Assembly: GCA_010015585.1 (NCBI GenBank)
Contig: ML975154.1
Strand: one strand, 5' to 3'
DNA length: 64,000 bases
From: Eremomyces bilateralis CBS 781.70
Lineage: Eukaryota
The notes under the pieces were generated by a model, which worked only from the letters and a program-made list of their open reading frames with translations, ran no database searches and was not told the origin of the DNA. Below are positions 1 to 64,000 of this stretch, one piece after another. How positions within the stretch are numbered: position 1 is the stretch's first letter; each line of letters opens with the position of its first letter. A program made the translations under genes and the position numbers.

Positions 1-2151
1 GTGTAATGCCCACTCCATCCCGCCATTTGCGCCTTTCAGTATCGATGAACAGCCAGCAGCATGCGCCAGAAGCCGTCGCTGCGTAATCCACCACCAATCA
101 CTTAAAGTTCCAGGAACATGTGACCCAATACATTTCAGCGCGAATCTCACCATCTCCTTACTCCCGTCTAGATTTAGAACGTGCCGAGTCCACGAGTATA
201 CACAGCTGTGCATACTGTACCCTTGAGACTCTACCATCTCCTGCGAAGTCGAGTTTGCTTCCACAAGCCCGTAGTTACATAATAGCCGAACTGCGTCGTC
301 GAAATTTACTCGATCTTCGGTAAGCTCGCGAACCCACTCCGGATCACCTAAATCGCCGTGGCAAAGAAGTTCGAACCAGAGGTCTTGATTGTCGAAGTAC
401 GCCCACAGTTGTAGGAGCTGGGCCGAAAGTCGGTTCTGTTTTTGAACATGCTTGAAGGAGATGTCCCATGTGGAGTAGAGTGTTCGATCTTCGTATGAGC
501 TGAGCTCCGGACTTCTCTTTTGTAGTTTTAACCATGATTCCGTATATAGACGAAGATACTCCGCCAAACTGGTCGTCATTTGTTCAAGGTATGCTCCAGC
601 TGTTGCAAGTGCAAGAGGGAGTCCGTCTAACTCGTTCACAAGCTTAACTGCGTCGGGATCTGTCGGTTAAGTTAGAATAATTTCTATAAGTCAAGAAATT
701 TCCTACCTCTTATCAAGCCTTCGCGTTTTGATGTATTCGACAGTATTTCAAGACAATCCTGCATATTCTCTAGCTTTCGGACTGGGATACGATGGCCAAT
801 AGTGACCCGAGACGACCGCGTAGTGATAATAACTGATCCTTGATGTGATTCGGGCAGGTACTTCCGGATATCCAATGCCGCGGCATCCGTGTTACCCGCT
901 ACTTTTGGATTGTCATAGTTGTCATAGACGACCAGCCATCTTGTGTTCTTGGGGAGACTCAACCACCCTTTGACGGCCTCTACCACCTCCCCCAAGCTCC
1001 CTTTCAAATCCACACCACTAAGACGTTGAGCAGACGGATGTTCTTGTAGTATCCTCCTAGCTGCATTGCCAAAGCTCTGCCTTAGAGAATCCTCATCTTT
1101 GGCGTTGAGCCAGAGCACTGCCGAGTAGCTATCTCGATAACGCTTCGTATATTCAACCGTCAGTTGTGTCTTACCGATTCCTCCCAACCCGTGAAGAACA
1201 GTGATGCGACGGCTGCCATCGCTACTGAGTGTTTGTTGTATTTCCTTAAGCTCTGACTTTCGCGCAACAAAGCGCTCCGTCTCCGAGGCATCAGCGAGAC
1301 TAAAGCCGACGGAAAAGTCTTCGAAATGGTCACCTAATCCTGTCAACGCTTTCCTAATCCCTATATTCACTGAAGTAATTAGAAAAGAACTAGGAGGATG
1401 ACCTACCCGTCGATGCTCTTTCAATCTCGAAATGGAGCCGCCGGAGTGCATTGTCTCCCCCTTCGCCATAGATCAGAGGCATATGTGCGCCAAAAATACC
1501 CAGCAATGAGTAGGCCTTGTCTTCCACTTCTGTAGTCTCGCGATCTTCGGCCCACGACAGTCGTTCTGCTACGCCATATTGAGATAGAGCGCCTCCTCGA
1601 AGAGCAGTTGCAGGAATTCCGGTAATTTCGCGAATCTGCCGCTCGAGAAATTTCTTACTTCCTAACAATACTCGGTCTTTAGAGAAAAACTCGACCGACT
1701 CAGGAGCGATCAGCTCCTGAAGCGCCCAGCCTCTCCGGAACCATCGGCTCTTCCGAAAATCCGTCTCCCAACGTTGTGAATGCGGGTTGTTTGCGCCAGA
1801 GGCTGATCCCGAAACATCCGACAGATAGACGTAGCATCGTGTCGCATTATGATACCACCGAAACATAGAGTTGATAGCCTTCGATAGCTCGGTGCTGTTT
1901 GACTTGTCGATGCAGCAAGTATCTACCCAGAAGTACTCCAAGCCATCGCGAGCGGTCTGCTCTCCACAAAATTCAATCTTATTATACCCAACTGTGTGCT
2001 TTCGCATCCCTTTTCTAAATTCTTCGAATGTGACCTCCTCGCCACGGATCCATGTATGCGAGAGGATGGCGTATTTTCGAGGGATATCGTCGTCAACCAG
2101 GTCGTCTGTTAGGCTTAGTTCCCCACTACCACTGCGCTTCAATAGACGCAT
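1..2151 (-). CDS. Fungal NLR-like protein: HET domain + NB-ARC, probably followed by TPR repeats beyond the window; 3' end truncated by the window edge
   Basis: ATG at 2151; exons 2151-1407, 1333-707, 659-<1; introns 1406-1334 and 706-660 (GTAGGT/GTAGGA...AG) keep frame. HET motifs YAILSHTW, WVDTCCIDK, AINSMFRWY, WFRRGWALQELIAP. NB-ARC motifs: Walker A GLGGIGKT, Walker B LVVYDNYD, IITTR, GLPLAL, YSMH. Exon 3 is open to base 1 (...GMEWALH). Confidence 0.9.
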
Positions 2152-2389
2152 GGTTTTTGCTTGAATCGGGAAGTATTCCACTAAATCAGTTTCTCGATAG
2201 ACACAAACATCGTTTCTTGTCAAGAAGCAAATGAAACATGATTGGAACGTGGTTGTAGACTGGGAAATTTCTGGTTCACGTGATGCAATTTGTATCCATA
2301 CACCAGTTTGGAAAACATTTAGGTACCGGCAGGAACAATTGTCGCACGTGATGTGCTAAAATAGTTGGGACTTGGGAGTGAGGTGCTGT

Positions 2390-2552
2390 TGTTACAGCAG
2401 CGAAGTTGTTGTATTGTGTAAGTTGTGTGTAAGTTGTGTGTTCTAGCTGAATGCCTGGTCCCCCGGCCCTACAGATATACGAGAGTCACGGCAAGATTAT
2501 TAATGCAGTTTGTAGCCTTGGACTCCTAGAGCTCATGCCTTGGCCTGCGACA
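2390..2552 (-). mobile_element. Possible degenerate solo LTR / MITE-like relic (~163 bp)
   Basis: On the minus strand it reads TGTCGCAG...CTGTAACA (imperfect terminal inverted repeat, mismatches are transitions), with an internal TATAT and a CACACAACTTA tandem. No target-site duplication found. Confidence 0.25.
2403..2441. repeat. Short imperfect tandem repeat, unit ~AAGTTGTGTGT
   Basis: aagttgttgtattgtgtaagttgtgtgtaagttgtgtgt is read directly from the sequence. Confidence 0.6.
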
Positions 2553-3976
2553 ACAATACTGCGGAGTACCGATCACTAAGAATCGATACATATAGTTTAC
2601 GCCAAGATCTGCAAGGAGGTTGTACTCTGAAAGTTCCTGGAGCTCAGGAGCTGCCAAAACCGGAAGCTAATTTCGCGTAGCTATCTGTAATTAGTGCATA
2701 TTTAGTCACACTTCTGAGTCTGGCTCCTCCCTTGTTCCCAAGACTGATATACACTAGACCTGCCAGAATGTGGTACAATAATACCTCACCCTGGCTTTGA
2801 TCGGCTCATTGTCTAGCTCGCCAGCATTGGTTAGCAAGCGGATATTATTAGTAGAAGTCCATTGTTCAGCAAGAGCGCCTTTTTCAGGAAGAAATGGAAA
2901 ATGTCTTTGTCCATACCTGCCGCTCTATCAATATAAATAGATGGAGTTCAGCACATATCCAAGCTCTTATTTTCTACTCATCAGATCACAAACACTCTAC
3001 TTCTCTAATCCAACACTCAAACCCGGCACAGACCAATTCGAAACATAGGAATAAAGAATTAGTCCGCTCTCGGTATCTATCATGAATCCTCTCTAGGCTA
3101 TCTAAACTTCGATAAAGAAGCTGGAGGCAACAACATCTGCAATAAACGAAGAGCTGACTTGCGCCGAGAAGCGACAGCATCCCCAAGGAAGTTAAGACTT
3201 CAGCTCTGGTCATCCCGCATCCACATACTCATTCCGTCTTGGTATCAACTCGTAATCCCGCTCAGGAGTCGTTTAGGCTAGTTGGCCCTAAATCCGCAAA
3301 AGACATGTATCTGACGGTTCATGGATTGAAGCACAGGGGAAAGCCGGATGTCACGGCGAACATCCCGAGCGCGGAATATCGCACGTTGGAGTGCGTCGGC
3401 GTCTACAACCTTGCTCCGGGCAAGTAGGACATGGTATTCTGGCATGAGTGTCGGAAGTACCAAATACCAAGAACTCTTGGTGAGACGAGAGACATGGCTA
3501 GAGCGCACAAATTCCATACAGCGTGAAGCCTTTTGATGAATTGACCAGTGGACGGTACGATAGGAATAGAAACTGAAAAAGGTCGCAAGATTATAACAAA
3601 GAAGCCATCTGAAATGCAGGTGAATATATGACTAAGCACAATGGCATATGTGGCACATCGCGCCCGCCTTCCCTATGTTTCATGTTTCATCCCAGTGTCA
3701 ACAACCAAAACATCCCCCCAACATTCTCTCCAGGGTTGTTGTATTGCGCTTCTCCCAAAACATCCGACACTCCCTTTTTCTTGCAAATCCCCTTCTTGAA
3801 GCCCTCTTTTGATATTCCCCTTTCTTCAGTGATTGCTCTTTGTTACCGCTTGTGTACCCTGATCTGCTGCATCTGCTGTGATACAGCACCCCGCACTCAC
3901 TACCAACTGAGTATAAACAAAACACCTCCCCGGGCAACAAGCTCCCATCCTGTCCCAACTTGATTTATACGGAACC

Positions 3977-5748
3977 ATGTCGCTGTCCCAGTTGTACAAA
4001 CAGTTTCTGGCGTCGCCGAACGCTTCGTTCCTGGCCGATGATGCGTCGTTGTGCTACGTGCCAACGCTGGTCACCATAAACAATGCCACCGCTGTGATCA
4101 AGCACTACACTTCGCAAGCAAAGCAGCTCTCCAAGAAGGCAGAGAAGTTCGTCTCGGTCGTCGAGGGAAGCAATGCCCTGAGCATCGACGTCGAGACCAC
4201 GATTGAGTTCCAGACAGGAGGAGGTGCCTACCTCCCGGGGCTCGATGACAATTTCCTTACCGAGAAAGTCGTGGTTCTGCCATCGGTAGGTTCATTGATT
4301 CGCATTCTTTCGACAAATTCCAATTTTCTGACATCGTTACCCCACAGATCCACATTGTCCACTTCGACGAGCAGCAGAAGATACGCCAAATCAGGAAATA
4401 CTGGGACCAAGGCTCGCTTCTCAAGTCCATCGAAGTCATCGGCGCCCGCGCCCGAAATTGGCCTCTTCGAGATGGTAAAGATCAAGTCCGCCTGATCAGC
4501 ACCTACGCTGCTGCCTTGACCGGTGGTCCCGGCCCGTCTGCGCCTCCCACTGCGTCCCGACGCACCACCGCGTCTCGCGATTCCGATCACAGGCCCCTGA
4601 AATCCCGTTCTCATGCCGGCAGCACGACTAGCGCGACCAACGATCCGCATGCAACTCTGTCGTTGTTCGGTCCGCGCAGTGTAGATGAAGATGAGCGGTC
4701 TTTCGGTCCAGGGCCCACTCCCCGCGCGTCTGCCCGCCCTCCCACTCGGGATCTGGAAGCCATACTAGGCGGCAGCGAAGACCCTCCCGCGCAATCGTCC
4801 CCTGGCGCATCAGTCCGAAGCCCGTCTCCGCACAAGAGGATGGGTATTGCCCCTAAATCCGGCGCAGGCAAGAACTTCCAGCCGACCCGGCTATTCGAAG
4901 AGGAGGAGGCCCCGATAGAGAAGGGCATCAAGACCAATGCCAAGAAATACAACCACTTCGAATTCGGAGAAGGCGAGGAGGTGCACGTAAACCAGGCCGA
5001 GCGAGATGCCAAGCATAAGGCCAAGCACGGCAGCCAGTGGGGTTTCGAGGACTTCGCGACGCCGCAGGCCCCCAAGACCAGGGTGCGTCCCAACGAGGAG
5101 CGCCACTTCGGCTGGAGCGACGACGAAGAAAAGTCGCCCGTCCGCCGCCCGATCGTCCATCGCGCCCGACCCGATGCCGAAACGCACTTCGAGTTCGTCG
5201 ACGACGGCACCCCAGGCGCCGAACGACGCATCATCGGCGGCGCCAAGGGCCGTACGGCCAACAATGGTCAGGGACTCTACAAGGACCAGATCCTTGGCGA
5301 CGACAGCGACACGCCCGTCAAGAACGCGGGTGCCGGCGCCAAGAAAGGCCCGCTCACGTCCATCACGACGAACCCCAACAACGTGGCGCGCACCAAGGAC
5401 TTCGGCGCGCACTGGGACATGACGGACGAGAGCCCGGAGGTGACGCATACGGGGGAGAACGTCGGCCCGACGGCGCGGAAGAATGTGTCGGAAGACAGGA
5501 AGAAGGTCATCAAGGGCCTCGACGCCACCTGGGAGATGACCGACCAGTCTCCCGAGCCGACCCGGCAGATCTACAAGACCGGGGGCGACGGGATGGGTGG
5601 GAAGAAGGGAGGACGGAGCTGGGGCATCGGTGATGAGAGCGAAGGGGAGGCTGAGAATGTGAGGGCGGGAGAAAGAAAGGGGAGAGGGGGGAGGGGAAGA
5701 GCAGCGGCTCCGGGGGAGCAGTCGACGAAGGACTTCTGGGAGTTCTGA
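3977..5748 (+). CDS. Conserved fungal protein with N-terminal NTF2-like fold and long disordered C-terminus
   Basis: Exons 3977-4285 and 4348-5748; intron 4286-4347 (GTAGGT...CTGAC...CAG) joins the two ORF-track segments in frame. Motifs GGGAYLPGLDDNFL and IHIVHFD...QIRKYWDQGSLLK. Confidence 0.8.
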
Positions 5749-6035
5749 AGTGAGTCGGTAGGGGAGGGAAATTGTTCTCTATGGGTTTCAAAGCGTATCG
5801 ATGAAGCATTATGATGTATGATGACGGATCGACAGATTGACGACGCGCTTTGAAGCTGTTCCTTTTGTGTCTGATATCCAAGTTGGTAGTCTAGCGGATT
5901 CTCAGCTTTAATACTATAAGATACTTCGATTCTGGGATGGTGTCTTGCTGACAGGGGTATCATGCTTTTGCCGTTTCCAATGCCATATTCGTCTTCGTCC
6001 CTCCGGTTTCGATCTTCGAGGTTAATATGGTATAC

Positions 6036-7598
6036 TCAATACTCCTCCACCCCCTCCATCTCCCACAACTTCACCGTCCGGTCATACCCACAGCTCGTAA
6101 TCCACCTCCCATCCGTACTAACATCCACCCCCAACACATTCCCCGCATGTCCACTCAACGTCCTCCCCAACGCCCAATCATCCGCCGAAAAAACCTTCAC
6201 ATTCCGATCGAAACCGCAACTCACGAAGAACGACCCCGCCTTCTTCGGCCGCGGTTCCTCGCCCCCCTTCTCCCCCACCCCCATCGTCAACGGCACCCCG
6301 CTCGCCGGCCCGTCCGTCCCCTTGAACACTTTTAGATCTGTCACGCCCCCCGTGTGTGCCCCGATCGCCCCCACCTCCCGCACCGCCCGCAGATCCCAGC
6401 ACTTCACGAATCCGTCCGCGCTCCCGCTCAGCACGCGGTGTGCGTCCACAGCCCAGTCGAGCGCGTACACCGGCTGGATATGTCCATCCAACAACATAAC
6501 TGTCCGCCCTGTGCGGAGATCCCAGATGCGGCCGATCGAATCCAGCCCGCCGCTCGCGAGCAGGGATCCGTCGCTGTTGAACGCGACTGTGTACACCTCT
6601 CGTGAATGTCCTTCTTGCAGCTGTAGTTCTTGCGTCGTCGTCACGTCCCACAGCCGCCAGGTGGTGTCGTAGCTGGCGGATGCGAGGAAGCGCGAGGACG
6701 GGTGGAACTCCACACGGCAGACGCGCGCGGAGTGGCCGGAGAGCGTGCCGATGGGGGTGTCTGACGCGAGGGACCAGAGGTGGATGTTCGCGTCACCAGC
6801 GCCGGACGCGAGGGTGAGAGTGTCAAGGGAGGTGTCCGGGTCGGGGTCGGGGACGTTCGGGTTCCACGCGATGCCGCCGATGCGATCCGTATGGCCGCGC
6901 AGCACTTTTTTTTCCGACAATGTGTCCCGGTCGAGCACCTTGACGCTGCCGCCCCAGCTCCCAATCGCAATGAGCCGATCGTTTGGCGCGAACTTCGTCA
7001 CGGCGATCGGCCGGTCCCCGCCGATCTGGCTCCCCACCAGCTCGAACCGCGCCAACTTCTCCTTCAGCTCCCGCCGGTGCCGCACGTGCGTTCGTACCGC
7101 TATCCCCGCCTCCACCTTCTGAAACCCCACCCGCCGCGCCGCGCGCGGCAGCGAATATCGCGCGATCTCCCGCCGCACCTTCTGCAGCTCCTCGCTCCCC
7201 TCGGTGTAGAACTCTTCCTCCTGCTCCTCTTCTTCCAGCGCCTCCTCCCCCACTAACCCATCCCCCGCTTCCCCCATCACCACATCCCCCTCCTCCCCTA
7301 ACTCCGCCTCCACCAATAACTCCCTTAGCCGCTCCCGCCGATCTGCCAGCCCCTCGCCGAACAGCGTAATCGGCTCCCCGAGCTCGCGCAGGCGTAGTCG
7401 CACGCGCTTGTCATCGGTCGGGACTACGAGCCGCGCGGCAAGGCGCTTGCGGTTGAATTGCTCGAGGAGCGCGGAGGTTTGCACGGTGCCGCCGGCGGTG
7501 CTGATGTTGTAGTCGCGGTCGGTGGGGATTTCGGATAGAGAAAGGCCGGGGGGGGAGGGGGGGTCATCTTCGACGAAGGCTTGGCGAGAGGGATGCAT
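6036..7598 (-). CDS. PRP4: U4/U6 snRNP WD40 protein Prp4
   Basis: Start MHPSRQAFVEDD at 7598. PRP4/SFM motif VPTDDKRVRLRLRELGEPITLFGE; WD40 repeats (GHSARVCRVEFHPSSRFLASASYDTTWRLWD, LQEGHSREVY). Single ORF. Confidence 0.95.
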   Translation of the reverse strand: MHPSRQAFVEDDPPSPPGLSLSEIPTDRDYNISTAGGTVQTSALLEQFNRKRLAARLVVPTDDKRVRLRLRELGEPITLFGEGLADRRERLRELLVEAELGEEGDVVMGEAGDGLVGEEALEEEEQEEEFYTEGSEELQKVRREIARYSLPRAARRVGFQKVEAGIAVRTHVRHRRELKEKLARFELVGSQIGGDRPIAVTKFAPNDRLIAIGSWGGSVKVLDRDTLSEKKVLRGHTDRIGGIAWNPNVPDPDPDTSLDTLTLASGAGDANIHLWSLASDTPIGTLSGHSARVCRVEFHPSSRFLASASYDTTWRLWDVTTTQELQLQEGHSREVYTVAFNSDGSLLASGGLDSIGRIWDLRTGRTVMLLDGHIQPVYALDWAVDAHRVLSGSADGFVKCWDLRAVREVGAIGAHTGGVTDLKVFKGTDGPASGVPLTMGVGEKGGEEPRPKKAGSFFVSCGFDRNVKVFSADDWALGRTLSGHAGNVLGVDVSTDGRWITSCGYDRTVKLWEMEGVEEY

Positions 7599-9337
7599 GG
7601 TGGGTGGGTTGTTGTGAGGGTGGGAGTAGATGAGAGGACGAGTGGTAGAGAAATGGGTGGGGTGGAGTTTAGAGTTTAGACCTTCATTTGAGGTAGAGAA
7701 CGTTGGTTTGAGTCTTGAGGGGGTTGGAGTCAAGCGATTTCTAGGTTTCTGGGGGTTTAAGAGGTATTGGTGTAATTATGGGAAGCTGAATGGATGTGAA
7801 TAAGTATTTCCGGATTGTCCATCTGAACTGAACTGAAGAAGTTGGGAACTTTGATGCCAAGAGATATTGTGGCTGACTGTGGCTGATCCCTGTCCTTCCC
7901 GTCCCCCAGCCTCCGTTGATGATTGATCACTGTGGGATCGAAGTTCATACCCAGTCATTCACTCATGTGGCTCAACAGTCATGAGTCAACACAGATCATG
8001 GGAAAGCAAGTATATTATGATAGACATTACATCTAGGTGCTGTGTATATTCGAGTATTTGAACCCATCCTACTCTGCCATTGGAAATATATACAAGCGGT
8101 TGCCAAATACCTACTCATCACGCTCTCCATGACTACCCATCCTAGGCACCCTCGGGGAAGTCCAATTCCCGAACAAGACGATAATCCCAACTCCCAAGCG
8201 TTATCCCATTCCATTTTACGATTTCGATCTCCCTCTCCAGGGAGAAGATAGATTCATACCTGCCAATCATCCCTTCTCCTCCAAGAAAGAATACAGGCGA
8301 CAAAGCCTCGGAACTGATAATTTCCGTTCCGTTCATCAAGTATTAGTGGCAGTATGGTCAGTTTCTGCTATGAGACGCCCTCCTGTACGCGGGATGACTG
8401 GCATTGTTCGAAAAGGCTGGCACCAAGCGGAGACACCTACCAGATTGAAAGCGCGCCATCGCGAGGAATTTAATCCTTCGCAATGGTTTAGAGCCTTAAT
8501 TCGAGGATTGAACTGCATATTAACGGAGTCTAGAACGACACATACCACCTCCATCAATGTGCCATTGGCGATGCAGAGTGCAAGCCGCAAGCCAATGGAT
8601 GAGATGCCCTTGTCGCCTGTCGGGAGGGCGGCACTAGGTTCCGCATGTATGGGACAGCCCGGACAACCGTCCCTGAGAATCAAAAATCTCACCTGATGAA
8701 TTGGACGGATTGGGAGTTTCTTTCAAGGGTTGACTGTCAATCGGGACTCAATCCGTTCGATATATCCCGAGCTCTTAAAGGGAGACATCCGCTATTAACT
8801 TGTCTCTTCAATCAGGTATATCCCTCCGTGACCCTCGGAATCCAGACGCGATTTTGCCATTTTCACAACTTTGTGACGTGGTAGAAGTATGTCTAAAGAG
8901 GATGGGCTCTTGCCCTCCCACATGGCCCTGACCGTGGATTAATGTCAGGATTCTTCGAAGAGCTGTTTCAGTTCCCAAACAAAAAAACATGAAGCAGGAG
9001 AGCTCTCCTTCGCTTTCATCCAGAGATTCAATTTCAGGCATCAAGGCATCAAGGCGTCATATTCGTCGGCCGGGGAACAATATGTCACATGACATTAATG
9101 TCTTCAGCTGCACCGCCACAACGCCACACATGCAGTGGAGTTCAACGGTTATTATCGCATCGCATTTTCACAAATAATCAAAGTTTCTGGTTTGCCTCGT
9201 TGCTCTCTTATCCTTTATTATTATTCTTTCCGCTTCCCTAGTCTTCTCTTCCACTTCTTCATCCTGTCTGATTATGTTCCTAGAAATGTTATGATGTGGT
9301 TGGCCTTCTCCTCCACATCCACCACTTCTCCGCCGCG

Positions 9338-10706
9338 ATGAGCCATGAATGGCTGGGAGCCGCCCGGTATCTCCTTTCCACATACCTAACTTCCTCCCCC
9401 TCAGGCGTCCTCCGTAATAAACCGTATCGTGTCCTCCTCCGACATATCCTCCGAACCCCTCAACGCCGTTTCATCCAATCCTCCGTTCCCACTCGCCCTC
9501 TCGCCGCCACCCCTCCGCTCCCCTACTCCGCCATCCTCCGCCGACGACCACACCACCCTCTCCTCCCATACCCCCTTCGCTCCCCTCAACGCCGCTTCCT
9601 CCAATCCGCCACCACCCCTGTCCGCCCTCTCACGAATCCTCCCCCCCTCTCCTTCTGCATCGCCGCCTCCTACTCCGCTAAAAACCACCCCTTCGACCCC
9701 CACCGCGACCTCTTCAAATACGACCCCTCCGTCCGCTCCAAACTCAGCACCCTGCGCCCGAGACCTGGAATTCGCCCACAGAGCGGCCAGGACTCGTTTT
9801 TCGTGAGCGATGTCGGGGAGACCGGGACGGTAGCATTCGGCGTCGTGGATGGGGTCGGAGGATGGGAGTCTTCGGGCGTCGACCCGGCGCACTTCGCGCA
9901 TGGGCTATGCGACCATATGGCGATGGGCGCGGCGAGGTATCCGGCGGAGTTTCGCGCCGGTCCGCTGAGGCCGCGGGAGTTGCTGCAGTATGGGTACGAC
10001 CAGGTGATGTCGACGGACGAGATAGTCGCGGGTGGGAGTACGGCGTGTGTCGCGTCGATTGAACCCAATGGACGGTTGAATGTAGCCAAGTAAGTCTCAA
10101 CTCCTCCTTTTTCCCAGGTAGCAGCCGACTAACCGTCTTGACAGTCTTGGCGACTCCGGCTTCATCCACCTCGGCCCCAACCACGTCCGCCACTTCTCCA
10201 AGCCCCAAACCCACGCCTTCAACACTCCCTACCAACTCTCCAAAATCCCCCCCTTCATGCAACTCCAAATGCGCCTCTTCGGCCCAGCCGAAGCCCACGC
10301 CGAAACCCCCGCTGACGCCCACCTCTCCCACCACCAACTCCACCCGGGCGACGTCCTCATCTTCGCCACCGACGGCGTCTGGGATAACCTCAGCCCTGAG
10401 GACACGCTGAAGTTGGTCGGGCGGACAATGCAGGCGAACGGGGCGTGGGTGGTCGGCGAGGAGGGGGTGACGATTGGAAACCTGCGCGGCGGACAGGGGA
10501 CGAAAGATGGGGGAGGAGAGTGTCAGTTGTGCAGCGCGTTGGCGGTGGCAGTAACGCGGGAGGCGAAGGAGGCGAGTCTGAACGGGATGCGGGAGGGGCC
10601 GTTTGCGCGGGAGGTGCGGAGGCATTTTCCGGGGGAGCAGTGGATGGGGGGGAAGCCGGATGATATTTGTACGGTGGTGGCGGTGGTGCGGGAGATGGGG
10701 GGTTAG
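9338..10706 (+). CDS. PTC7: PP2C-family phosphatase, Ptc7/Azr1 type, likely mitochondrial
   Basis: Exons 9338-10089 and 10145-10706; intron 10090-10144 (GTAAGT...CTAAC...CAG). Motifs GQDSFF, DGVGGW, GGSTAC, ANLGDSGF, ATDGVWDNL, GGKPDDI. Arg-rich, acid-poor N-terminus. Confidence 0.9.
9456..9660 (+). repeat. Imperfect 126-nt (42-aa) tandem duplication in the PTC7 N-terminal region
   Basis: cccctcaacgccgtttcatccaatcc at 9456 vs cccctcaacgccgcttcctccaatcc at 9582 (PQRRFIQS...RPL vs PQRRFLQS...RPL). Confidence 0.75.
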
Positions 10707-11158
10707 ATTTGGTAGAATTGCGTGACTCGCGTCATTGCGCTGGAGTTTGGGGTTGGGTTGAATTCAGCGGTTAGAGTGGATTGGCTGGGTTGGGATATCA
10801 GGGCAACCTACCCAGAGAGCGGAGTAATACTTGATACCGTAGGAATCGGGATATGGACGCAAGGTCCGTACACGGATTGTTGTGGCGCTCTGGTTGATTC
10901 GGGTTTTTGGGTGATCTGAGTGCTCGAACTACTTAGGGTGATAGCCGCAAGACAGCGAATTGAATCACAAGCAACAGTCCACGGCTAGGCCAATCCACAG
11001 TTGAAATGCAGCGAATATTCCGACTAACGTCAGTAATGTACAGTAGCATTATCATCCTCGAAAACAGAGGGCTAATTGCCGATTCCGCTCAAAATAGATA
11101 CTCAAGTAAACCATACGCCATCTTCATATCGAGCATCATCATCCATGGTCATCACTCT

Positions 11159-13674
11159 TCATCCCCTCCGTCGTCCACCAATCACCCCCTCCAACTCCAC
11201 CACCATACTCCTCTCCCTCCTCATCCTCTCCCTCTCCACTCCCCTCTCCCCCTCCTCCACCTCCCTCCTCTTTCTCCCCTCTTCCGCCTTCCTCATCCTC
11301 TCCTCCCGACTCATACCCACCACACTCACATACTTGCTATCCGCCGGCGTCGCTGCCATCCCCTCGAACACCTCCTCTTCCTTCCCTACCTCCTCCTTTT
11401 CTCCCAACAACATCCGCGCCTCCACCATCCCCTCCAACCGCCTTAACGCCTCCCGTGGCCCCTCCCCCTCCACATCTTCCCACTCCACCACCTCCCCGAC
11501 ACTACTCCCATCCGCGCTCCCACCACTCACGCACCGACTCGGCGCATCCGACGCGGCCGACGACGACGCGAAGTCCGACTCGACTGCTGTCACGCCAGAT
11601 AAGCTTACTCGGTACCGCGCGCGGTGGCCAGGGTCGAGGCCGGGGATCAGCCCGCGGTCGGGGACACTGCCGAGGCTCCAGCGCTGGCTAGGGTTGGTCA
11701 TGGTGCTGCGGCGCCGGAGGTTGCGGTCCATGGCGGATTGCGGGGCGGGGATGGTCGACGCGGGGGAATTGCCGGGATTCGTGGACGAAGGGGGCGAGAT
11801 GGTGGGGTTAATGGTGGTCGGCACGCCGAGGCTGACGACGCGGGTTGGGCGGCGGGGACAGCGGAGGGAGGAGGTGCTGCGGAGGGAAGAGGCGCGGCGG
11901 ATGGAGGGGGGGGAGAGGCGGTCGACGTAGTCTTTGAGGGATTGGGTGGCGGCGGTGGTGAGGGATTGGAGGTCTGCGAGGTCGGAGTGGAGGTGTTGGA
12001 AGTGGGAGAGGAGGGTGAGGGCTGTGGAAAGGGTGGGGTCGGTGGGGTGGGTGGATGTGGAGGGCGAGGTTGGGGAGAGTGATGGGATGGTGGATGGGGT
12101 AGAAAGGGTGTTGGCGTCGTCTTTGATGACGGCGATGCGGGCGAGGGCGGTACGGAGGGAGGTGGTTATGGGGTTGAGCGTGCGGAAGGGTGTGGTGGGG
12201 AGGGGTGGGATATTGGTTGGCTGGGAAGAGAGTAGGAAGTTCATGGACGCGGGTCGAAGGCGGCTGGTCGGTGTGGTGGGAATTGCACCGGGAGAAGCGG
12301 ATTCGGAAATCGGTCGTAATGGCGAAGCGACGCTGCTGGGACGCGATGGGATAGCGCCGTTGAGGGACTGAAGCGTGGAGCGCAGGTTGCTCGCGTCGTT
12401 CGTAAGGAGACTGGTGAGGGATTGAATGCATTCGGAGATGCGGCCCCAGCGCTTCGATTCCGTGGGTGAGGAACCCGAGCATGGCATCGCGAGCAGGATG
12501 CAGAGTAGAACTCGACGAAGGGTGACGTGTCGGTACCAGAGAGTTGCGAGATCGCGGACTGAAGGAACTTCCTCATCGGGTGATGAACCCGAGCCTTCAT
12601 CTTCGGAACTCCATGACTCGCGGACTTGTGAACCGAATCGCGCTTCGCTGATATCCTGCTCATGCACCTCGTAGATTTCGAGGTACTTATCCACCTCTTT
12701 CTCGTGATCCGCATACCGCTTGAAATCATCCGTCATATCGAGCAACATCGTTAGCAGTCCGCCAAGATCTTTGTTCAAGCATCTTCTCAACGACAGCAGT
12801 CGGGGTTTCTGGTCATCTCTGTCTGCAGCGATCTCCTCCACGTCATTCAATATGCCCAGCGTCTCTCTCCCAGCCTCATCAAACACCGTCATAGCCGAGA
12901 GCATCTGTTGGGCAATTTCGACCGCCCGCCTCCGAACATGTTCTAGCCATTGTTGTCGAATGTAGAGATATCCCACCGTGACGAGGGCCCACGACAACAC
13001 CATCGCGAAGCATAACCGTGCCAAACTCCAACCCTGTGCCGTATGCGCCCATTTAACCGCCGCCGCGATCACGCACGCGACGACCGGAACGGCCGCCACT
13101 TCATGCACATCCAGGCCCCTCGCCAGCACCTGGCCACTGGATAGTCTTTCCAACTGATTCTTCCCATTCGCTCCGCCTACCTCCTTCACCCATCCTGGTA
13201 TCTCCACCGGAAACGTGGAAGCCGCTCCATCCGCGGCGAGCAACGGCGACGTCGCGAGGATGTAGCGGAATTGTTCGAGGAACTTGGCGCCTTCGGCCTC
13301 GCGGATGGCGGCGCGGAGTTGGTTGAGGAGGGACATGTTGGTCGGGAGGGAGTCGGCTAGTTGGGAGAGTGAAGGGATGGAGAGGTGGAGATGTGGAGAG
13401 AGGTGGGCAAGGAGGGTTTGGAGGTGGGAGGTGACGGATGTAGGCGTCACATCTGACGAGGTGGAGGGATGTGGCGAGTTGGTGGAATAGTCTGTTTGCG
13501 AAGGGTCAGTATTTGCGATAGGAAGTGAAATTGAACCGGAGGGTGATTTTGTCAACGAAACCAACGGTGTGAGATTCACTTTGGTCTCGTGGTTGGATAT
13601 ATCACTTTTCATATTCCCAACATACCTTCAAGATAGGCAGCAAGCGGCGAGCCATGCTGCACAACTGACTCCAT
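11159..13674 (-). CDS. vezA: Vezatin/Inp2-like (myosin-binding motif of peroxisomes) membrane protein
   Basis: Short exon 1 13674-13626 (MESVVQHGSPLAAYLE), intron 13625-13492 (GTATGT...CTGAC...CAG), exon 2 13491-11159 in frame. Family motif FLEQFRYILATSPLL, two hydrophobic segments, C-terminal SREER...SMVVEL. Confidence 0.75.
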
Positions 13675-14698
13675 CACCACCGGAACTTCTTGCACTCTCC
13701 TGGCGACTCATCCACCATATACCTCGTGACGGTATTTGTTTGTGAACGTCCAAGTGCGCCCGACTGCACCACGTAGTCTCGTCTGTCCAGTTCCGAACCG
13801 ATACTGTGTCCTGATATACACTCAACAAACCACGATTTTGAAGTTCCCGAAATCTTTCAAAAGTCGGTTGTCCAGAATCAGTTTGAGATGGAATCTATGA
13901 CTGAAGGAGCGGATGTATATGGTCGAAGAATCACAGCACAAACAAGGTGAACTGCGATGGAAGACGGAGGATGCAGGTGATGATGAATTCCTGCGCCTAC
14001 GACTCGGAATAAGGGAATGAACTCGCAGGCGTCGCCGATCGTCGACCAGGATCTCGGCCTCCTTGGCTTCTGGAAGACGCAAGCGGCAAGACGGATGTTT
14101 TGGACACTTTTGCGACGCTCTGGGTTGCTGTGGCGTTTCGTAATCTTAGTTTCAAGTTTCAACGGCTCGTCCCTGAAGGCCGAGAGGCTCCGTGTTGCTT
14201 ATTCCGTTTCGAGATTCCTATCACGGTATCGTATCTATGTGTAAGGTACGCGGAAATTGGCATAGCAACAGATATGTACGGGAAAATATGGGTGAAATGT
14301 TAATATATTTTCCCCGCATGTCCGGTGCCGAGTCCATGGCTGAGTTAATATGAATCTATTTCCACGTGCGACACCCTCGACGTGCATGTGTATCACTGGA
14401 TCAACCATGCGGAGACGGGAATTAAGCGACATTGAGATACAAAAAAGATTCATTCTTCCGTGATGACAGACTAGAAATCCCGAACGAAACTCCAGGTTTC
14501 ATCATGCGGATGCAACTCCTTTATCGCATGATCGACCTCGACATCCCGAGTGCTGATGGTATCTGATGCTCTGACGCCTTGCCGAAATGCACCTAGCAAA
14601 ATCGTTTGTACTCCCTGCCAATGATACACTCGGCCCCTCAACCCGGTAGTATCATAATCAAAGAAACCCTATTCCCAACCCGAATACCTATCCCTTCC

Positions 14699-17600
14699 TC
14701 ACTTCTTATACCTGAACCCCAACCCCGGCAGCCTCGACCGCAACGCCAAACTACTTCCTACGACGCTCAAACTCGAGCACGCCATCGCCAAACTCGCCCA
14801 CACCGGATCTAACCGCACGTGCGCTCCGTTGCTCTCCACCGGATACAGCACCCCCGCCGCCACCGGCATCGCGATTAGATTGTACACACAGGCCCACCCG
14901 AAGTTGAACCACACCCGTCGGAACACCTTGCGCGACAGATCGATCAGTGTGAGGACCGACGACAGCTTCGAGTGGATCAGGATGAAGTCCGCGGAGGAGA
15001 TCGCGATGTCGCTGCCGGAGCCAATGGCGATGCCCACGTCCGCCATGGTGAGGGCGGGGGAGTCGTTGATGCCGTCACCGACCATCGCGACGGTGGCGCG
15101 GCCAGCGGGATAGGATTCCTCGGCATCTGTTGACTCATTGCTGCGTTTCCGTTGGCTCCGCTGCTTCTTCTTGTTCTTTTTCCGCGCCGGTACCGTCTTC
15201 TGGAGCCACTTAATCTTCTCGGCCTTCTGTTCCGGGAGGACACCGGCGATGACGTTCGTGGGCTTGATGCCGACCTGCGCCGCGACAGCCTGCGCGGTTG
15301 TGGGGTTGTCGCCGCTGAGCATCCAGACTTCGATTCCGCGCTTGGTTAAGGCGGACACGATGCCGGGCGCCTCGTCGCGGAGAGGGTCGGAGATGGCGAA
15401 GAGGGATGTGAGGATGTAGGTGCCGGTGCCCACGGTGGAATGGATGGATGAGCGGATGGATTGAGGCGGGTTGCGAGAGTAGCGCTCGGTTTTGGAGTTG
15501 TTGGTGGGAGGGAGGGGGAAGTTATAGGTGTCGTGAGCGTCCCAATAGGTGGATTGAGGCATGTAGCTACCCGTGCCGATGGACGGGTCGCCTTGAGGGA
15601 GGTCGGCACCAGAGGGGTAGAATGTGCCACTGCGGTTCCCTGGTAGGCTACCTAACCCAGGCTGGAGCTCGTCACCGTAGTCGCTCATCGAGTAAGTTTC
15701 CGGCCCGCGAGATTCTCGTAAGTATGAAGGCCTCGGGGGTCGCAGAGGCGCACCATGATCTGCATCCGCCTTGAAAGGGTTGTTGCTCGATCGAAACCGA
15801 CGGTTTTCTGTCGATGGCTTCTCGCTGATGGACTGCCGTTTGGCCTCCGACTTCACCCTTAATTCCTCAGGCGTGGTATAAGCTGCACGCAACGCCACCA
15901 GGACAACACTCCTGCCTTGCCTCTTCCAGCCCTGAAGAATACCATAGCTGTGCTCGTCGATGCCGACATCGTGTTCTTCAAGTAGTCTCTCATTGCCGAC
16001 CAAGACATCGACGTCAAGCAAGGCCCCTGACTTCTGCGCTCCATCTGATGCGAGGCCTCCCAGCGGAAGGGCGAATGATGCGGTCATTCCCATCCCCGGC
16101 ACCTCCTCAGCATCCCTCACTTCCAATTCATCCAGTGCGGCTTTCGCACCTGGTTTGGAATCCGAGATGTCCATCTCTTTATCTGCTTCCCCATCCGTAT
16201 CCTTACTCGGGCTCTTTATACCGAGTCGCTCCTCACAGAAGTCCATCACCGCTTTCGCCACCGGATGCCCACTCCCACTCTCAACCTGCCTCACCATCGC
16301 CAACACCTCGTCGGCGTCATCGTCGCTGGTCATTTTCCATCCCGTAACTTTTGGGTCCCCGCCCTCCGTCAGCGTCCCCGTCTTGTCGAACACCACCACG
16401 TCGAGATCGCTGGCTTCCTGGAATGCCTCGCCGCCGCCCTTGACCAGGATGCCGAACTTAGCCGCCAGCCCACCGCCCACAAACATGGCCGTCGGCGCCG
16501 CGAGTCCGATGCCGCACGGGCACGCGACGACGAAGACCGCGATGGCGAACCGCAGACTCCAGAGCGGGTAGCCGCCCTGACTGTTGTCCAGATAGGAATC
16601 CGGCAACAAGCCCGCCATGCCCGTCGCGAGCCAGACCGTCCAGGTGACGATCGCCACCAAGATTACGAATGGCACGAAATGCGACGTGATGATGTCGGCC
16701 GCGCGCTCCACCGGCGCGCGATGTGTCTGCCCTTCCCGCACCACTTTGATGATCTGATCCAACATGCTCGACCCGTCCGTTGTCGTGAGCTTCATGCTCA
16801 CCGGCCCCGTCCGGTTCACCGTACCGCTGTACACGGTGTCGCCGATCTCCTTCTGTACTGGTCGGCTTTCGCCCGTTAGGCTACTCTCGTCAAAGCGTGA
16901 CGAGCCGTCAATGATGATGCCATCGAACGGAGGCGAGCCACCGGCCTGCACGCGCACCACATCACCGACATCCAGCAGCGCAACGGGGATCTTTCGGCCG
17001 CTGACGTTGGTCGATTCGACGAGGATGGCTTCGGAGGGACGGAGGTTGCCGAGGTTGGTCACGGCGTCGCCGGTTTTCGCTTTGCTGTATGCCTCGAGAA
17101 AGCGGCCCATGAGGAGGAACATGGTGAGGAAGATGACGGAGTCGAAGTAGATACCGGAGCCGTCCATGCTGTGGGTGCCTCCGGAGGCATTGGGAAGGGT
17201 GGAGTTGGCCATGCCGCCCATACCGGGAAGAGCAGAGGCGGTCGGAAGCATGTTGTGACCGCTGTGCATTTGGGAGGAAAGGGTGTCGATAGTTGTGGCT
17301 GTTGCAGCAAAGGGACTTGGAGCAGTGTCGGTCTCAATTAAATGACCTGAATGGGAAGACATATCGTCAATCCCTAGGACCGGTGTGGGGGCAGCGGTGG
17401 GACCAGACGTTAGTGTTGAGAGTCCTATCGAGGTCCATATCATATCCATGTCCGTTGGCATCGGCGCTGGTGATTCCGCTGCTGGTGGTTGTGGGACTGG
17501 TGATTCCGCTGCTGGTTGCGGAGCTGGTGATTCCGCCGGTGGTTGCTGGGCAGGCGATTCCGCCGGTGGTTGAGCCGCTGCTGGTTCAGGTTCTGTTGCA

Positions 17601-19786
17601 TCTCCCTCTGTTGGATGCGAATGTCCAGCGGGCATATCATCCTGACGTTTGAAGACGGCTAACACAGCTCTCTTCATATCCTTCATATCGTGACCACCAT
17701 GTTTCGGCTTTTCCAGCGCGCCGATGATCAGCTCCGCGATGCTACTGAAGTAGGCGATCGACGTCCCTAAGCACATCAGCATGTTCATGCTTCCGAACCG
17801 GACGAACCGCTTCCACATCGGCGTCTTGCTTCCCGGTCGCCACATCGCTTTGACTTCTTTTATGGCTTTGCGGTGGAAGATGTCGGCTCCGAAGAAATAT
17901 ACCGGCGTCGCGAGGATGAATAGCGCCCATTCGGATCGAGAAACGGTGCCGGTCCACATCGGCGCCATCATGAATGTTCGAACGGCGTTGTCGTGATGGA
18001 GCAGACTCATACAAACGATCCCGATTATGAAGGCTGGGATGCCCGCCGTGACGCACAATGCGAGGCGTAAGAGGATGGTACGCCTCTCTCTTGCATGCAA
18101 TGCGCGACTCCTGTCTTCTAAGGTGGGAGCATGATAGGGGGTTGGTTTGAATTCCGGGTTGACGGATGCGACAAGGTCGAAGATGGTTCGGATCGTGAAG
18201 TGCGGGGCGTGTGGAGCGTATTGAACCTCGAAAATCGGATCGGCGGTGGTCGCGATCTTCTCGAGCGATATCTTGCCCTTGAACTCCTGCTCGAGCGCGT
18301 CGACTATGTGCGTGGGGCAGTGATGGCAGAACATGCCGTCGACTCGGAAGGAAACGGTTCGATATGTCTCTTCTTGCTCGGCTGCCGCTGCGTTGACCAT
18401 GTTCTCCAGCGTCGCGTCGAAGCCCGCGTCCTCGATCGCTTCGGTGATCGCCCCCACATTGTCCTTTCCTTTGAATTCGACGACGCCACTGTTCTGGATC
18501 AAGTTGATATCGACCTGGTTGACGAAGTCAAGCTGCTTAACGACAGTGCTGACATTGCCGACACATGCAGCACACGTCATGCCGCCAATCATATAGGTCG
18601 CTTTCCAAACATCGCCGCCGCCTTCGAGCACCAGCGTCCTCCGCTTTTTCGCTCCACCGATCTCTTCCAGCCCCTCGATGGTTGCGTCGAATCCTGCATC
18701 TTCAATGGTTGACCTGACCTGTTCAGCATGATCGTTACCCTCGAAGACCACGGTGGCGCTATGGGTGAGGAGCGAGACGTTGATGGTTCGAACGAACGGA
18801 AGCTCCTCCACAGCATTCGTAATGGCTCCGACACATGCAGAGCAGGTCATACCAACGATGCTGATGTCGGCCTTGAACGTCCCTGCTGCTGAGGTCGGGT
18901 CAACGATAACTGAAATCTCCTTTTTGGCCAAGGCCTTGGCCCTCGCCTCTTCCCCCGAAGGAAGGTATGTTGTATCCGTCGATGGCCGGTAATGTTGAGT
19001 ATCAAACGACGCCTGTGGCGCAAGCCCACGAGGTCGGTCATTGAAGCTGGCGACCTGCCGCAACGGCACGATATCGGTCGGTTGGTTCGACGCTTTCTCC
19101 AGCCCCCGTTCCTGCCGGCACTCAGCGCAGTTCTCGGAGTGTTTCATTTCTTTTCCCATCCTGTCCAGCTGTTCGTTTCGGCCGTAGTATGAGGTAATCG
19201 AGTACTCGTCCAAGTAACTCGACCGCGGCGAGCGAAGTCCTTTATGCTCGCGGAATGAGCGTCTCCATCGAGCTACCGCTTCGGTAAAGCTATTTTCCCA
19301 GTCGTCGCCAGTGTTGGCCGAGGAGACAACCTGGACTTCTTCCTGGCCTCGTGGGGTCCGCTGAAAGATGCTATGGATGTCGAACCCTTCGTTTTCGAGG
19401 GAGGTCGAAATGTCTTGCGTCCGAAGCAAGGAGGAGTGATGGACGATTACGGAATGAGAAATGATGGATGTGGAGACTCCAGTCGGCGCTGGTTCGAGTA
19501 ACCCGAGCGTGTCCTTGATATTCACAACACAGGAAGGACAGTGCAGGTTCGTGATATAGAGAGTAGTAGTGAGGTCCTCTGCCTTGTCGTCCACGGCCGG
19601 AGAGGGCTTTTTCAAAGGTGTGGCGGACCGGAACGGTGATGTAGGACTGCAAGAAACCGTTTCTGCAGGCATCCGTTCAGGGACAGATTGACCACGGCGA
19701 TGTTTTATCATATTGGCAGCGTCCCCGTTACTATTTGATTGCTGTGACCCCGGCTTCAAAGGCCCGGAATGCTTAGAATCTGCCAT
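14699..19786 (-). CDS. crpA: Cu(+)-transporting P1B-type ATPase, CrpA/Crp1-like, 1695 aa with two large insertions
   Basis: Single ORF. HMA motifs NLHCPSC, GMTCSAC, GMTCAAC, GMFCHHC; LTGES, ACPC, DKTGT, SGHP, SGDN, GDGINDSPAL; Cu(+)-type YN and MACSS in the last TMs. Subfamily (CrpA vs Ccc2) is inferred from the N-terminal motif layout. Confidence 0.9.
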   Translation of the reverse strand: MADSKHSGPLKPGSQQSNSNGDAANMIKHRRGQSVPERMPAETVSCSPTSPFRSATPLKKPSPAVDDKAEDLTTTLYITNLHCPSCVVNIKDTLGLLEPAPTGVSTSIISHSVIVHHSSLLRTQDISTSLENEGFDIHSIFQRTPRGQEEVQVVSSANTGDDWENSFTEAVARWRRSFREHKGLRSPRSSYLDEYSITSYYGRNEQLDRMGKEMKHSENCAECRQERGLEKASNQPTDIVPLRQVASFNDRPRGLAPQASFDTQHYRPSTDTTYLPSGEEARAKALAKKEISVIVDPTSAAGTFKADISIVGMTCSACVGAITNAVEELPFVRTINVSLLTHSATVVFEGNDHAEQVRSTIEDAGFDATIEGLEEIGGAKKRRTLVLEGGGDVWKATYMIGGMTCAACVGNVSTVVKQLDFVNQVDINLIQNSGVVEFKGKDNVGAITEAIEDAGFDATLENMVNAAAAEQEETYRTVSFRVDGMFCHHCPTHIVDALEQEFKGKISLEKIATTADPIFEVQYAPHAPHFTIRTIFDLVASVNPEFKPTPYHAPTLEDRSRALHARERRTILLRLALCVTAGIPAFIIGIVCMSLLHHDNAVRTFMMAPMWTGTVSRSEWALFILATPVYFFGADIFHRKAIKEVKAMWRPGSKTPMWKRFVRFGSMNMLMCLGTSIAYFSSIAELIIGALEKPKHGGHDMKDMKRAVLAVFKRQDDMPAGHSHPTEGDATEPEPAAAQPPAESPAQQPPAESPAPQPAAESPVPQPPAAESPAPMPTDMDMIWTSIGLSTLTSGPTAAPTPVLGIDDMSSHSGHLIETDTAPSPFAATATTIDTLSSQMHSGHNMLPTASALPGMGGMANSTLPNASGGTHSMDGSGIYFDSVIFLTMFLLMGRFLEAYSKAKTGDAVTNLGNLRPSEAILVESTNVSGRKIPVALLDVGDVVRVQAGGSPPFDGIIIDGSSRFDESSLTGESRPVQKEIGDTVYSGTVNRTGPVSMKLTTTDGSSMLDQIIKVVREGQTHRAPVERAADIITSHFVPFVILVAIVTWTVWLATGMAGLLPDSYLDNSQGGYPLWSLRFAIAVFVVACPCGIGLAAPTAMFVGGGLAAKFGILVKGGGEAFQEASDLDVVVFDKTGTLTEGGDPKVTGWKMTSDDDADEVLAMVRQVESGSGHPVAKAVMDFCEERLGIKSPSKDTDGEADKEMDISDSKPGAKAALDELEVRDAEEVPGMGMTASFALPLGGLASDGAQKSGALLDVDVLVGNERLLEEHDVGIDEHSYGILQGWKRQGRSVVLVALRAAYTTPEELRVKSEAKRQSISEKPSTENRRFRSSNNPFKADADHGAPLRPPRPSYLRESRGPETYSMSDYGDELQPGLGSLPGNRSGTFYPSGADLPQGDPSIGTGSYMPQSTYWDAHDTYNFPLPPTNNSKTERYSRNPPQSIRSSIHSTVGTGTYILTSLFAISDPLRDEAPGIVSALTKRGIEVWMLSGDNPTTAQAVAAQVGIKPTNVIAGVLPEQKAEKIKWLQKTVPARKKNKKKQRSQRKRSNESTDAEESYPAGRATVAMVGDGINDSPALTMADVGIAIGSGSDIAISSADFILIHSKLSSVLTLIDLSRKVFRRVWFNFGWACVYNLIAMPVAAGVLYPVESNGAHVRLDPVWASLAMACSSLSVVGSSLALRSRLPGLGFRYKK
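17466..17587 (-). repeat. Coding minisatellite, 27-30-nt unit x4+, encoding QP(P)AESPA repeats
   Basis: (g/a)ctggtgattccgc-like cores at 17466, 17496, 17523 and 17550. Confidence 0.9.
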
Positions 19787-22700
19787 GGCAAAATTGGGAA
19801 CCGTGGCGTGAGTTGATCAAACGGGGCGTCCCTGTCATAGATTGGCAACTAGAATGGAGATTGAGGAATGCTTCCGCGGTGACAGGGCAGTAATACAATA
19901 AAGTGCGGCTTATATGGAAGCGGAGACAGATGGTGGGAGGGATAAAGTGAGACTTAATATCGGGCTGTATGGAGAAATTGACATGCCAATGAACTTCCTC
20001 CGCGTGATTCACCGATGCGATAGAATGTTTGAGACTCCGAAAGAAACACTGTCACTGGGTTTAATACGGTCTGCGTGTATTGTGCGATGTATTTTCATTG
20101 ACAGAATCTGCCTGCATGAGTCAAAACGTAAGAAATTTGCACGCCTTTTCCCATCCGCCTCTCGCATAAATCTCGCAAACGTCATGGCGGCCTAGACGGA
20201 CAGCTTTCCACCCAACGGCAGGCGCTGGAATCTTCCATTATCAACGGCGTTGGTGCCGAGTCCGAAGCAGCAGCGGCCATGACGGGTAAATGCCAATCAG
20301 GGATAGATATTAAATCTTGTTACACAGGAGGGGGGAAGGTTGTCGAGGATAGATTCGAGTTGGAGTGACGTTGATGGAAGACGCTGCCCTTAGCAATGCT
20401 TGTCTTGGAATACGGGTTTCTGATTGGCTAGTTAAGCCCTTTCCCCAGGTTCCACCCTTGCTTGTCCCCTTGCTTGTCTCCTTGCCACCTTTCGAATAGA
20501 TGAACTCTCCCCACCTTCCTTTCAACCTCGTGGTCCTGTACTTGGCGGAATATACATAAGTATACATACATTGGGCTGGAACGAACGAGAAATTGGCTAC
20601 AATATGCGTGGACATGCTGCTGCGATTTCACACTTGCCACAATGCGCATTTCGTGGCGATGAGGCTATGGCGATGGCATCAGATCTTCTGTACATTCCAG
20701 CGGCCAAAGCAGTGTGATGCCTAGGGGAATGATTTCGTATCATTTGGTGACTGGTATAGTAACCGGAGATGAATTTCACACCATCGTGTTACCAGTGTCT
20801 TTCTTTTCAAGTCAAATTCTTCAAGTCTTGGACTGCATGGCAACATCTCAGCGGCGTTATCACCATCGTGTCATGGGGCGCTTGCCCTTATCAAACCACA
20901 ATATAGCTCTCTTTTCTTCTATCTTTGTAATATCGACCTGCATCTGATTCATACCGGGTACGCTAGAACTCGTGGCATGACAAATGCCATCCTCGTGTGA
21001 CATTTCGAACGCGTCCATCGGGCGGCTCAAAGCTTGAGTGCAATAAAGCCATGCGACCATCTGGTCTTTATCTGGGGCTATCTGGCATATCATCGTACAA
21101 TCTGACCGAGGCACTAGTCGCGATATTGTGTATGGACGAATCGGCATGAAGCTGACAATATATTTGACGAGGGCGGACCGCATCCCCGTCACCACAAGGC
21201 AATAATATCCCTGTTCGTATAAGCTCCGAAATTAACGTTAAATTTAACTATAATCTCCGAACTCACATCTTCAGTCGGACTCCAACTCTATCGTACCATA
21301 CTCTATTCCGCACCGCTTCCAATGCCACCTTCGAATCCCTGGGACGAAGGTGTTCCCCGCCCAAATTAAGCACCTCCAAGATTTCTCGGCGCATATCAAA
21401 TGCCGTGATCAATTTGAAGCTCCTCGGAAGAAGTTTGGTCGTCTCAAGCGAGCCACTGACCCCGTGGACGGTGTGTTCGGCTCCACGAATGGAAGGTGAC
21501 GCTGAAATCAATCTCATCGTATTTGCTATTACGGGAACGAGGCAATATCGGGCCGGATGTCTCGGATCCGAACCTCATTGTTACCGACATGGAACGAAGA
21601 GCAAGATGCCACTCTGTGGGCGAATGACGCAAGTTGACACGTTTTGTTCGAGTCGCCTGGTAAACTGGTGTGAAAGGAGAGGAATGCCTCGAATCAACAA
21701 GCGTATACAATGGACAATTGTTTGAACCTTAACAAAGAGGTTCTCACTTGGACGGACGGAGCGTCGAATTATGCTCTCAATGTCGAGTAGCACAGTTTTG
21801 ACAAGTACTCAAAGCGAAATTGAACCACATGCGGTGGTCGCCATGGTACTGTTCCGTCAGCATCAAAGGATACGACAGAATTTTGAGAGGTACAGATATT
21901 TCGTCATCAACTCTCATACTTCCCTTACACTGCCAGGATTGAGGAGCACTTGGCCAAAAGACACCAGTCATGGTTAGCAGCACAATACCACAAAGCACAA
22001 ACATCAGATCTGGGGACAGGTACGTCATCGGCTGGTCTCTCCAAAGTCTCCATGCCCTGTCCGAACAATACCCTGTTTGCCTTAGAGCCTTAGGGACTTG
22101 ATGCCTCAGGCATGAAAGAAAACAAGTTAGTCACGTGCCTGCGATTGGATCCTTGGGCCATGGGAGTGGACCTTCCAAGCGTCTCTTTCAACCTCAAAGT
22201 CGAAACATCAGACAAAGAGATCATTATTCCTCAATAGCCTTTTGGGGGTTTAATTTCTTTCGTTCGCAACAATGGCGGCCCTTCAGCTCTTATGCAATGC
22301 CAATGGAAACGCCCGCGCTTGGCCCTGGCGTGCTTCCCTTGGCCATTGCAGATGTAGCCAGGGGATATGCACTGTTCAAGATGGTCAAGAGATGCATCGA
22401 AGCGATACGCGGATTCGCACCGATTGAAGCGTAAGTTCCCCAGTTTTTGGACCAGTGGCGTATCATTGCTCAACACAACTTTCGCCTCAAGATACTCCAA
22501 AGTTTCGTTCTCCGGTGAACCAGGAGGAATCAGGTCAAATGTGTGGTGACTGTGGTCGATCGTTCTGTCCAGCGCGATGATGCGAAATGTCGTGCTCGCG
22601 GGAGGCCCGCCAAAACCCCTGTTCGCTTCATGCTTTGTTTTTCTCCCACCCCATTCATTCCCGTTCATTGGCCCATCTTTCAAATGTCATCAGGTACAAT

Positions 22701-23497
22701 TTATCACTATGTACTAAGATTGTACCACGGTATGACCACCTGTAACTGAGGTAAGACATATCTTGTGGCCTAGTTTAGGGTGCAGACCGTGCGGTTCCAA
22801 TTCACTGGTCCGATTCAAAGTTCGCTAGACCTGGCTCGTGGGATTTCTGTTTCTTTCTCGTGTTGGATTGCATGTCCTTTGCATGATCTTTTCTCTCTCA
22901 CTAGATCCCTCCAAGACGTCTAGGAAGTCAAGAGATTTACAAGTTTGCTTATCTTTCGCCGCTTGAATTGGCACTAAACGCTATATGCTTGTCCTTATGA
23001 CGTCTGCGACGCGTCGACCTTAACTCATTTCTATCATCGATTTGACCTCGAGATTTGCGCCATCCTCTCTCTTTCCAAACGAATCCCCTGAATCTCAGCC
23101 TTCATCAATCCCCGAACAGCTCGCTTCTCCTCGGGATTTGCCGAGTCGCAATAGCTCGCCATCAAGCCTCCTCTGCAGGATATTATATGTGGCTTGGAAT
23201 CTTACGAAATGGAATCGTAATAGCCTCACCCTGAAAAGCATATCCCCCCACTTGGAGGCTCTCACGTAACTACGCCCCACGATCTAGCCCGTCCCATCGA
23301 GCAGGTGCAATATCCTTACCCAGTCCGCCGCACGCGACTGAGGCCTGCATCGGAGACCCTTGGTTCTTAGGTCTGGTCTTGAGCATTGATCACGTCGATC
23401 CGCTATAAACCTGGCCTTCCCCGAATCATTTCAATCATTTTTATGATCTACATCTTATGCGACTCCATTGACATCTGATTTCGAAACATCGACAACG

Positions 23498-26164
23498 ATG
23501 TCTCAAGATGGAACTAAGTCCACCGATACCTGGACCAAAGTCGGCCGTGGGCTGGCGAAGGGTTTAGGAATCGAGTTGGAGGACCCTGTCCACAATGAGA
23601 GGGTGACGCGTGGTGAATCAGTCTTCTCGGTCACCAGCGCCGATACATATGTTGAAGAAGAACCAACCGTCGCCGAGTGGCTTCGACAAGTTGCTCCTAC
23701 CGGCCAAACTGTCGTCCAGTATTTCATCAACCTCTTCCCCTTCCTGAAATGGATCGGCCGGTACAATTTACAATGGCTCATTGGAGATCTTATTGCTGGT
23801 AAGGATCGCTGGGATTCTCAAAGGTTGACTTGGCTAACATGTTTTAGGCATTACTGTCGGCGCTGTCGTCGTTCCGCAAAGTATGGCATACGCAGAATTG
23901 GCCAAACTACCAGTCGAATTCGGACTCTACTCTTCTTTCATGGGAGTCTTGATCTATTGGTTCTTCGCGACCTCGAAGGACATCACCATCGGACCAGTCG
24001 CAGTCCTGTCTACCGTCACCGGCAACGTTGTCATTAAAGCTCAGGAGCAAATCCCAGATATGCCGCCATGGATCGTCACATCCGCCCTCGCAATCATTTG
24101 CGGTGGGATTGTCACCTTCCTCGGACTGGTGCGTATGGGATGGTTGGTTGAGTTCATTTCTCTCACCGCTATCACTGCGTTCATGACCGGATCCGCCATC
24201 AGTATCGCAGCAGGTCAAGTCCCTGCGATGATGGGCATCTCCGGCTTCTCCACTCGAGATGCCACCTATCAGGTGATCATCAATACGCTGAAGGGTTTGC
24301 CCCGGACGAACATCAATGCCGCCATGGGATTGAGTGCATTATTCTTGCTATATCTGATCCGCTTTACATGCGGCTACGCCGCACGCAAGCAGCCGCATCG
24401 TGCGAAGCTATACTTCTTCCTGTCGACTCTTCGAACTGCGTTCGTCATCCTCTTTTACACGATGATCAGCGCAGCGACGAATCTACACAGGAGGGATAAC
24501 CCTCGGTTCAGAATCCTCGGGAATGTGCCTAGAGGTAAGTGATGTCGGCAAACTACTAAGAAGGAAAGACGCTAATCACATTATAGGTTTCCAACACGCG
24601 AAGGTTCCCGAGCTTAATTCTACCATCATCCGCACCTTTACCAATGAAATTCCCGCCGCAGTCATCGTTTTGCTGATCGAGCACATTTCCATCTCCAAAT
24701 CCTTCGGCCGCATCAACAATTATACCATTGACCCGAGCCAGGAACTAGTCGCCATCGGCGTCACCAACCTGCTGGGTCCATTTTTAGGTGGTTACCCGGC
24801 CACTGGTTCGTTTAGTCGAACGGCAATCAAGAGCAAATCTGGCGTGCGAACTCCATTTGCCGGTGTTATTACCGCGATAATCGTCTTGTTGGCCATCTAT
24901 GCACTTCCTGCGGTCTTCTTCTACATCCCAAATGCCTCCCTTTCAGCTGTCATCATCCACGCTGTTGGCGACCTCATCACCCCACCCAATACTGTCTATC
25001 AATTCTGGCGGATATCCCCACTGGAAGTTCCGATCTTCTTCGCTGGTGTTTTCGTCACAATCTTTACCTCCATTGAGAATGGTATCTACACGACCATCGC
25101 GATTTCTGCTGCCATGTTGCTCTTCCGGATGTTCAAGGCCAAAGGTCGATTCCTCGGCAAGGTCAAGGTCCACTCCGTGATCGGAGACCATCTTCTGAAC
25201 CCGGATCAGTCGTCAGGAAAGCCTCGACTGAAGCAACTTCCCAAAGGCGATCCGGAGGAGAACACCCGAAACATTTTCTTACCGCTCGACCACAAAGACG
25301 GCAGCAATCCGACCGTTGAAGTCAGCGCGCCCTACCCAGGGATCTTCATCTATCGATTCTCTGAGGGATACAACTATCCCAACGCAAATCATTATCTCGA
25401 CTATCTCGTTGCCTCGATCTTCAAGGAGACCCGAAGGACCGACCCACATTCCTATGGCCGCCTCGGAGTACGTTGTTTCAACTCCCAACCCTTTATCCAG
25501 TCAACTAACATCATCACAGGACCGTCCATGGAACGACCCCGGCCCATCCCGCAGCGAAATGAAGCGAATCGACGCCGCCGGCGGTGTCGTCGAAGACGAG
25601 CGCCCCACCCTCAAAGCTATCATCCTCGACTTCTCCTCCGTCAACAACGTCGACGTGACCTCGGTCCAAAATCTCATCGACGTCCGCAACCAGCTCGACC
25701 GCTACGCCACCCCCGACCTCGTGGACTGGCACTTTGCCTGCATTAACAACCGCTGGACGAAGCGCGCCCTTGCCGCCGCCGGGTTCGGTCTCCCGACCTC
25801 GGCGTTCAAGGACGGCAGCGCGGGACACTGGAAGCCGATCTTCTCGGTGGCGGAGATCGGTGGATCGGATTCGGCGGCGGTGGCAGCGGATTACCGGAAC
25901 CGCGAGGACGAGGAGAACCAGCGGCGGGCGTCGGTGGTGGCGGCGCTGCCGGCGGATGCGGTGACGCGGCAGTCGAGCTCGGAGGACGACGCGGTGACGG
26001 AGGCGTTGGAGAAGACGCTGAGCTCGACGAAGGCGTATGGGACGGTGAAGACGACGGATCGGAAAGTCGCGGTGGTGCATGGGTTGAATCGGCCACTGTT
26101 CCATATGGATTTGACGAGCGCGTTGCAGGCGGCGATCGCGAATATAGAGGGGAAGACGGTGTAG
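23498..26164 (+). CDS. Sulfate permease (SulP/SLC26 family with C-terminal STAS domain)
   Basis: Exons 23498-23798, 23848-24534, 24587-25467, 25520-26164 with canonical introns. Motifs GDLIAGITVGAVVVPQSMAYA, FGLYSSF, ATSKDITIGPVAV, YPATGSFSRTA, IILDFSSVNNVD. Confidence 0.95.
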
Positions 26165-26734
26165 ATGGGGGAGATGCTTATTTTAATTTACTTTGAGATA
26201 CCTCTGGATGATACGCAGATAACGGCTGTGGATTCCGTTTCTTCACGCAGGAAATTATAATTGTCCTAGCATGCCTTTGTGCTCCGATTTCTGTAGAGTA
26301 TCACTGCATGTTCAAGTGTGTAGACAGTGATCGCTTCCATTGTTCCTGAGTTGTCCATTCCTTTGGATGGAACCTTCGAGGCTGCCTGTTCCTGTGCCCA
26401 CCGCTGCAAATCTTGTAGACCAGTAGGCGTCTCTACGCACCAAGCATTGTTATCTAATTGCTTGACTTTCATTCCTACGAATTTTTAAGCAGTACGTAAT
26501 TTCACCCCCTGGACGAATCCAACCGGCTGGTTGACTGTGCTGCTTCAATCGGCTTGGGCGAACCCTGTCCATCGCGCTAGTCCCGAATCGGAAAAACAAA
26601 AATTCATTAAAATTCAAACTTCATCTGCACCATCTCAACCAACTTTGACTACGAACACCACCTGTATCCGAACCAATATTTCTATAAATTCACAACTGTA
26701 TCAATCCCAAGGCTGTATTCAGTCTCAAGATACA

Positions 26735-27901
26735 ATGGCCGAACCCGACACCACCCTCAAACGCAAGCGCGATGAAGACTTCGAACCCATCGAAGTCGAC
26801 CTCTCCCTCCCCACCCCCTCCTCCAAAAAGGCCGCCCGCAAAGGCAAGAAGTCCGCCCCCACCACATCCTCCACAACCCTCGAAACTACCGACCCCTCCG
26901 CCCCTGAACCTAAGAACCCCAACCACACCCGCTCCCCCTACGGCATCTGGATCGGCAACCTCCCCTGGACCACCACCAAGCCGCTCCTCCGCGCTTTCTT
27001 TAACGACAACGGCGTCCTCGACGCGGTCATCACCCGCGTGCACCTCCCACCCCCCAAGAAAGCCGACCTACCGCACCCGAACTCCGTGCGGCCGCCGCCG
27101 CAGAACAAGGGGTTCGCGTACGTCGATTTCTCGTCGCAGGAGGCCCTCGACGCCGCGCTGGCGCTGTCGGAGAAGGAGCTGGACGGGCGGAACGTGCTGA
27201 TTAAGAATGCGACGAACTTCGAGGGGCGGCCGGCGGTGGTGAAAACGGAGAATGGGGCCGAGGGGGGGGCGCAGAGTGCTGCGGATCCAGGGAAGAAGCC
27301 GAATAAGCGGGTGTTTGTCGGGAATCTGTCGTTTGATGTGACGAGGGAGGATCTGTTGGAGCATTTTGGGCAGTGTGGGGAGGTGGCGATGGTACATGTC
27401 GCGACGTTCGAGGACTCAGGGAAGTGTAAGGGGTATGCGTGGGTGACGTTCGAGGAGCTGGAGGGCGCGGAGGCGGCGGTGAAGGGGTGGGTGCTGGTGC
27501 CCGAGGAGGGCGAAGAGTCTGAGGAGGAAGAAGAGGACGAAGAAAAGGAGGGAGAGGCGAAGGTCAAGGTGGCGAAGAAGATGCGCCGGAAGAATATCAA
27601 ACGGATCGCCGGCCGGCCGATGCGGTGCGAGTTCGCGGAGGACGCGGAGACGCGGTATAAGAAGCGGTATGGCGGACCGAAAGGGGAGCGGAAGCCGTTC
27701 GCGGCCAATGGTGGTGGTGCCCGTGAGGCGGGCTCAGGCGAGCAGGAGGGCGGCGATGTGGCGCGAGCGGAGAACTCGTATGCCGGGAAGCCTCACGAGA
27801 AGAAGAATCGGAAGTCCAGAGCTCCGCATGTCGCGGAGGCGCCGATGAGGGCGTCCGTGGCAATTGTGGAGGGGGCGGGGAGGAAGACGACGTTTGATTG
27901 A
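26735..27901 (+). CDS. NOP13: Nucleolar two-RRM RNA-binding protein, Nop13-like
   Basis: ATG 26735. IEVDLSLPTPSSKKAARK; RRM1 IWIGNL...NKGFAYVDF; VLIKNATNFEGRP; RRM2 VFVGNLSFD...ATFEDSGKCKGYAWVTF; ends GRKTTFD. Confidence 0.85.
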   Translation: MAEPDTTLKRKRDEDFEPIEVDLSLPTPSSKKAARKGKKSAPTTSSTTLETTDPSAPEPKNPNHTRSPYGIWIGNLPWTTTKPLLRAFFNDNGVLDAVITRVHLPPPKKADLPHPNSVRPPPQNKGFAYVDFSSQEALDAALALSEKELDGRNVLIKNATNFEGRPAVVKTENGAEGGAQSAADPGKKPNKRVFVGNLSFDVTREDLLEHFGQCGEVAMVHVATFEDSGKCKGYAWVTFEELEGAEAAVKGWVLVPEEGEESEEEEEDEEKEGEAKVKVAKKMRRKNIKRIAGRPMRCEFAEDAETRYKKRYGGPKGERKPFAANGGGAREAGSGEQEGGDVARAENSYAGKPHEKKNRKSRAPHVAEAPMRASVAIVEGAGRKTTFD

Positions 27902-28120
27902 TTGATATTATGAGATTTCGATGAGAGAGGGAGAGGGTTGGTTGGGGGGTGTTTAAAAATCATCGGGGAAGACGCGTGAAATTTCCACATCGTATATAAA
28001 TACAACTTTCCGCGCCGCTGAGACGCAGGTACGCATTGTCTTGCATAACCTACATGCATGCATGCCCTTGACTCCAAGTAATCTAGTACAGCAAGGAAAC
28101 TAATAACCAACCGGAATATC

Positions 28121-30604
28121 TCACCCTCGTGCCCTGCTCCCACTCCCCTCGCTGCTATCCTCCTCCGCGTCGCTCAACTCGACCTTCTCATCCTGGTACG
28201 GCTCCTCATCCTCCTCACTAAACAACTCCTCCTCACTCTCCCCCGCAAACGCATCATACAGCTCCCCCGCCCTCCTCCTCCTCCCCTTCCCCCTCCGCGC
28301 AATCATCCCCTCCCGCTCCCCACTCTCCTCCTCATCCGGCAACACGTCAAACTCATACACATCCCGTGGATTCCGCCGCTTCCGCCACCGGATGACCACC
28401 AGCGCGATGCACAGCCCAATCACGAACGCCACGATCAGCCCCATCGCGGCGTAGATCCAGATCTGCGTTTTCTTGGACACGCCGAAGGTGGGAAAGGGGG
28501 AGGGGAGGAAGGAACTGTCGGGCACGGCGCTGGGGCTGGCGGATGGGTCCGCGCCGATGATGCCGGACGCCTCGGGCGCGTCGCTTGGAGGAGCGCCGGC
28601 GGAGGAGGGCTTGCTGGGTCGGTCGATGTGGTCAGTGGGGTTCCCTGGGACCGAGGTGACGGGCGACCCGCCGACAGACGTGGTGTCGGGGGACGCGGTG
28701 ACGGTGGATGGGTCGTCGTCGTGGTCGCTGTCATCGCCCGGGAGGGGCATCGGGAGGAGACCCTGCTTGTCGGCGTCGATAGATTCGCCCCAGAGTCGGA
28801 GTTTCCAGTCCTGGAAGGTGCCGGCGAACTCGTTGACGTGGCGGTCTTTCACGATGATGGTCCAGGTGCCGACGCCGGATTCGCCCCAGTGTACGACGCT
28901 CATGAAGGTCCAGTCGACGTAGCCAACGGCGGCGTCGTCGCGGGGGCGGTCGACGGAGAGGTAGGAGACGAGGCCGGTAGGGGAGTGGAGCTCGACGGAG
29001 AGGTCGCCGCGGCGTTGGTGGGGGACGTTCATGGTGACAGTGATGTGCTCGACGCGCTCGAAGTTCGCGTCCTTCAGCATGTCTTCGGTGACGTCGAAGG
29101 ACGACGCGAGGCCTTGGTCGCCCTGTGGGAGCCCGTGGCGGACGTGGATCCATGGGCTGTGGAACCAAGCTTGCGGGTTGACGACCTCCCAGGACTTGGC
29201 GAGGTCGACGATGGCGTAGGCGTCGAGGCGGCCGTAGCCGTATTGGTGGTGGAAGCGGCGCCCGAGCGCGGTGTCTTGCCATTCTTCCGGCTGGCTGCCG
29301 TCGTAGAAGGGTTGTGCGGTGAGGATGGTGAGGTATTGCATGTCGCGCCAGGTGAGGTCGGGTCGCTGTTCGAGGACGAGGGCGTACACTCCCGCTGCGA
29401 GAGGGCCGGCGGCCGATGTGCCTCCGTGACCTCGTGTACAGGTGTCTTTTCCGACGTCGGTGGTGTGGATGGCTTCTCCGGCGCCGGAGCTGTAGGTGAC
29501 GACGAGCTGCGCGCTGCATTGTTCGGAGTAATAGGGATGTTGGTTCATCTTATCGATGGCTCCGACGGTGATGCTATAGATACTGTTTGTATAGCCGTCG
29601 AAGTTGCAGTTGTCGCCATTTGAGGCGCCGTTGCCAGCGGCAAAGACATATATGGTGCCCTTGCCTTGGCGGCCCTTTTGAACGGCGGTGACAAAAGCCC
29701 TTCTGATCAGGATTCCCGGACCTTCCATTGTCCTCCCATCATCCGGAGGACCCCATGAACATGAATAAATGTCATTATCTTGAAATCCAAACGTAACCGA
29801 CTCCGCTTCATCGATATCGGAAATGGGCTTGCTGAGGATGCGGACCCCCGACACCCTCGATTCGTAGGCCACGCCAACACCACAGACATTGTTCCGGACC
29901 GCCGCCACCTCGCCTGCACACCTGGTCCCGTGCCGATCGTCGGAAAGGCGCGGTTTCGGTTCGTCGCTTTTGTCGTTAAAGTCGTAAGAGCCCGCCGCGA
30001 AATAATTGTCTTTCAAGTCGTCCGAATCCAGGTCCAGCCCGTCGTCGATAATGCACACCGTCGCATTCTTGCCCGTGATGCCTTCCATCCAGACTCCGGT
30101 CACATTGAGGTCGTTGCCCACTTGGATAGGGTTATGTAGATGCCATTGATCTCCGAAGATGGGATCCTTAATCCCGAGGCTGCCTGCGTAGTCCACGATC
30201 ACACGCTTCGATGGGCTTTCCACGACGGGGAGCGCTGATCTCTTGAATAGCCGTTGGCGCAGCGCTTGTTTCTGGTTTAATAGCACTCCGTCCAAGATAT
30301 GTCGTTCCGTATCCACTTCCCGCTTCCTCCTCCTCCACTTTAATTCTTCGACCGCATCATCGACCACGTCCGCAATGTGCCGTGGCGCACTGAAAACGTG
30401 GTGTCCATCCAAGGCGCCAACCTCCCCCTCATAGCGCAGGTTCAAGTGTGACGCGAAATCTCGGGGCGATGTTGAGCCATCCAGATGGACGGCATAATAA
30501 TCGTTTTGTTCATGGTCCCGCGTATTGCGTACCTGATGCGCTGAGGCAATGGAAGGGACGGCCGTCACCCAAAGGGAGAGCGCCAGGAATATCCGAGGAA
30601 TCAT
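28121..30604 (-). CDS. KEX2: Kexin (Kex2/KexB) proprotein convertase
   Basis: Signal peptide; prodomain ending RLFKR; catalytic IIDDGLD, RHGTRCAGE, AAGNG, HGGTSAA; P-domain (EHITVTMNV..RRGDL); Ser/Pro linker; TM; acidic tail with YEFDVL, resembling the yeast Kex2 TGN-retention tyrosine motif. Confidence 0.97.
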   Translation of the reverse strand: MIPRIFLALSLWVTAVPSIASAHQVRNTRDHEQNDYYAVHLDGSTSPRDFASHLNLRYEGEVGALDGHHVFSAPRHIADVVDDAVEELKWRRRKREVDTERHILDGVLLNQKQALRQRLFKRSALPVVESPSKRVIVDYAGSLGIKDPIFGDQWHLHNPIQVGNDLNVTGVWMEGITGKNATVCIIDDGLDLDSDDLKDNYFAAGSYDFNDKSDEPKPRLSDDRHGTRCAGEVAAVRNNVCGVGVAYESRVSGVRILSKPISDIDEAESVTFGFQDNDIYSCSWGPPDDGRTMEGPGILIRRAFVTAVQKGRQGKGTIYVFAAGNGASNGDNCNFDGYTNSIYSITVGAIDKMNQHPYYSEQCSAQLVVTYSSGAGEAIHTTDVGKDTCTRGHGGTSAAGPLAAGVYALVLEQRPDLTWRDMQYLTILTAQPFYDGSQPEEWQDTALGRRFHHQYGYGRLDAYAIVDLAKSWEVVNPQAWFHSPWIHVRHGLPQGDQGLASSFDVTEDMLKDANFERVEHITVTMNVPHQRRGDLSVELHSPTGLVSYLSVDRPRDDAAVGYVDWTFMSVVHWGESGVGTWTIIVKDRHVNEFAGTFQDWKLRLWGESIDADKQGLLPMPLPGDDSDHDDDPSTVTASPDTTSVGGSPVTSVPGNPTDHIDRPSKPSSAGAPPSDAPEASGIIGADPSASPSAVPDSSFLPSPFPTFGVSKKTQIWIYAAMGLIVAFVIGLCIALVVIRWRKRRNPRDVYEFDVLPDEEESGEREGMIARRGKGRRRRAGELYDAFAGESEEELFSEEDEEPYQDEKVELSDAEEDSSEGSGSRARG

Positions 30605-31642
30605 ATCCGTTTAGGATGCATCGGTGTTGATATGTGTCGAAGTCGAGAGAACCCGCGAGGTGGAATATATCCCGATATGTCACCTCGACAGATGAATAGA
30701 TCGGATGGCTAGGGGGTTGAGCAAAGGTATTGCACCCAGTGCAGGCAGCAGAAAGACGATTCTCGGCGATATCAGATCAGCTGGGAGAAGAGAGAGGGGT
30801 AGAATTATTACAATCTTTAAGTGGAAGCAACAAAATATGGAATAGGAAGACACCGCATTGAGGAATTTTCCAGGAGCAATGCGGATTTGGCTGGGATTCT
30901 TATTGATACTCAGCCAGTATCATGATGGAAGTCAAGTGTCCTTTAAGAGGGAGTCCATTAACCTGCCGGACCAGCAAGAAGGGGCGCCACAATAGACGCC
31001 ACAATGGACTCAAATAGATTGGGCTGACTCAGCACTCAACTCGTGTACCGGTGTACGGTACTACGGTGGTCGGTCAGTGACGGTCACTCACTTCGGTGTA
31101 TCGGTGTATGATCATATGATGTGTCATGTTTATGTGGCTATGTGGCGGTGCAAGTGGGCAATGTGGCTTGATCAATGCCAAGTTCTAGCCGTCCAAACAG
31201 TCCAATCATATCCTAGATCTCTCCACCCCCTGTCCTCCTTCCCGCCATCTCATCGTGCATTTTGGAGTTTATGGGGCATTTCCTGGCATTTCCTGGCCAT
31301 CCATCACTTCATCACTGCGCTACCTGGCGCATCTCCATTTACCAGCCACTCAATAATGAATTTTACGATGTTATGATCTTTGCTATACCTGGCTTCCCCT
31401 TCCGATGTCTTTCTGTCCCGATTTTTCGTCTTCGCAATGAGTTGAGCGTCACTGTCGCAACCCGTCTACCAACGACTTGAATCTCACCCTTTGAAGACAC
31501 TGATATTGTGAACGGCATCTTTGCATGTCCCCCGCTTATTGATTCCTTGAAAATATCTGACCCTGCTATTCATAGTAATTGAAGTAGTTTATTCCCTTGG
31601 TTTAATTGATACCCGAAAGCTGCACATATCCATCTACTCGTT

Positions 31643-34600
31643 ATGGACCAACGGAGAAGCAGTGGATCTCGCCCGGAGCGAGTGCCTGTACCCGCGCAAG
31701 TCCGAAAGAATGCATATCAACACCAAGAGGAGCCTCGCTACCATGGAAAGGCACCTGCGACCGGCGGTGAAGAAATGTCTTATGTTCCGGCTCGCTCCAA
31801 TTCGCATCGTCGAAGGGATAGCCAACTCTACTATGCTCTAGAAGAACTGCCCGCTGCACCCGATGCTCCTCGAGGAGGACCGCCATTGTCGTACAAAGAC
31901 TCTGTTGGCCCATCTGCATCTGCGCCGGTTCGACGGCGCAGTGATCCTAAATCGTATTCCTCACGTATCGCAACGCAACCTCCGAACATCGATACTGGCG
32001 CCACGCGACACCGAGATCCTCCGTTCGAACCGGTTTCCCCGGAAGGACAAGCGACATCCTCTAGTATGCGTTTAGCGAACCCAAAAGACCGCGTTGCGAG
32101 CGGCGAAACCGTCGCGAGAAGGGGATCCGTCCCCGACAGATCGCCGCTGCAAAAGCTAGAGGGCAAACTTGGGGACATCAGTAAGGAAGAGAAGCGTGCT
32201 CGGATTGCCGAAGCGGAAATACGAGCGAGGGAGGCTAGAGAACGGTCCGACGCGAAGAAACAAAGGTCGAGGCAAGCTACACGAGACGCCCTTGAGAGGA
32301 CAACGGGAGGCAGTGAACAACAAAATTTAGTGCCTTCCCGAAGCGATAAACCCAGACGGGCCGCTACGATGCCAGTGAGAGGAAATATGGATCCAGGACC
32401 AGTTCGTGATCCTGAAAGGGAGCATGCTCCAAGCCACCATGATCAGACCGTGCTTCCTCCTCCGAGGCGATCCCAAACCCAAAGGTCGGTTAGTGGGCCT
32501 AGTCAACAAGTCCCTTATGCTGTGGAGCCTGTTGATCAATATGCGCCGCAACCAAGAAAGAGTGTCTCTACAAAGCCGCGCCCAAGCAGTGGAAGACACG
32601 ATTACGAGCACAAAGAACCGCGAACCCCTCCGCAAGGTGCTCTTGCAACTGGAGCGGCAGGTGCCACAGGATTAGGTCTCTACGCATCCCAGGACTCGCC
32701 AAATCAATATCACGCCCACGAATCACCGAACGTAACAGTCGCACGAAGCGGAAGCAAGAAATTGCAGAAGCAGCCTCCCCGCCCGAATAGTTATGTATCT
32801 CGAGATCCGGGACCGTCATCTGCCCCAACTGCACCTCCACCCCAGAGAACTGTATCCCAGGGCTATGACCCTGCATATCCTCCTAAACCTAGCGTGACAA
32901 GCACACGAACCGGTCCACTACATGAAATGAGTCAGTCGAAACATCGGGACGCACCGCTCCCGGCACCAATGGCACGAGACAACCATCTTGTGCCTCCCAA
33001 GCAACCTGGACAACACCATCATCACTTCCTCCACCGTCATGATGAGCCAGAGAGACGGTACCAGAAAACCCCGACCATTGAAGAATTTCGGAGAGCGGGA
33101 ACCGCAACGCTGGTCATCGATGACTTCCGCCTGGACAATGCCGCTCCAAAAGCTGGAGTTGATAATGACCCGTGGTGGGAGAAGAGCACTGGATCACAAC
33201 GCCGTCGGCACTCCGGTCAGGCTGCCGCAGCACCCTACGACACTTACGAAGGACCGTATAAAGACGAAACGGGAAGAACACTGTTCAACCCTCCGCTGTA
33301 CCTCAAGAGTGGCCCACTGCTAAGATATTGTGGCATCCAACGGGAACAGACAACAGCTCGAAATGGAGAACTTCTCGAACATGAGACATGGCGCGGCACC
33401 ATCATGATCGTCACGATCGACAACCAGTCCACCTACACCACCCCTCCCACCCTCCGGCTCTTTAGCTCCCCAACCGAACTCCCCCCACCACCCCCAACCC
33501 ACCTCGACGCCACCAACGGGCAACAACTCGCCCCCGAATACGTCGACCCTATCGCCGGCGCCATCAAAGGCAGCCGCATCGGCAAAACCCTCTACGTCCG
33601 CCCCGTCGAATACCTCCCGGAAGGCATCGACCTCTCCCGCGTCGAAGACGATTCCGGCCTTTTCGAAGAAACCCCCTCCCCTCCCCCCCACGGCCAAGCC
33701 ACCCCCGGCGCCACCCGCACCCAAAAACGCACCCGCGACGGCGACCACCTCGGCAGATACCGCGAAGTCAGAGCCGTGCGCCTGCACGCGGAGCGCGGCG
33801 TCACGTTCTGGCGGTTCCACCTCGGCGTTGAGCTCGGAACGCGGGCGGCGCGCGTGGCGTATCGCATCAACCGCGGGCCAGCGATCCCATTCTGGGTGCC
33901 GGCGCGCGGTGAGTCGATGAACATCATGTTCTCTTCGTGCAACGGGTTTAGCGTCTCGGTGGATCCACGGGAGTTCGGCGGGCCGGATCCACTATGGCGG
34001 GACGTGTTGAATGCGCATACGCTGCGGCCGTTCCACGTGATGGTGGGAGGTGGGGACCAGGTGTATAATGATCGGGCGACGGTGGAGACGGAGCGGTTGG
34101 CGGAGTGGTGCGCGGTGAAGCGGCCGGGGGCGAAGGAGGATTGGCCGTTTAGTGCGGAGATGCAGGAGGAGTTGGAGGAGTTTTATCTGAATCGGTATGC
34201 GATGTGGTTTTCGCAGGGGCTGTTCGGGATGGCCGCGGGGATGATTCCTATGGTGAACATTTGGGATGACCATGACATAATCGACGTAAGTTGGAGACAT
34301 ACTTCTCCTAGGTAAGTTTCACGATACTGACGTTGGCTAGGGGTTCGGTTCATATCCGCACCATTTCATGAGCTCTCCAGTGTTTTCCGGCATCGGAAAC
34401 GTCGCTTACAAATACTACATGCTTTTCCAGCATCATAGTCTTCCCCAAGAGCTAGAGAAAGACGAGCCGTCATGGATCCTCGGAGCAGAACCTGGTCCTT
34501 ATATCCAGGAGCTGAGCCGGAACTTGTTCCTGTCTTTCGGGAAGCAGATCGCGTTCCTGGGGCTTGACTGCAGGACTGAGAGGATGCGGGATTCAGTCTT

Positions 34601-36566
34601 AACCCAGGAGACTTATGATCTGGTGTTCGACCGGCTTGACAAGGAAATTGTGCGGGGTGAGACGAAACATTTGATCGTTTTGTTAGGAGTGGTAAGTACT
34701 CCCGTAGGGAAGGGATCAAAGTAGCGAAAACTAACTTCGGAATAGCCCATTGCGTACCCGCGTCTCAACTTCCTTGAGAACGTCCTAACATCCCGGGTGA
34801 TGGACCCCGTCAAAGCCTTAGGGCGAACTGGTAAGCTTGGAAACTTTGTGAATAAGTTCGATGGTGGAGTGGAAATCTTAGATGATTTAGACGACCACTG
34901 GACGGCAAAGCACCACAAGCACGAGCGGAACTGGCTCATCCAAGAACTGCAAGAGTTTGCCGCCGAAAACTCCATTCGCATCACAATTCTCGGCGGCGAT
35001 GTGCATCTCGCGGCGGTCGGGCAGTTCTACTCCAACAAGAAGCTCGGAATCCCGAAAGACAAGGACCATCGATACATGCCCAACATCGTCAGCTCTTCCA
35101 TCGTCAACACGCCGCCACCGGACCTCCTGGCCGATGTGCTGAATCGTCGGAACAAGATCCACCACCTGGATCCGGACACCGATGAGGATATGATACCTCT
35201 GTTCCCGCATGACAGCGACGGCAAGCCGCGAAATAACAAAACCTTGCTACCGCGAAGGAACTGGTGCGCAATCCGCGAATATCAGCCAGGCTCGACGCCC
35301 CCGCCCACTCCGCCTCCAATATCACCTGCCGACCAGTCCCCAAGCCGGTCGCGCAGCGAAAGTCGTGGTCGGGGCATTACTCGATCCCTATCTCTGACCC
35401 GTGGAGCCGGGAGCCTCGTCCGCCGTCTCTCCGGCTCCCGCAAACGCGCACCCGCTGACCGCGAGCCGCAAACAGAGCGACCCACCCGTAGCGTTGCGCC
35501 TCCCCGCGCATTCTTCAACCACCCCTCCGTGCGCGAATCCGAGAACCACCCAGTGTCCTCCCACGATCGTGCCCACTCTGCTGAACAGCTCCCCCCACGC
35601 CGCCCCTCCGACGCCTCCAACTCCTACTTCCCCGAAGAACCTTTCCACCCGGGGCCCTTCCACCGCCGCCCCACCAACCTCTCCGAAAAGTCCGGCCGGC
35701 GCAACAACCTCGCCCGCCGCGATAGCCACCCCTTCACCAACCACGGCGATGGTCTCCCCCCTTCCCCCCCAGGCGACCACATCAACCTCCAATCTGGCCT
35801 CGACATCACCCTCAACGTCGAAGTCTCTCGCGGCGACCCCGCCGGCATCACCCACCCCTATCGCCTCCTCGTCCCCGCCCTCTGGTACTCCGGTCCCCCC
35901 GACATCAACCCCGCTAGCCGCAATGGCCGCCTAAAAACCCTCTTCGCGAGCCTTGGCCGCCGCCGTGCGGAGCACAGCCGCACAAGCGGGCTGGAGGACG
36001 GGGCGTTTGATTCGCGGGCCACCACGCCGCGGGGCGTGTCGCGTGCGGGTGCTAGTGAGGACATCAGCGAGGGATACGGGCGGGAGAGATACGGTGAGGA
36101 GTCGGAGCCGGCGTCACGGCCGCCGAAGAAGGCGGGGGGGTTATTTCGCTCGTTGACCGGGCGGTTTGGAAGTAAGCGGATCGTGGGGCCGCCGCCGCCG
36201 TATACGCCTGGCGGGCGTGAGGATGGGTATAGTTTTGAGGAGGATCGGGACGAGCGGGTGGCGGGGAGGGTGGATGAGTATCGTGGGACGGGGACACGAC
36301 GGGCGCCGCAGCCGGTTGAGGTTCCGCGAGGGATGTCGGCTACCGCGAGGGTGGGGCCGGATGGGAGGCCGATTAGGAGGAGTTATCGGGGGGATGCGTA
36401 CGATGCGGGGATTGAGGACACGGATGAGGAGGGGGAGGAGACGCCGCGGTTAGGGGAGGTGGAGAGTCCGTATGGTGGGGCGAGGGAGAGGGAGAGTGAG
36501 TTTTATGGGAAGGGGGGGTTTGAGGAGGGGGAGAGGAAGAGGGGTGGGTGGAGGCTTTGGAAATGA
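31643..36566 (+). CDS. Large (~1600 aa) protein with central PhoD-like metallophosphoesterase domain and long disordered termini
   Basis: Exons 31643-34285, 34341-34691, 34746-36566 join in frame. Motifs FSSCNGFS, FHVMVGGGDQVYND, WDDHDIIDGFGSYP, LDCRTER, LDDLDDHW, GGDVHLAAVG. Confidence 0.85.
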
Positions 36567-37592
36567 GGGATACGGAGATGGGGGAGTACGGGGCCGATCG
36601 GGGGTAGTCAAAAGTTGTTTGGAACGGATTTACTCCTTAGCTTGTTGATATTTCCTTGAGCAGACATGAAGCGTTCGGACCTAGTACACAGAATCTAAAC
36701 GATCGAGTTTGAATCGTTCTTTCGCATCCGAGACCTTTGTTTTATTTCCACTCCTCTTCTTCATTGTGCCGTGTTGACTCGAGCTTGATAACTGCTCGGC
36801 GCTTTGTTCAATGCCCAGTCACATTGATATTGTCCACCACGCGCTTAGTCGCCGTGGATATGGATTCACCAGATGATAGATAATCATCGTGGTATCTGCT
36901 GTTTTCTTCATCGGATCTCAGTGAATTTTGTCGGCTGGTGAATGGTGATCTTGATGAAGTTGGGAACTGTGTGGATTTCACCAAGTCAGATAATTCCCGC
37001 AAGCCACAAGAGACGAAGCCAAACACCAGTCGACTAAAGAACGACACTCAGGCCTCATCCTCAGTCAATTCCAGCGTCCGGAATTCGCCCGAGAGAGAGA
37101 GCTAGCACGCCGACGTCCTTTCGCCAGGGCCAGTGAGGGCGTGGAAGTGTTGCCGCTGCAGAAAGCCGAGCATGATGGGCGTCCATATCTGCGATGTCGA
37201 CGTCCTTCATGGAGGGCACTTTACGGGATGCTTGCACAAGCGATGCAAGGGCTGTTCTCTCGGGGTTGTCAAGCCACAGAACCCGCATGGATGAAATAGT
37301 TGGGCTAGATGGACTTCGGGTGTCGAGAGGGAGGCAAAATGATTGTACGGAGGAAAACATCAATGACGACTACGATAGGATAGAAAATTGAAATGGTTCC
37401 GTTGCGATGAAAAGCTTTCTATGACCGCAGCCAGGAGTTATACATACACAATAATCACAGGAGAAATGCAAAGCTTGCTCTTCAAGGTATCGGAGTTGGT
37501 TGTTCCCCAATTCCCGTGATCTTGTCAATCCCCTTCCCCTTCGACTAATGTGACCGTCCCTGTCTCCTTTCCCTTCTTCCTCACGGGGCCGC

Positions 37593-38013
37593 TCATTCTA
37601 ACTGCCCGGTCAAATATGCCTCGATCTCGTCCATTTTCGGTTTGTTATCTGCATGAACGTAAGCAACCGATAGATACCAAGGTTGTTCGATAACCGAAAA
37701 CATACTCCTTGGTGCCTTTCCGGTGTGAACCGCGTATTCCTGTTTGGCCTGTGATATCAACTGCTCCTTCTTCTGGTATTCCCGCTGAAGAGCCGCGGCT
37801 CTATCTTGTGCGGATAGCGATCGCTGATGGGTGAACCCGTAGAAAACACCGAGCCCTCCGGCTAACCACCGCAACACCTGCTCCGTTGTCAGTCGCCAGT
37901 TCAATCAATGAGGTATCCAACTAGTCGCCATTGCAATGGTTGCAAAGAGCCATTGCGCCGCTTGGATTGTAGGAATAGGCGGATGATCATACATTGACTG
38001 CTTCTGATGCCAT
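37593..38013 (-). CDS. TIM11: Mitochondrial ATP synthase subunit e
   Basis: Exons 38013-37993 (MASEAVN), 37877-37706, 37648-37593. VLRWLAGGLGVFYGFTHQ carries the GxxxG TM motif, followed by a coiled coil (REYQKKEQLISQAKQEY). Confidence 0.9.
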
Positions 38014-38488
38014 CTGTTCCAGCCACCCAGGGAAGTTCCAATTGGAGGTTTACGGAGGGTATGGGGAGGCAATCGATCGCGCAAGACCGAGAAAAGAGCG
38101 GCGCAATGAGAGGAGGATCGGGGAGATGGAATTCGAGGGGGTTGGATGGAGTCGTTGTTGGATGAAAGTAGATCTCTCGGTCACTCAGATAATCAGGTTG
38201 TCGGCCAATTTTCCGCTGCGCCAAAGATGCCTGTTGCACCCGGAATGAGTGTCACGTGATATTGAATTCCATTGTCGCCCTCCTTGTTGCTTCATGCAAT
38301 TCATCATCGTCTTGATATTCCTTGGGTTATTGCAGTCAAAGTGGCCAACGCGTTTTTCTACTGTTAAGATACCCCTTTGCTATTTGGAGTCTACGGGTTT
38401 ATATTGGCTTGGAAACAAACGCGTCGCTCTCTTTTCCGCCTATCACAACTTCTATGAATTGAAGCGGAACCCGCCCGATTCATGCAAG

Positions 38489-40755
38489 ATGGATCATCCT
38501 ACATCTGTCCAACAACGGAAGGATGAAATATTGGCAAAGAAGGCGAAACTGGCAGAGTTGAAGCGCCAGCGAGAATTGCGAGCGAGAGAGTTCTCAGCCA
38601 CCAGACAAAGCATCGGAGATACTTCAGATGTCGGTACCCCTTACCGACTCCACAACAGGGCCCAGAGACTAACAGTGCTCGTAGGTCATATCGCCGAGCC
38701 CAAGTCGAGTAGATAGTAGGAAGGAATTGGATTCTCTCATATCTAGTCTTGTGGGAGAAAGCAGACCTTCGTCAACCGGGCCCCGAGACCCATCGTCACC
38801 AGCACTCAGAAGCCGTCCGACATCGGTAGTGAGCGGCAGTCAGCTCAGCGGTGATCAACTCGATGTGTCCAGATCTCCAAAGTCGCAGACATCAGCGGCA
38901 CCACCACAACGATTATCCTTCGCGCCCTCGGTTACCGTTTACGACGTCGATCCAGGCGTGACCGCGCCTCCACCGAAACCTAAACCCGAGTACGTCACCT
39001 ACACCAAGTCTGTTCAGACTTCCGAGGAGTGGACTCCACTGCGGCAGGATGATGACCCTGGAAATGCCGACGTCGAAGGTTCTCCTTCAAAGAAACGGCC
39101 GAGCCTACGCGAACAGATGCGAGACGAGGAGCTACGACAACAGGTTCGGAAGGAGATGGAAGCGGAATTGCGAGCTGCAGAGGCTAGTGGCGCGGACGCG
39201 ATATCACAGAGGGATGTCGATGGAAAACAAAACTTCCCCGCAAGGGCGCTTACGGATGAGGAATTGAACGCGGTGACCGGCTCGGATGAATTCTTGGACT
39301 TCGTGGAACGGTCGAGTAAGGTCCTCGAGCGAGCGCTCGATCAAGAGTACGACATCTTGGCGGACTATGCTCTCGGGGGGGGAAATGCCCTAGACGAAGA
39401 AGAAGATGGGTACGGAGCACCGCGAAAGAAGTCGAGGCGGGTGAAGGATATTGCACATTTTTGGGACGATCGGTGGAGTAAGAAGCGAGTTATTAGCGAT
39501 ATAGGCTTCTCACCAAAGGTAAGGGGACGCAATCAAGATGTATTGTGCACCAAGTCTGACATTACCCCAGTTCCCAGAATTAGTGCTGGCGTCCTACACC
39601 AAAAACCCATCCGCACCTCACGACCCAGACGGCGTCGTCCAAGTATGGAACCTGCATATGCACGACAGGCCGGAATATATATTCCACGCGCAATCCGACA
39701 TCCTTACCGCCAAGTTCTCCCCGTTTCATCCTCATCTTATCCTTGGGGGGTGTTACTCTGGCCAAGTTTTACTGTGGGACACACGAACCAACCGCTCGTC
39801 ACCAGTTCAAAAGACCCCCCTAACCGGTTCCGGCCATACTCACCCTGTGTACGCCCTCGACATAGTTGGTACGCAAAATGCCAATAACATCATCTCCGCA
39901 TCAACCGACGGTGTCGTCTGCTCCTGGAGTGTGGACATGCTGTCACAACCCCAAGAATACCTCGAACTCACCAACCCGCACGGCACCAAAACCGACGAAT
40001 TCGCACCGACTTGCATTGCATTCCCGGCATCAGACCCCACCTACTTCCTAGCCGGAAGCGAGGAAGGCGTCATATTCCCCTGCCATCGATATGACCGAGC
40101 GGGAGCCAAAGCCGGGCTCGACCCACGCCTAAGCTACCGTGCGCACTCTGCACCAGTCATGTCCCTCGACTTCCACCCCGCACGCGGTCCCGTCGATCTA
40201 GGCGATCTCGTTCTATCATCCTCACTCGACTGGACCGTCCGTCTCTGGCGCGCCCGGCCACCGTCCGCGACCGCTGCTGCCGCAGCCGGCGTGACCCCAG
40301 CGCCATCTGCCGCCGCCAACGCCAGCGCGACCAGCCCGCTCATGGAATTCCCGCGTGAAGACCTCGTCTATGACGCAAAGTGGTCGCCCATCCGCCCTGG
40401 AATCTTCGCGCTGGTCGATGGAGCCGGAAGCCTGGAGATCTGGGACGTGAACAACGACGTGGAGATCCCGTCCGCCAAGGTTAAGCCGAGTGAGCTACGG
40501 GCGAAGAGTGGCAAGTTTGCAGGAATGGCGCTCGGGGGGATGGGAATGGGGGCCCGGAATAGTTTGAATAAGGTGGCTTGGGAGGGGACAGAAGGCAAAC
40601 GAATCGCCACAGGGGGGCTGGATGGGGTGGTGAGCGTATTTGAGGTTGGGAATGAGTTTGGGGGGACGGAAGGGCAGAAGAGCGAGGAGTGGGCGGGGGT
40701 TAAGAAACTGGTGGTCCGCTGTGAGGCCGAGATTGAGGGTAGAAAAGCCAGATGA
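38489..40755 (+). CDS. nudI: Cytoplasmic dynein intermediate chain (WD40)
   Basis: Exons 38489-38629, 38685-39518, 39571-40755. N-terminal coiled coil RKDEILAKKAKLAELKRQRELR; light-chain-binding-like TYTKSVQT; FLDFVERSSKVLERALD; WD40 region SPKFPELVLASY, GHTHPVY, VGTQNANNII. Confidence 0.93.
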
Positions 40756-41670
40756 CGGAGTACTCCGCTCGATAGGGCTGATACCGTACTACCATCAAGT
40801 TTCAGATATTATCCAATAATAGTGGTGATCATCTCATAGGAGTCCGAAGGTTTCTGTGGAGTGGCTTGATGCCGTGAGCCACGCTGGTCTGCAGTCGTGA
40901 TAAAATCGACATAGCGCCTTTTCTTGGTACTCTTCGCAGGACCTTGGCTATTATGCGCCTAATTCCTTGAATAAACGTTTCCAGGCGACTAATTGGCCGT
41001 CGGACGGATTTGGTTTCCGTTCCATGAAGTCCTCCATAAAATGGTTGCAGCTCCCACGTGACCTGATGTCGAAGCCGCACCCTGACGGAGGATCTTCATA
41101 TCAGCAACCACATCCACCACCTGAAGCACACAATTGCCACGCGACATGGTCACTCCGACAACCAGCGGAAATCTTCGCTGGGACGTAACTGGCACTTCTC
41201 CAGACAATGATAGGCGAGAGATCCATGGCTCCCGTCGATTGCGATTGAGGCGTGCCTGGAAGGATGCGGAATCCAGGCCGACAATCGTCCTGGTTCCATG
41301 ATGAGCCTCCATACAGGCACGCTCCGTCCGGTTTCACAGTCGACATTTCAAAAATTCAGAGTCTAGGTGCTGGCTGAATTTCTGGTCTCCATCTGGAGTG
41401 CCTGAGTGTATTCTCTTGGTAGCTTAGCAGATGTCATATTTTCTCGTATCCAAGCCCATCTCCACCAGGACGGAATCCGACTACACTCGGAATGGCTTTC
41501 TTTCAGGTTGGACAAATGTTAATATCTAACGCCATATCTGTTCATCATTTCAATCTCCATTCAGTCTTCATCCAATCTTCATATTATTGTCTGTCTTTAG
41601 AGTCTCGTTCAACAACTACATTAACAACTACACTCATCCTCCACATGCTCACTCCATACCCTGCGGCACC

Positions 41671-43748
41671 ATGTACCCATCCTTCTACCGTATATCCCGA
41701 CCTCCGCCTGCGTACCGCCTTTCGCGGCCTACGTCGTGGTTCCAAGACGAGCGACGCTCTCGACACGTCCGCGCCTCCATCTACAACGACCAGGTCTTCC
41801 AGCAAGAGTTCTTCACCGACCCCTCCGACCCCTTCTCCGGCTCGCACGAGCTTATCCTCAACCCCATCGACGCTAACAAAGATGACTACGAAAACCCCTA
41901 CAAAGTCTCCCAGGAAACTCTTGAAATCCCTTACGAGGGACAGGAGGAGTTCCACATCCGGTTCGACGAAGACGTAACGGCGCCAAAACCCGCGGAGGAT
42001 GTCACGGCGGACAATTTCAAGGCAGGATGGCGGCTTCATCTTGCGTTCGCGGCTTTATCAGTCGTCACGCTTATGGCGGCCGTTGACGCGACATCTCTTT
42101 CCGTTGCTCTTCCTGTACGTTGATGTTACCGCTCGCGAATGGCTCGCAGCTACTGACTATCGCAGATAATGTCTCGATTGCTGAATGGAACTGCCATTGA
42201 AGCCTTCTGGGCAGGGACCAGTTTCTTGCTCACTTGCACCGTCTTCCAACCCGTCATCGGCTCTTTCAGCCATATCTTTGGCCGCAAGCCCGTTCTTTAC
42301 GTCGTCTTCGTGTTCTTTGGTGTCGGTTCCATCGTTATTGCCGTAGCGAAGAACTTCACCATCATCCTTCTTGGTCGCTCAATCCAGGGTATCGGGGGTG
42401 GTGGTCTGATCGCACTGACAGAGATCATTGTCACGGATCTTATCCCACTACGTCTTCGAGGTGAATGGTTCAGCATTATCCACACTGTCTACTGCGTCGG
42501 TACCGTGCTTGGGCCTATCGTCGGCGGCGGTTTCGCGCAGAATGTCAACTGGACCTGGATCTTCTGGATCAATCTTCCGCTCCTTGCCTTTGCGGCTGTT
42601 TTGGTGTTCTTCTTCTTGCAGTTGAACTTTAAGACGACCACTTTCTTTGACAAGTTGAGCCGTATTGACTGGATCGGTACCGTCATATTCATCGCTTCCA
42701 CCACCGGCTTTTTGATCCCGCTGTCGTGGGGCGGCACTCAATATCCTTGGACAAGCTGGAGGACTCTTGTGCCACTCATTGTGTCCCTCGCTGGTCTGGT
42801 TGGGTTTGTTGTGTACGAGGAGAAGGTCGCCAAGGAGCCCCTTATCCGGATGTCAATTTTCAAGAACCGTACCTCTGCTGTTTCATTCCTTGGAACTTTC
42901 CTTCGTAGGTGCAACCTGCTCTGCCTTGCTTCATTAGCCACTAACTGTTTATAGACGGTGTCGCTCTGTACGCTATACTTTACTATATGCCATTGTACTT
43001 TGAAGCAGTCAAGGGGTTCTCTCCTATCATCACTGGGGTCGCCATGTTCCCACAGATGTTCACCGTCTCTCCAGCCGCCATTGCTTCGGGAGTCTACTCC
43101 GCAGTCACAGGACGCTACGTCGAGGCAATGTGAGTCCACACATCCCCCACTCTCGATTCCTACCACTGACTCTCTCACAGCTGGCTCGGTTGGGTCTTCA
43201 CCTGCGCCGGCATGGGCATCCTCATCCTCCTCCGCGAAGGCACCAGCACCGTCGCCTGGATCTTCATCAACCTCGTCTCCGGCCTGGGCATCGGCATTCT
43301 CTTCACCGTCCTCTCCATGGCCATCCAAGCCTCCACCCCCAACAAAGACATGGGCTACGCCGTCACCATGTTCGCCTTCTTCCGCGCCCTCGGGCAGACC
43401 GTTGGCGTCGCCGTCGGCGGTGTCATCTTCCAGAACCGTATGTTGGTGGAGTTGCAGAGCTACCCGTTGCTGGCGGATCGCGCACATGAGTACGCGCGGG
43501 ACTCCTCGAGCCTGGCGGGCACTATCAAGACTATGGAAGATGGGCTCGAGAAGGATCAGCTGAAGGCGTCGTACGTCAAGGCGCTCATGTGGGTGTGGAT
43601 CGTTATGTGTGCGTTGTCAGGCGTGGGCTTGCTCACCAGCCTGTTCACGAAGGCCTTACCGCTTGATCGTGCGCTGGAGACGGACCAGGGGTTCGCACAT
43701 CAGGAGGTGAAGAATGATGAGGAAATGCACAAGAGGGGGGGCGATTAA
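41671..43748 (+). CDS. MFS drug:H+ antiporter, 14-TM (DHA2-like)
   Basis: Exons 41671-42114, 42166-42904, 42955-43129, 43181-43748. Motifs AVDATSLSVALP, SHIFGRK, GRSIQGIGGGG, GTVLGPIVGG, WTWIFWINLP, IDWIG, FFRALGQTVGVAVGG. Confidence 0.9.
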
Positions 43749-44124
43749 GTTGTTAATAATACGGGGGGTGGACAGTCTGATATTTCTGCTTACATTGTTC
43801 GGGACGTTCACTGTCGATCCTTAGGCACTTCGGCGTTGGGTCGGTATCGGTGGCATTTGCATAGCGAGAGTAAGTTGGCGACATGAACGATATCACGCCA
43901 CAGCTGTACATTTTATCGATCATGTATTGGTCTTGAATCTCAGCCATTTAAGCGTTGAAAAGTCTTTCTGTCTGTTCATTCAGCCAATAGTAAATCTCAT
44001 GTAACCTCATCTTTTGACCGGCATAACTATTCATACAATCATCCCCCATGGTTCATTCGCACATTCCAAATCTCCAATTCGCCGCATCCAAGTCGTAACT
44101 CATTAGACACATGTACTCTTTCAA

Positions 44125-45376
44125 CTACCTTGCATGGCTGACGATCCTTCCGTAAAGCTCCTCCGGGATTTTCGGGACGAAGCTAATTGCAATAGCCTTA
44201 ACCTTCGCCGCTTGCAACGGAGGGAACGACCTTAAAATCTGGTTTGGACTGCTTTCATCAGCCACAACTCAATGTTCCACACAAAGACAGACAACTCACC
44301 TCGCCGCCTCCATAAGCTGATCCCGAATCAACACCAGTTGCGCTACAATACACAACAGATTCAAATGCGTCCCGTACGCGAACAAAAAATCCCACAGCGC
44401 CAACACCTCCGGCAATGGCGGCGTGCACGCGCACATGGTCAACACGCTTGCGAACCCGTAGATCTCCGCGCTCATCCCCTTGCTCTGCAGATACGCCGCG
44501 AGCTTGGGGTCCACGATCATGAGGATCTCGTCGACCAGCCGCAGCCCGCGGTGCACGCCGTCCATGGACGGAAGGATGTACGAGGGGAGTTCGTTGGAGA
44601 TGAGGGTGGAGAAGGCGGCGAAGGCTTGAGTTTCCGAGCGCGCAGCATAGAGGAGGGGCGCAGCGAGGACGTTCATGCCTTGGACGTAGCCGATGGTGGT
44701 GGACGTGCCGTGGGATGCAGTGGTGTCGCCGGAGACAGAGTGCGCGGACATCGAGGTGCGTGGCGGCCTTGCGCTATCGTTGGTCGGCTGGCTGGCAGGG
44801 TCTTTCCGATCCGGGTCCGGGCTATTCAGCATGTCGCTAAGATCACGCTTAAACCGCGAATCGGGCGACCCCCCCCCCTTGATGTTGCCGAGGGACCCGT
44901 CGATGCTCCCGGCGGTGGACATGGTGGGCGGCGACTGCCAGCCGTTGACTTTCGCTTCGTGCGCATCGTGGAGGCGCCAAGCGATGGCGTTGAGGACACG
45001 GGTGAGGCTGTTTTCAGTGACGCGGCGGCGAAAGAGGGGGTCGGTAGCGAGGGTGCGGAAGGTGTCGTTGCGGATTTTGTTGTAGGCGGGGGAGGGGCCC
45101 TGGCGGACGAGGTCGAGGTAGGTGTCGGTTTTGAGAGGTGGAGAGGAGAGGAAGACGAGCCAAATGTAGATGCGGAGTTCGGACTGGGAGGGGCAGTTAG
45201 AATGTCTGTTCGAGTTGGGACAAGATCGGAGATCGTGCGGGGTGGTTGATGTTTACCATGCCGTCGCTGTTCGCCGGGATGCCATTGACAAGGACATTGT
45301 ATCGGAGGTCGTCTAGACCACGGCAAACATCGCCACCAGGCGGACCTTTCAGAAGGAGAAGGTCGAGATTCGTCAT
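44125..45376 (-). CDS. BUB2: Bub2/Cdc16 TBC-domain GAP of the mitotic exit / septation initiation network
   Basis: Exons 45376-45257, 45183-44300, 44248-44125. Motifs KIRNDTFRTL (Arg finger), YVQGMNVLAAP (Gln finger), LTMCACTPPLPEVLALWDFLFAYG, ILRSFPPL. Confidence 0.93.
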
Positions 45377-46321
45377 GGTTACGGTATATGGGGGATGCAG
45401 TTGAGATGACTAGAGGCGTGCCCAAGACGCGCTGCGACGCGAGTTGAAGTCCGATTTACAGAAAGTTGGGTGGCTGAGAGGTAAATTGCGGCAAGGGTCC
45501 TCCATTCCAGCCACACTCAGAAGGCTGGAGTTTGAGCATTAGTCAGCACCCCCTGAAGGCATGAACCATGAACCATCAACCAACGTCTAACACGCAACAG
45601 TGTCTTGATTTGAGTCTAATCCATTCCAATGGTTTCAAATAATTGAATGCAAGGATGCTGCTATCCGGTATACTATGTGTCGTGGTGGTGCTGTAGGGGT
45701 CGGCAACATGACAATGGTATGAGACCAAATGATACCAGTGCTCTTCTGTCCAAACCCTCCGACTTATGACACCACCAAAGTGGTGATACCTGGTAGATAT
45801 CACCATTTCTTCCGCCCTTTGACCAAACAGCTGGAACCTAACAGCGACTCCATGCCTTCTCTCTATCTTTTATGTCTGGTTTTTGAATGCTTTGTGTGCC
45901 TGTGGAACATGATGGCGACAGTCCCTCATTTCAGCTGCCTTGGTGACGAGCTGGCAAGCTTCGAGTCGCAGACATGCCATCTCCAAATGATATATATGTT
46001 TTCTTTCGACCTAAGTATATGCCATTGAACTCAATTCCAGTCGCCAGGCGCCGATAGAAAGAATGAGCTGAGGATTTAGCCGCAACACCATTCACATGCG
46101 GGGAAGGTCGAATTGGCAAGGGCGCACATGTGAATACTGAAATGAGTCGCATTCAATTTCGTATATTCTCTTCCTATGAACCGAGTTTCCTTCACTATTG
46201 GTGTTTTGTTTTTCACACTGATGACAACCCACTTCAATCACTCTTCTGATTTCCTTCAACCAACACACAAGAGAAGCAGCAGCATTCTTGGAATTCGTGT
46301 CCTACTTTAAGAGCGTTTGAG

Positions 46322-47833
46322 ATGGCAAAGAAGAGCGGCAAGCAGGCTGTTAAGCCATCGCCTGGGCCTCGCCTATCACCACCGATCGCTGATCAACGGA
46401 GAGTTATTCAGGGGTCTTGGGAACAGGCCTTTGCCACACTGCTGAATGGCCGTGGAGGAGTCCTCCAAGTGACGAATTTCAATCCTAATGGTACCCAAGC
46501 TGACATGAAGTCGTTCTTGAAAGACATCGAGTTGTGAGTCCGTCCAGATCATTGAGGATGTAGAATCCCTCTGAATGTGCTAACTGAAAGGCTCTTTAGC
46601 AATATCCTTTTCATTCCCAAAGACCAAAAGGGTAATGTCGGGATCGCGCTTATGTCCTTCCGGTCTCAGAAAGACTACACCCTAGCTGCCACTGAGTTGA
46701 ACAAAAGGAAAATCAATGGCAGGCTCATGTCTGTGGTGGATGCAGGTGCATTACCTGTGACGAAGCCAGATACCACTCAAGCAGTGCATAACGGCGACCA
46801 GTTCAAGCTTACTCCGGATCAGATGAATAGAATCAGCAATAAGGAGAAGAACCGCTCCGAGCAGATCAACAACCGCAAGAGTGGCAAGGGCTCGCCGTTT
46901 CTCACTGCGTTGGACAATTCGACCTTGGTCTACATAACCCTCTATGATTTCCCCTTCGCACTCACTGCAGGAGGCACTGCCAAAGCCGCAGAAGTAGTCT
47001 TGACGTCCATAGTTTACGGCGCGAAGAAAGGGTTGGCGAATTTCCGGTTCTGGGCCGGACCATATTTCTTGGCCGCATATCGGGACCTGGAATCTGCCCA
47101 AGACGCGATGCGCGCACTCCATGGCCACGCCATCATTGGGAACGACAACGTCACATATGGCACGCTCAGCATCGAAACCGGGCCAGTGAACAGAGAGAAG
47201 AGGGAAGCCCTGCTTGCTGAGGTTCGGAACGGCAGCTGGAACTCCGTACTTCCGACAGGGTTCTGCGACAGACTGTTTGTGAAACACGTTATGGACGGTC
47301 TCAAATCTGGGTCTCTTAAGCCACAGGATTATGATGGTTTCTACGACAAGAGGCACCACTATGTCGGCCCTGCCATTGATCCACGCCCTGTCATTGCTCC
47401 ACGCCCTCCTTTGGTGCCCGAATCCTTCAGCACGAGCGAGCCACTGAGCTTTGTTGACGCAACCTCCAACACTTTTGTCCAACGACCGACAACATCAGGG
47501 ACACCTTTCGACTCTCATGCCGATTCCCCACATGTCCCAGCTCCTCAGAGCCCTGGACAAGTCCAGTCATCTTTACAGGCAACCCATACATGGCCGCCGG
47601 CTGGCACGTCGAAGTCCATGCGGATTCCATCCACACATCCAATTCCAAATCGACCTCCACGGTCTACACATGACGAGCGGCCAGGTCTTTATGGCAGTTT
47701 CCTTCGAAATAAAGGAGGGGAGAATCGTGGAGTTAAGCGGAAGGCGGATGACTATGATATAGCAGAGTCCACGAAATCGCTTAGGTTGGAGGAGTCGGAT
47801 GAAACTGAGCAATTGAGCTGGAGAGAGCTGTAG
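46322..47833 (+). CDS. Divergent RRM-like protein with two degenerate RRMs and a Pro/Ser-rich tail; function unknown
   Basis: Exon 1 46322-46533, intron 46534-46599 (GTGAGT...CTAAC...TAG), exon 2 46600-47833 in frame. RNP2-like LQVTNF, RNP1-like GIALMSF...ELNKRKINGRLMSV; second unit AYRDLESAQDAMRALHG; NLS-like GVKRKADD. Confidence 0.7.
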
Positions 47834-48245
47834 TACGGCAAACGCCGAATATTTTGATACATGGGATGATGAGTGCCAGCAATGTACCAGACATTGATAA
47901 CACTTGCTAATGTTATTCTGAGATGAGGGTTCCATCGGTCTCTTCCTAGCGATGGACTACGTGGAAGTGGGTAGATAGCCATAATCGAACGTTCACCTTG
48001 CAAAGAAATACAGACGTGACAAGAAATTGGAACATGATACATCTTCTATTGACTATCTATCATACATAGAGGGCCAACACGAATACCAAAAGGTATCCCT
48101 CACAAAAGCCATCAGTGTCCATATAGCGACTGACGCCATGCTGTCTACCAGGACCCCAAACGCCTTGCCGCAATTCGTCTACTCTAGCACCGTAACCAAA
48201 CCCAAGTCCTCATATCCGACCAGTCTCGGACCTCTCGAGAATCCT

Positions 48246-49463
48246 CTACCCGAACGTCTTCAAGAACCCCCACAGCCCGACCCCGCACAGCACCGGAATC
48301 GTCAGATTATCATCCCAACCCCACAAATCCACCGCCTCCGCCGCAGCCGCCACCGTCCCGGCAACCACGCTGGCAATGCCGACTGCAACTCCACCGGTGA
48401 CCTTCGCGGTCTCTGGGTTCCATCCAAGATATCCGCAGACCGCCCCAGGAAGCTGCAGCATACCCTTAAAAGCGAATGCGTTCACCCCGACATCATATCC
48501 AAATGGGGTGCCAAGTTTCGGCCCAATATACCCCCAGAACACCGCCGCGGAGGCCACGCCAGTGAACATCGCGGCGGCAGTGCCGGCGAGCGACTTGCCC
48601 TTACGGATGTGCGGGGTATACCTCCCCCAGAGGCGGCCGAAGGTGCTCGCAGCGGTGTCGCACCAGCTGAGCAGCAAGACGCCGAGGACGCCAATATCCT
48701 TGGGGAAGACGCGGAGGACGAGATACGTCCCAGCGAGAAAGAAGATGGTACCGTTGTAGCTGTCGACCTCGGACTCGCGCATGAGGGCGCCGAGAACGCG
48801 GATGTAGAAGGCGTTGAAAGCGGGGATGCGGTGGCGGAGGAGGTCGGCGCAGGTGATGGGGAGGAAGGCGGACAGGAGGAAGGGGGTGATGTGCGTGGGT
48901 TGGTAGCCGCGGGAGTAGAAGTGCAAGACGAGGAAGCCGATGGACACATGCAGGGCTTTGCGCGGGATCTCGTGCTTGTGGACCTGCGTCATGGTCAGGC
49001 TGCATGCGACGGTGAGGTGGTTGTGCACGCGCAACTGGATCCCACGTACGAAGCTTCGCCATTCTTTATGAATGGGAATTAGCCCCAGCGGACTCGGGCT
49101 ACGGCTTAGTTCGCGCCAGTAGCTGTAGCCGGGTGGCTTCAGGTGCCCGGTGGCGCGCCCTTTCACCGCTGCCTCCGCTGCTTTACTTGTCCCGTCGGTC
49201 GGTTTCGACAATCCGCTTAACCTCCGCCGTCGACTCTCCAACGGCGATCGACTGCGTGCTCGGGACATCTCCGCATCCGAGACGCTGCCGCCGCTCGGTG
49301 TCTGCCTATCTTCATGGATCGGAGGAGGCGAAGTGACCCGATTGGTGCGTGCTATTGATCTGGTGACGGGCCCAAGGTAGGAGCCGGATGATGAGGAGAA
49401 CGACCCGCGAGGACTGGGGGAGGGGGATATGATTCGGGGAGTGGACGGGATATGCGAAGACAT
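48246..49463 (-). CDS. DGK1: CTP-dependent diacylglycerol kinase (cytidylyltransferase-like membrane protein)
   Basis: ATG 49463; intron 49049-48984. Motifs HKHEIPRKALHVSIG, LGALMRESE..YNG, LLLSWCDTAASTFGR, GKSLAG, WDDNLTIPV. Confidence 0.93.
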   Translation of the reverse strand: MSSHIPSTPRIISPSPSPRGSFSSSSGSYLGPVTRSIARTNRVTSPPPIHEDRQTPSGGSVSDAEMSRARSRSPLESRRRRLSGLSKPTDGTSKAAEAAVKGRATGHLKPPGYSYWRELSRSPSPLGLIPIHKEWRSFVRGIQLRVHNHLTVACSLTMTQVHKHEIPRKALHVSIGFLVLHFYSRGYQPTHITPFLLSAFLPITCADLLRHRIPAFNAFYIRVLGALMRESEVDSYNGTIFFLAGTYLVLRVFPKDIGVLGVLLLSWCDTAASTFGRLWGRYTPHIRKGKSLAGTAAAMFTGVASAAVFWGYIGPKLGTPFGYDVGVNAFAFKGMLQLPGAVCGYLGWNPETAKVTGGVAVGIASVVAGTVAAAAEAVDLWGWDDNLTIPVLCGVGLWGFLKTFG

Positions 49464-50576
49464 GTCGTCGGCGAAGGCAGCGGTGGCGCGGAGTTCTTCC
49501 ACTCGACTGCGGAAGCGCTCGGAGAAGGGTGGAAGGCCTGCGACGTCGCACGAAGAACGCCGATGCGAAGAGTTATGTATAAAAGGGATTGAGAAAAGCA
49601 ACGCAACTGATGTGGTGGGAGTGGAGAGGTCCAGATCTTCGACCTGATCGTCCAGCACGATGACAGGTGCTGCGAAAAGATTTCTGGTGATACGCTGACG
49701 CAGGTTTTCAGTGCTACTGGGCGATCGGTGTGGTATAGGGTCCGCTTGGAGTCGCGTCCGCGGAACCGATTCGCATGTTTGAAGTCGACAAGGGGGACTG
49801 TCGGACTGGACGAAGGAGAGAGAGATAAGATAGAGGGGTGAGGGTGAGATGTGAGTGATTCAGGGTGGTGGTGAAGAGGGAGAAGAAAAGTGGTGCTCAG
49901 CCTAGGATATACTCATGCCTCAGGCCACAATTCAATGCAGTGGCGGGCATGGATTCTTATTGGCCACAGGACTGCCTAGCGCTTCCGGAGTATCACCCTC
50001 TGCTTAGTAATTAGTAGCAGTTACCAAATCCCACCCTGGCAACTCGATCCTCGATGCTTTGCACTTAAAAATGCTTTTCATCGTCCTCGATAATTCCGAT
50101 GTTTTTTCACACGTTTCTGAAGGCTAAGGAACATCGCGTGAGCTGCATCTGTTGTTATCAATTCTCCTCGGTACAGTAGTGGCATCACCAGTAGCATCAC
50201 GAGGAGCTGGGAACCCGATGCAACCGTTCAGAACTCTGTCAAGTCTTCCTTCTCGTAGGACAGCTGGTATCCTAACTAGGAAATGAAAAATGAATGCTTG
50301 AATCATATTATTCTGTCTCGAACTTGATTCAGAGACCTCAAACAACTGGCAAGGTCACGTGCATCCACTGAAATCGCCCCTTGTTGCCTGATTGTTGCCT
50401 CTGCCTGGCCCCTGTTGCCTCCAATACAAGGCAGAGGCGAATCGAAGGCCATGCAAACTTTACATCTTTTAGTACACCGTAGTACCAGGACATATAACTT
50501 ATAAGTACCGTCAATGTTCTCTAAATAACCAATCCCTTCTAAAATCTGCTCTGTGTCCGAAAATATTTAAGCAGAC

Positions 50577-51584
50577 ATGGCCGTAACACGTCAAACAAGA
50601 GCCTCGGCCAGAGTGTTAAGTGACACTGCACTCAGTCAACTGTCGAAAAGAGCTGGAGAGACTAACGGGAAGCCCCCTCTGCTTGAGAAGTCCGAGGGAA
50701 GACCCGAATCCTCGTTCCAAGGGAAATTAGAGCAGTTTCAATTCGCGGACGCCGCCAAAGAGCCAGGAACCAGAGCAAAAAATGCGGCAGACCAGGAACC
50801 TCTATCCCGAACTCGCTCGCCCCTCAAACGAGGCCGCGTCGATGTCGTGAGCGAATCCACCAAATCTCCCTCCCGCTCCGCCTCCTCCTCCCCATCCAAA
50901 CGCTCCCGCCCTTCCAGCAAATACGCCGCCCCCTCCAAATACGCGCACCTCTCCCCTCTCCGCGACATCCTCGCCCCCCACCTCATCTGCATCTTCATCG
51001 GCGCCAACCCCGGTATCCAAACTGCCACGTCCGGGCACGCCTACGCGCACCCGTCCAACCTCTTCTGGAAGCTCCTCCACTCCTCCGGATGCACGGACCG
51101 CCGCTGTCGGCCGGAGGAAGACGCCGAGCTCCCGCGGCTGTACGCGATGGGGAACACGAACATCGTGGAGCGGCCGACGCGCGACGTGGGGGAGCTATCG
51201 AAGGCAGAGATGGTGGCGGGGACGGCGGTGTTGGAGGAAAAAGTGGCGAGGTGGAGGCCCGAGGCGGTGTGTATTGTGGGTAAGGGGATTTGGGAGGCGG
51301 TATGGCGGTATCGGCATGGGCGGTATCCGAGGGCGGGGGAGTTTGCGTATGGGTGGCAGGAGGTGGGGGAGAATATGGGGAAGGTGGAGGGGGAAGAGGG
51401 GTGGGATGGGGCGAGGGTGTTTGTGGCGGCGAGTACGAGTGGGGTGGCGGCGTCGTTGAAGCCGGCGCAGAAAGAGGAGATTTGGAGGCCGTTTGGGGAG
51501 TGGGTGAAGGGGCGGAGGGAGGAGAGGGCACGGGAGGAGAGGGAAGAGAGATCGCGGGATGAGATGGGGGCTGTGGAAAGTTGA
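50577..51584 (+). CDS. G:T/U mismatch-specific DNA glycosylase (TDG/MUG family, Thp1-like)
   Basis: Catalytic GANPG motif, GHAYAHPSNLFWKLLH, GNTNIVERPT, CIVGKGIW, STSG. Single ORF with Ser/Pro/Arg-rich N-terminus. Confidence 0.92.
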   Translation: MAVTRQTRASARVLSDTALSQLSKRAGETNGKPPLLEKSEGRPESSFQGKLEQFQFADAAKEPGTRAKNAADQEPLSRTRSPLKRGRVDVVSESTKSPSRSASSSPSKRSRPSSKYAAPSKYAHLSPLRDILAPHLICIFIGANPGIQTATSGHAYAHPSNLFWKLLHSSGCTDRRCRPEEDAELPRLYAMGNTNIVERPTRDVGELSKAEMVAGTAVLEEKVARWRPEAVCIVGKGIWEAVWRYRHGRYPRAGEFAYGWQEVGENMGKVEGEEGWDGARVFVAASTSGVAASLKPAQKEEIWRPFGEWVKGRREERAREEREERSRDEMGAVES

Positions 51585-51832
51585 TTTCAAGTGTGGGAGC
51601 ATTTATTGCAGTGCATGATCCGCCAGTTATACATTCTGATACATTCTGTTTTCTATCCGCTCATCTCTCCCGTCGAGATCAATTCTATCCGCCATCCCCT
51701 ATCTTCCCCTCTTTACCCCCCCAACAGTCCTTCCCGGCCGTAATTGGAGTCATCGGCCATCTTCTCAAGCTCTATTCTTCACTTCCTGCGCTTCCAATCA
51801 AGCCGTCGTTTCCGTCGTTTTTGGTACTTTAT

Positions 51833-52063
51833 TCACTGCTTCCCCTTGCCTCCTGGTCGACGCAGGCACCGATGCCGCTGCGCCCACACTAACCGCATGC
51901 ACAACCGGCAACGCGTCAGATGCCCGTGCTTCCAGCATCGCTTCGTCGCCCATCTTCGGCACTTGCCACACTTCACCGCCTCACCGAAGGCACCCTTTGC
52001 GCCCTGCTTGGGAAGTTGCCCATCGTCTAAGCGCGGGGTAATGCGGGAGGTGCGGGGGGTCAT
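51833..52063 (-). CDS. Putative small basic Cys/His-rich (zinc-finger-like) protein, 76 aa
   Basis: CACCACCATG start context, TATATAAA 145 bp upstream, pattern C-x2-C-x7-C-x2-H-x-H-x3-C-x2-C-x8-H-x-C; lies in intergenic space not overlapping neighbouring CDSs. Confidence 0.5.
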   Translation of the reverse strand: MTPRTSRITPRLDDGQLPKQGAKGAFGEAVKCGKCRRWATKRCWKHGHLTRCRLCMRLVWAQRHRCLRRPGGKGKQ

Positions 52064-52207
52064 GGTGGTGGTGGGGGTGGAGGGTTGGGTTTGTTGGAAG
52101 AGTAGTGAGGATGAATGGAGAAGTGTCGTTGTGTGCTGTTGTGATCAATAGAATTGGGGTTGTGTCGAGTGACGAAGAGCAGACCCAAAATAACGATACT
52201 TTGAGGG

Positions 52208-52215
52208 TTTATATA
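52208..52215 (-). promoter_or_regulatory. TATA box (TATATAAA) upstream of the small Cys-rich ORF
   Basis: Plus-strand tttatata at 52208-52215; an A/C-rich leader follows on the minus strand up to the ATG at 52063. Confidence 0.45.
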
Positions 52216-52755
52216 TCTGCGGCTGCGCTCTCTCGAACTTTGCCATGCAGAGGAACCATCGCCCCCAAGACAGGATATTCCCCTTCTATCGCTTATCGAA
52301 GACCATCGTCGACTCCGCGACACTTCTGATGAATGCATCGTCCCGATGTTTCGGGTCCGGCCATTGTCTGTTGGCGCGGGGTCACTCTGAGGCTGATGTA
52401 AGACAGGCGGCGAGGACGATGGTCTGAGGGCCACGTTGTTGGCGTGTCGGAGGGCGGGACATGGGTAGGAGCGCTGAACAAAGTGGTGAAGGAGATCGAA
52501 GACAGCGGGTGGGAATCGCAAGTCAGATGGTTGCGGGGAGTAGGTCGCGTGGAGTTTCAAAGGCTCTGGTGGGTGGCTGCATCGTATCTTCGGATGTCTC
52601 ATTTACAATGGCGTTGTCGGATGAGACAATGGACTGTGGGATATACATACTATGCTAATAGTCTATCTATACCTTCAGTTTCGAATGGTATTGACAACAC
52701 CCTTTCTACCCATCCCCGTACAGGTTCTGGACAAATTTCTAGAGGGCTCCGAAAC

Positions 52756-54228
52756 TCAATCACAGCACTGCAGCGCTCCGCATGTCTCGGCGCACTTGAC
52801 ACGGCACATCGACTCATCGCTCGACGCCTGCCTCTGTCTAACCTCCTCCTGCGGCTCATCGCCTGAGACGGTGGGTTCCGTACTCTTCGCCTCCACTGCG
52901 GTACTCCCCGTCGTCTCCGAGATGCTCCTCCTCGCCAGTTCCGGCTGCATCGTCCAGCTATGCACACCCCATGCATGAAAACACTCCCCCATCTCGGTCG
53001 CGCGCTCCATGAACCGCTCGAGGCTGTCGTCGTTGGTTACCACGTGCACCGACGCGATCGTCTTGGTCTCGTTGAGCCGCCAGACGTGCAGCTCGTGGAC
53101 GCTCAGGATGCCGGGGAGGCTGCTGAGGTCGGCGGAGAGGGCGGGAAGGTCGATGGTGGGGGGGGAGCCTTGCAGGAGGATCTTGCTGGAGGCGTTGAGG
53201 AGCGGGACGCAGGAGGCGAAGATCATGAAGGCGATGGCCATGGAGACGGCGGGGTCGGCGTAGTAGCGGGCCTCGGACTTCACGAACCAGATGATCAGGG
53301 CGGAGATGATGACCCCGATGTTGTTGATGGCGTCGCCGATGACGTGGATGAGGACGCCCATCATGCCGAGATCGCGGTGGTGGTGGCTGGTGGAGACGTT
53401 TTGGTGGGCGTGGTCGGCGTGGATGCCAACGCCCTATCGTGGTTAGTTGGAAGCTGGTGTATATTTTAGGTATAACGTACGGAGACATTGATGGAAAGAT
53501 GGATGTCTGGCTGATCTTCGTTTGGGGTGTCCCCGTGGGGATGTCCATGTCCATGTCCGTGGTCATGTCCATGACCTAGGCTTGTTAGCTATAGGAACTA
53601 ACAGAATATGAAGATGAATCAACCATGAAGAAACAGAACGCTAATGATGTTCAAGCCAAGTCCAATCGACCCGACGATCAACACAAGCTTCGGATGCTCG
53701 ACCTCTGTATTCCATCAGTCATCTGGACTGCGACACGCAAAGACATGCATACTCTCAATCGAAATGAATCGCTCTAAGGCTTGAAGAAAGATGCTGAGAC
53801 TCAGAGCTGCCAGAAAGACGCCGTTGAAGAAGGCACCCAACATCTGTGCGCGCTGCCATCCGAAGGAGAACCCCCTAGGAGACTTCCCTTGCTTGGAGAC
53901 CTTGGACAGTGTTAGCTTAGGGAGGATAACATAGGCGACGGAACATACCCGGATAGCTATAAGAGCTACGACAAAACCAATAAGGTCATTGAGCTACGAT
54001 GACCCCTGTTAAACACCCTCTTCAAAGTTGGGAAAGGTACCATACGTAGTGGAACGCATCAGCGATAAGAGCCAAGGAGTGCGTGTAGAAGCCCACTATT
54101 CGCAATTAGACCGTTAAACTTAACAAAAGGAAGGTAATAATACCAGAAATCTCCGCAATGAAGAAGCACAGCGAGATCCCAATAACAATCGACAGGCGCG
54201 TCGTGTTGGACAACGGAAGAGAACGCAT
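52756..54228 (-). CDS. CDF-family Zn/Co transporter (Zrc1/Cot1-like), 7 exons
   Basis: Exons 54228-54144, 54095-54046, 53993-53949, 53900-53753, 53704-53624, 53575-53481, 53433-52756, all in frame. Motifs SLALIADAFHYLND, FSFGWQRAQMLGAFFNG, His-rich loop HGHGHDHGHGHGH, HVIGDA, YADP, HELHVWRL; Cys-rich end CRVKCAETCGALQCCD. Confidence 0.92.
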
Positions 54229-55113
54229 AGTGTCTTGAAGCTGGTGAGAGCTACGACCAGTCACATCCAGGTACAAGCACTTCCGATACCGGTCTAGTGC
54301 AACAATCGCAAAGGAACAGAGTCTTGCAATATAGACGAAGAATTGAAAAGACTAGAGATGAGAAAGTAAAAGCGCTGATGACACTGAATGAGATGCCAAG
54401 GATAAGTGCAGCGTCGACTTCTAGACTTCCATGTTAGGATCTGGTGAAGGATGCGATTGCACGAAGGTGAAATCTATGTCGATGGTGAAAAGTGCACTGC
54501 TCTGGTACCATTCACTTTCTCGATATCTCATTGGCCTTGTGCTGCTGTAGCTTGCATGTCGTGTAGATCTCCTGTCTAAATAAATCTGTAGCGAAAATGT
54601 CCTGGCATTGCTCAGGTTTCGAGAGGGGTTCTACAAGTTATTTTCCTTTGGCGCTTCGCTTTGGTACCAAGCTCACCCCTGGCTTTGGTAGGTACACTAT
54701 TAATTGCCGGTTATCCGTTGTTAGTGTTATGGGTATAGGGTTATTATGGTATCAGACATCCATAAGAACAGTCACAGCCAGTCTCTCTAAAGGCCTTTAT
54801 CCAGAGCAGCATAGTTCCTATTAATCAAGCATCCCTAGTTACTCCCTTGCTACTCGCCGCTCTGTGCTGTAGCACCAGTGTTCGAAGCATGGCATTACAA
54901 TCCCAATGAGGACTCACATCGCCTTCCTCCATAGAAATTATACATACATTGATTCGCAATATCAAATATCAAACGAGATCAAGTTGTCCCACCTGCGAGA
55001 ACATGATTTACATTCTAACAGACCTGGCAACGGGGTACGATCCGTACGAGACTGAAGCTTTAGATAGGCCGCGGCTCCGAGACTACTATTCATCGCCTTT
55101 CCACCCGGTTCCC

Positions 55114-56309
55114 CTACGCGATGCCAAAAAAATGCGATGTCCAAGTTCGGGTGCTGTGGCACAGTGTGGCCGACACCTTGAGCGCTGTATCCCACAATCT
55201 GCGCCGTCGTCGATGTGCCGTCTCCATAGATGGTCTGGGTATACCCACTCTGGGGTATATTGGCGGGGTCCTTCTTCGTAGTGAGTCCTAGGACGTTCGA
55301 CCATTACTTCAACTACTCCTGACCTGACATGCCAAAGTTAGCATCATGCGCTGCTCTAAAAGTAGGGAGGGAGGGAGCTCACAGTTTGGATAGCGGAGTG
55401 TACTATCGGCTGTTCCGTGGAAGCTGTATCAGACAGTATTGGTTTGGAAGGGTTTTACGGCTGAAAGTTGACGTTGCAGGATTAACTCACATTTGCATCC
55501 TAGTTCGAGGGCCTGTATAGCCCGGATAATACGACCGCACCAAGTCACCCCACGCCTGTGCGGTCTGAGTGAGCTGACCATTTACGCATGCGTTGGCTTA
55601 GCCGGGTGGTTCCTGAGTAGCGGTCGCACCCTGGATGTAGAAGCATCCGTCTGGAACCCCCGAGTAGACGGAGGCTGCCTTAAAGACGTCTGGGTAGACA
55701 CCAGCAAGCACATTCGCCATCCTTTTAACATCAAGAGTCAGCTATCGTGCTCTCATGGTGTTTTCAGTAAGAGGAAGTAACCACTTCTTAACATACATCG
55801 CACCAGAACTGGTTCCAATAACAAATGTTCTGTTCGCGTCTCCACCGTACTTGTCTACCGCGTATTTGACCATGTTCGCGACTGTTTAGCTTCGCCACCA
55901 CCGTTGTGGGTTAAAGCTATATCAAATCCCATTAGTGCCGTGTCTCCATTAAGGTCGTACCAGCAGTCAGAAGACGGTCCAGGAGATGATACAACAGAAT
56001 AGGACGGGGGGGCACACTTACTAGCCTTCGAAGCGACATCAAAGCAGCCACCACCGGATTTTGAGTTTGGAAAGATCAGGGTGATGCCATGTCTGTCCGC
56101 AAGTGGCAAAACTGGGACTCACTAGAGTATCCCTGGGCGGATCCCTGGCAGTGATGTACACCCTCGATGATAGGTGCCGGAGCCTTGATATTCTTTGGAA
56201 CGTAGGAATACATTCCTACCTTGGTAGGGCCGGCACTGAAGTCTCTGACTTGTTGCAACTGGCAGATACCGAGCGTGGCAAACGCCATAAAAATTGTGAG
56301 AAGCCTCAT
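55114..56309 (-). pseudogene. Secreted acetyl xylan esterase (CE1 / PHB-depolymerase-like) pseudogene
   Basis: Signal peptide; MYSYVP, VHHCQGSA, CFDVAS, LTHNGGG, nucleophile GTSSGAM, YPDVFKAASVYSGVP, HGTAD, GVGHTVP. Disrupted by frameshifts near 56108-56111, ~55886 and 55126-55132, and by in-frame stops at 55600-55598, 55315-55313 and 55306-55304. Confidence 0.9.
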
Positions 56310-56416
56310 CCTGTCGAAGTGCCTGTCTATGGTCTGCCGGGCAACGATGTCGATGGAGGAAGTTTTTTGGGGGAGGCTCTGATAGATATAGAGTTTTCAT
56401 TTCAGTCGCTCCGCTC

Positions 56417-56473
56417 ACCGCTGCATACGAGATCGCTGCAAATGAGACCGCTGCGTACGAGACCACTGCAAAT
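56417..56473. repeat. 15-bp tandem repeat (~4 copies, alternating 30-bp higher-order unit) upstream of the esterase pseudogene
   Basis: accgctgcatacgag / atcgctgcaaatgag / accgctgcgtacgag / accactgcaaat. Confidence 0.85.
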
Positions 56474-59014
56474 TTCCCGATCTTTTTTATAGTCATGGCT
56501 GGCTAGCGTATCAAATCGAACCCCAGCGGCTGTATGGCAAGAAGATGGGGCATTGGATAAAGGAACACCGGCTCTTTACCTGGAAATATAAAACGCAGAG
56601 ATGGGGGTTATAATATGAATGAAGTCTGACACGACTGAAATCTGTATATAAGTTCCACCTCCAGTTGGAGCGAAATTTAAAAATCATGGAGTTTCAATTT
56701 CATGCGAACTTCCCGTACGGTACTAGGAACTAAGGAGCTCTCGTACTCGGCTCGAGATAAAAGACAATTAAACATGCTTTCTTCCGTGCGCTCCTGTCTC
56801 GAAACAGGACGTTCCGAGGCGTCACAACGTGCGTTGGGCGAGCTAGCAACATGGAAAACGGCGTGTCTCTTCCGATTCGCAAGCGGATCGCGGAAGGATA
56901 ACAGGTTCTATATTGTCGTACACTACGGTTATGACGCCCGTGTCATGGTACGAAAGGATGAGGTAAAACTCTGTAATTCGTGATATACGAGAATCAATCT
57001 ACAGAGGAAGGAAGATCTAAAATACAAGCCGCTGTGTGAGGGAGTGATAAGTTGGCCTTGGGGTGAACACAACAAGTCAACAACAACACATCGTAAGGCC
57101 ATAAGGCACCTACACCCCAAGGCATCAAACTGAATTCAGTCTTCGATCCTTCACAGCCCGTTACGACGAGACTTATCCTTAATAAGGGATCAGGATACAA
57201 CTCTTCCTGGAACAGTAGATGAGGGGTACGTGGTTTAGGTCATGTGACCCAGTCATGTGTCCCGTCGTTCAGATATCATGTGTATACCTATGATCTCGCC
57301 GAGGCTGATTTTTGAGGACGAGAGAACTAAAGGCTGCGACTGTTGTAGTTACTGTTGTTAGGATCTAATGTCGAAGGCCGGGCAAAACTCTATATACGAG
57401 CTTGGTTGGTAAAGGAAGACAAAGTTGATGTCAACAAGTTCGGACGAGACCCCTGGAAGACGCTAACCGGAACAGGGCATGTTCGCTCCTCCGGCGGCAG
57501 CTATCGAATTTCGGTTGTTTTTATCGCGTCTGGATTCGCAGTTATCCATCGTAACAATACACGCGATGTCTGTTGCATTATCTCCATTCTATCGGTTCTT
57601 GGGCTCAATTCTGATGTCGTGCGTTGAATTTCCTCGAACATTTACTTTTACCAAGTATTTGAACACAAGCATCGTATGCCTATCGAGTCCAACATGTAAC
57701 ACCGATCCTACAGCGTTGTAACCTAATGACACTCATATTTATACTGCCATCTCCAATATTCATCTCCCCTGTCTCCTAGCGAGCTATAAAAATTACAATC
57801 CGAGAGAGGGTGACTAATTCCTCAACAACTATTACCTCAGCAGTAGCACGGTGCATTGTTGAGTTCCGGATGATCGACACCACACGTTCGGACTGGCCTT
57901 CGACACGGCCCGCACCGAGCAACTAGCCCGCAAATTTTCCTTCTCGGCGACCACCATCGGCTGTCTCCAATCATCGGAGCCGGCCCGTACGTCTGGTAGA
58001 GCCTCAATGTGGTAATTAGAATCCCCCCTCTTAGGTTGATGCGTCCTCCCAGCCCCAATATATGGACGAAGATCCAGTAGGTCGGCAAATCGGACAATGC
58101 TCCTAGTGGTGATTCACAGGGTCATAGAATGATCCAGTCGATGGCATACAGATCCGAAAATGAGATGCTAGGCCGAGTCTAGTGTTCCTCTGCCAGAGCC
58201 ATTCTTGCGGCCTGTCCGGAGCCAGGAGTTTTACGTTCAGGTCTAACAGGACTGAATTAGGTAGGTATCTAATACTGGATCGACATTGAGCTGCTGTACT
58301 ACCTTGTTGAGTGTGTATGATGGTTGTATCAGGCTGTGCGATATTTCTTAGTGTTATTGCCCTGACGGTCTCGGTTTCGGCACTGGTCTATAATTTACTG
58401 GGCGATATAGCCATATGTGTTTCCCTCCTGTGACTGGTGAGCATCGTCAATTTCAGTCTCTAAAGGTTAGTAGTCGTTACTCTTCATTCAGTCTTCGCTT
58501 CTCTTCATATATGCCACCTCATATATATCATCTCATACAAGTTATAGTCCTATGTATTCTTGCTTCACCGGCCAACCCATCTTCTGTTTATCTCCTGGTC
58601 CACGTTCGCGGTACACAGTTTTTAAGCACGGGACTGTTGAACACATTCCATATGCTAATTGATTAACGGGGAACTTGCAACCCAAGGTCGCTAGGTTGAA
58701 TCGTCGCAGAATCAGGTATCTTGGACCGCGTACACAATTGCGCGGTAGCTCACAAAAAAATTTGCTTTCACACCATGGCACACATGGAAGATTTTGCTAT
58801 TTATGTGATTATAACTTACCTAAGTTAACCTTCTAGTCGATATCTCGCTCAACCTATATTCCATCATCTTTATCTTGAAGCGACAAGGGGAAAGGTGTAT
58901 GGATATAAGAAGCAGTTGCTTTGCAACATCTGATGGTGCTTTTCGGCAGCTACAAAAATACTCTGAACCCAGAACAGCAATAGTAATCACACTTTTAGTA
59001 ATACTAAGCTCACA

Positions 59015-60896
59015 ATGTTGCACAAAATGATCTTTCAGTAGGTAGAGGAACAACTTCATTGATACAACGCCAACATCACTGATCATCAATAGTCCTGCGC
59101 CGAAGAAGGTCGAAGCCCCTGTCATTTCCATTCAGCCAGAAACGGCTAAGAAGGTTGAGGAAAGGCCAAAGGATCTTTTTCAATTGGACACTGAGATGGC
59201 TGATAGTCCTCGAGTGCCATCAGTCGCTGAATGTGCTGCCCATCTCAAGCTTTTGAACGCGTTTATTGTGCTGAAGGCAAGCTTTGAGGCATGGGGCCAA
59301 GAAGCTGGTGTTCCCTCTGAAAGCTGCTGGCAGCAGTATATGGCTCTAGCCACGGCTCGATTTTCGACCTGGTTGCGTTATGTACGAGAGTCGGGCGAGA
59401 TATCGCAGGTACCATCTCTTGGTAAGCTTCTGGGAATAAGTTTTCCATTCCACGGCATTAAATCCAATCCCTGTCAGATATCCTCTTGGTTTGGCATGCT
59501 TTCATGCTGAACCCGGCGGATTATTTCAAAACCTGCGGCCCTGTGATTGGGGAGACACGCGAGACGATTCGGGTGGCAGGTATCCCTTGGGAGGCTTTGG
59601 TAAGCCGGGAGACCCGCCCAATCATATTACGACTGACATTGCTCTTAGCGCTCCTGTATTGACCCTGTTTCTGGGAAATTCAATCTTTCTGCATCCCAGG
59701 AGGAGATACTGAATAGCTTGAACCTCCATGTCGATCCATTGAAGTTCCTGGAGGAGGAAAATAAGGCGGACGCGGCGAAGAGCCATTTCATGGCCATCAT
59801 GAAAAAACCTGATGTACAGGCGGAGAAGCCCGAGCACGCGGGCGCAGACACTGAGAAAGTTGTCGTCGACGTCAAGCAAAACTTGCTCTTGGGAGCCTAC
59901 GACCTTATGGCGGAAGCGAACTTCACCTTCAAAAGCATCGAATTCGACCCCATCGCGGCCGTCACTCGCCAGCTCGGGTTTACCGAAAAGATGGCCCACT
60001 TTGGCTGGCTCCATAGCCCGACCCTGGATTCGACTCTTCGCTTCGCCGTGGGGAGGTAAACGACGTTCTTCACTATGATGAAGGACACAGCGGGCGCGGC
60101 CCCAACCATGGACATCGACCCGGTCTGGCACACGCACCAGGTCTCCCCGAGCCGCTACCTGGCATACTGCAAAGAGACCCACGGCCCCCTCATCAACCAC
60201 GACGACCGTGCCGAAACTCCCAAGCTCGAGGAAGGATTCGAAAAGGCGCAAGAAGCGTACAAGTCCGCGACCGGCGCCGCATACCTCGAATGCAATAGCT
60301 GGTACTGCGAACATGACCGGGCCGGCGGCAAGAAAGGCCTGCTCGCCAAAGACCAGTCCTTGCTCGATCATCTGATCGACGCGGAGAACCAGCGGCGCCG
60401 CAACGCGAACGTGCCGGTGCTTCTGGACTTCGCGCAGTGCTGCTGCCACTGTTCGCACCCGGCGCAGGTCGATGCAGAGAGTGCGGAACGGAGCAAGGCG
60501 TCCTCTAGCCAGACACCGCTGGACTGGCCGCGCTGTCGGCGTTATCGTAGCGTTGAGGAGGGTGTCGGAAAATGCCATCGTCGTTGTGGCACCTTTGAGG
60601 AAGGCGTGGGGGCATGCAAGCGGGTCGGTTGCCCCAAATTCTATGAGAAGGATGTGGGGAAATGCCATGCTCGTTGTCGCGCCTCTGAGGGCGGTATGGG
60701 GAGATCTGGGGGATCTACTGCGATTCGCCGTGAGACATGCAAGTTGGGTCCTGCTGAGGGAATAAAGTCCTCGGCGGTGATTCGCTGCAAGGCCTGGAGA
60801 ATGAGTACTGCTGAGGGAAGCAAGTCCCGAGCAGCGAATCGCTGTATGACCTGCAAAATGAGTACTGCTGAGGGAAGCAAGGCCTTGACAATATAA
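59015..60896 (+). pseudogene. GRDP-like / DUF1399 family gene with a single premature stop and a Cys-rich repeat tail
   Basis: Exons 59015-59037, 59093-59421, 59478-59599, 59649-60896 splice in frame. Motifs AHLKLLNAF, ARFSTW, PSLDILLVWHAFMLNP..Y, AAVTRQLGFTEKM, PTMDIDPVWHTHQVSPSRY, INHDD. TAA at 60057-60059 interrupts the frame, which continues directly afterwards. Confidence 0.75.
60552..60885 (+). repeat. Two codon-phased repeat arrays: (EEGVGKC..RC)-like x4, then a 57-nt unit (C..CKMSTAEGSKS.A.NR) x3
   Basis: ctgctgaggga at 60751, 60808 and 60865 (period 57); aaatgccat at ~60570 and ~60661. Confidence 0.85.
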
Positions 60897-61172
60897 ATTG
60901 GAAGAGGTTGTGTAAGGTGGCGAATCTTGCCGGGGACCCAACGACATGCCGCTCTCCCCTAGTAGCGTGGAACTAACTGAAATGCTCCTAGCGGATGTTA
61001 ACTGAAGTCGACCAATTTCCTTGCACGAAAAGTCTGCTAACGGATTATGTTTTCATAGCTGAATCTCAGAAATAAGGAGTTGTCTGGAAAAATTAGACGA
61101 ATTGATGCTGAGTGACGGTAGTGCGCGTCCGCTGTTTCATTAATTGAGTAATAATACCCATCTATTCTGCGA

Positions 61173-63441
61173 CTAAAGATGCGGAACCTTTGCACTCGCT
61201 AGTATCAAGTTGACGATGCTGAACAAGCCTTCTCCAAGAATGAGCCCACTAGCCAAGACAATGACCGGCGAGTCTTCTCGTTTGAGATAGCTCCTCCAAT
61301 ACCAATCAACAAGACCGCCAATAGTCCGCGCAAGAGTAAAAGACGGGGTATTATACATGCCTGTTAGCAAGGTGTTAGCTCATTGTCAATCTCGTCAATG
61401 TGTGGCACTCACCAACAGCCACGGCAATCCCACCCGGCACCCAAGTCGTCCATCCTCTGCCGTCTTTCCTTGTCCTCCCCCACATCCTCACAACCGTTGC
61501 TACAGCCCAGAGTACACCAGCACCCACTGCCCACTCTGGCACCATCTCCGGCAACCCCTTCCCCGTGACCAACCGCGCCGTGAACACCCACACATACGCA
61601 GTTGGCACTTCGAACAGCCCTCCAGGCACATCATACACCGATACATACAACCGATACACCAGCGCCGACACAACCGCACCGACCCCGCTCCCAATAATCT
61701 GGCCCCAGAACTGCGCCTTCGGCGCCGCCCCCAACAAGTGCCCGGTCTTCAAATCCTGCATCAAGTCGCCCGCCTGCAATGCGCCGGACTCGGACACGGC
61801 ACCGGCGACCAGGTTGATCATGATGGCGTTCTTGGAGCCGGAAGGGACGGCAAGGGCGATGAGCAGCTGCGTGAGCTTCGAGATGCCGGAGACGGGGTTC
61901 AGGTCCGTTTCTCCTAGGGCGCGGACGCCCATGACGGAGAGGAGGAGGGCGAGGACAAGGGAGAGGATGGTGAGGCGGAAGGGAATGAGGCCGGGGAAGG
62001 AGTAGTGGATGGCAAGGATGCAGACGAGGAGGCTGAAGAAGAGAGAGATGAGGGTGACGCGGGTGGAGATAAGGGCGGAGGGAGGGGCGTCAGCTTCGGG
62101 GGGCGAGTAGTGGGAGGCGAGTTTCGTGGTGATGTCGGTGGTGGAGGGGAGAGCGGTGTAGCCTTTTGCGGAGGAGAAGCGGAGGAGAAGGATGTCGGAC
62201 CAGGTGATCTCGGGGTTGCGGGCCCGAAGGTCGGAGAGATAGGCCTGGAAGAAGTGCACGACTGGTTGGAGGATCAGCCAAGCGAGGCTGACCAGTGAGT
62301 CAGCCAGCATTATTGCAAGACTGATCCACACGATCCAGCCTTTACTTCCGCGTTCCCAATCTCTGACCGGACCAGGTGCCCAGTTCTTGGCTTTAGCTAA
62401 AGGGGACAAGATCCCCCAGCCGAGGATTGCCCCTAGCAGCATATGTATGGTTGTTTCCGGACCCATGATGATGCCCTGTCCAATATATGCAGGAGAGGGA
62501 TTAAGCGTCCAAAGCCATTGAGACTCCAGATACGTCCCGAAGATAGGGATATCGCGGAGTCGAGGGATGAAGTAGGAGATGACTGTATAGAGAGCAGATA
62601 TACCGAATGACACGACGAGAAGATTGATCTTGGCTTTCCAGTCGTCTCGTCGGCTATCATCCGCCTCAAGATCGCTCTCTTCTTCTGCTTCTTCCAGCGA
62701 ATCTCTCCCATGCGACTCCGATAGGACCAGCTGCTCCGTCTCTTCCTCATCTGCATCTGTTTTCCGCCCCTCCTGCTCGATAATTGCCTTCTCCTCACTC
62801 TTCCCATGGAGCAGCGCAATCATATGCGCCGTCGCCGTCCCACTCGGAAACTTCAACTTCTCCCGAATAATCACCTGCCGCCTCAACGGCACCGCGAACA
62901 CCACCCCAAAAAAACAAATCCCCACCGCCCACACGATCAGCTTCCACAGCCCCAACCGCAACGGTCCGCCCTCCTCGTCTTTCAGCAAGAAATTCAATGC
63001 AGGCATCACCCCCACGAACCCGCACCCCAGTGGCATCGTCCCCACGCTCCCCGCGACCGTCTGCACCAGCACGTTCTCCACCGGCGTAAACGGTAGCTCC
63101 ACCGGCAGCGCCTTCTGGATGCTACGGAAGAACGCGAAGCCGATCAGCGCCGACGGCATCGCCATGCTGGACACCCAGCCGGTCTGTAGGCCGAAGTAGG
63201 TGTTGCTGAAGCAGATGATCACGCCGATTCCGAGACCGACGAGGAGGGCGCGTAATGTGAAGTTCTGCGGCGCGGTGCTGCGGGCGGCGAGGGAGGCGGC
63301 GGCGGAAGAGCGGGTGCGGCGGAGGTGGGGGGTTGAGCCATATTGGGAGGAGCGTAACCGGGAGCGGGAGAGGTGAGAGTCAGAGCGCGCGATATGACTA
63401 GTCGAGGGAGAAGGGGAGGAGGATCCCCTGTCGGGCGCCAT
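61173..63441 (-). CDS. OPT superfamily transporter, YSL-like clade
   Basis: ATG 63441; exons 63441-61413 and 61360-61173. Motifs FTLRALLVG, NTYFGLQTGW, FTPVENVLVQT, LKFPSGTATA, ALGETDLNPVSG, AGDLMQDLKTGHLLGAAPKAQF, ASGLILGEG. Confidence 0.93.
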
Positions 63442-64000
63442 GGTGGCTGTGGTGTCGGGATAGAGTTGTTGAATGAACGTGAAGCGAAGATGACGCGAAA
63501 GGTTCACTATGAAGTAGAAGTTGAAGATTAGGCCCATCGTCAACTCGTGATGGCTAGGGTCGATTACGACATCGGAGATAAGCGGTGTTAGAGCCTGGAG
63601 ACGGCAGGGTCACAAATCAAACCCGAACAAAAACACCAACCTCTAGAATAGTGACGAGGAACGCGATGGTGATAAATATATAGTCACAGAGGCTGCTCGT
63701 CACAGTTTTTGAATCATATCCGTCCCTAATATGACCTGAGATCCCAATACTCTCGGATTCGTCACTCCATCTCTGCTGTGGTGCCATTCCCCTGTCTTTC
63801 CAGCAATATCTAAAACCCATATGACCCATCAAGCCTCTAACATGGATGCTAAAAAAACAGTCAGCCATGAGCCGAATAAACATCCGAGTTAACGATCCTC
63901 CAGCGGTTATACCGCTGAAGGCCACACCTCTGCAAGCCGCAAATTTCCAACGATACCCGACCCACCTCCCACACTAGCATTTCCCGCCTCTCGCCCAATT

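Follow-up and report, generated by a model that had tools for sequence, protein, structure and literature searches.

A long His/Met-rich insert in the predicted exit-side TM3-TM4 loop of a CrpA/Crp1-type copper P1B-ATPase of Eremomyces bilateralis

A copper pump gene in the window (the whole 64-kb stretch of Eremomyces bilateralis DNA that was analysed) encodes a CrpA/Crp1-type Cu(I) P1B-ATPase that carries, between transmembrane helices TM3 and TM4 (M1 and M2), an in-frame insert of 186-187 residues in a loop predicted to lie outside the cytosol. The insert is translated coding sequence within the dominant mRNA, and was wrongly cut as an intron in the public gene model. Judged by comparison of the sequences, what appears to be new is the size and architecture of this loop, the principle being known from the short Met/His-rich loops of the closest relatives. 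The initial annotation had reported an in-frame, His/Met-rich insert of ~187 residues with a set of metal-ligand clusters, repeats, sequons and KR dipeptides, all of which were recovered on the minus strand at the positions given below.

The gene occupies 14699-19786 on the minus strand, as do all its features below, and is a single stop-free open reading frame (ORF) of 1695 codons plus stop, a complete intron-less CDS; residues are numbered according to P0001, in which the initiator Met is absent. The product matches the Pfam families HMA (2.3e-32), E1-E2_ATPase (1.5e-45) and Hydrolase (4.7e-21), contains all of the P-type core motifs (LTGES of the A domain, FDKTGTLT at the phosphorylation site and GDGINDSP of the hinge), and has ATP7B (3.3e-121), HMA4 and CopA as its best solved relatives. 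P1B-1 pumps are marked by a CPC in the fourth core helix, by N-x6-YN-x4-P in M5 and by M-xx-SS in M6; the Cu(I) P1B-1 signatures found in the translation are VACPCGIG (CPC), NFGWACVYNLIAMP (M5) and MACSS (M6). The CxxC motifs in the cytosolic N-terminal HMA domains are CPSC, CSAC, CAAC and CHHC, and the overall N-terminal layout is NLHCPSC plus CAEC (two CxxC), followed by three GMxCxxC HMA domains (GMTCSAC, GMTCAAC and GMFCHHC). The same arrangement, two N-terminal CxxC motifs and then three GMxCxxC HMA domains, is given for CrpA and Crp1 in the available portion of PMC5447758, and by this motif layout the pump is assigned to the CrpA/Crp1 copper-resistance subgroup. An 8-TM core with CPC, DKTGT, TGES and GDGINDSP is likewise common to the pump, Aspergillus CrpA and Candida albicans Crp1, and a homologue with 69% identity over the query region (P0056) bears the source name "copper resistance-associated P-type ATPase". 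The Arg/aromatic-rich loop between MB and M1 is near-invariant in 31 sequences as the segment WRPGS...RF.RFGSMN (W104, R105, R115, F116, R118 and F119 are invariant in alignment A1), and may correspond to the loop that excerpts of PMC9966986 describe as intracellular, conserved and specific to fungi, between helices 2 and 3 of A. fumigatus CrpA (residues 542-556). A. nidulans CrpA reaches the plasma membrane, as stated in the available text of PMC5447758, and in the parts of that paper and of PMC9966986 that were available the TM3-TM4 loop goes undiscussed. In length the product exceeds every one of the other 119 homologues listed (969-1296 aa) by ~400 residues or more, and its extra length is made up of four lineage-specific inserts, of which that in the TM3-TM4 loop is one.

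The public protein of Eremomyces bilateralis CBS 781.70 (P0002, 1115 aa) is blockwise 100% identical to the ORF product, and its alignment to P0001 skips residues 708-872, that is, a 495-nt in-frame "intron" at 17169-17663 with the ends GTTAGC...CACAG. Whether the loop might be an intron was a question for RNA in the initial annotation, and the answer is that the insert is unspliced: in the contigs of one run, record 4 (6407 nt) spans 13626-20004 with neither gaps nor other letters, so that the whole ORF is read through, and no splice joint was found anywhere inside the ORF. The same run contains seven GT..AG joints that mark introns of 49-134 nt (GC 0.34-0.51) spliced from neighbouring genes, and the depth is 69 for the pump gene and 14 for one spliced gene nearby; this run (X1) is recorded as "RNA?", a guess, and its status as RNA rests on the seven joints together with the gene-wise steps in depth. 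Within the insert, the coding frame has 0 stops vs 2-9 in the other five frames, and only 0.19% of 20000 mononucleotide shuffles were stop-free. Conditional splicing, in which removal of 17169-17663 from some transcripts would restore a loop of ancestral length (22 residues), is a reading to which we give very little credence. It draws on the GT..AG ends and the length divisible by three in the public model, and on the fact that contigs lose rare variants, through which a minor loop-spliced isoform could escape detection. Against it stand the unbroken contig and the stop-free frame, as well as the form of the putative intron itself, whose 495 nt, GC of ~0.57 and GTTAGC donor differ from the seven confirmed introns. 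The public model is moreover unreliable, because it drops three further in-frame blocks, two of which contain conserved HMA1/CAEC and EVPGMGM sequence found in homologues. Fungal gene models built with guidance from homology may thus conceal long lineage-specific loops systematically, and loop lengths taken from protein databases may be underestimates.

A loose end is seen in the RNA contigs at 17719, where a second contig of depth ~15 (a difference between bins) continues into a 30-letter consensus that is absent from the 64-kb window. On the minus strand it adjoins CT and not GT, hence no canonical splice donor, and the contig is possibly chimeric or derived from another locus.

The insert occupies 17153-17710 (residues 692-877, K692-G877) and begins with KPKHGGHDMKDMKR-AVLAVFKR-QDDMPAGHSH. 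It is bounded on one side by TM3 (17714-17788, residues ~666-690), which ends with AYFSSIAELIIGALE, aligns to ATP7B 725-757, is predicted as helix 122-146 of the AlphaFold2 model with block mean pLDDT 78-85, and has its Kyte-Doolittle peak at 677-681. On the other side, and in the same frame, TM4 starts with (I)YFDSVIFLTMF (YFDSVIFLTMFLLMGRFLEAYS, 17084-17149), with query residue 878 corresponding to ATP7B 762 and query residue 876 to residue 184 of 3rfu. If the first residues of the 3rfu match are ungapped, D881 (17141-17143) corresponds to E189 of LpCopA and D782 of ATP7A, residues that are placed at the Cu exit site in the available text of PMC5428812. The alignment to the solved ATP7B and LpCopA structures, with that partial source, puts the insert on the predicted non-cytosolic side directly before the conserved exit-site Asp of M2, and the initial annotation's view of a loop that faces the lumen or exterior at the copper exit side is upheld on these grounds. 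AlphaFold2 gives residues 717-873 a pLDDT below 50; the insert is predicted to be disordered, and it adds no membrane span, of which an odd number would leave the rest of the pump inverted. An extra transmembrane span in IWTSIGLSTLTSGPTAAPTPVLGI was ruled out, the KD19 maximum in the loop being 0.70.

That this loop is normally short, as had been assumed, is borne out by human ATP7B (~4 residues) and by 102 homologues, in which its median length is 9 (range 8-51) and 74 of the 102 have exactly 9 residues. These figures refer to the homologues for which the measuring anchors worked (102 of 119); among the 17 failures, nine loops were counted at ~10-37 residues, mostly His/Met-rich, and 8 were left unmeasured. 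The loops of P0011, P0038 and P0042 are short. At least three His+Met residues occur in 21 of the 102 measured loops, concentrated among the best matches (among them QPRMPMEDGEDQMPPGS and, in P0026, a loop of 51 aa that contains 8 His and 6 Met), and fewer than three in the other 81; together with the prevalence of the 9-residue loop, this argues that a long or metal-rich loop is dispensable for the function of the family. The Dothideomycete orthologues P0026, P0025, P0004 and P0003 resemble the pump in the position of the loop, its Met/His enrichment and its flanks (AEL...xxx...YFDSVIFLTMF). Their loops, however, have 14-51 residues, lack the PAESPA repeats, Ser/Thr/Pro spacers, basic helix and sequons, and none of them aligns to the inserted 165 residues. 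The possibility that similar loops are already common in orthologues, which the initial annotation had named as damaging to its case, is thereby realized for short Met/His-rich loops among the closest relatives and not for loops of comparable size or architecture.

The insert by itself appears to be an orphan, known from one species. Screened against proteins of 931-2965 aa in a collection of 5.8 billion, it matched none of the 4182 word-sharing candidates at E <= 10, and there were 0 matches at E <= 0.001 among 1.84 billion representatives of any length; in metagenome contigs, 0 of 166 pattern matches were confirmed by tblastn, an atlas feature search gave no usable match, and unfiltered blastn and tblastn searches of the window yielded nothing beyond matches under 40 bits that were short or of low complexity. 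The suggestion that the loop derives from a captured fragment of a secreted protein found no support, since these searches came back empty and part of the insert is an internal 27-nt tandem repeat.

Because the closest relatives already have a Met/His-rich loop of 14-51 residues at this place, the insert is proposed to have arisen as a disordered expansion, specific to this lineage, of a Cu-acceptor loop on the exit side, a proposal whose chances we put at about even. Its main competitor, which we consider quite plausible though with chances below even, holds that the insert is translated yet functionless, a low-complexity expansion produced by replication slippage and drift in a loop without length constraint, with a His and Met content that the ancestral loop passed on or biased. 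The orphan status of the insert agrees with such a neutral origin, as does the spread of loop lengths among the relatives. Four 27-nt units encode 9-aa repeats of the (Q/P)QPPAESPA type at 17462-17572 (Tandem Repeats Finder: period 27, 4.0 copies, 79% matches), and this spacer of the insert arose through tandem duplication. GC3 is 0.48 in the insert, 0.82 in the conserved core and 0.69 over the gene as a whole; the value of the insert is near the regional non-coding GC as given by the confirmed introns and suggests a segment that is young or under weak constraint. Finally, the three further lineage-specific inserts, disordered and in cytosolic parts of the pump, indicate that the gene tolerates insertions generally.

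The arrangement of the metal ligands argues for the acceptor loop and against a neutral passenger. His and Met make up 21 of 186 insert residues (11.3%) vs 4.6% of the other 1508 (binomial p = 1.4e-4), and the enrichment is restricted to the TM3-TM4 insert, the cytosolic inserts having 0-3.7%. All 21 lie within 4 residues of another, whereas shuffles average 12.6 and 0 of 20000 reach 21; this non-random clustering is compatible with metal binding. The ligands are grouped in seven clusters of HxxH, HxH, MxxM and MxM types, set between spacers rich in Pro, Ala, Ser and Thr: HGGHDMKDM (17675-17701, residues 695-703), MPAGHSH (17615-17635, residues 717-723), MPTDMDM (17441-17461, residues 775-781), MSSHSGH (17342-17362, residues 808-814), MHSGHNM (17249-17269, residues 839-845), MGGM (17210-17221, residues 855-858) and, within THSM, HSM (17165-17173, residues 871-873), from which the exit-site Asp is 8 residues on. 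The two HSGH motifs of clusters 4 and 5 are encoded as CAT TCA GGT CAT and CAC AGC GGT CAC, and since their Ser codons come from different families (TCA vs AGC) neither is a recent copy of the other.

Every Lys and Arg of the loop (7 in all), the two KR dipeptides included, falls in the basic, membrane-proximal segment KPKHGGHDMKDMKRAVLAVFKRQD (17639-17710, residues 692-715), in which residues 700-715 form a predicted helix with pLDDT block means of 58 and 74. Beyond its first 21 residues the insert is acidic, and the 165 residues after residue 712 contain neither Lys nor Arg, a further feature that is not readily expected of a neutral passenger. Ser, Thr, Pro and Ala account for 48.9% of the insert, and two N-glycosylation sequons, N860-S-T and N865-A-S (17183-17206), are present. 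With its predicted extracytoplasmic position, its Ser/Thr/Pro-rich composition, its four tandem repeats and its pLDDT below 50, the insert has the features of a mucin-like stalk, as had been noted earlier, the glycosylation being putative.

The KR dipeptides, K704-R705 (17669-17674) and K711-R712 (17648-17653), were originally read as Kex2 sites at which the pump would be cleaved in the Golgi. With a cut after one or both, the pump would come apart between M1 and M2, and its C-terminal fragment would carry a glycosylated, Cu-binding stalk with a free end. Two KR dipeptides spaced by 7 residues, where a loop begins that the topology alignment exposes to the lumen, are what such processing would call for, and a kexin-like ORF (Peptidase_S8 + P_proprotein) is present in the genome at 28121-30610. 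However, the dipeptides are unenriched (2 in 186 insert residues vs 6 in 1508 elsewhere, where ~0.74 would be expected and P(>=2) is ~0.17), both fall in the predicted helix 700-715 right after TM3 and near the membrane, and KR occurs in only 1 of the 24 printed homologue loops (P0021, KKR), none of the homologues having the segment itself. The earlier remark that KEX2 lies ~10 kb away is accurate as to distance (~10.4 kb), and several unrelated genes lie between the kexin-like gene and the pump, a point against the reading. A literature search for Kex2 cleavage of a copper P-type ATPase loop found no paper, and one for a methionine-rich extracellular loop in fungal copper P-type ATPases gave one unrelated review; of 13 papers on Eremomyces bilateralis, the 10 listed deal, by their titles, with taxonomy or genomics. 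The reading as Kex2 sites thus holds to the extent that the dipeptides are in an exterior loop and fails as to their accessibility and conservation, and cleavage of the pump in the Golgi seems highly improbable.

On the acceptor-loop proposal, the ancestral loop would have been a low-affinity acceptor that took Cu(I) from the exit site, formed by D881 and the Met motif of the MA-MB loop, and passed it to the outside. In the Eremomyces lineage this loop would have been stretched into a tethered multi-site chain, probably O-mannosylated, N-glycosylated and uncleaved, which would capture Cu(I) or Cu(II) at the mouth of the pump after its release and so favour release or block re-entry of the ion. 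In its fullest and more speculative form, which we offer tentatively as less likely than not, a plasma-membrane exporter would have evolved de novo, in one lineage, a tethered extracellular "copper-catching" chain: an acidic, glycosylated, Lys/Arg-free, disordered stalk of ~165 residues with seven His/Met sites anchored at the M2 Asp, taking each exported Cu(I) and handing it to the wall or medium or holding it as Cu(II), and thereby speeding release or preventing re-uptake. Were this true, no metal-acceptor loop as large would have been seen before on the exit side of a P1B-ATPase, and the insert would lend itself naturally to testing whether loops of this kind take part in the transport cycle.

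A possible way of working is suggested by the ectodomain of Ctr1, which is extracellular, disordered and glycosylated and handles Cu at the mouth of the transporter through MxxM/MxM "Mets motifs" and His clusters. Ctr1, however, is an importer of unrelated fold, and no sequence relation between its ectodomain and the insert was found. The exit of Cu(I) from P1B-ATPases and its receipt beyond the membrane are much less understood than its delivery on the cytosolic side, and among acceptor loops we found just one in the literature that has been studied, the short loop of ATP7A/B between TM1 and TM2. The Eremomyces pump is a natural extreme at the other exit-side loop, and its seven separable His/Met sites on one disordered chain would make the acceptor idea easily testable.

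According to the available parts of PMC6139820, the Met/His lumenal loop of ATP7A and ATP7B sits between helices 1 and 2, that of ATP7B binds Cu(I), and changing its 3 Met and 2 His (within residues 668-686) abolishes transport in yeast; the ATP7A loop is ~18 residues longer. The likeness to the ATP7A loop that was initially drawn therefore stands as to the side of the membrane and not as to the loop. Both are extracytoplasmic, Met/His-rich, flexible and beside the copper exit, whereas the insert lies between helices 3 and 4, has 187 residues where the ATP7A/B loop, as far as the same partial source describes it, is much shorter, and shares no sequence similarity with it. The positional counterpart of the ATP7A/B loop is present in the fungal pump as well, as a short HH...FMMAPMW motif in the TM1-TM2 (MA-MB) extracytoplasmic loop (17954-17998, residues 596-610), and a similar Met motif is found in P0003 (MYMMHPIW) and in the alignment consensus.

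In Eremomyces bilateralis, a Dothideomycete of the order Eremomycetales, a stop-free frame of 1705 codons (14699-19816, minus strand) with its first ATG at 19786 encodes a 1695-residue product containing HMA, E1-E2_ATPase and HAD-hydrolase domains (Pfam). The translation displays TGES, CPC, DKTGT and GDGINDSP motifs and an N-terminus in which two CxxC motifs (CPSC, CAEC) precede three GMxCxxC HMA domains; PMC5447758 describes this arrangement as characteristic of both A. nidulans CrpA and C. albicans Crp1. Judged by its sequence, the pump appears to be an ordinary member of the CrpA/Crp1-type Cu-ATPases; the named sequences among its best 120 matches are all from Dothideomycetes, and the top match is P0002, the public 1115-aa "heavy metal translocatin" model of the same gene from strain CBS 781.70 (98-100% identity across four large aligned blocks). 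In the numbering of P0001, which is used throughout and omits the initiator Met, residues 692-877 (17153-17710, minus strand) form a 186-residue insert between TM3 (...AYFSSIAELIIGALE) and TM4 (YFDSVIFLTMF...). All loop elements listed in the initial annotation were found there on reading the sequence: the start KPKHGGHDMKDMKR-AVLAVFKR-QDDMPAGHSH from residue 692, four PAESPA-type 9-residue repeats (17462-17572, minus strand; at the DNA level a tandem array with a 27-nt unit, 4.0 copies and 79% matches), Ser/Thr/Pro/Ala-rich spacers, additional His/Met clusters, and sequons N860-S-T and N865-A-S.

In P0002, residues 708-872 are missing because 17169-17663 (495 nt, GTTAGC...CACAG) is treated as an in-frame "intron". 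Contigs of X1, the only public sequencing run containing the locus (its "RNA?" label is guessed), were compared with window positions 8000-27000. They show seven GT..AG joints (CT..AC on the minus strand) skipping 55, 134, 56, 61, 49, 52 and 52 nt, and their depth changes stepwise by gene (about 600-2600, 69 and 11-18), so that X1 behaves as spliced RNA and not DNA. A 6407-nt contig of depth 69, which runs via the 134-nt intron into the next gene and so is no proof of a single molecule, spans 13626-20004 with no gaps and no other letters, i.e. the entire ORF including the loop, and no joint is listed within the ORF in these contigs, from which rare isoforms are dropped. Since a neighbour gene is spliced at depth 14, unspliced background does not explain the depth-69 contig. 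The loop frame has no stops, against 2-9 in the other five frames, and 0.19% of 20000 shuffles are stop-free; the seven confirmed introns measure 49-134 nt with GC of 0.34-0.51, compared to 495 nt for the putative loop intron in a region of GC 0.56-0.58. The P0002 model also takes an internal Met (residue 25) as its start and drops four in-frame blocks (about residues 64-288, 708-872, 1213-1253 and 1310-1430), across all of which the 6407-nt contig is continuous. Omitted residues 73-288 (HMA1, CAEC) and 1213-1253 (EVPGMGM) align to conserved sequence in the Dothideomycete homologue P0003, and the model is thus wrong irrespective of the RNA evidence. On the read-through contig, the stop-free frame, the atypical length and GC and the faulty public model, an intron is rejected for the dominant transcript, which is unspliced over the loop. 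The true product is about 1695 aa, and recovery of the loop is a clear gene-model correction.

The 134-nt GT..AG intron (13492-13625, minus strand), far longer than the other six seen (49-61 nt), links the ATPase contig at its 3' end with the start of a downstream Vezatin-domain ORF (11159-13627); either this contig spans two genes or the transcripts overlap. A second X1 contig of about depth 15 (from the bin difference) matches the gene upstream of 17719, exactly the loop start, and runs 255 letters further into non-window sequence (a 30-mer is absent from the window). The bases flanking 17719 are not a canonical splice donor, and this contig may be chimeric or derive from another locus.

Residues 662-694 align to ATP7B 725-757, the match to ATP7B resumes at residue 878 opposite ATP7B 762, and LpCopA (3rfu) residue 184 aligns to residue 876. 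The insert thus lies where in ATP7B only ~4 residues connect core helix M1 (TM3 of eight) to M2 (TM4), and these alignments, together with the fixed P1B-ATPase topology of solved structures, place it on the non-cytosolic side, bearing out the extracytoplasmic location first proposed. The loop is translated sequence on the exit side. D881 of YFD is the counterpart of LpCopA E189, provided that the first residues of 3rfu match ungapped; E189 and its ATP7A equivalent D782 belong to the copper exit site (PMC5428812). No membrane-spanning hydrophobic segment was found in the loop by KD19, whose maximum is 0.70 versus 1.68-2.42 at the main peaks of the neighbouring helices. In an AlphaFold2 model of residues 545-1120 (30 homologues, mean pLDDT 61.8), block means are ~75-90 for most membrane helices and below 50 for residues 717-873, and the only confident loop element is a predicted helix that immediately follows TM3 (700-715, MKDMKRAVLAVFKRQD; block means 58 and 74). 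The loop is thus predicted to be disordered, and it is acidic: all seven of its Lys/Arg fall within the first 21 residues, and the other 165 carry 16 of its 20 Asp/Glu (hand count). In A. nidulans, CrpA is delivered to the plasma membrane (PMC5447758), so the loop would be turned to the cell wall once there and to the lumen during secretory transit.

His and Met account for 21 of the 186 loop residues (11.3%) versus 4.6% of the remaining 1508 (binomial p = 1.4e-4), and for 0-3.7% of four cytosolic inserts/linkers of the same pump. All 21 lie within four residues of another (shuffle mean 12.6; none of 20000 shuffles reaches 21), so the seven clusters (HGGHDMKDM, MPAGHSH, MPTDMDM, MSSHSGH, MHSGHNM, MGGM and HSM) are non-random; the final one is 8 residues ahead of the exit Asp. 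The two HSGH motifs (CAT TCA GGT CAT and CAC AGC GGT CAC) use Ser codons of different families and are therefore not recent copies of one another. Ser, Thr, Pro and Ala together make up 48.9% of the loop, and the Ser/Thr/Pro spacers and sequons are probably glycosylated.

The loop was originally described as normally short, which holds: the TM3-TM4 loop has a median of 9 residues and a maximum of 51 in 102 measured homologues, a count that omits eight failing the first anchor and rests on predicted proteins, whose lengths may be underestimates since even for E. bilateralis the model concealed the insert. At least three His+Met occur in 21 of the 102, and nine further loops for which the second anchor failed are about 10-37 residues long and mostly His/Met-rich (hand count). 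The closest relatives have a Met-rich loop, QPRMPMEDGEDQMPPGS, in P0003 and a His/Met-rich loop, EKNAHSAMPEGHSSMNDDSH, in P0004, and the 51-residue loop of the homologue P0026 contains 8 His and 6 Met. Short, Met/His-rich M1-M2 loops thus characterize the clade, and E. bilateralis has enlarged its own about ten-fold. The suggestion of a captured secreted-protein fragment is unsupported, as the loop alone matched no 931-2965-aa protein of a 5.8-billion collection at E <= 10 and none of 1.84 billion representatives, whatever their length, at E <= 0.001; it also gave no usable match in the atlas, no confirmed locus in metagenome contigs, and only short or low-complexity matches in the rest of the window. 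The four-copy 27-nt array shows growth by local tandem duplication for at least a portion of the loop. Loop GC3 is 0.48, compared to 0.82 in the conserved core, 0.69 in the whole gene, and 0.64-0.65 in three of four other insert/linker segments (0.48 in the fourth, of 27 residues), which suggests a young or weakly codon-adapted segment; its closeness to regional non-coding GC hints at recent origin.

The principle of an exit-side Met/His loop is already known, although at another loop: in ATP7B it lies between helices 1 and 2, binds Cu(I), and loses transport when its Met/His are mutated to Ala (PMC6139820), whereas the E. bilateralis insert lies at TM3-TM4. By this analogy, and in keeping with the short, Met-rich loops that relatives carry at TM3-TM4, the clusters may be low-affinity acceptors that would receive Cu at the exit site and relay it outward, a proposal with about an even chance of being right. 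The main rival, that the expansion is a neutral passenger, is possible though somewhat improbable; it is favoured by the occurrence of the insert in a single species, its low GC3, the presence of three further inserts in this pump, and the fact that most measured family loops have only 9 residues. Neither the TM3-TM4 loop as a metal-rich element nor an insert of this size was found in the literature searched (supplements aside), and passages of PMC9966986 concern the N-terminus and the helix 2-3 loop on the intracellular side. Significance rests on one species with a function suggested by sequence; as a natural construct, the loop lends itself to tests of exit-side acceptor loops.

Cleavage by Kex2 at the loop's KR sites, also proposed initially, appears very improbable. 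Both dipeptides are real, but they are not enriched (2 in 186 loop residues versus 6 in 1508 elsewhere, a rate that predicts ~0.74, P(2 or more) ~0.17), lie within the predicted helix adjoining the membrane (AlphaFold2), and have no counterpart in relatives (KR in one of the 24 homologue loops printed), and no paper combining Kex2, copper, P-type ATPase, cleavage and loop was found in the literature. A kexin-like proprotein convertase ORF of 829 codons (28121-30610, minus strand; Peptidase_S8 8.6e-45, P_proprotein 1.8e-27, Pfam) does lie ~10.4 kb away from the loop, as had been noted, and shares its strand. At that distance in a eukaryote, with unrelated genes between (a sulfate permease, an RRM protein and another spliced gene), no functional link to the pump follows.

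Disordered inserts accumulate generally in this Cu-ATPase gene. A second large lineage-specific insert (15419-15862, minus strand; ~residues 1308-1455), in the cytosolic nucleotide-binding region, is Ser/Pro/Gly/Tyr-rich with only ~3% His+Met, and smaller ones occur near residues 1191-1219 and 1531-1553 (KKNKKKQRSQRKRS...). The TM1-TM2 extracytoplasmic loop (17954-17998, minus strand), which corresponds in position to the Met/His lumenal loop of ATP7A/B, carries HH...FMMAPMW, with MYMMHPMW-like versions in relatives, and is a second exit-side Met-rich element of the pump.
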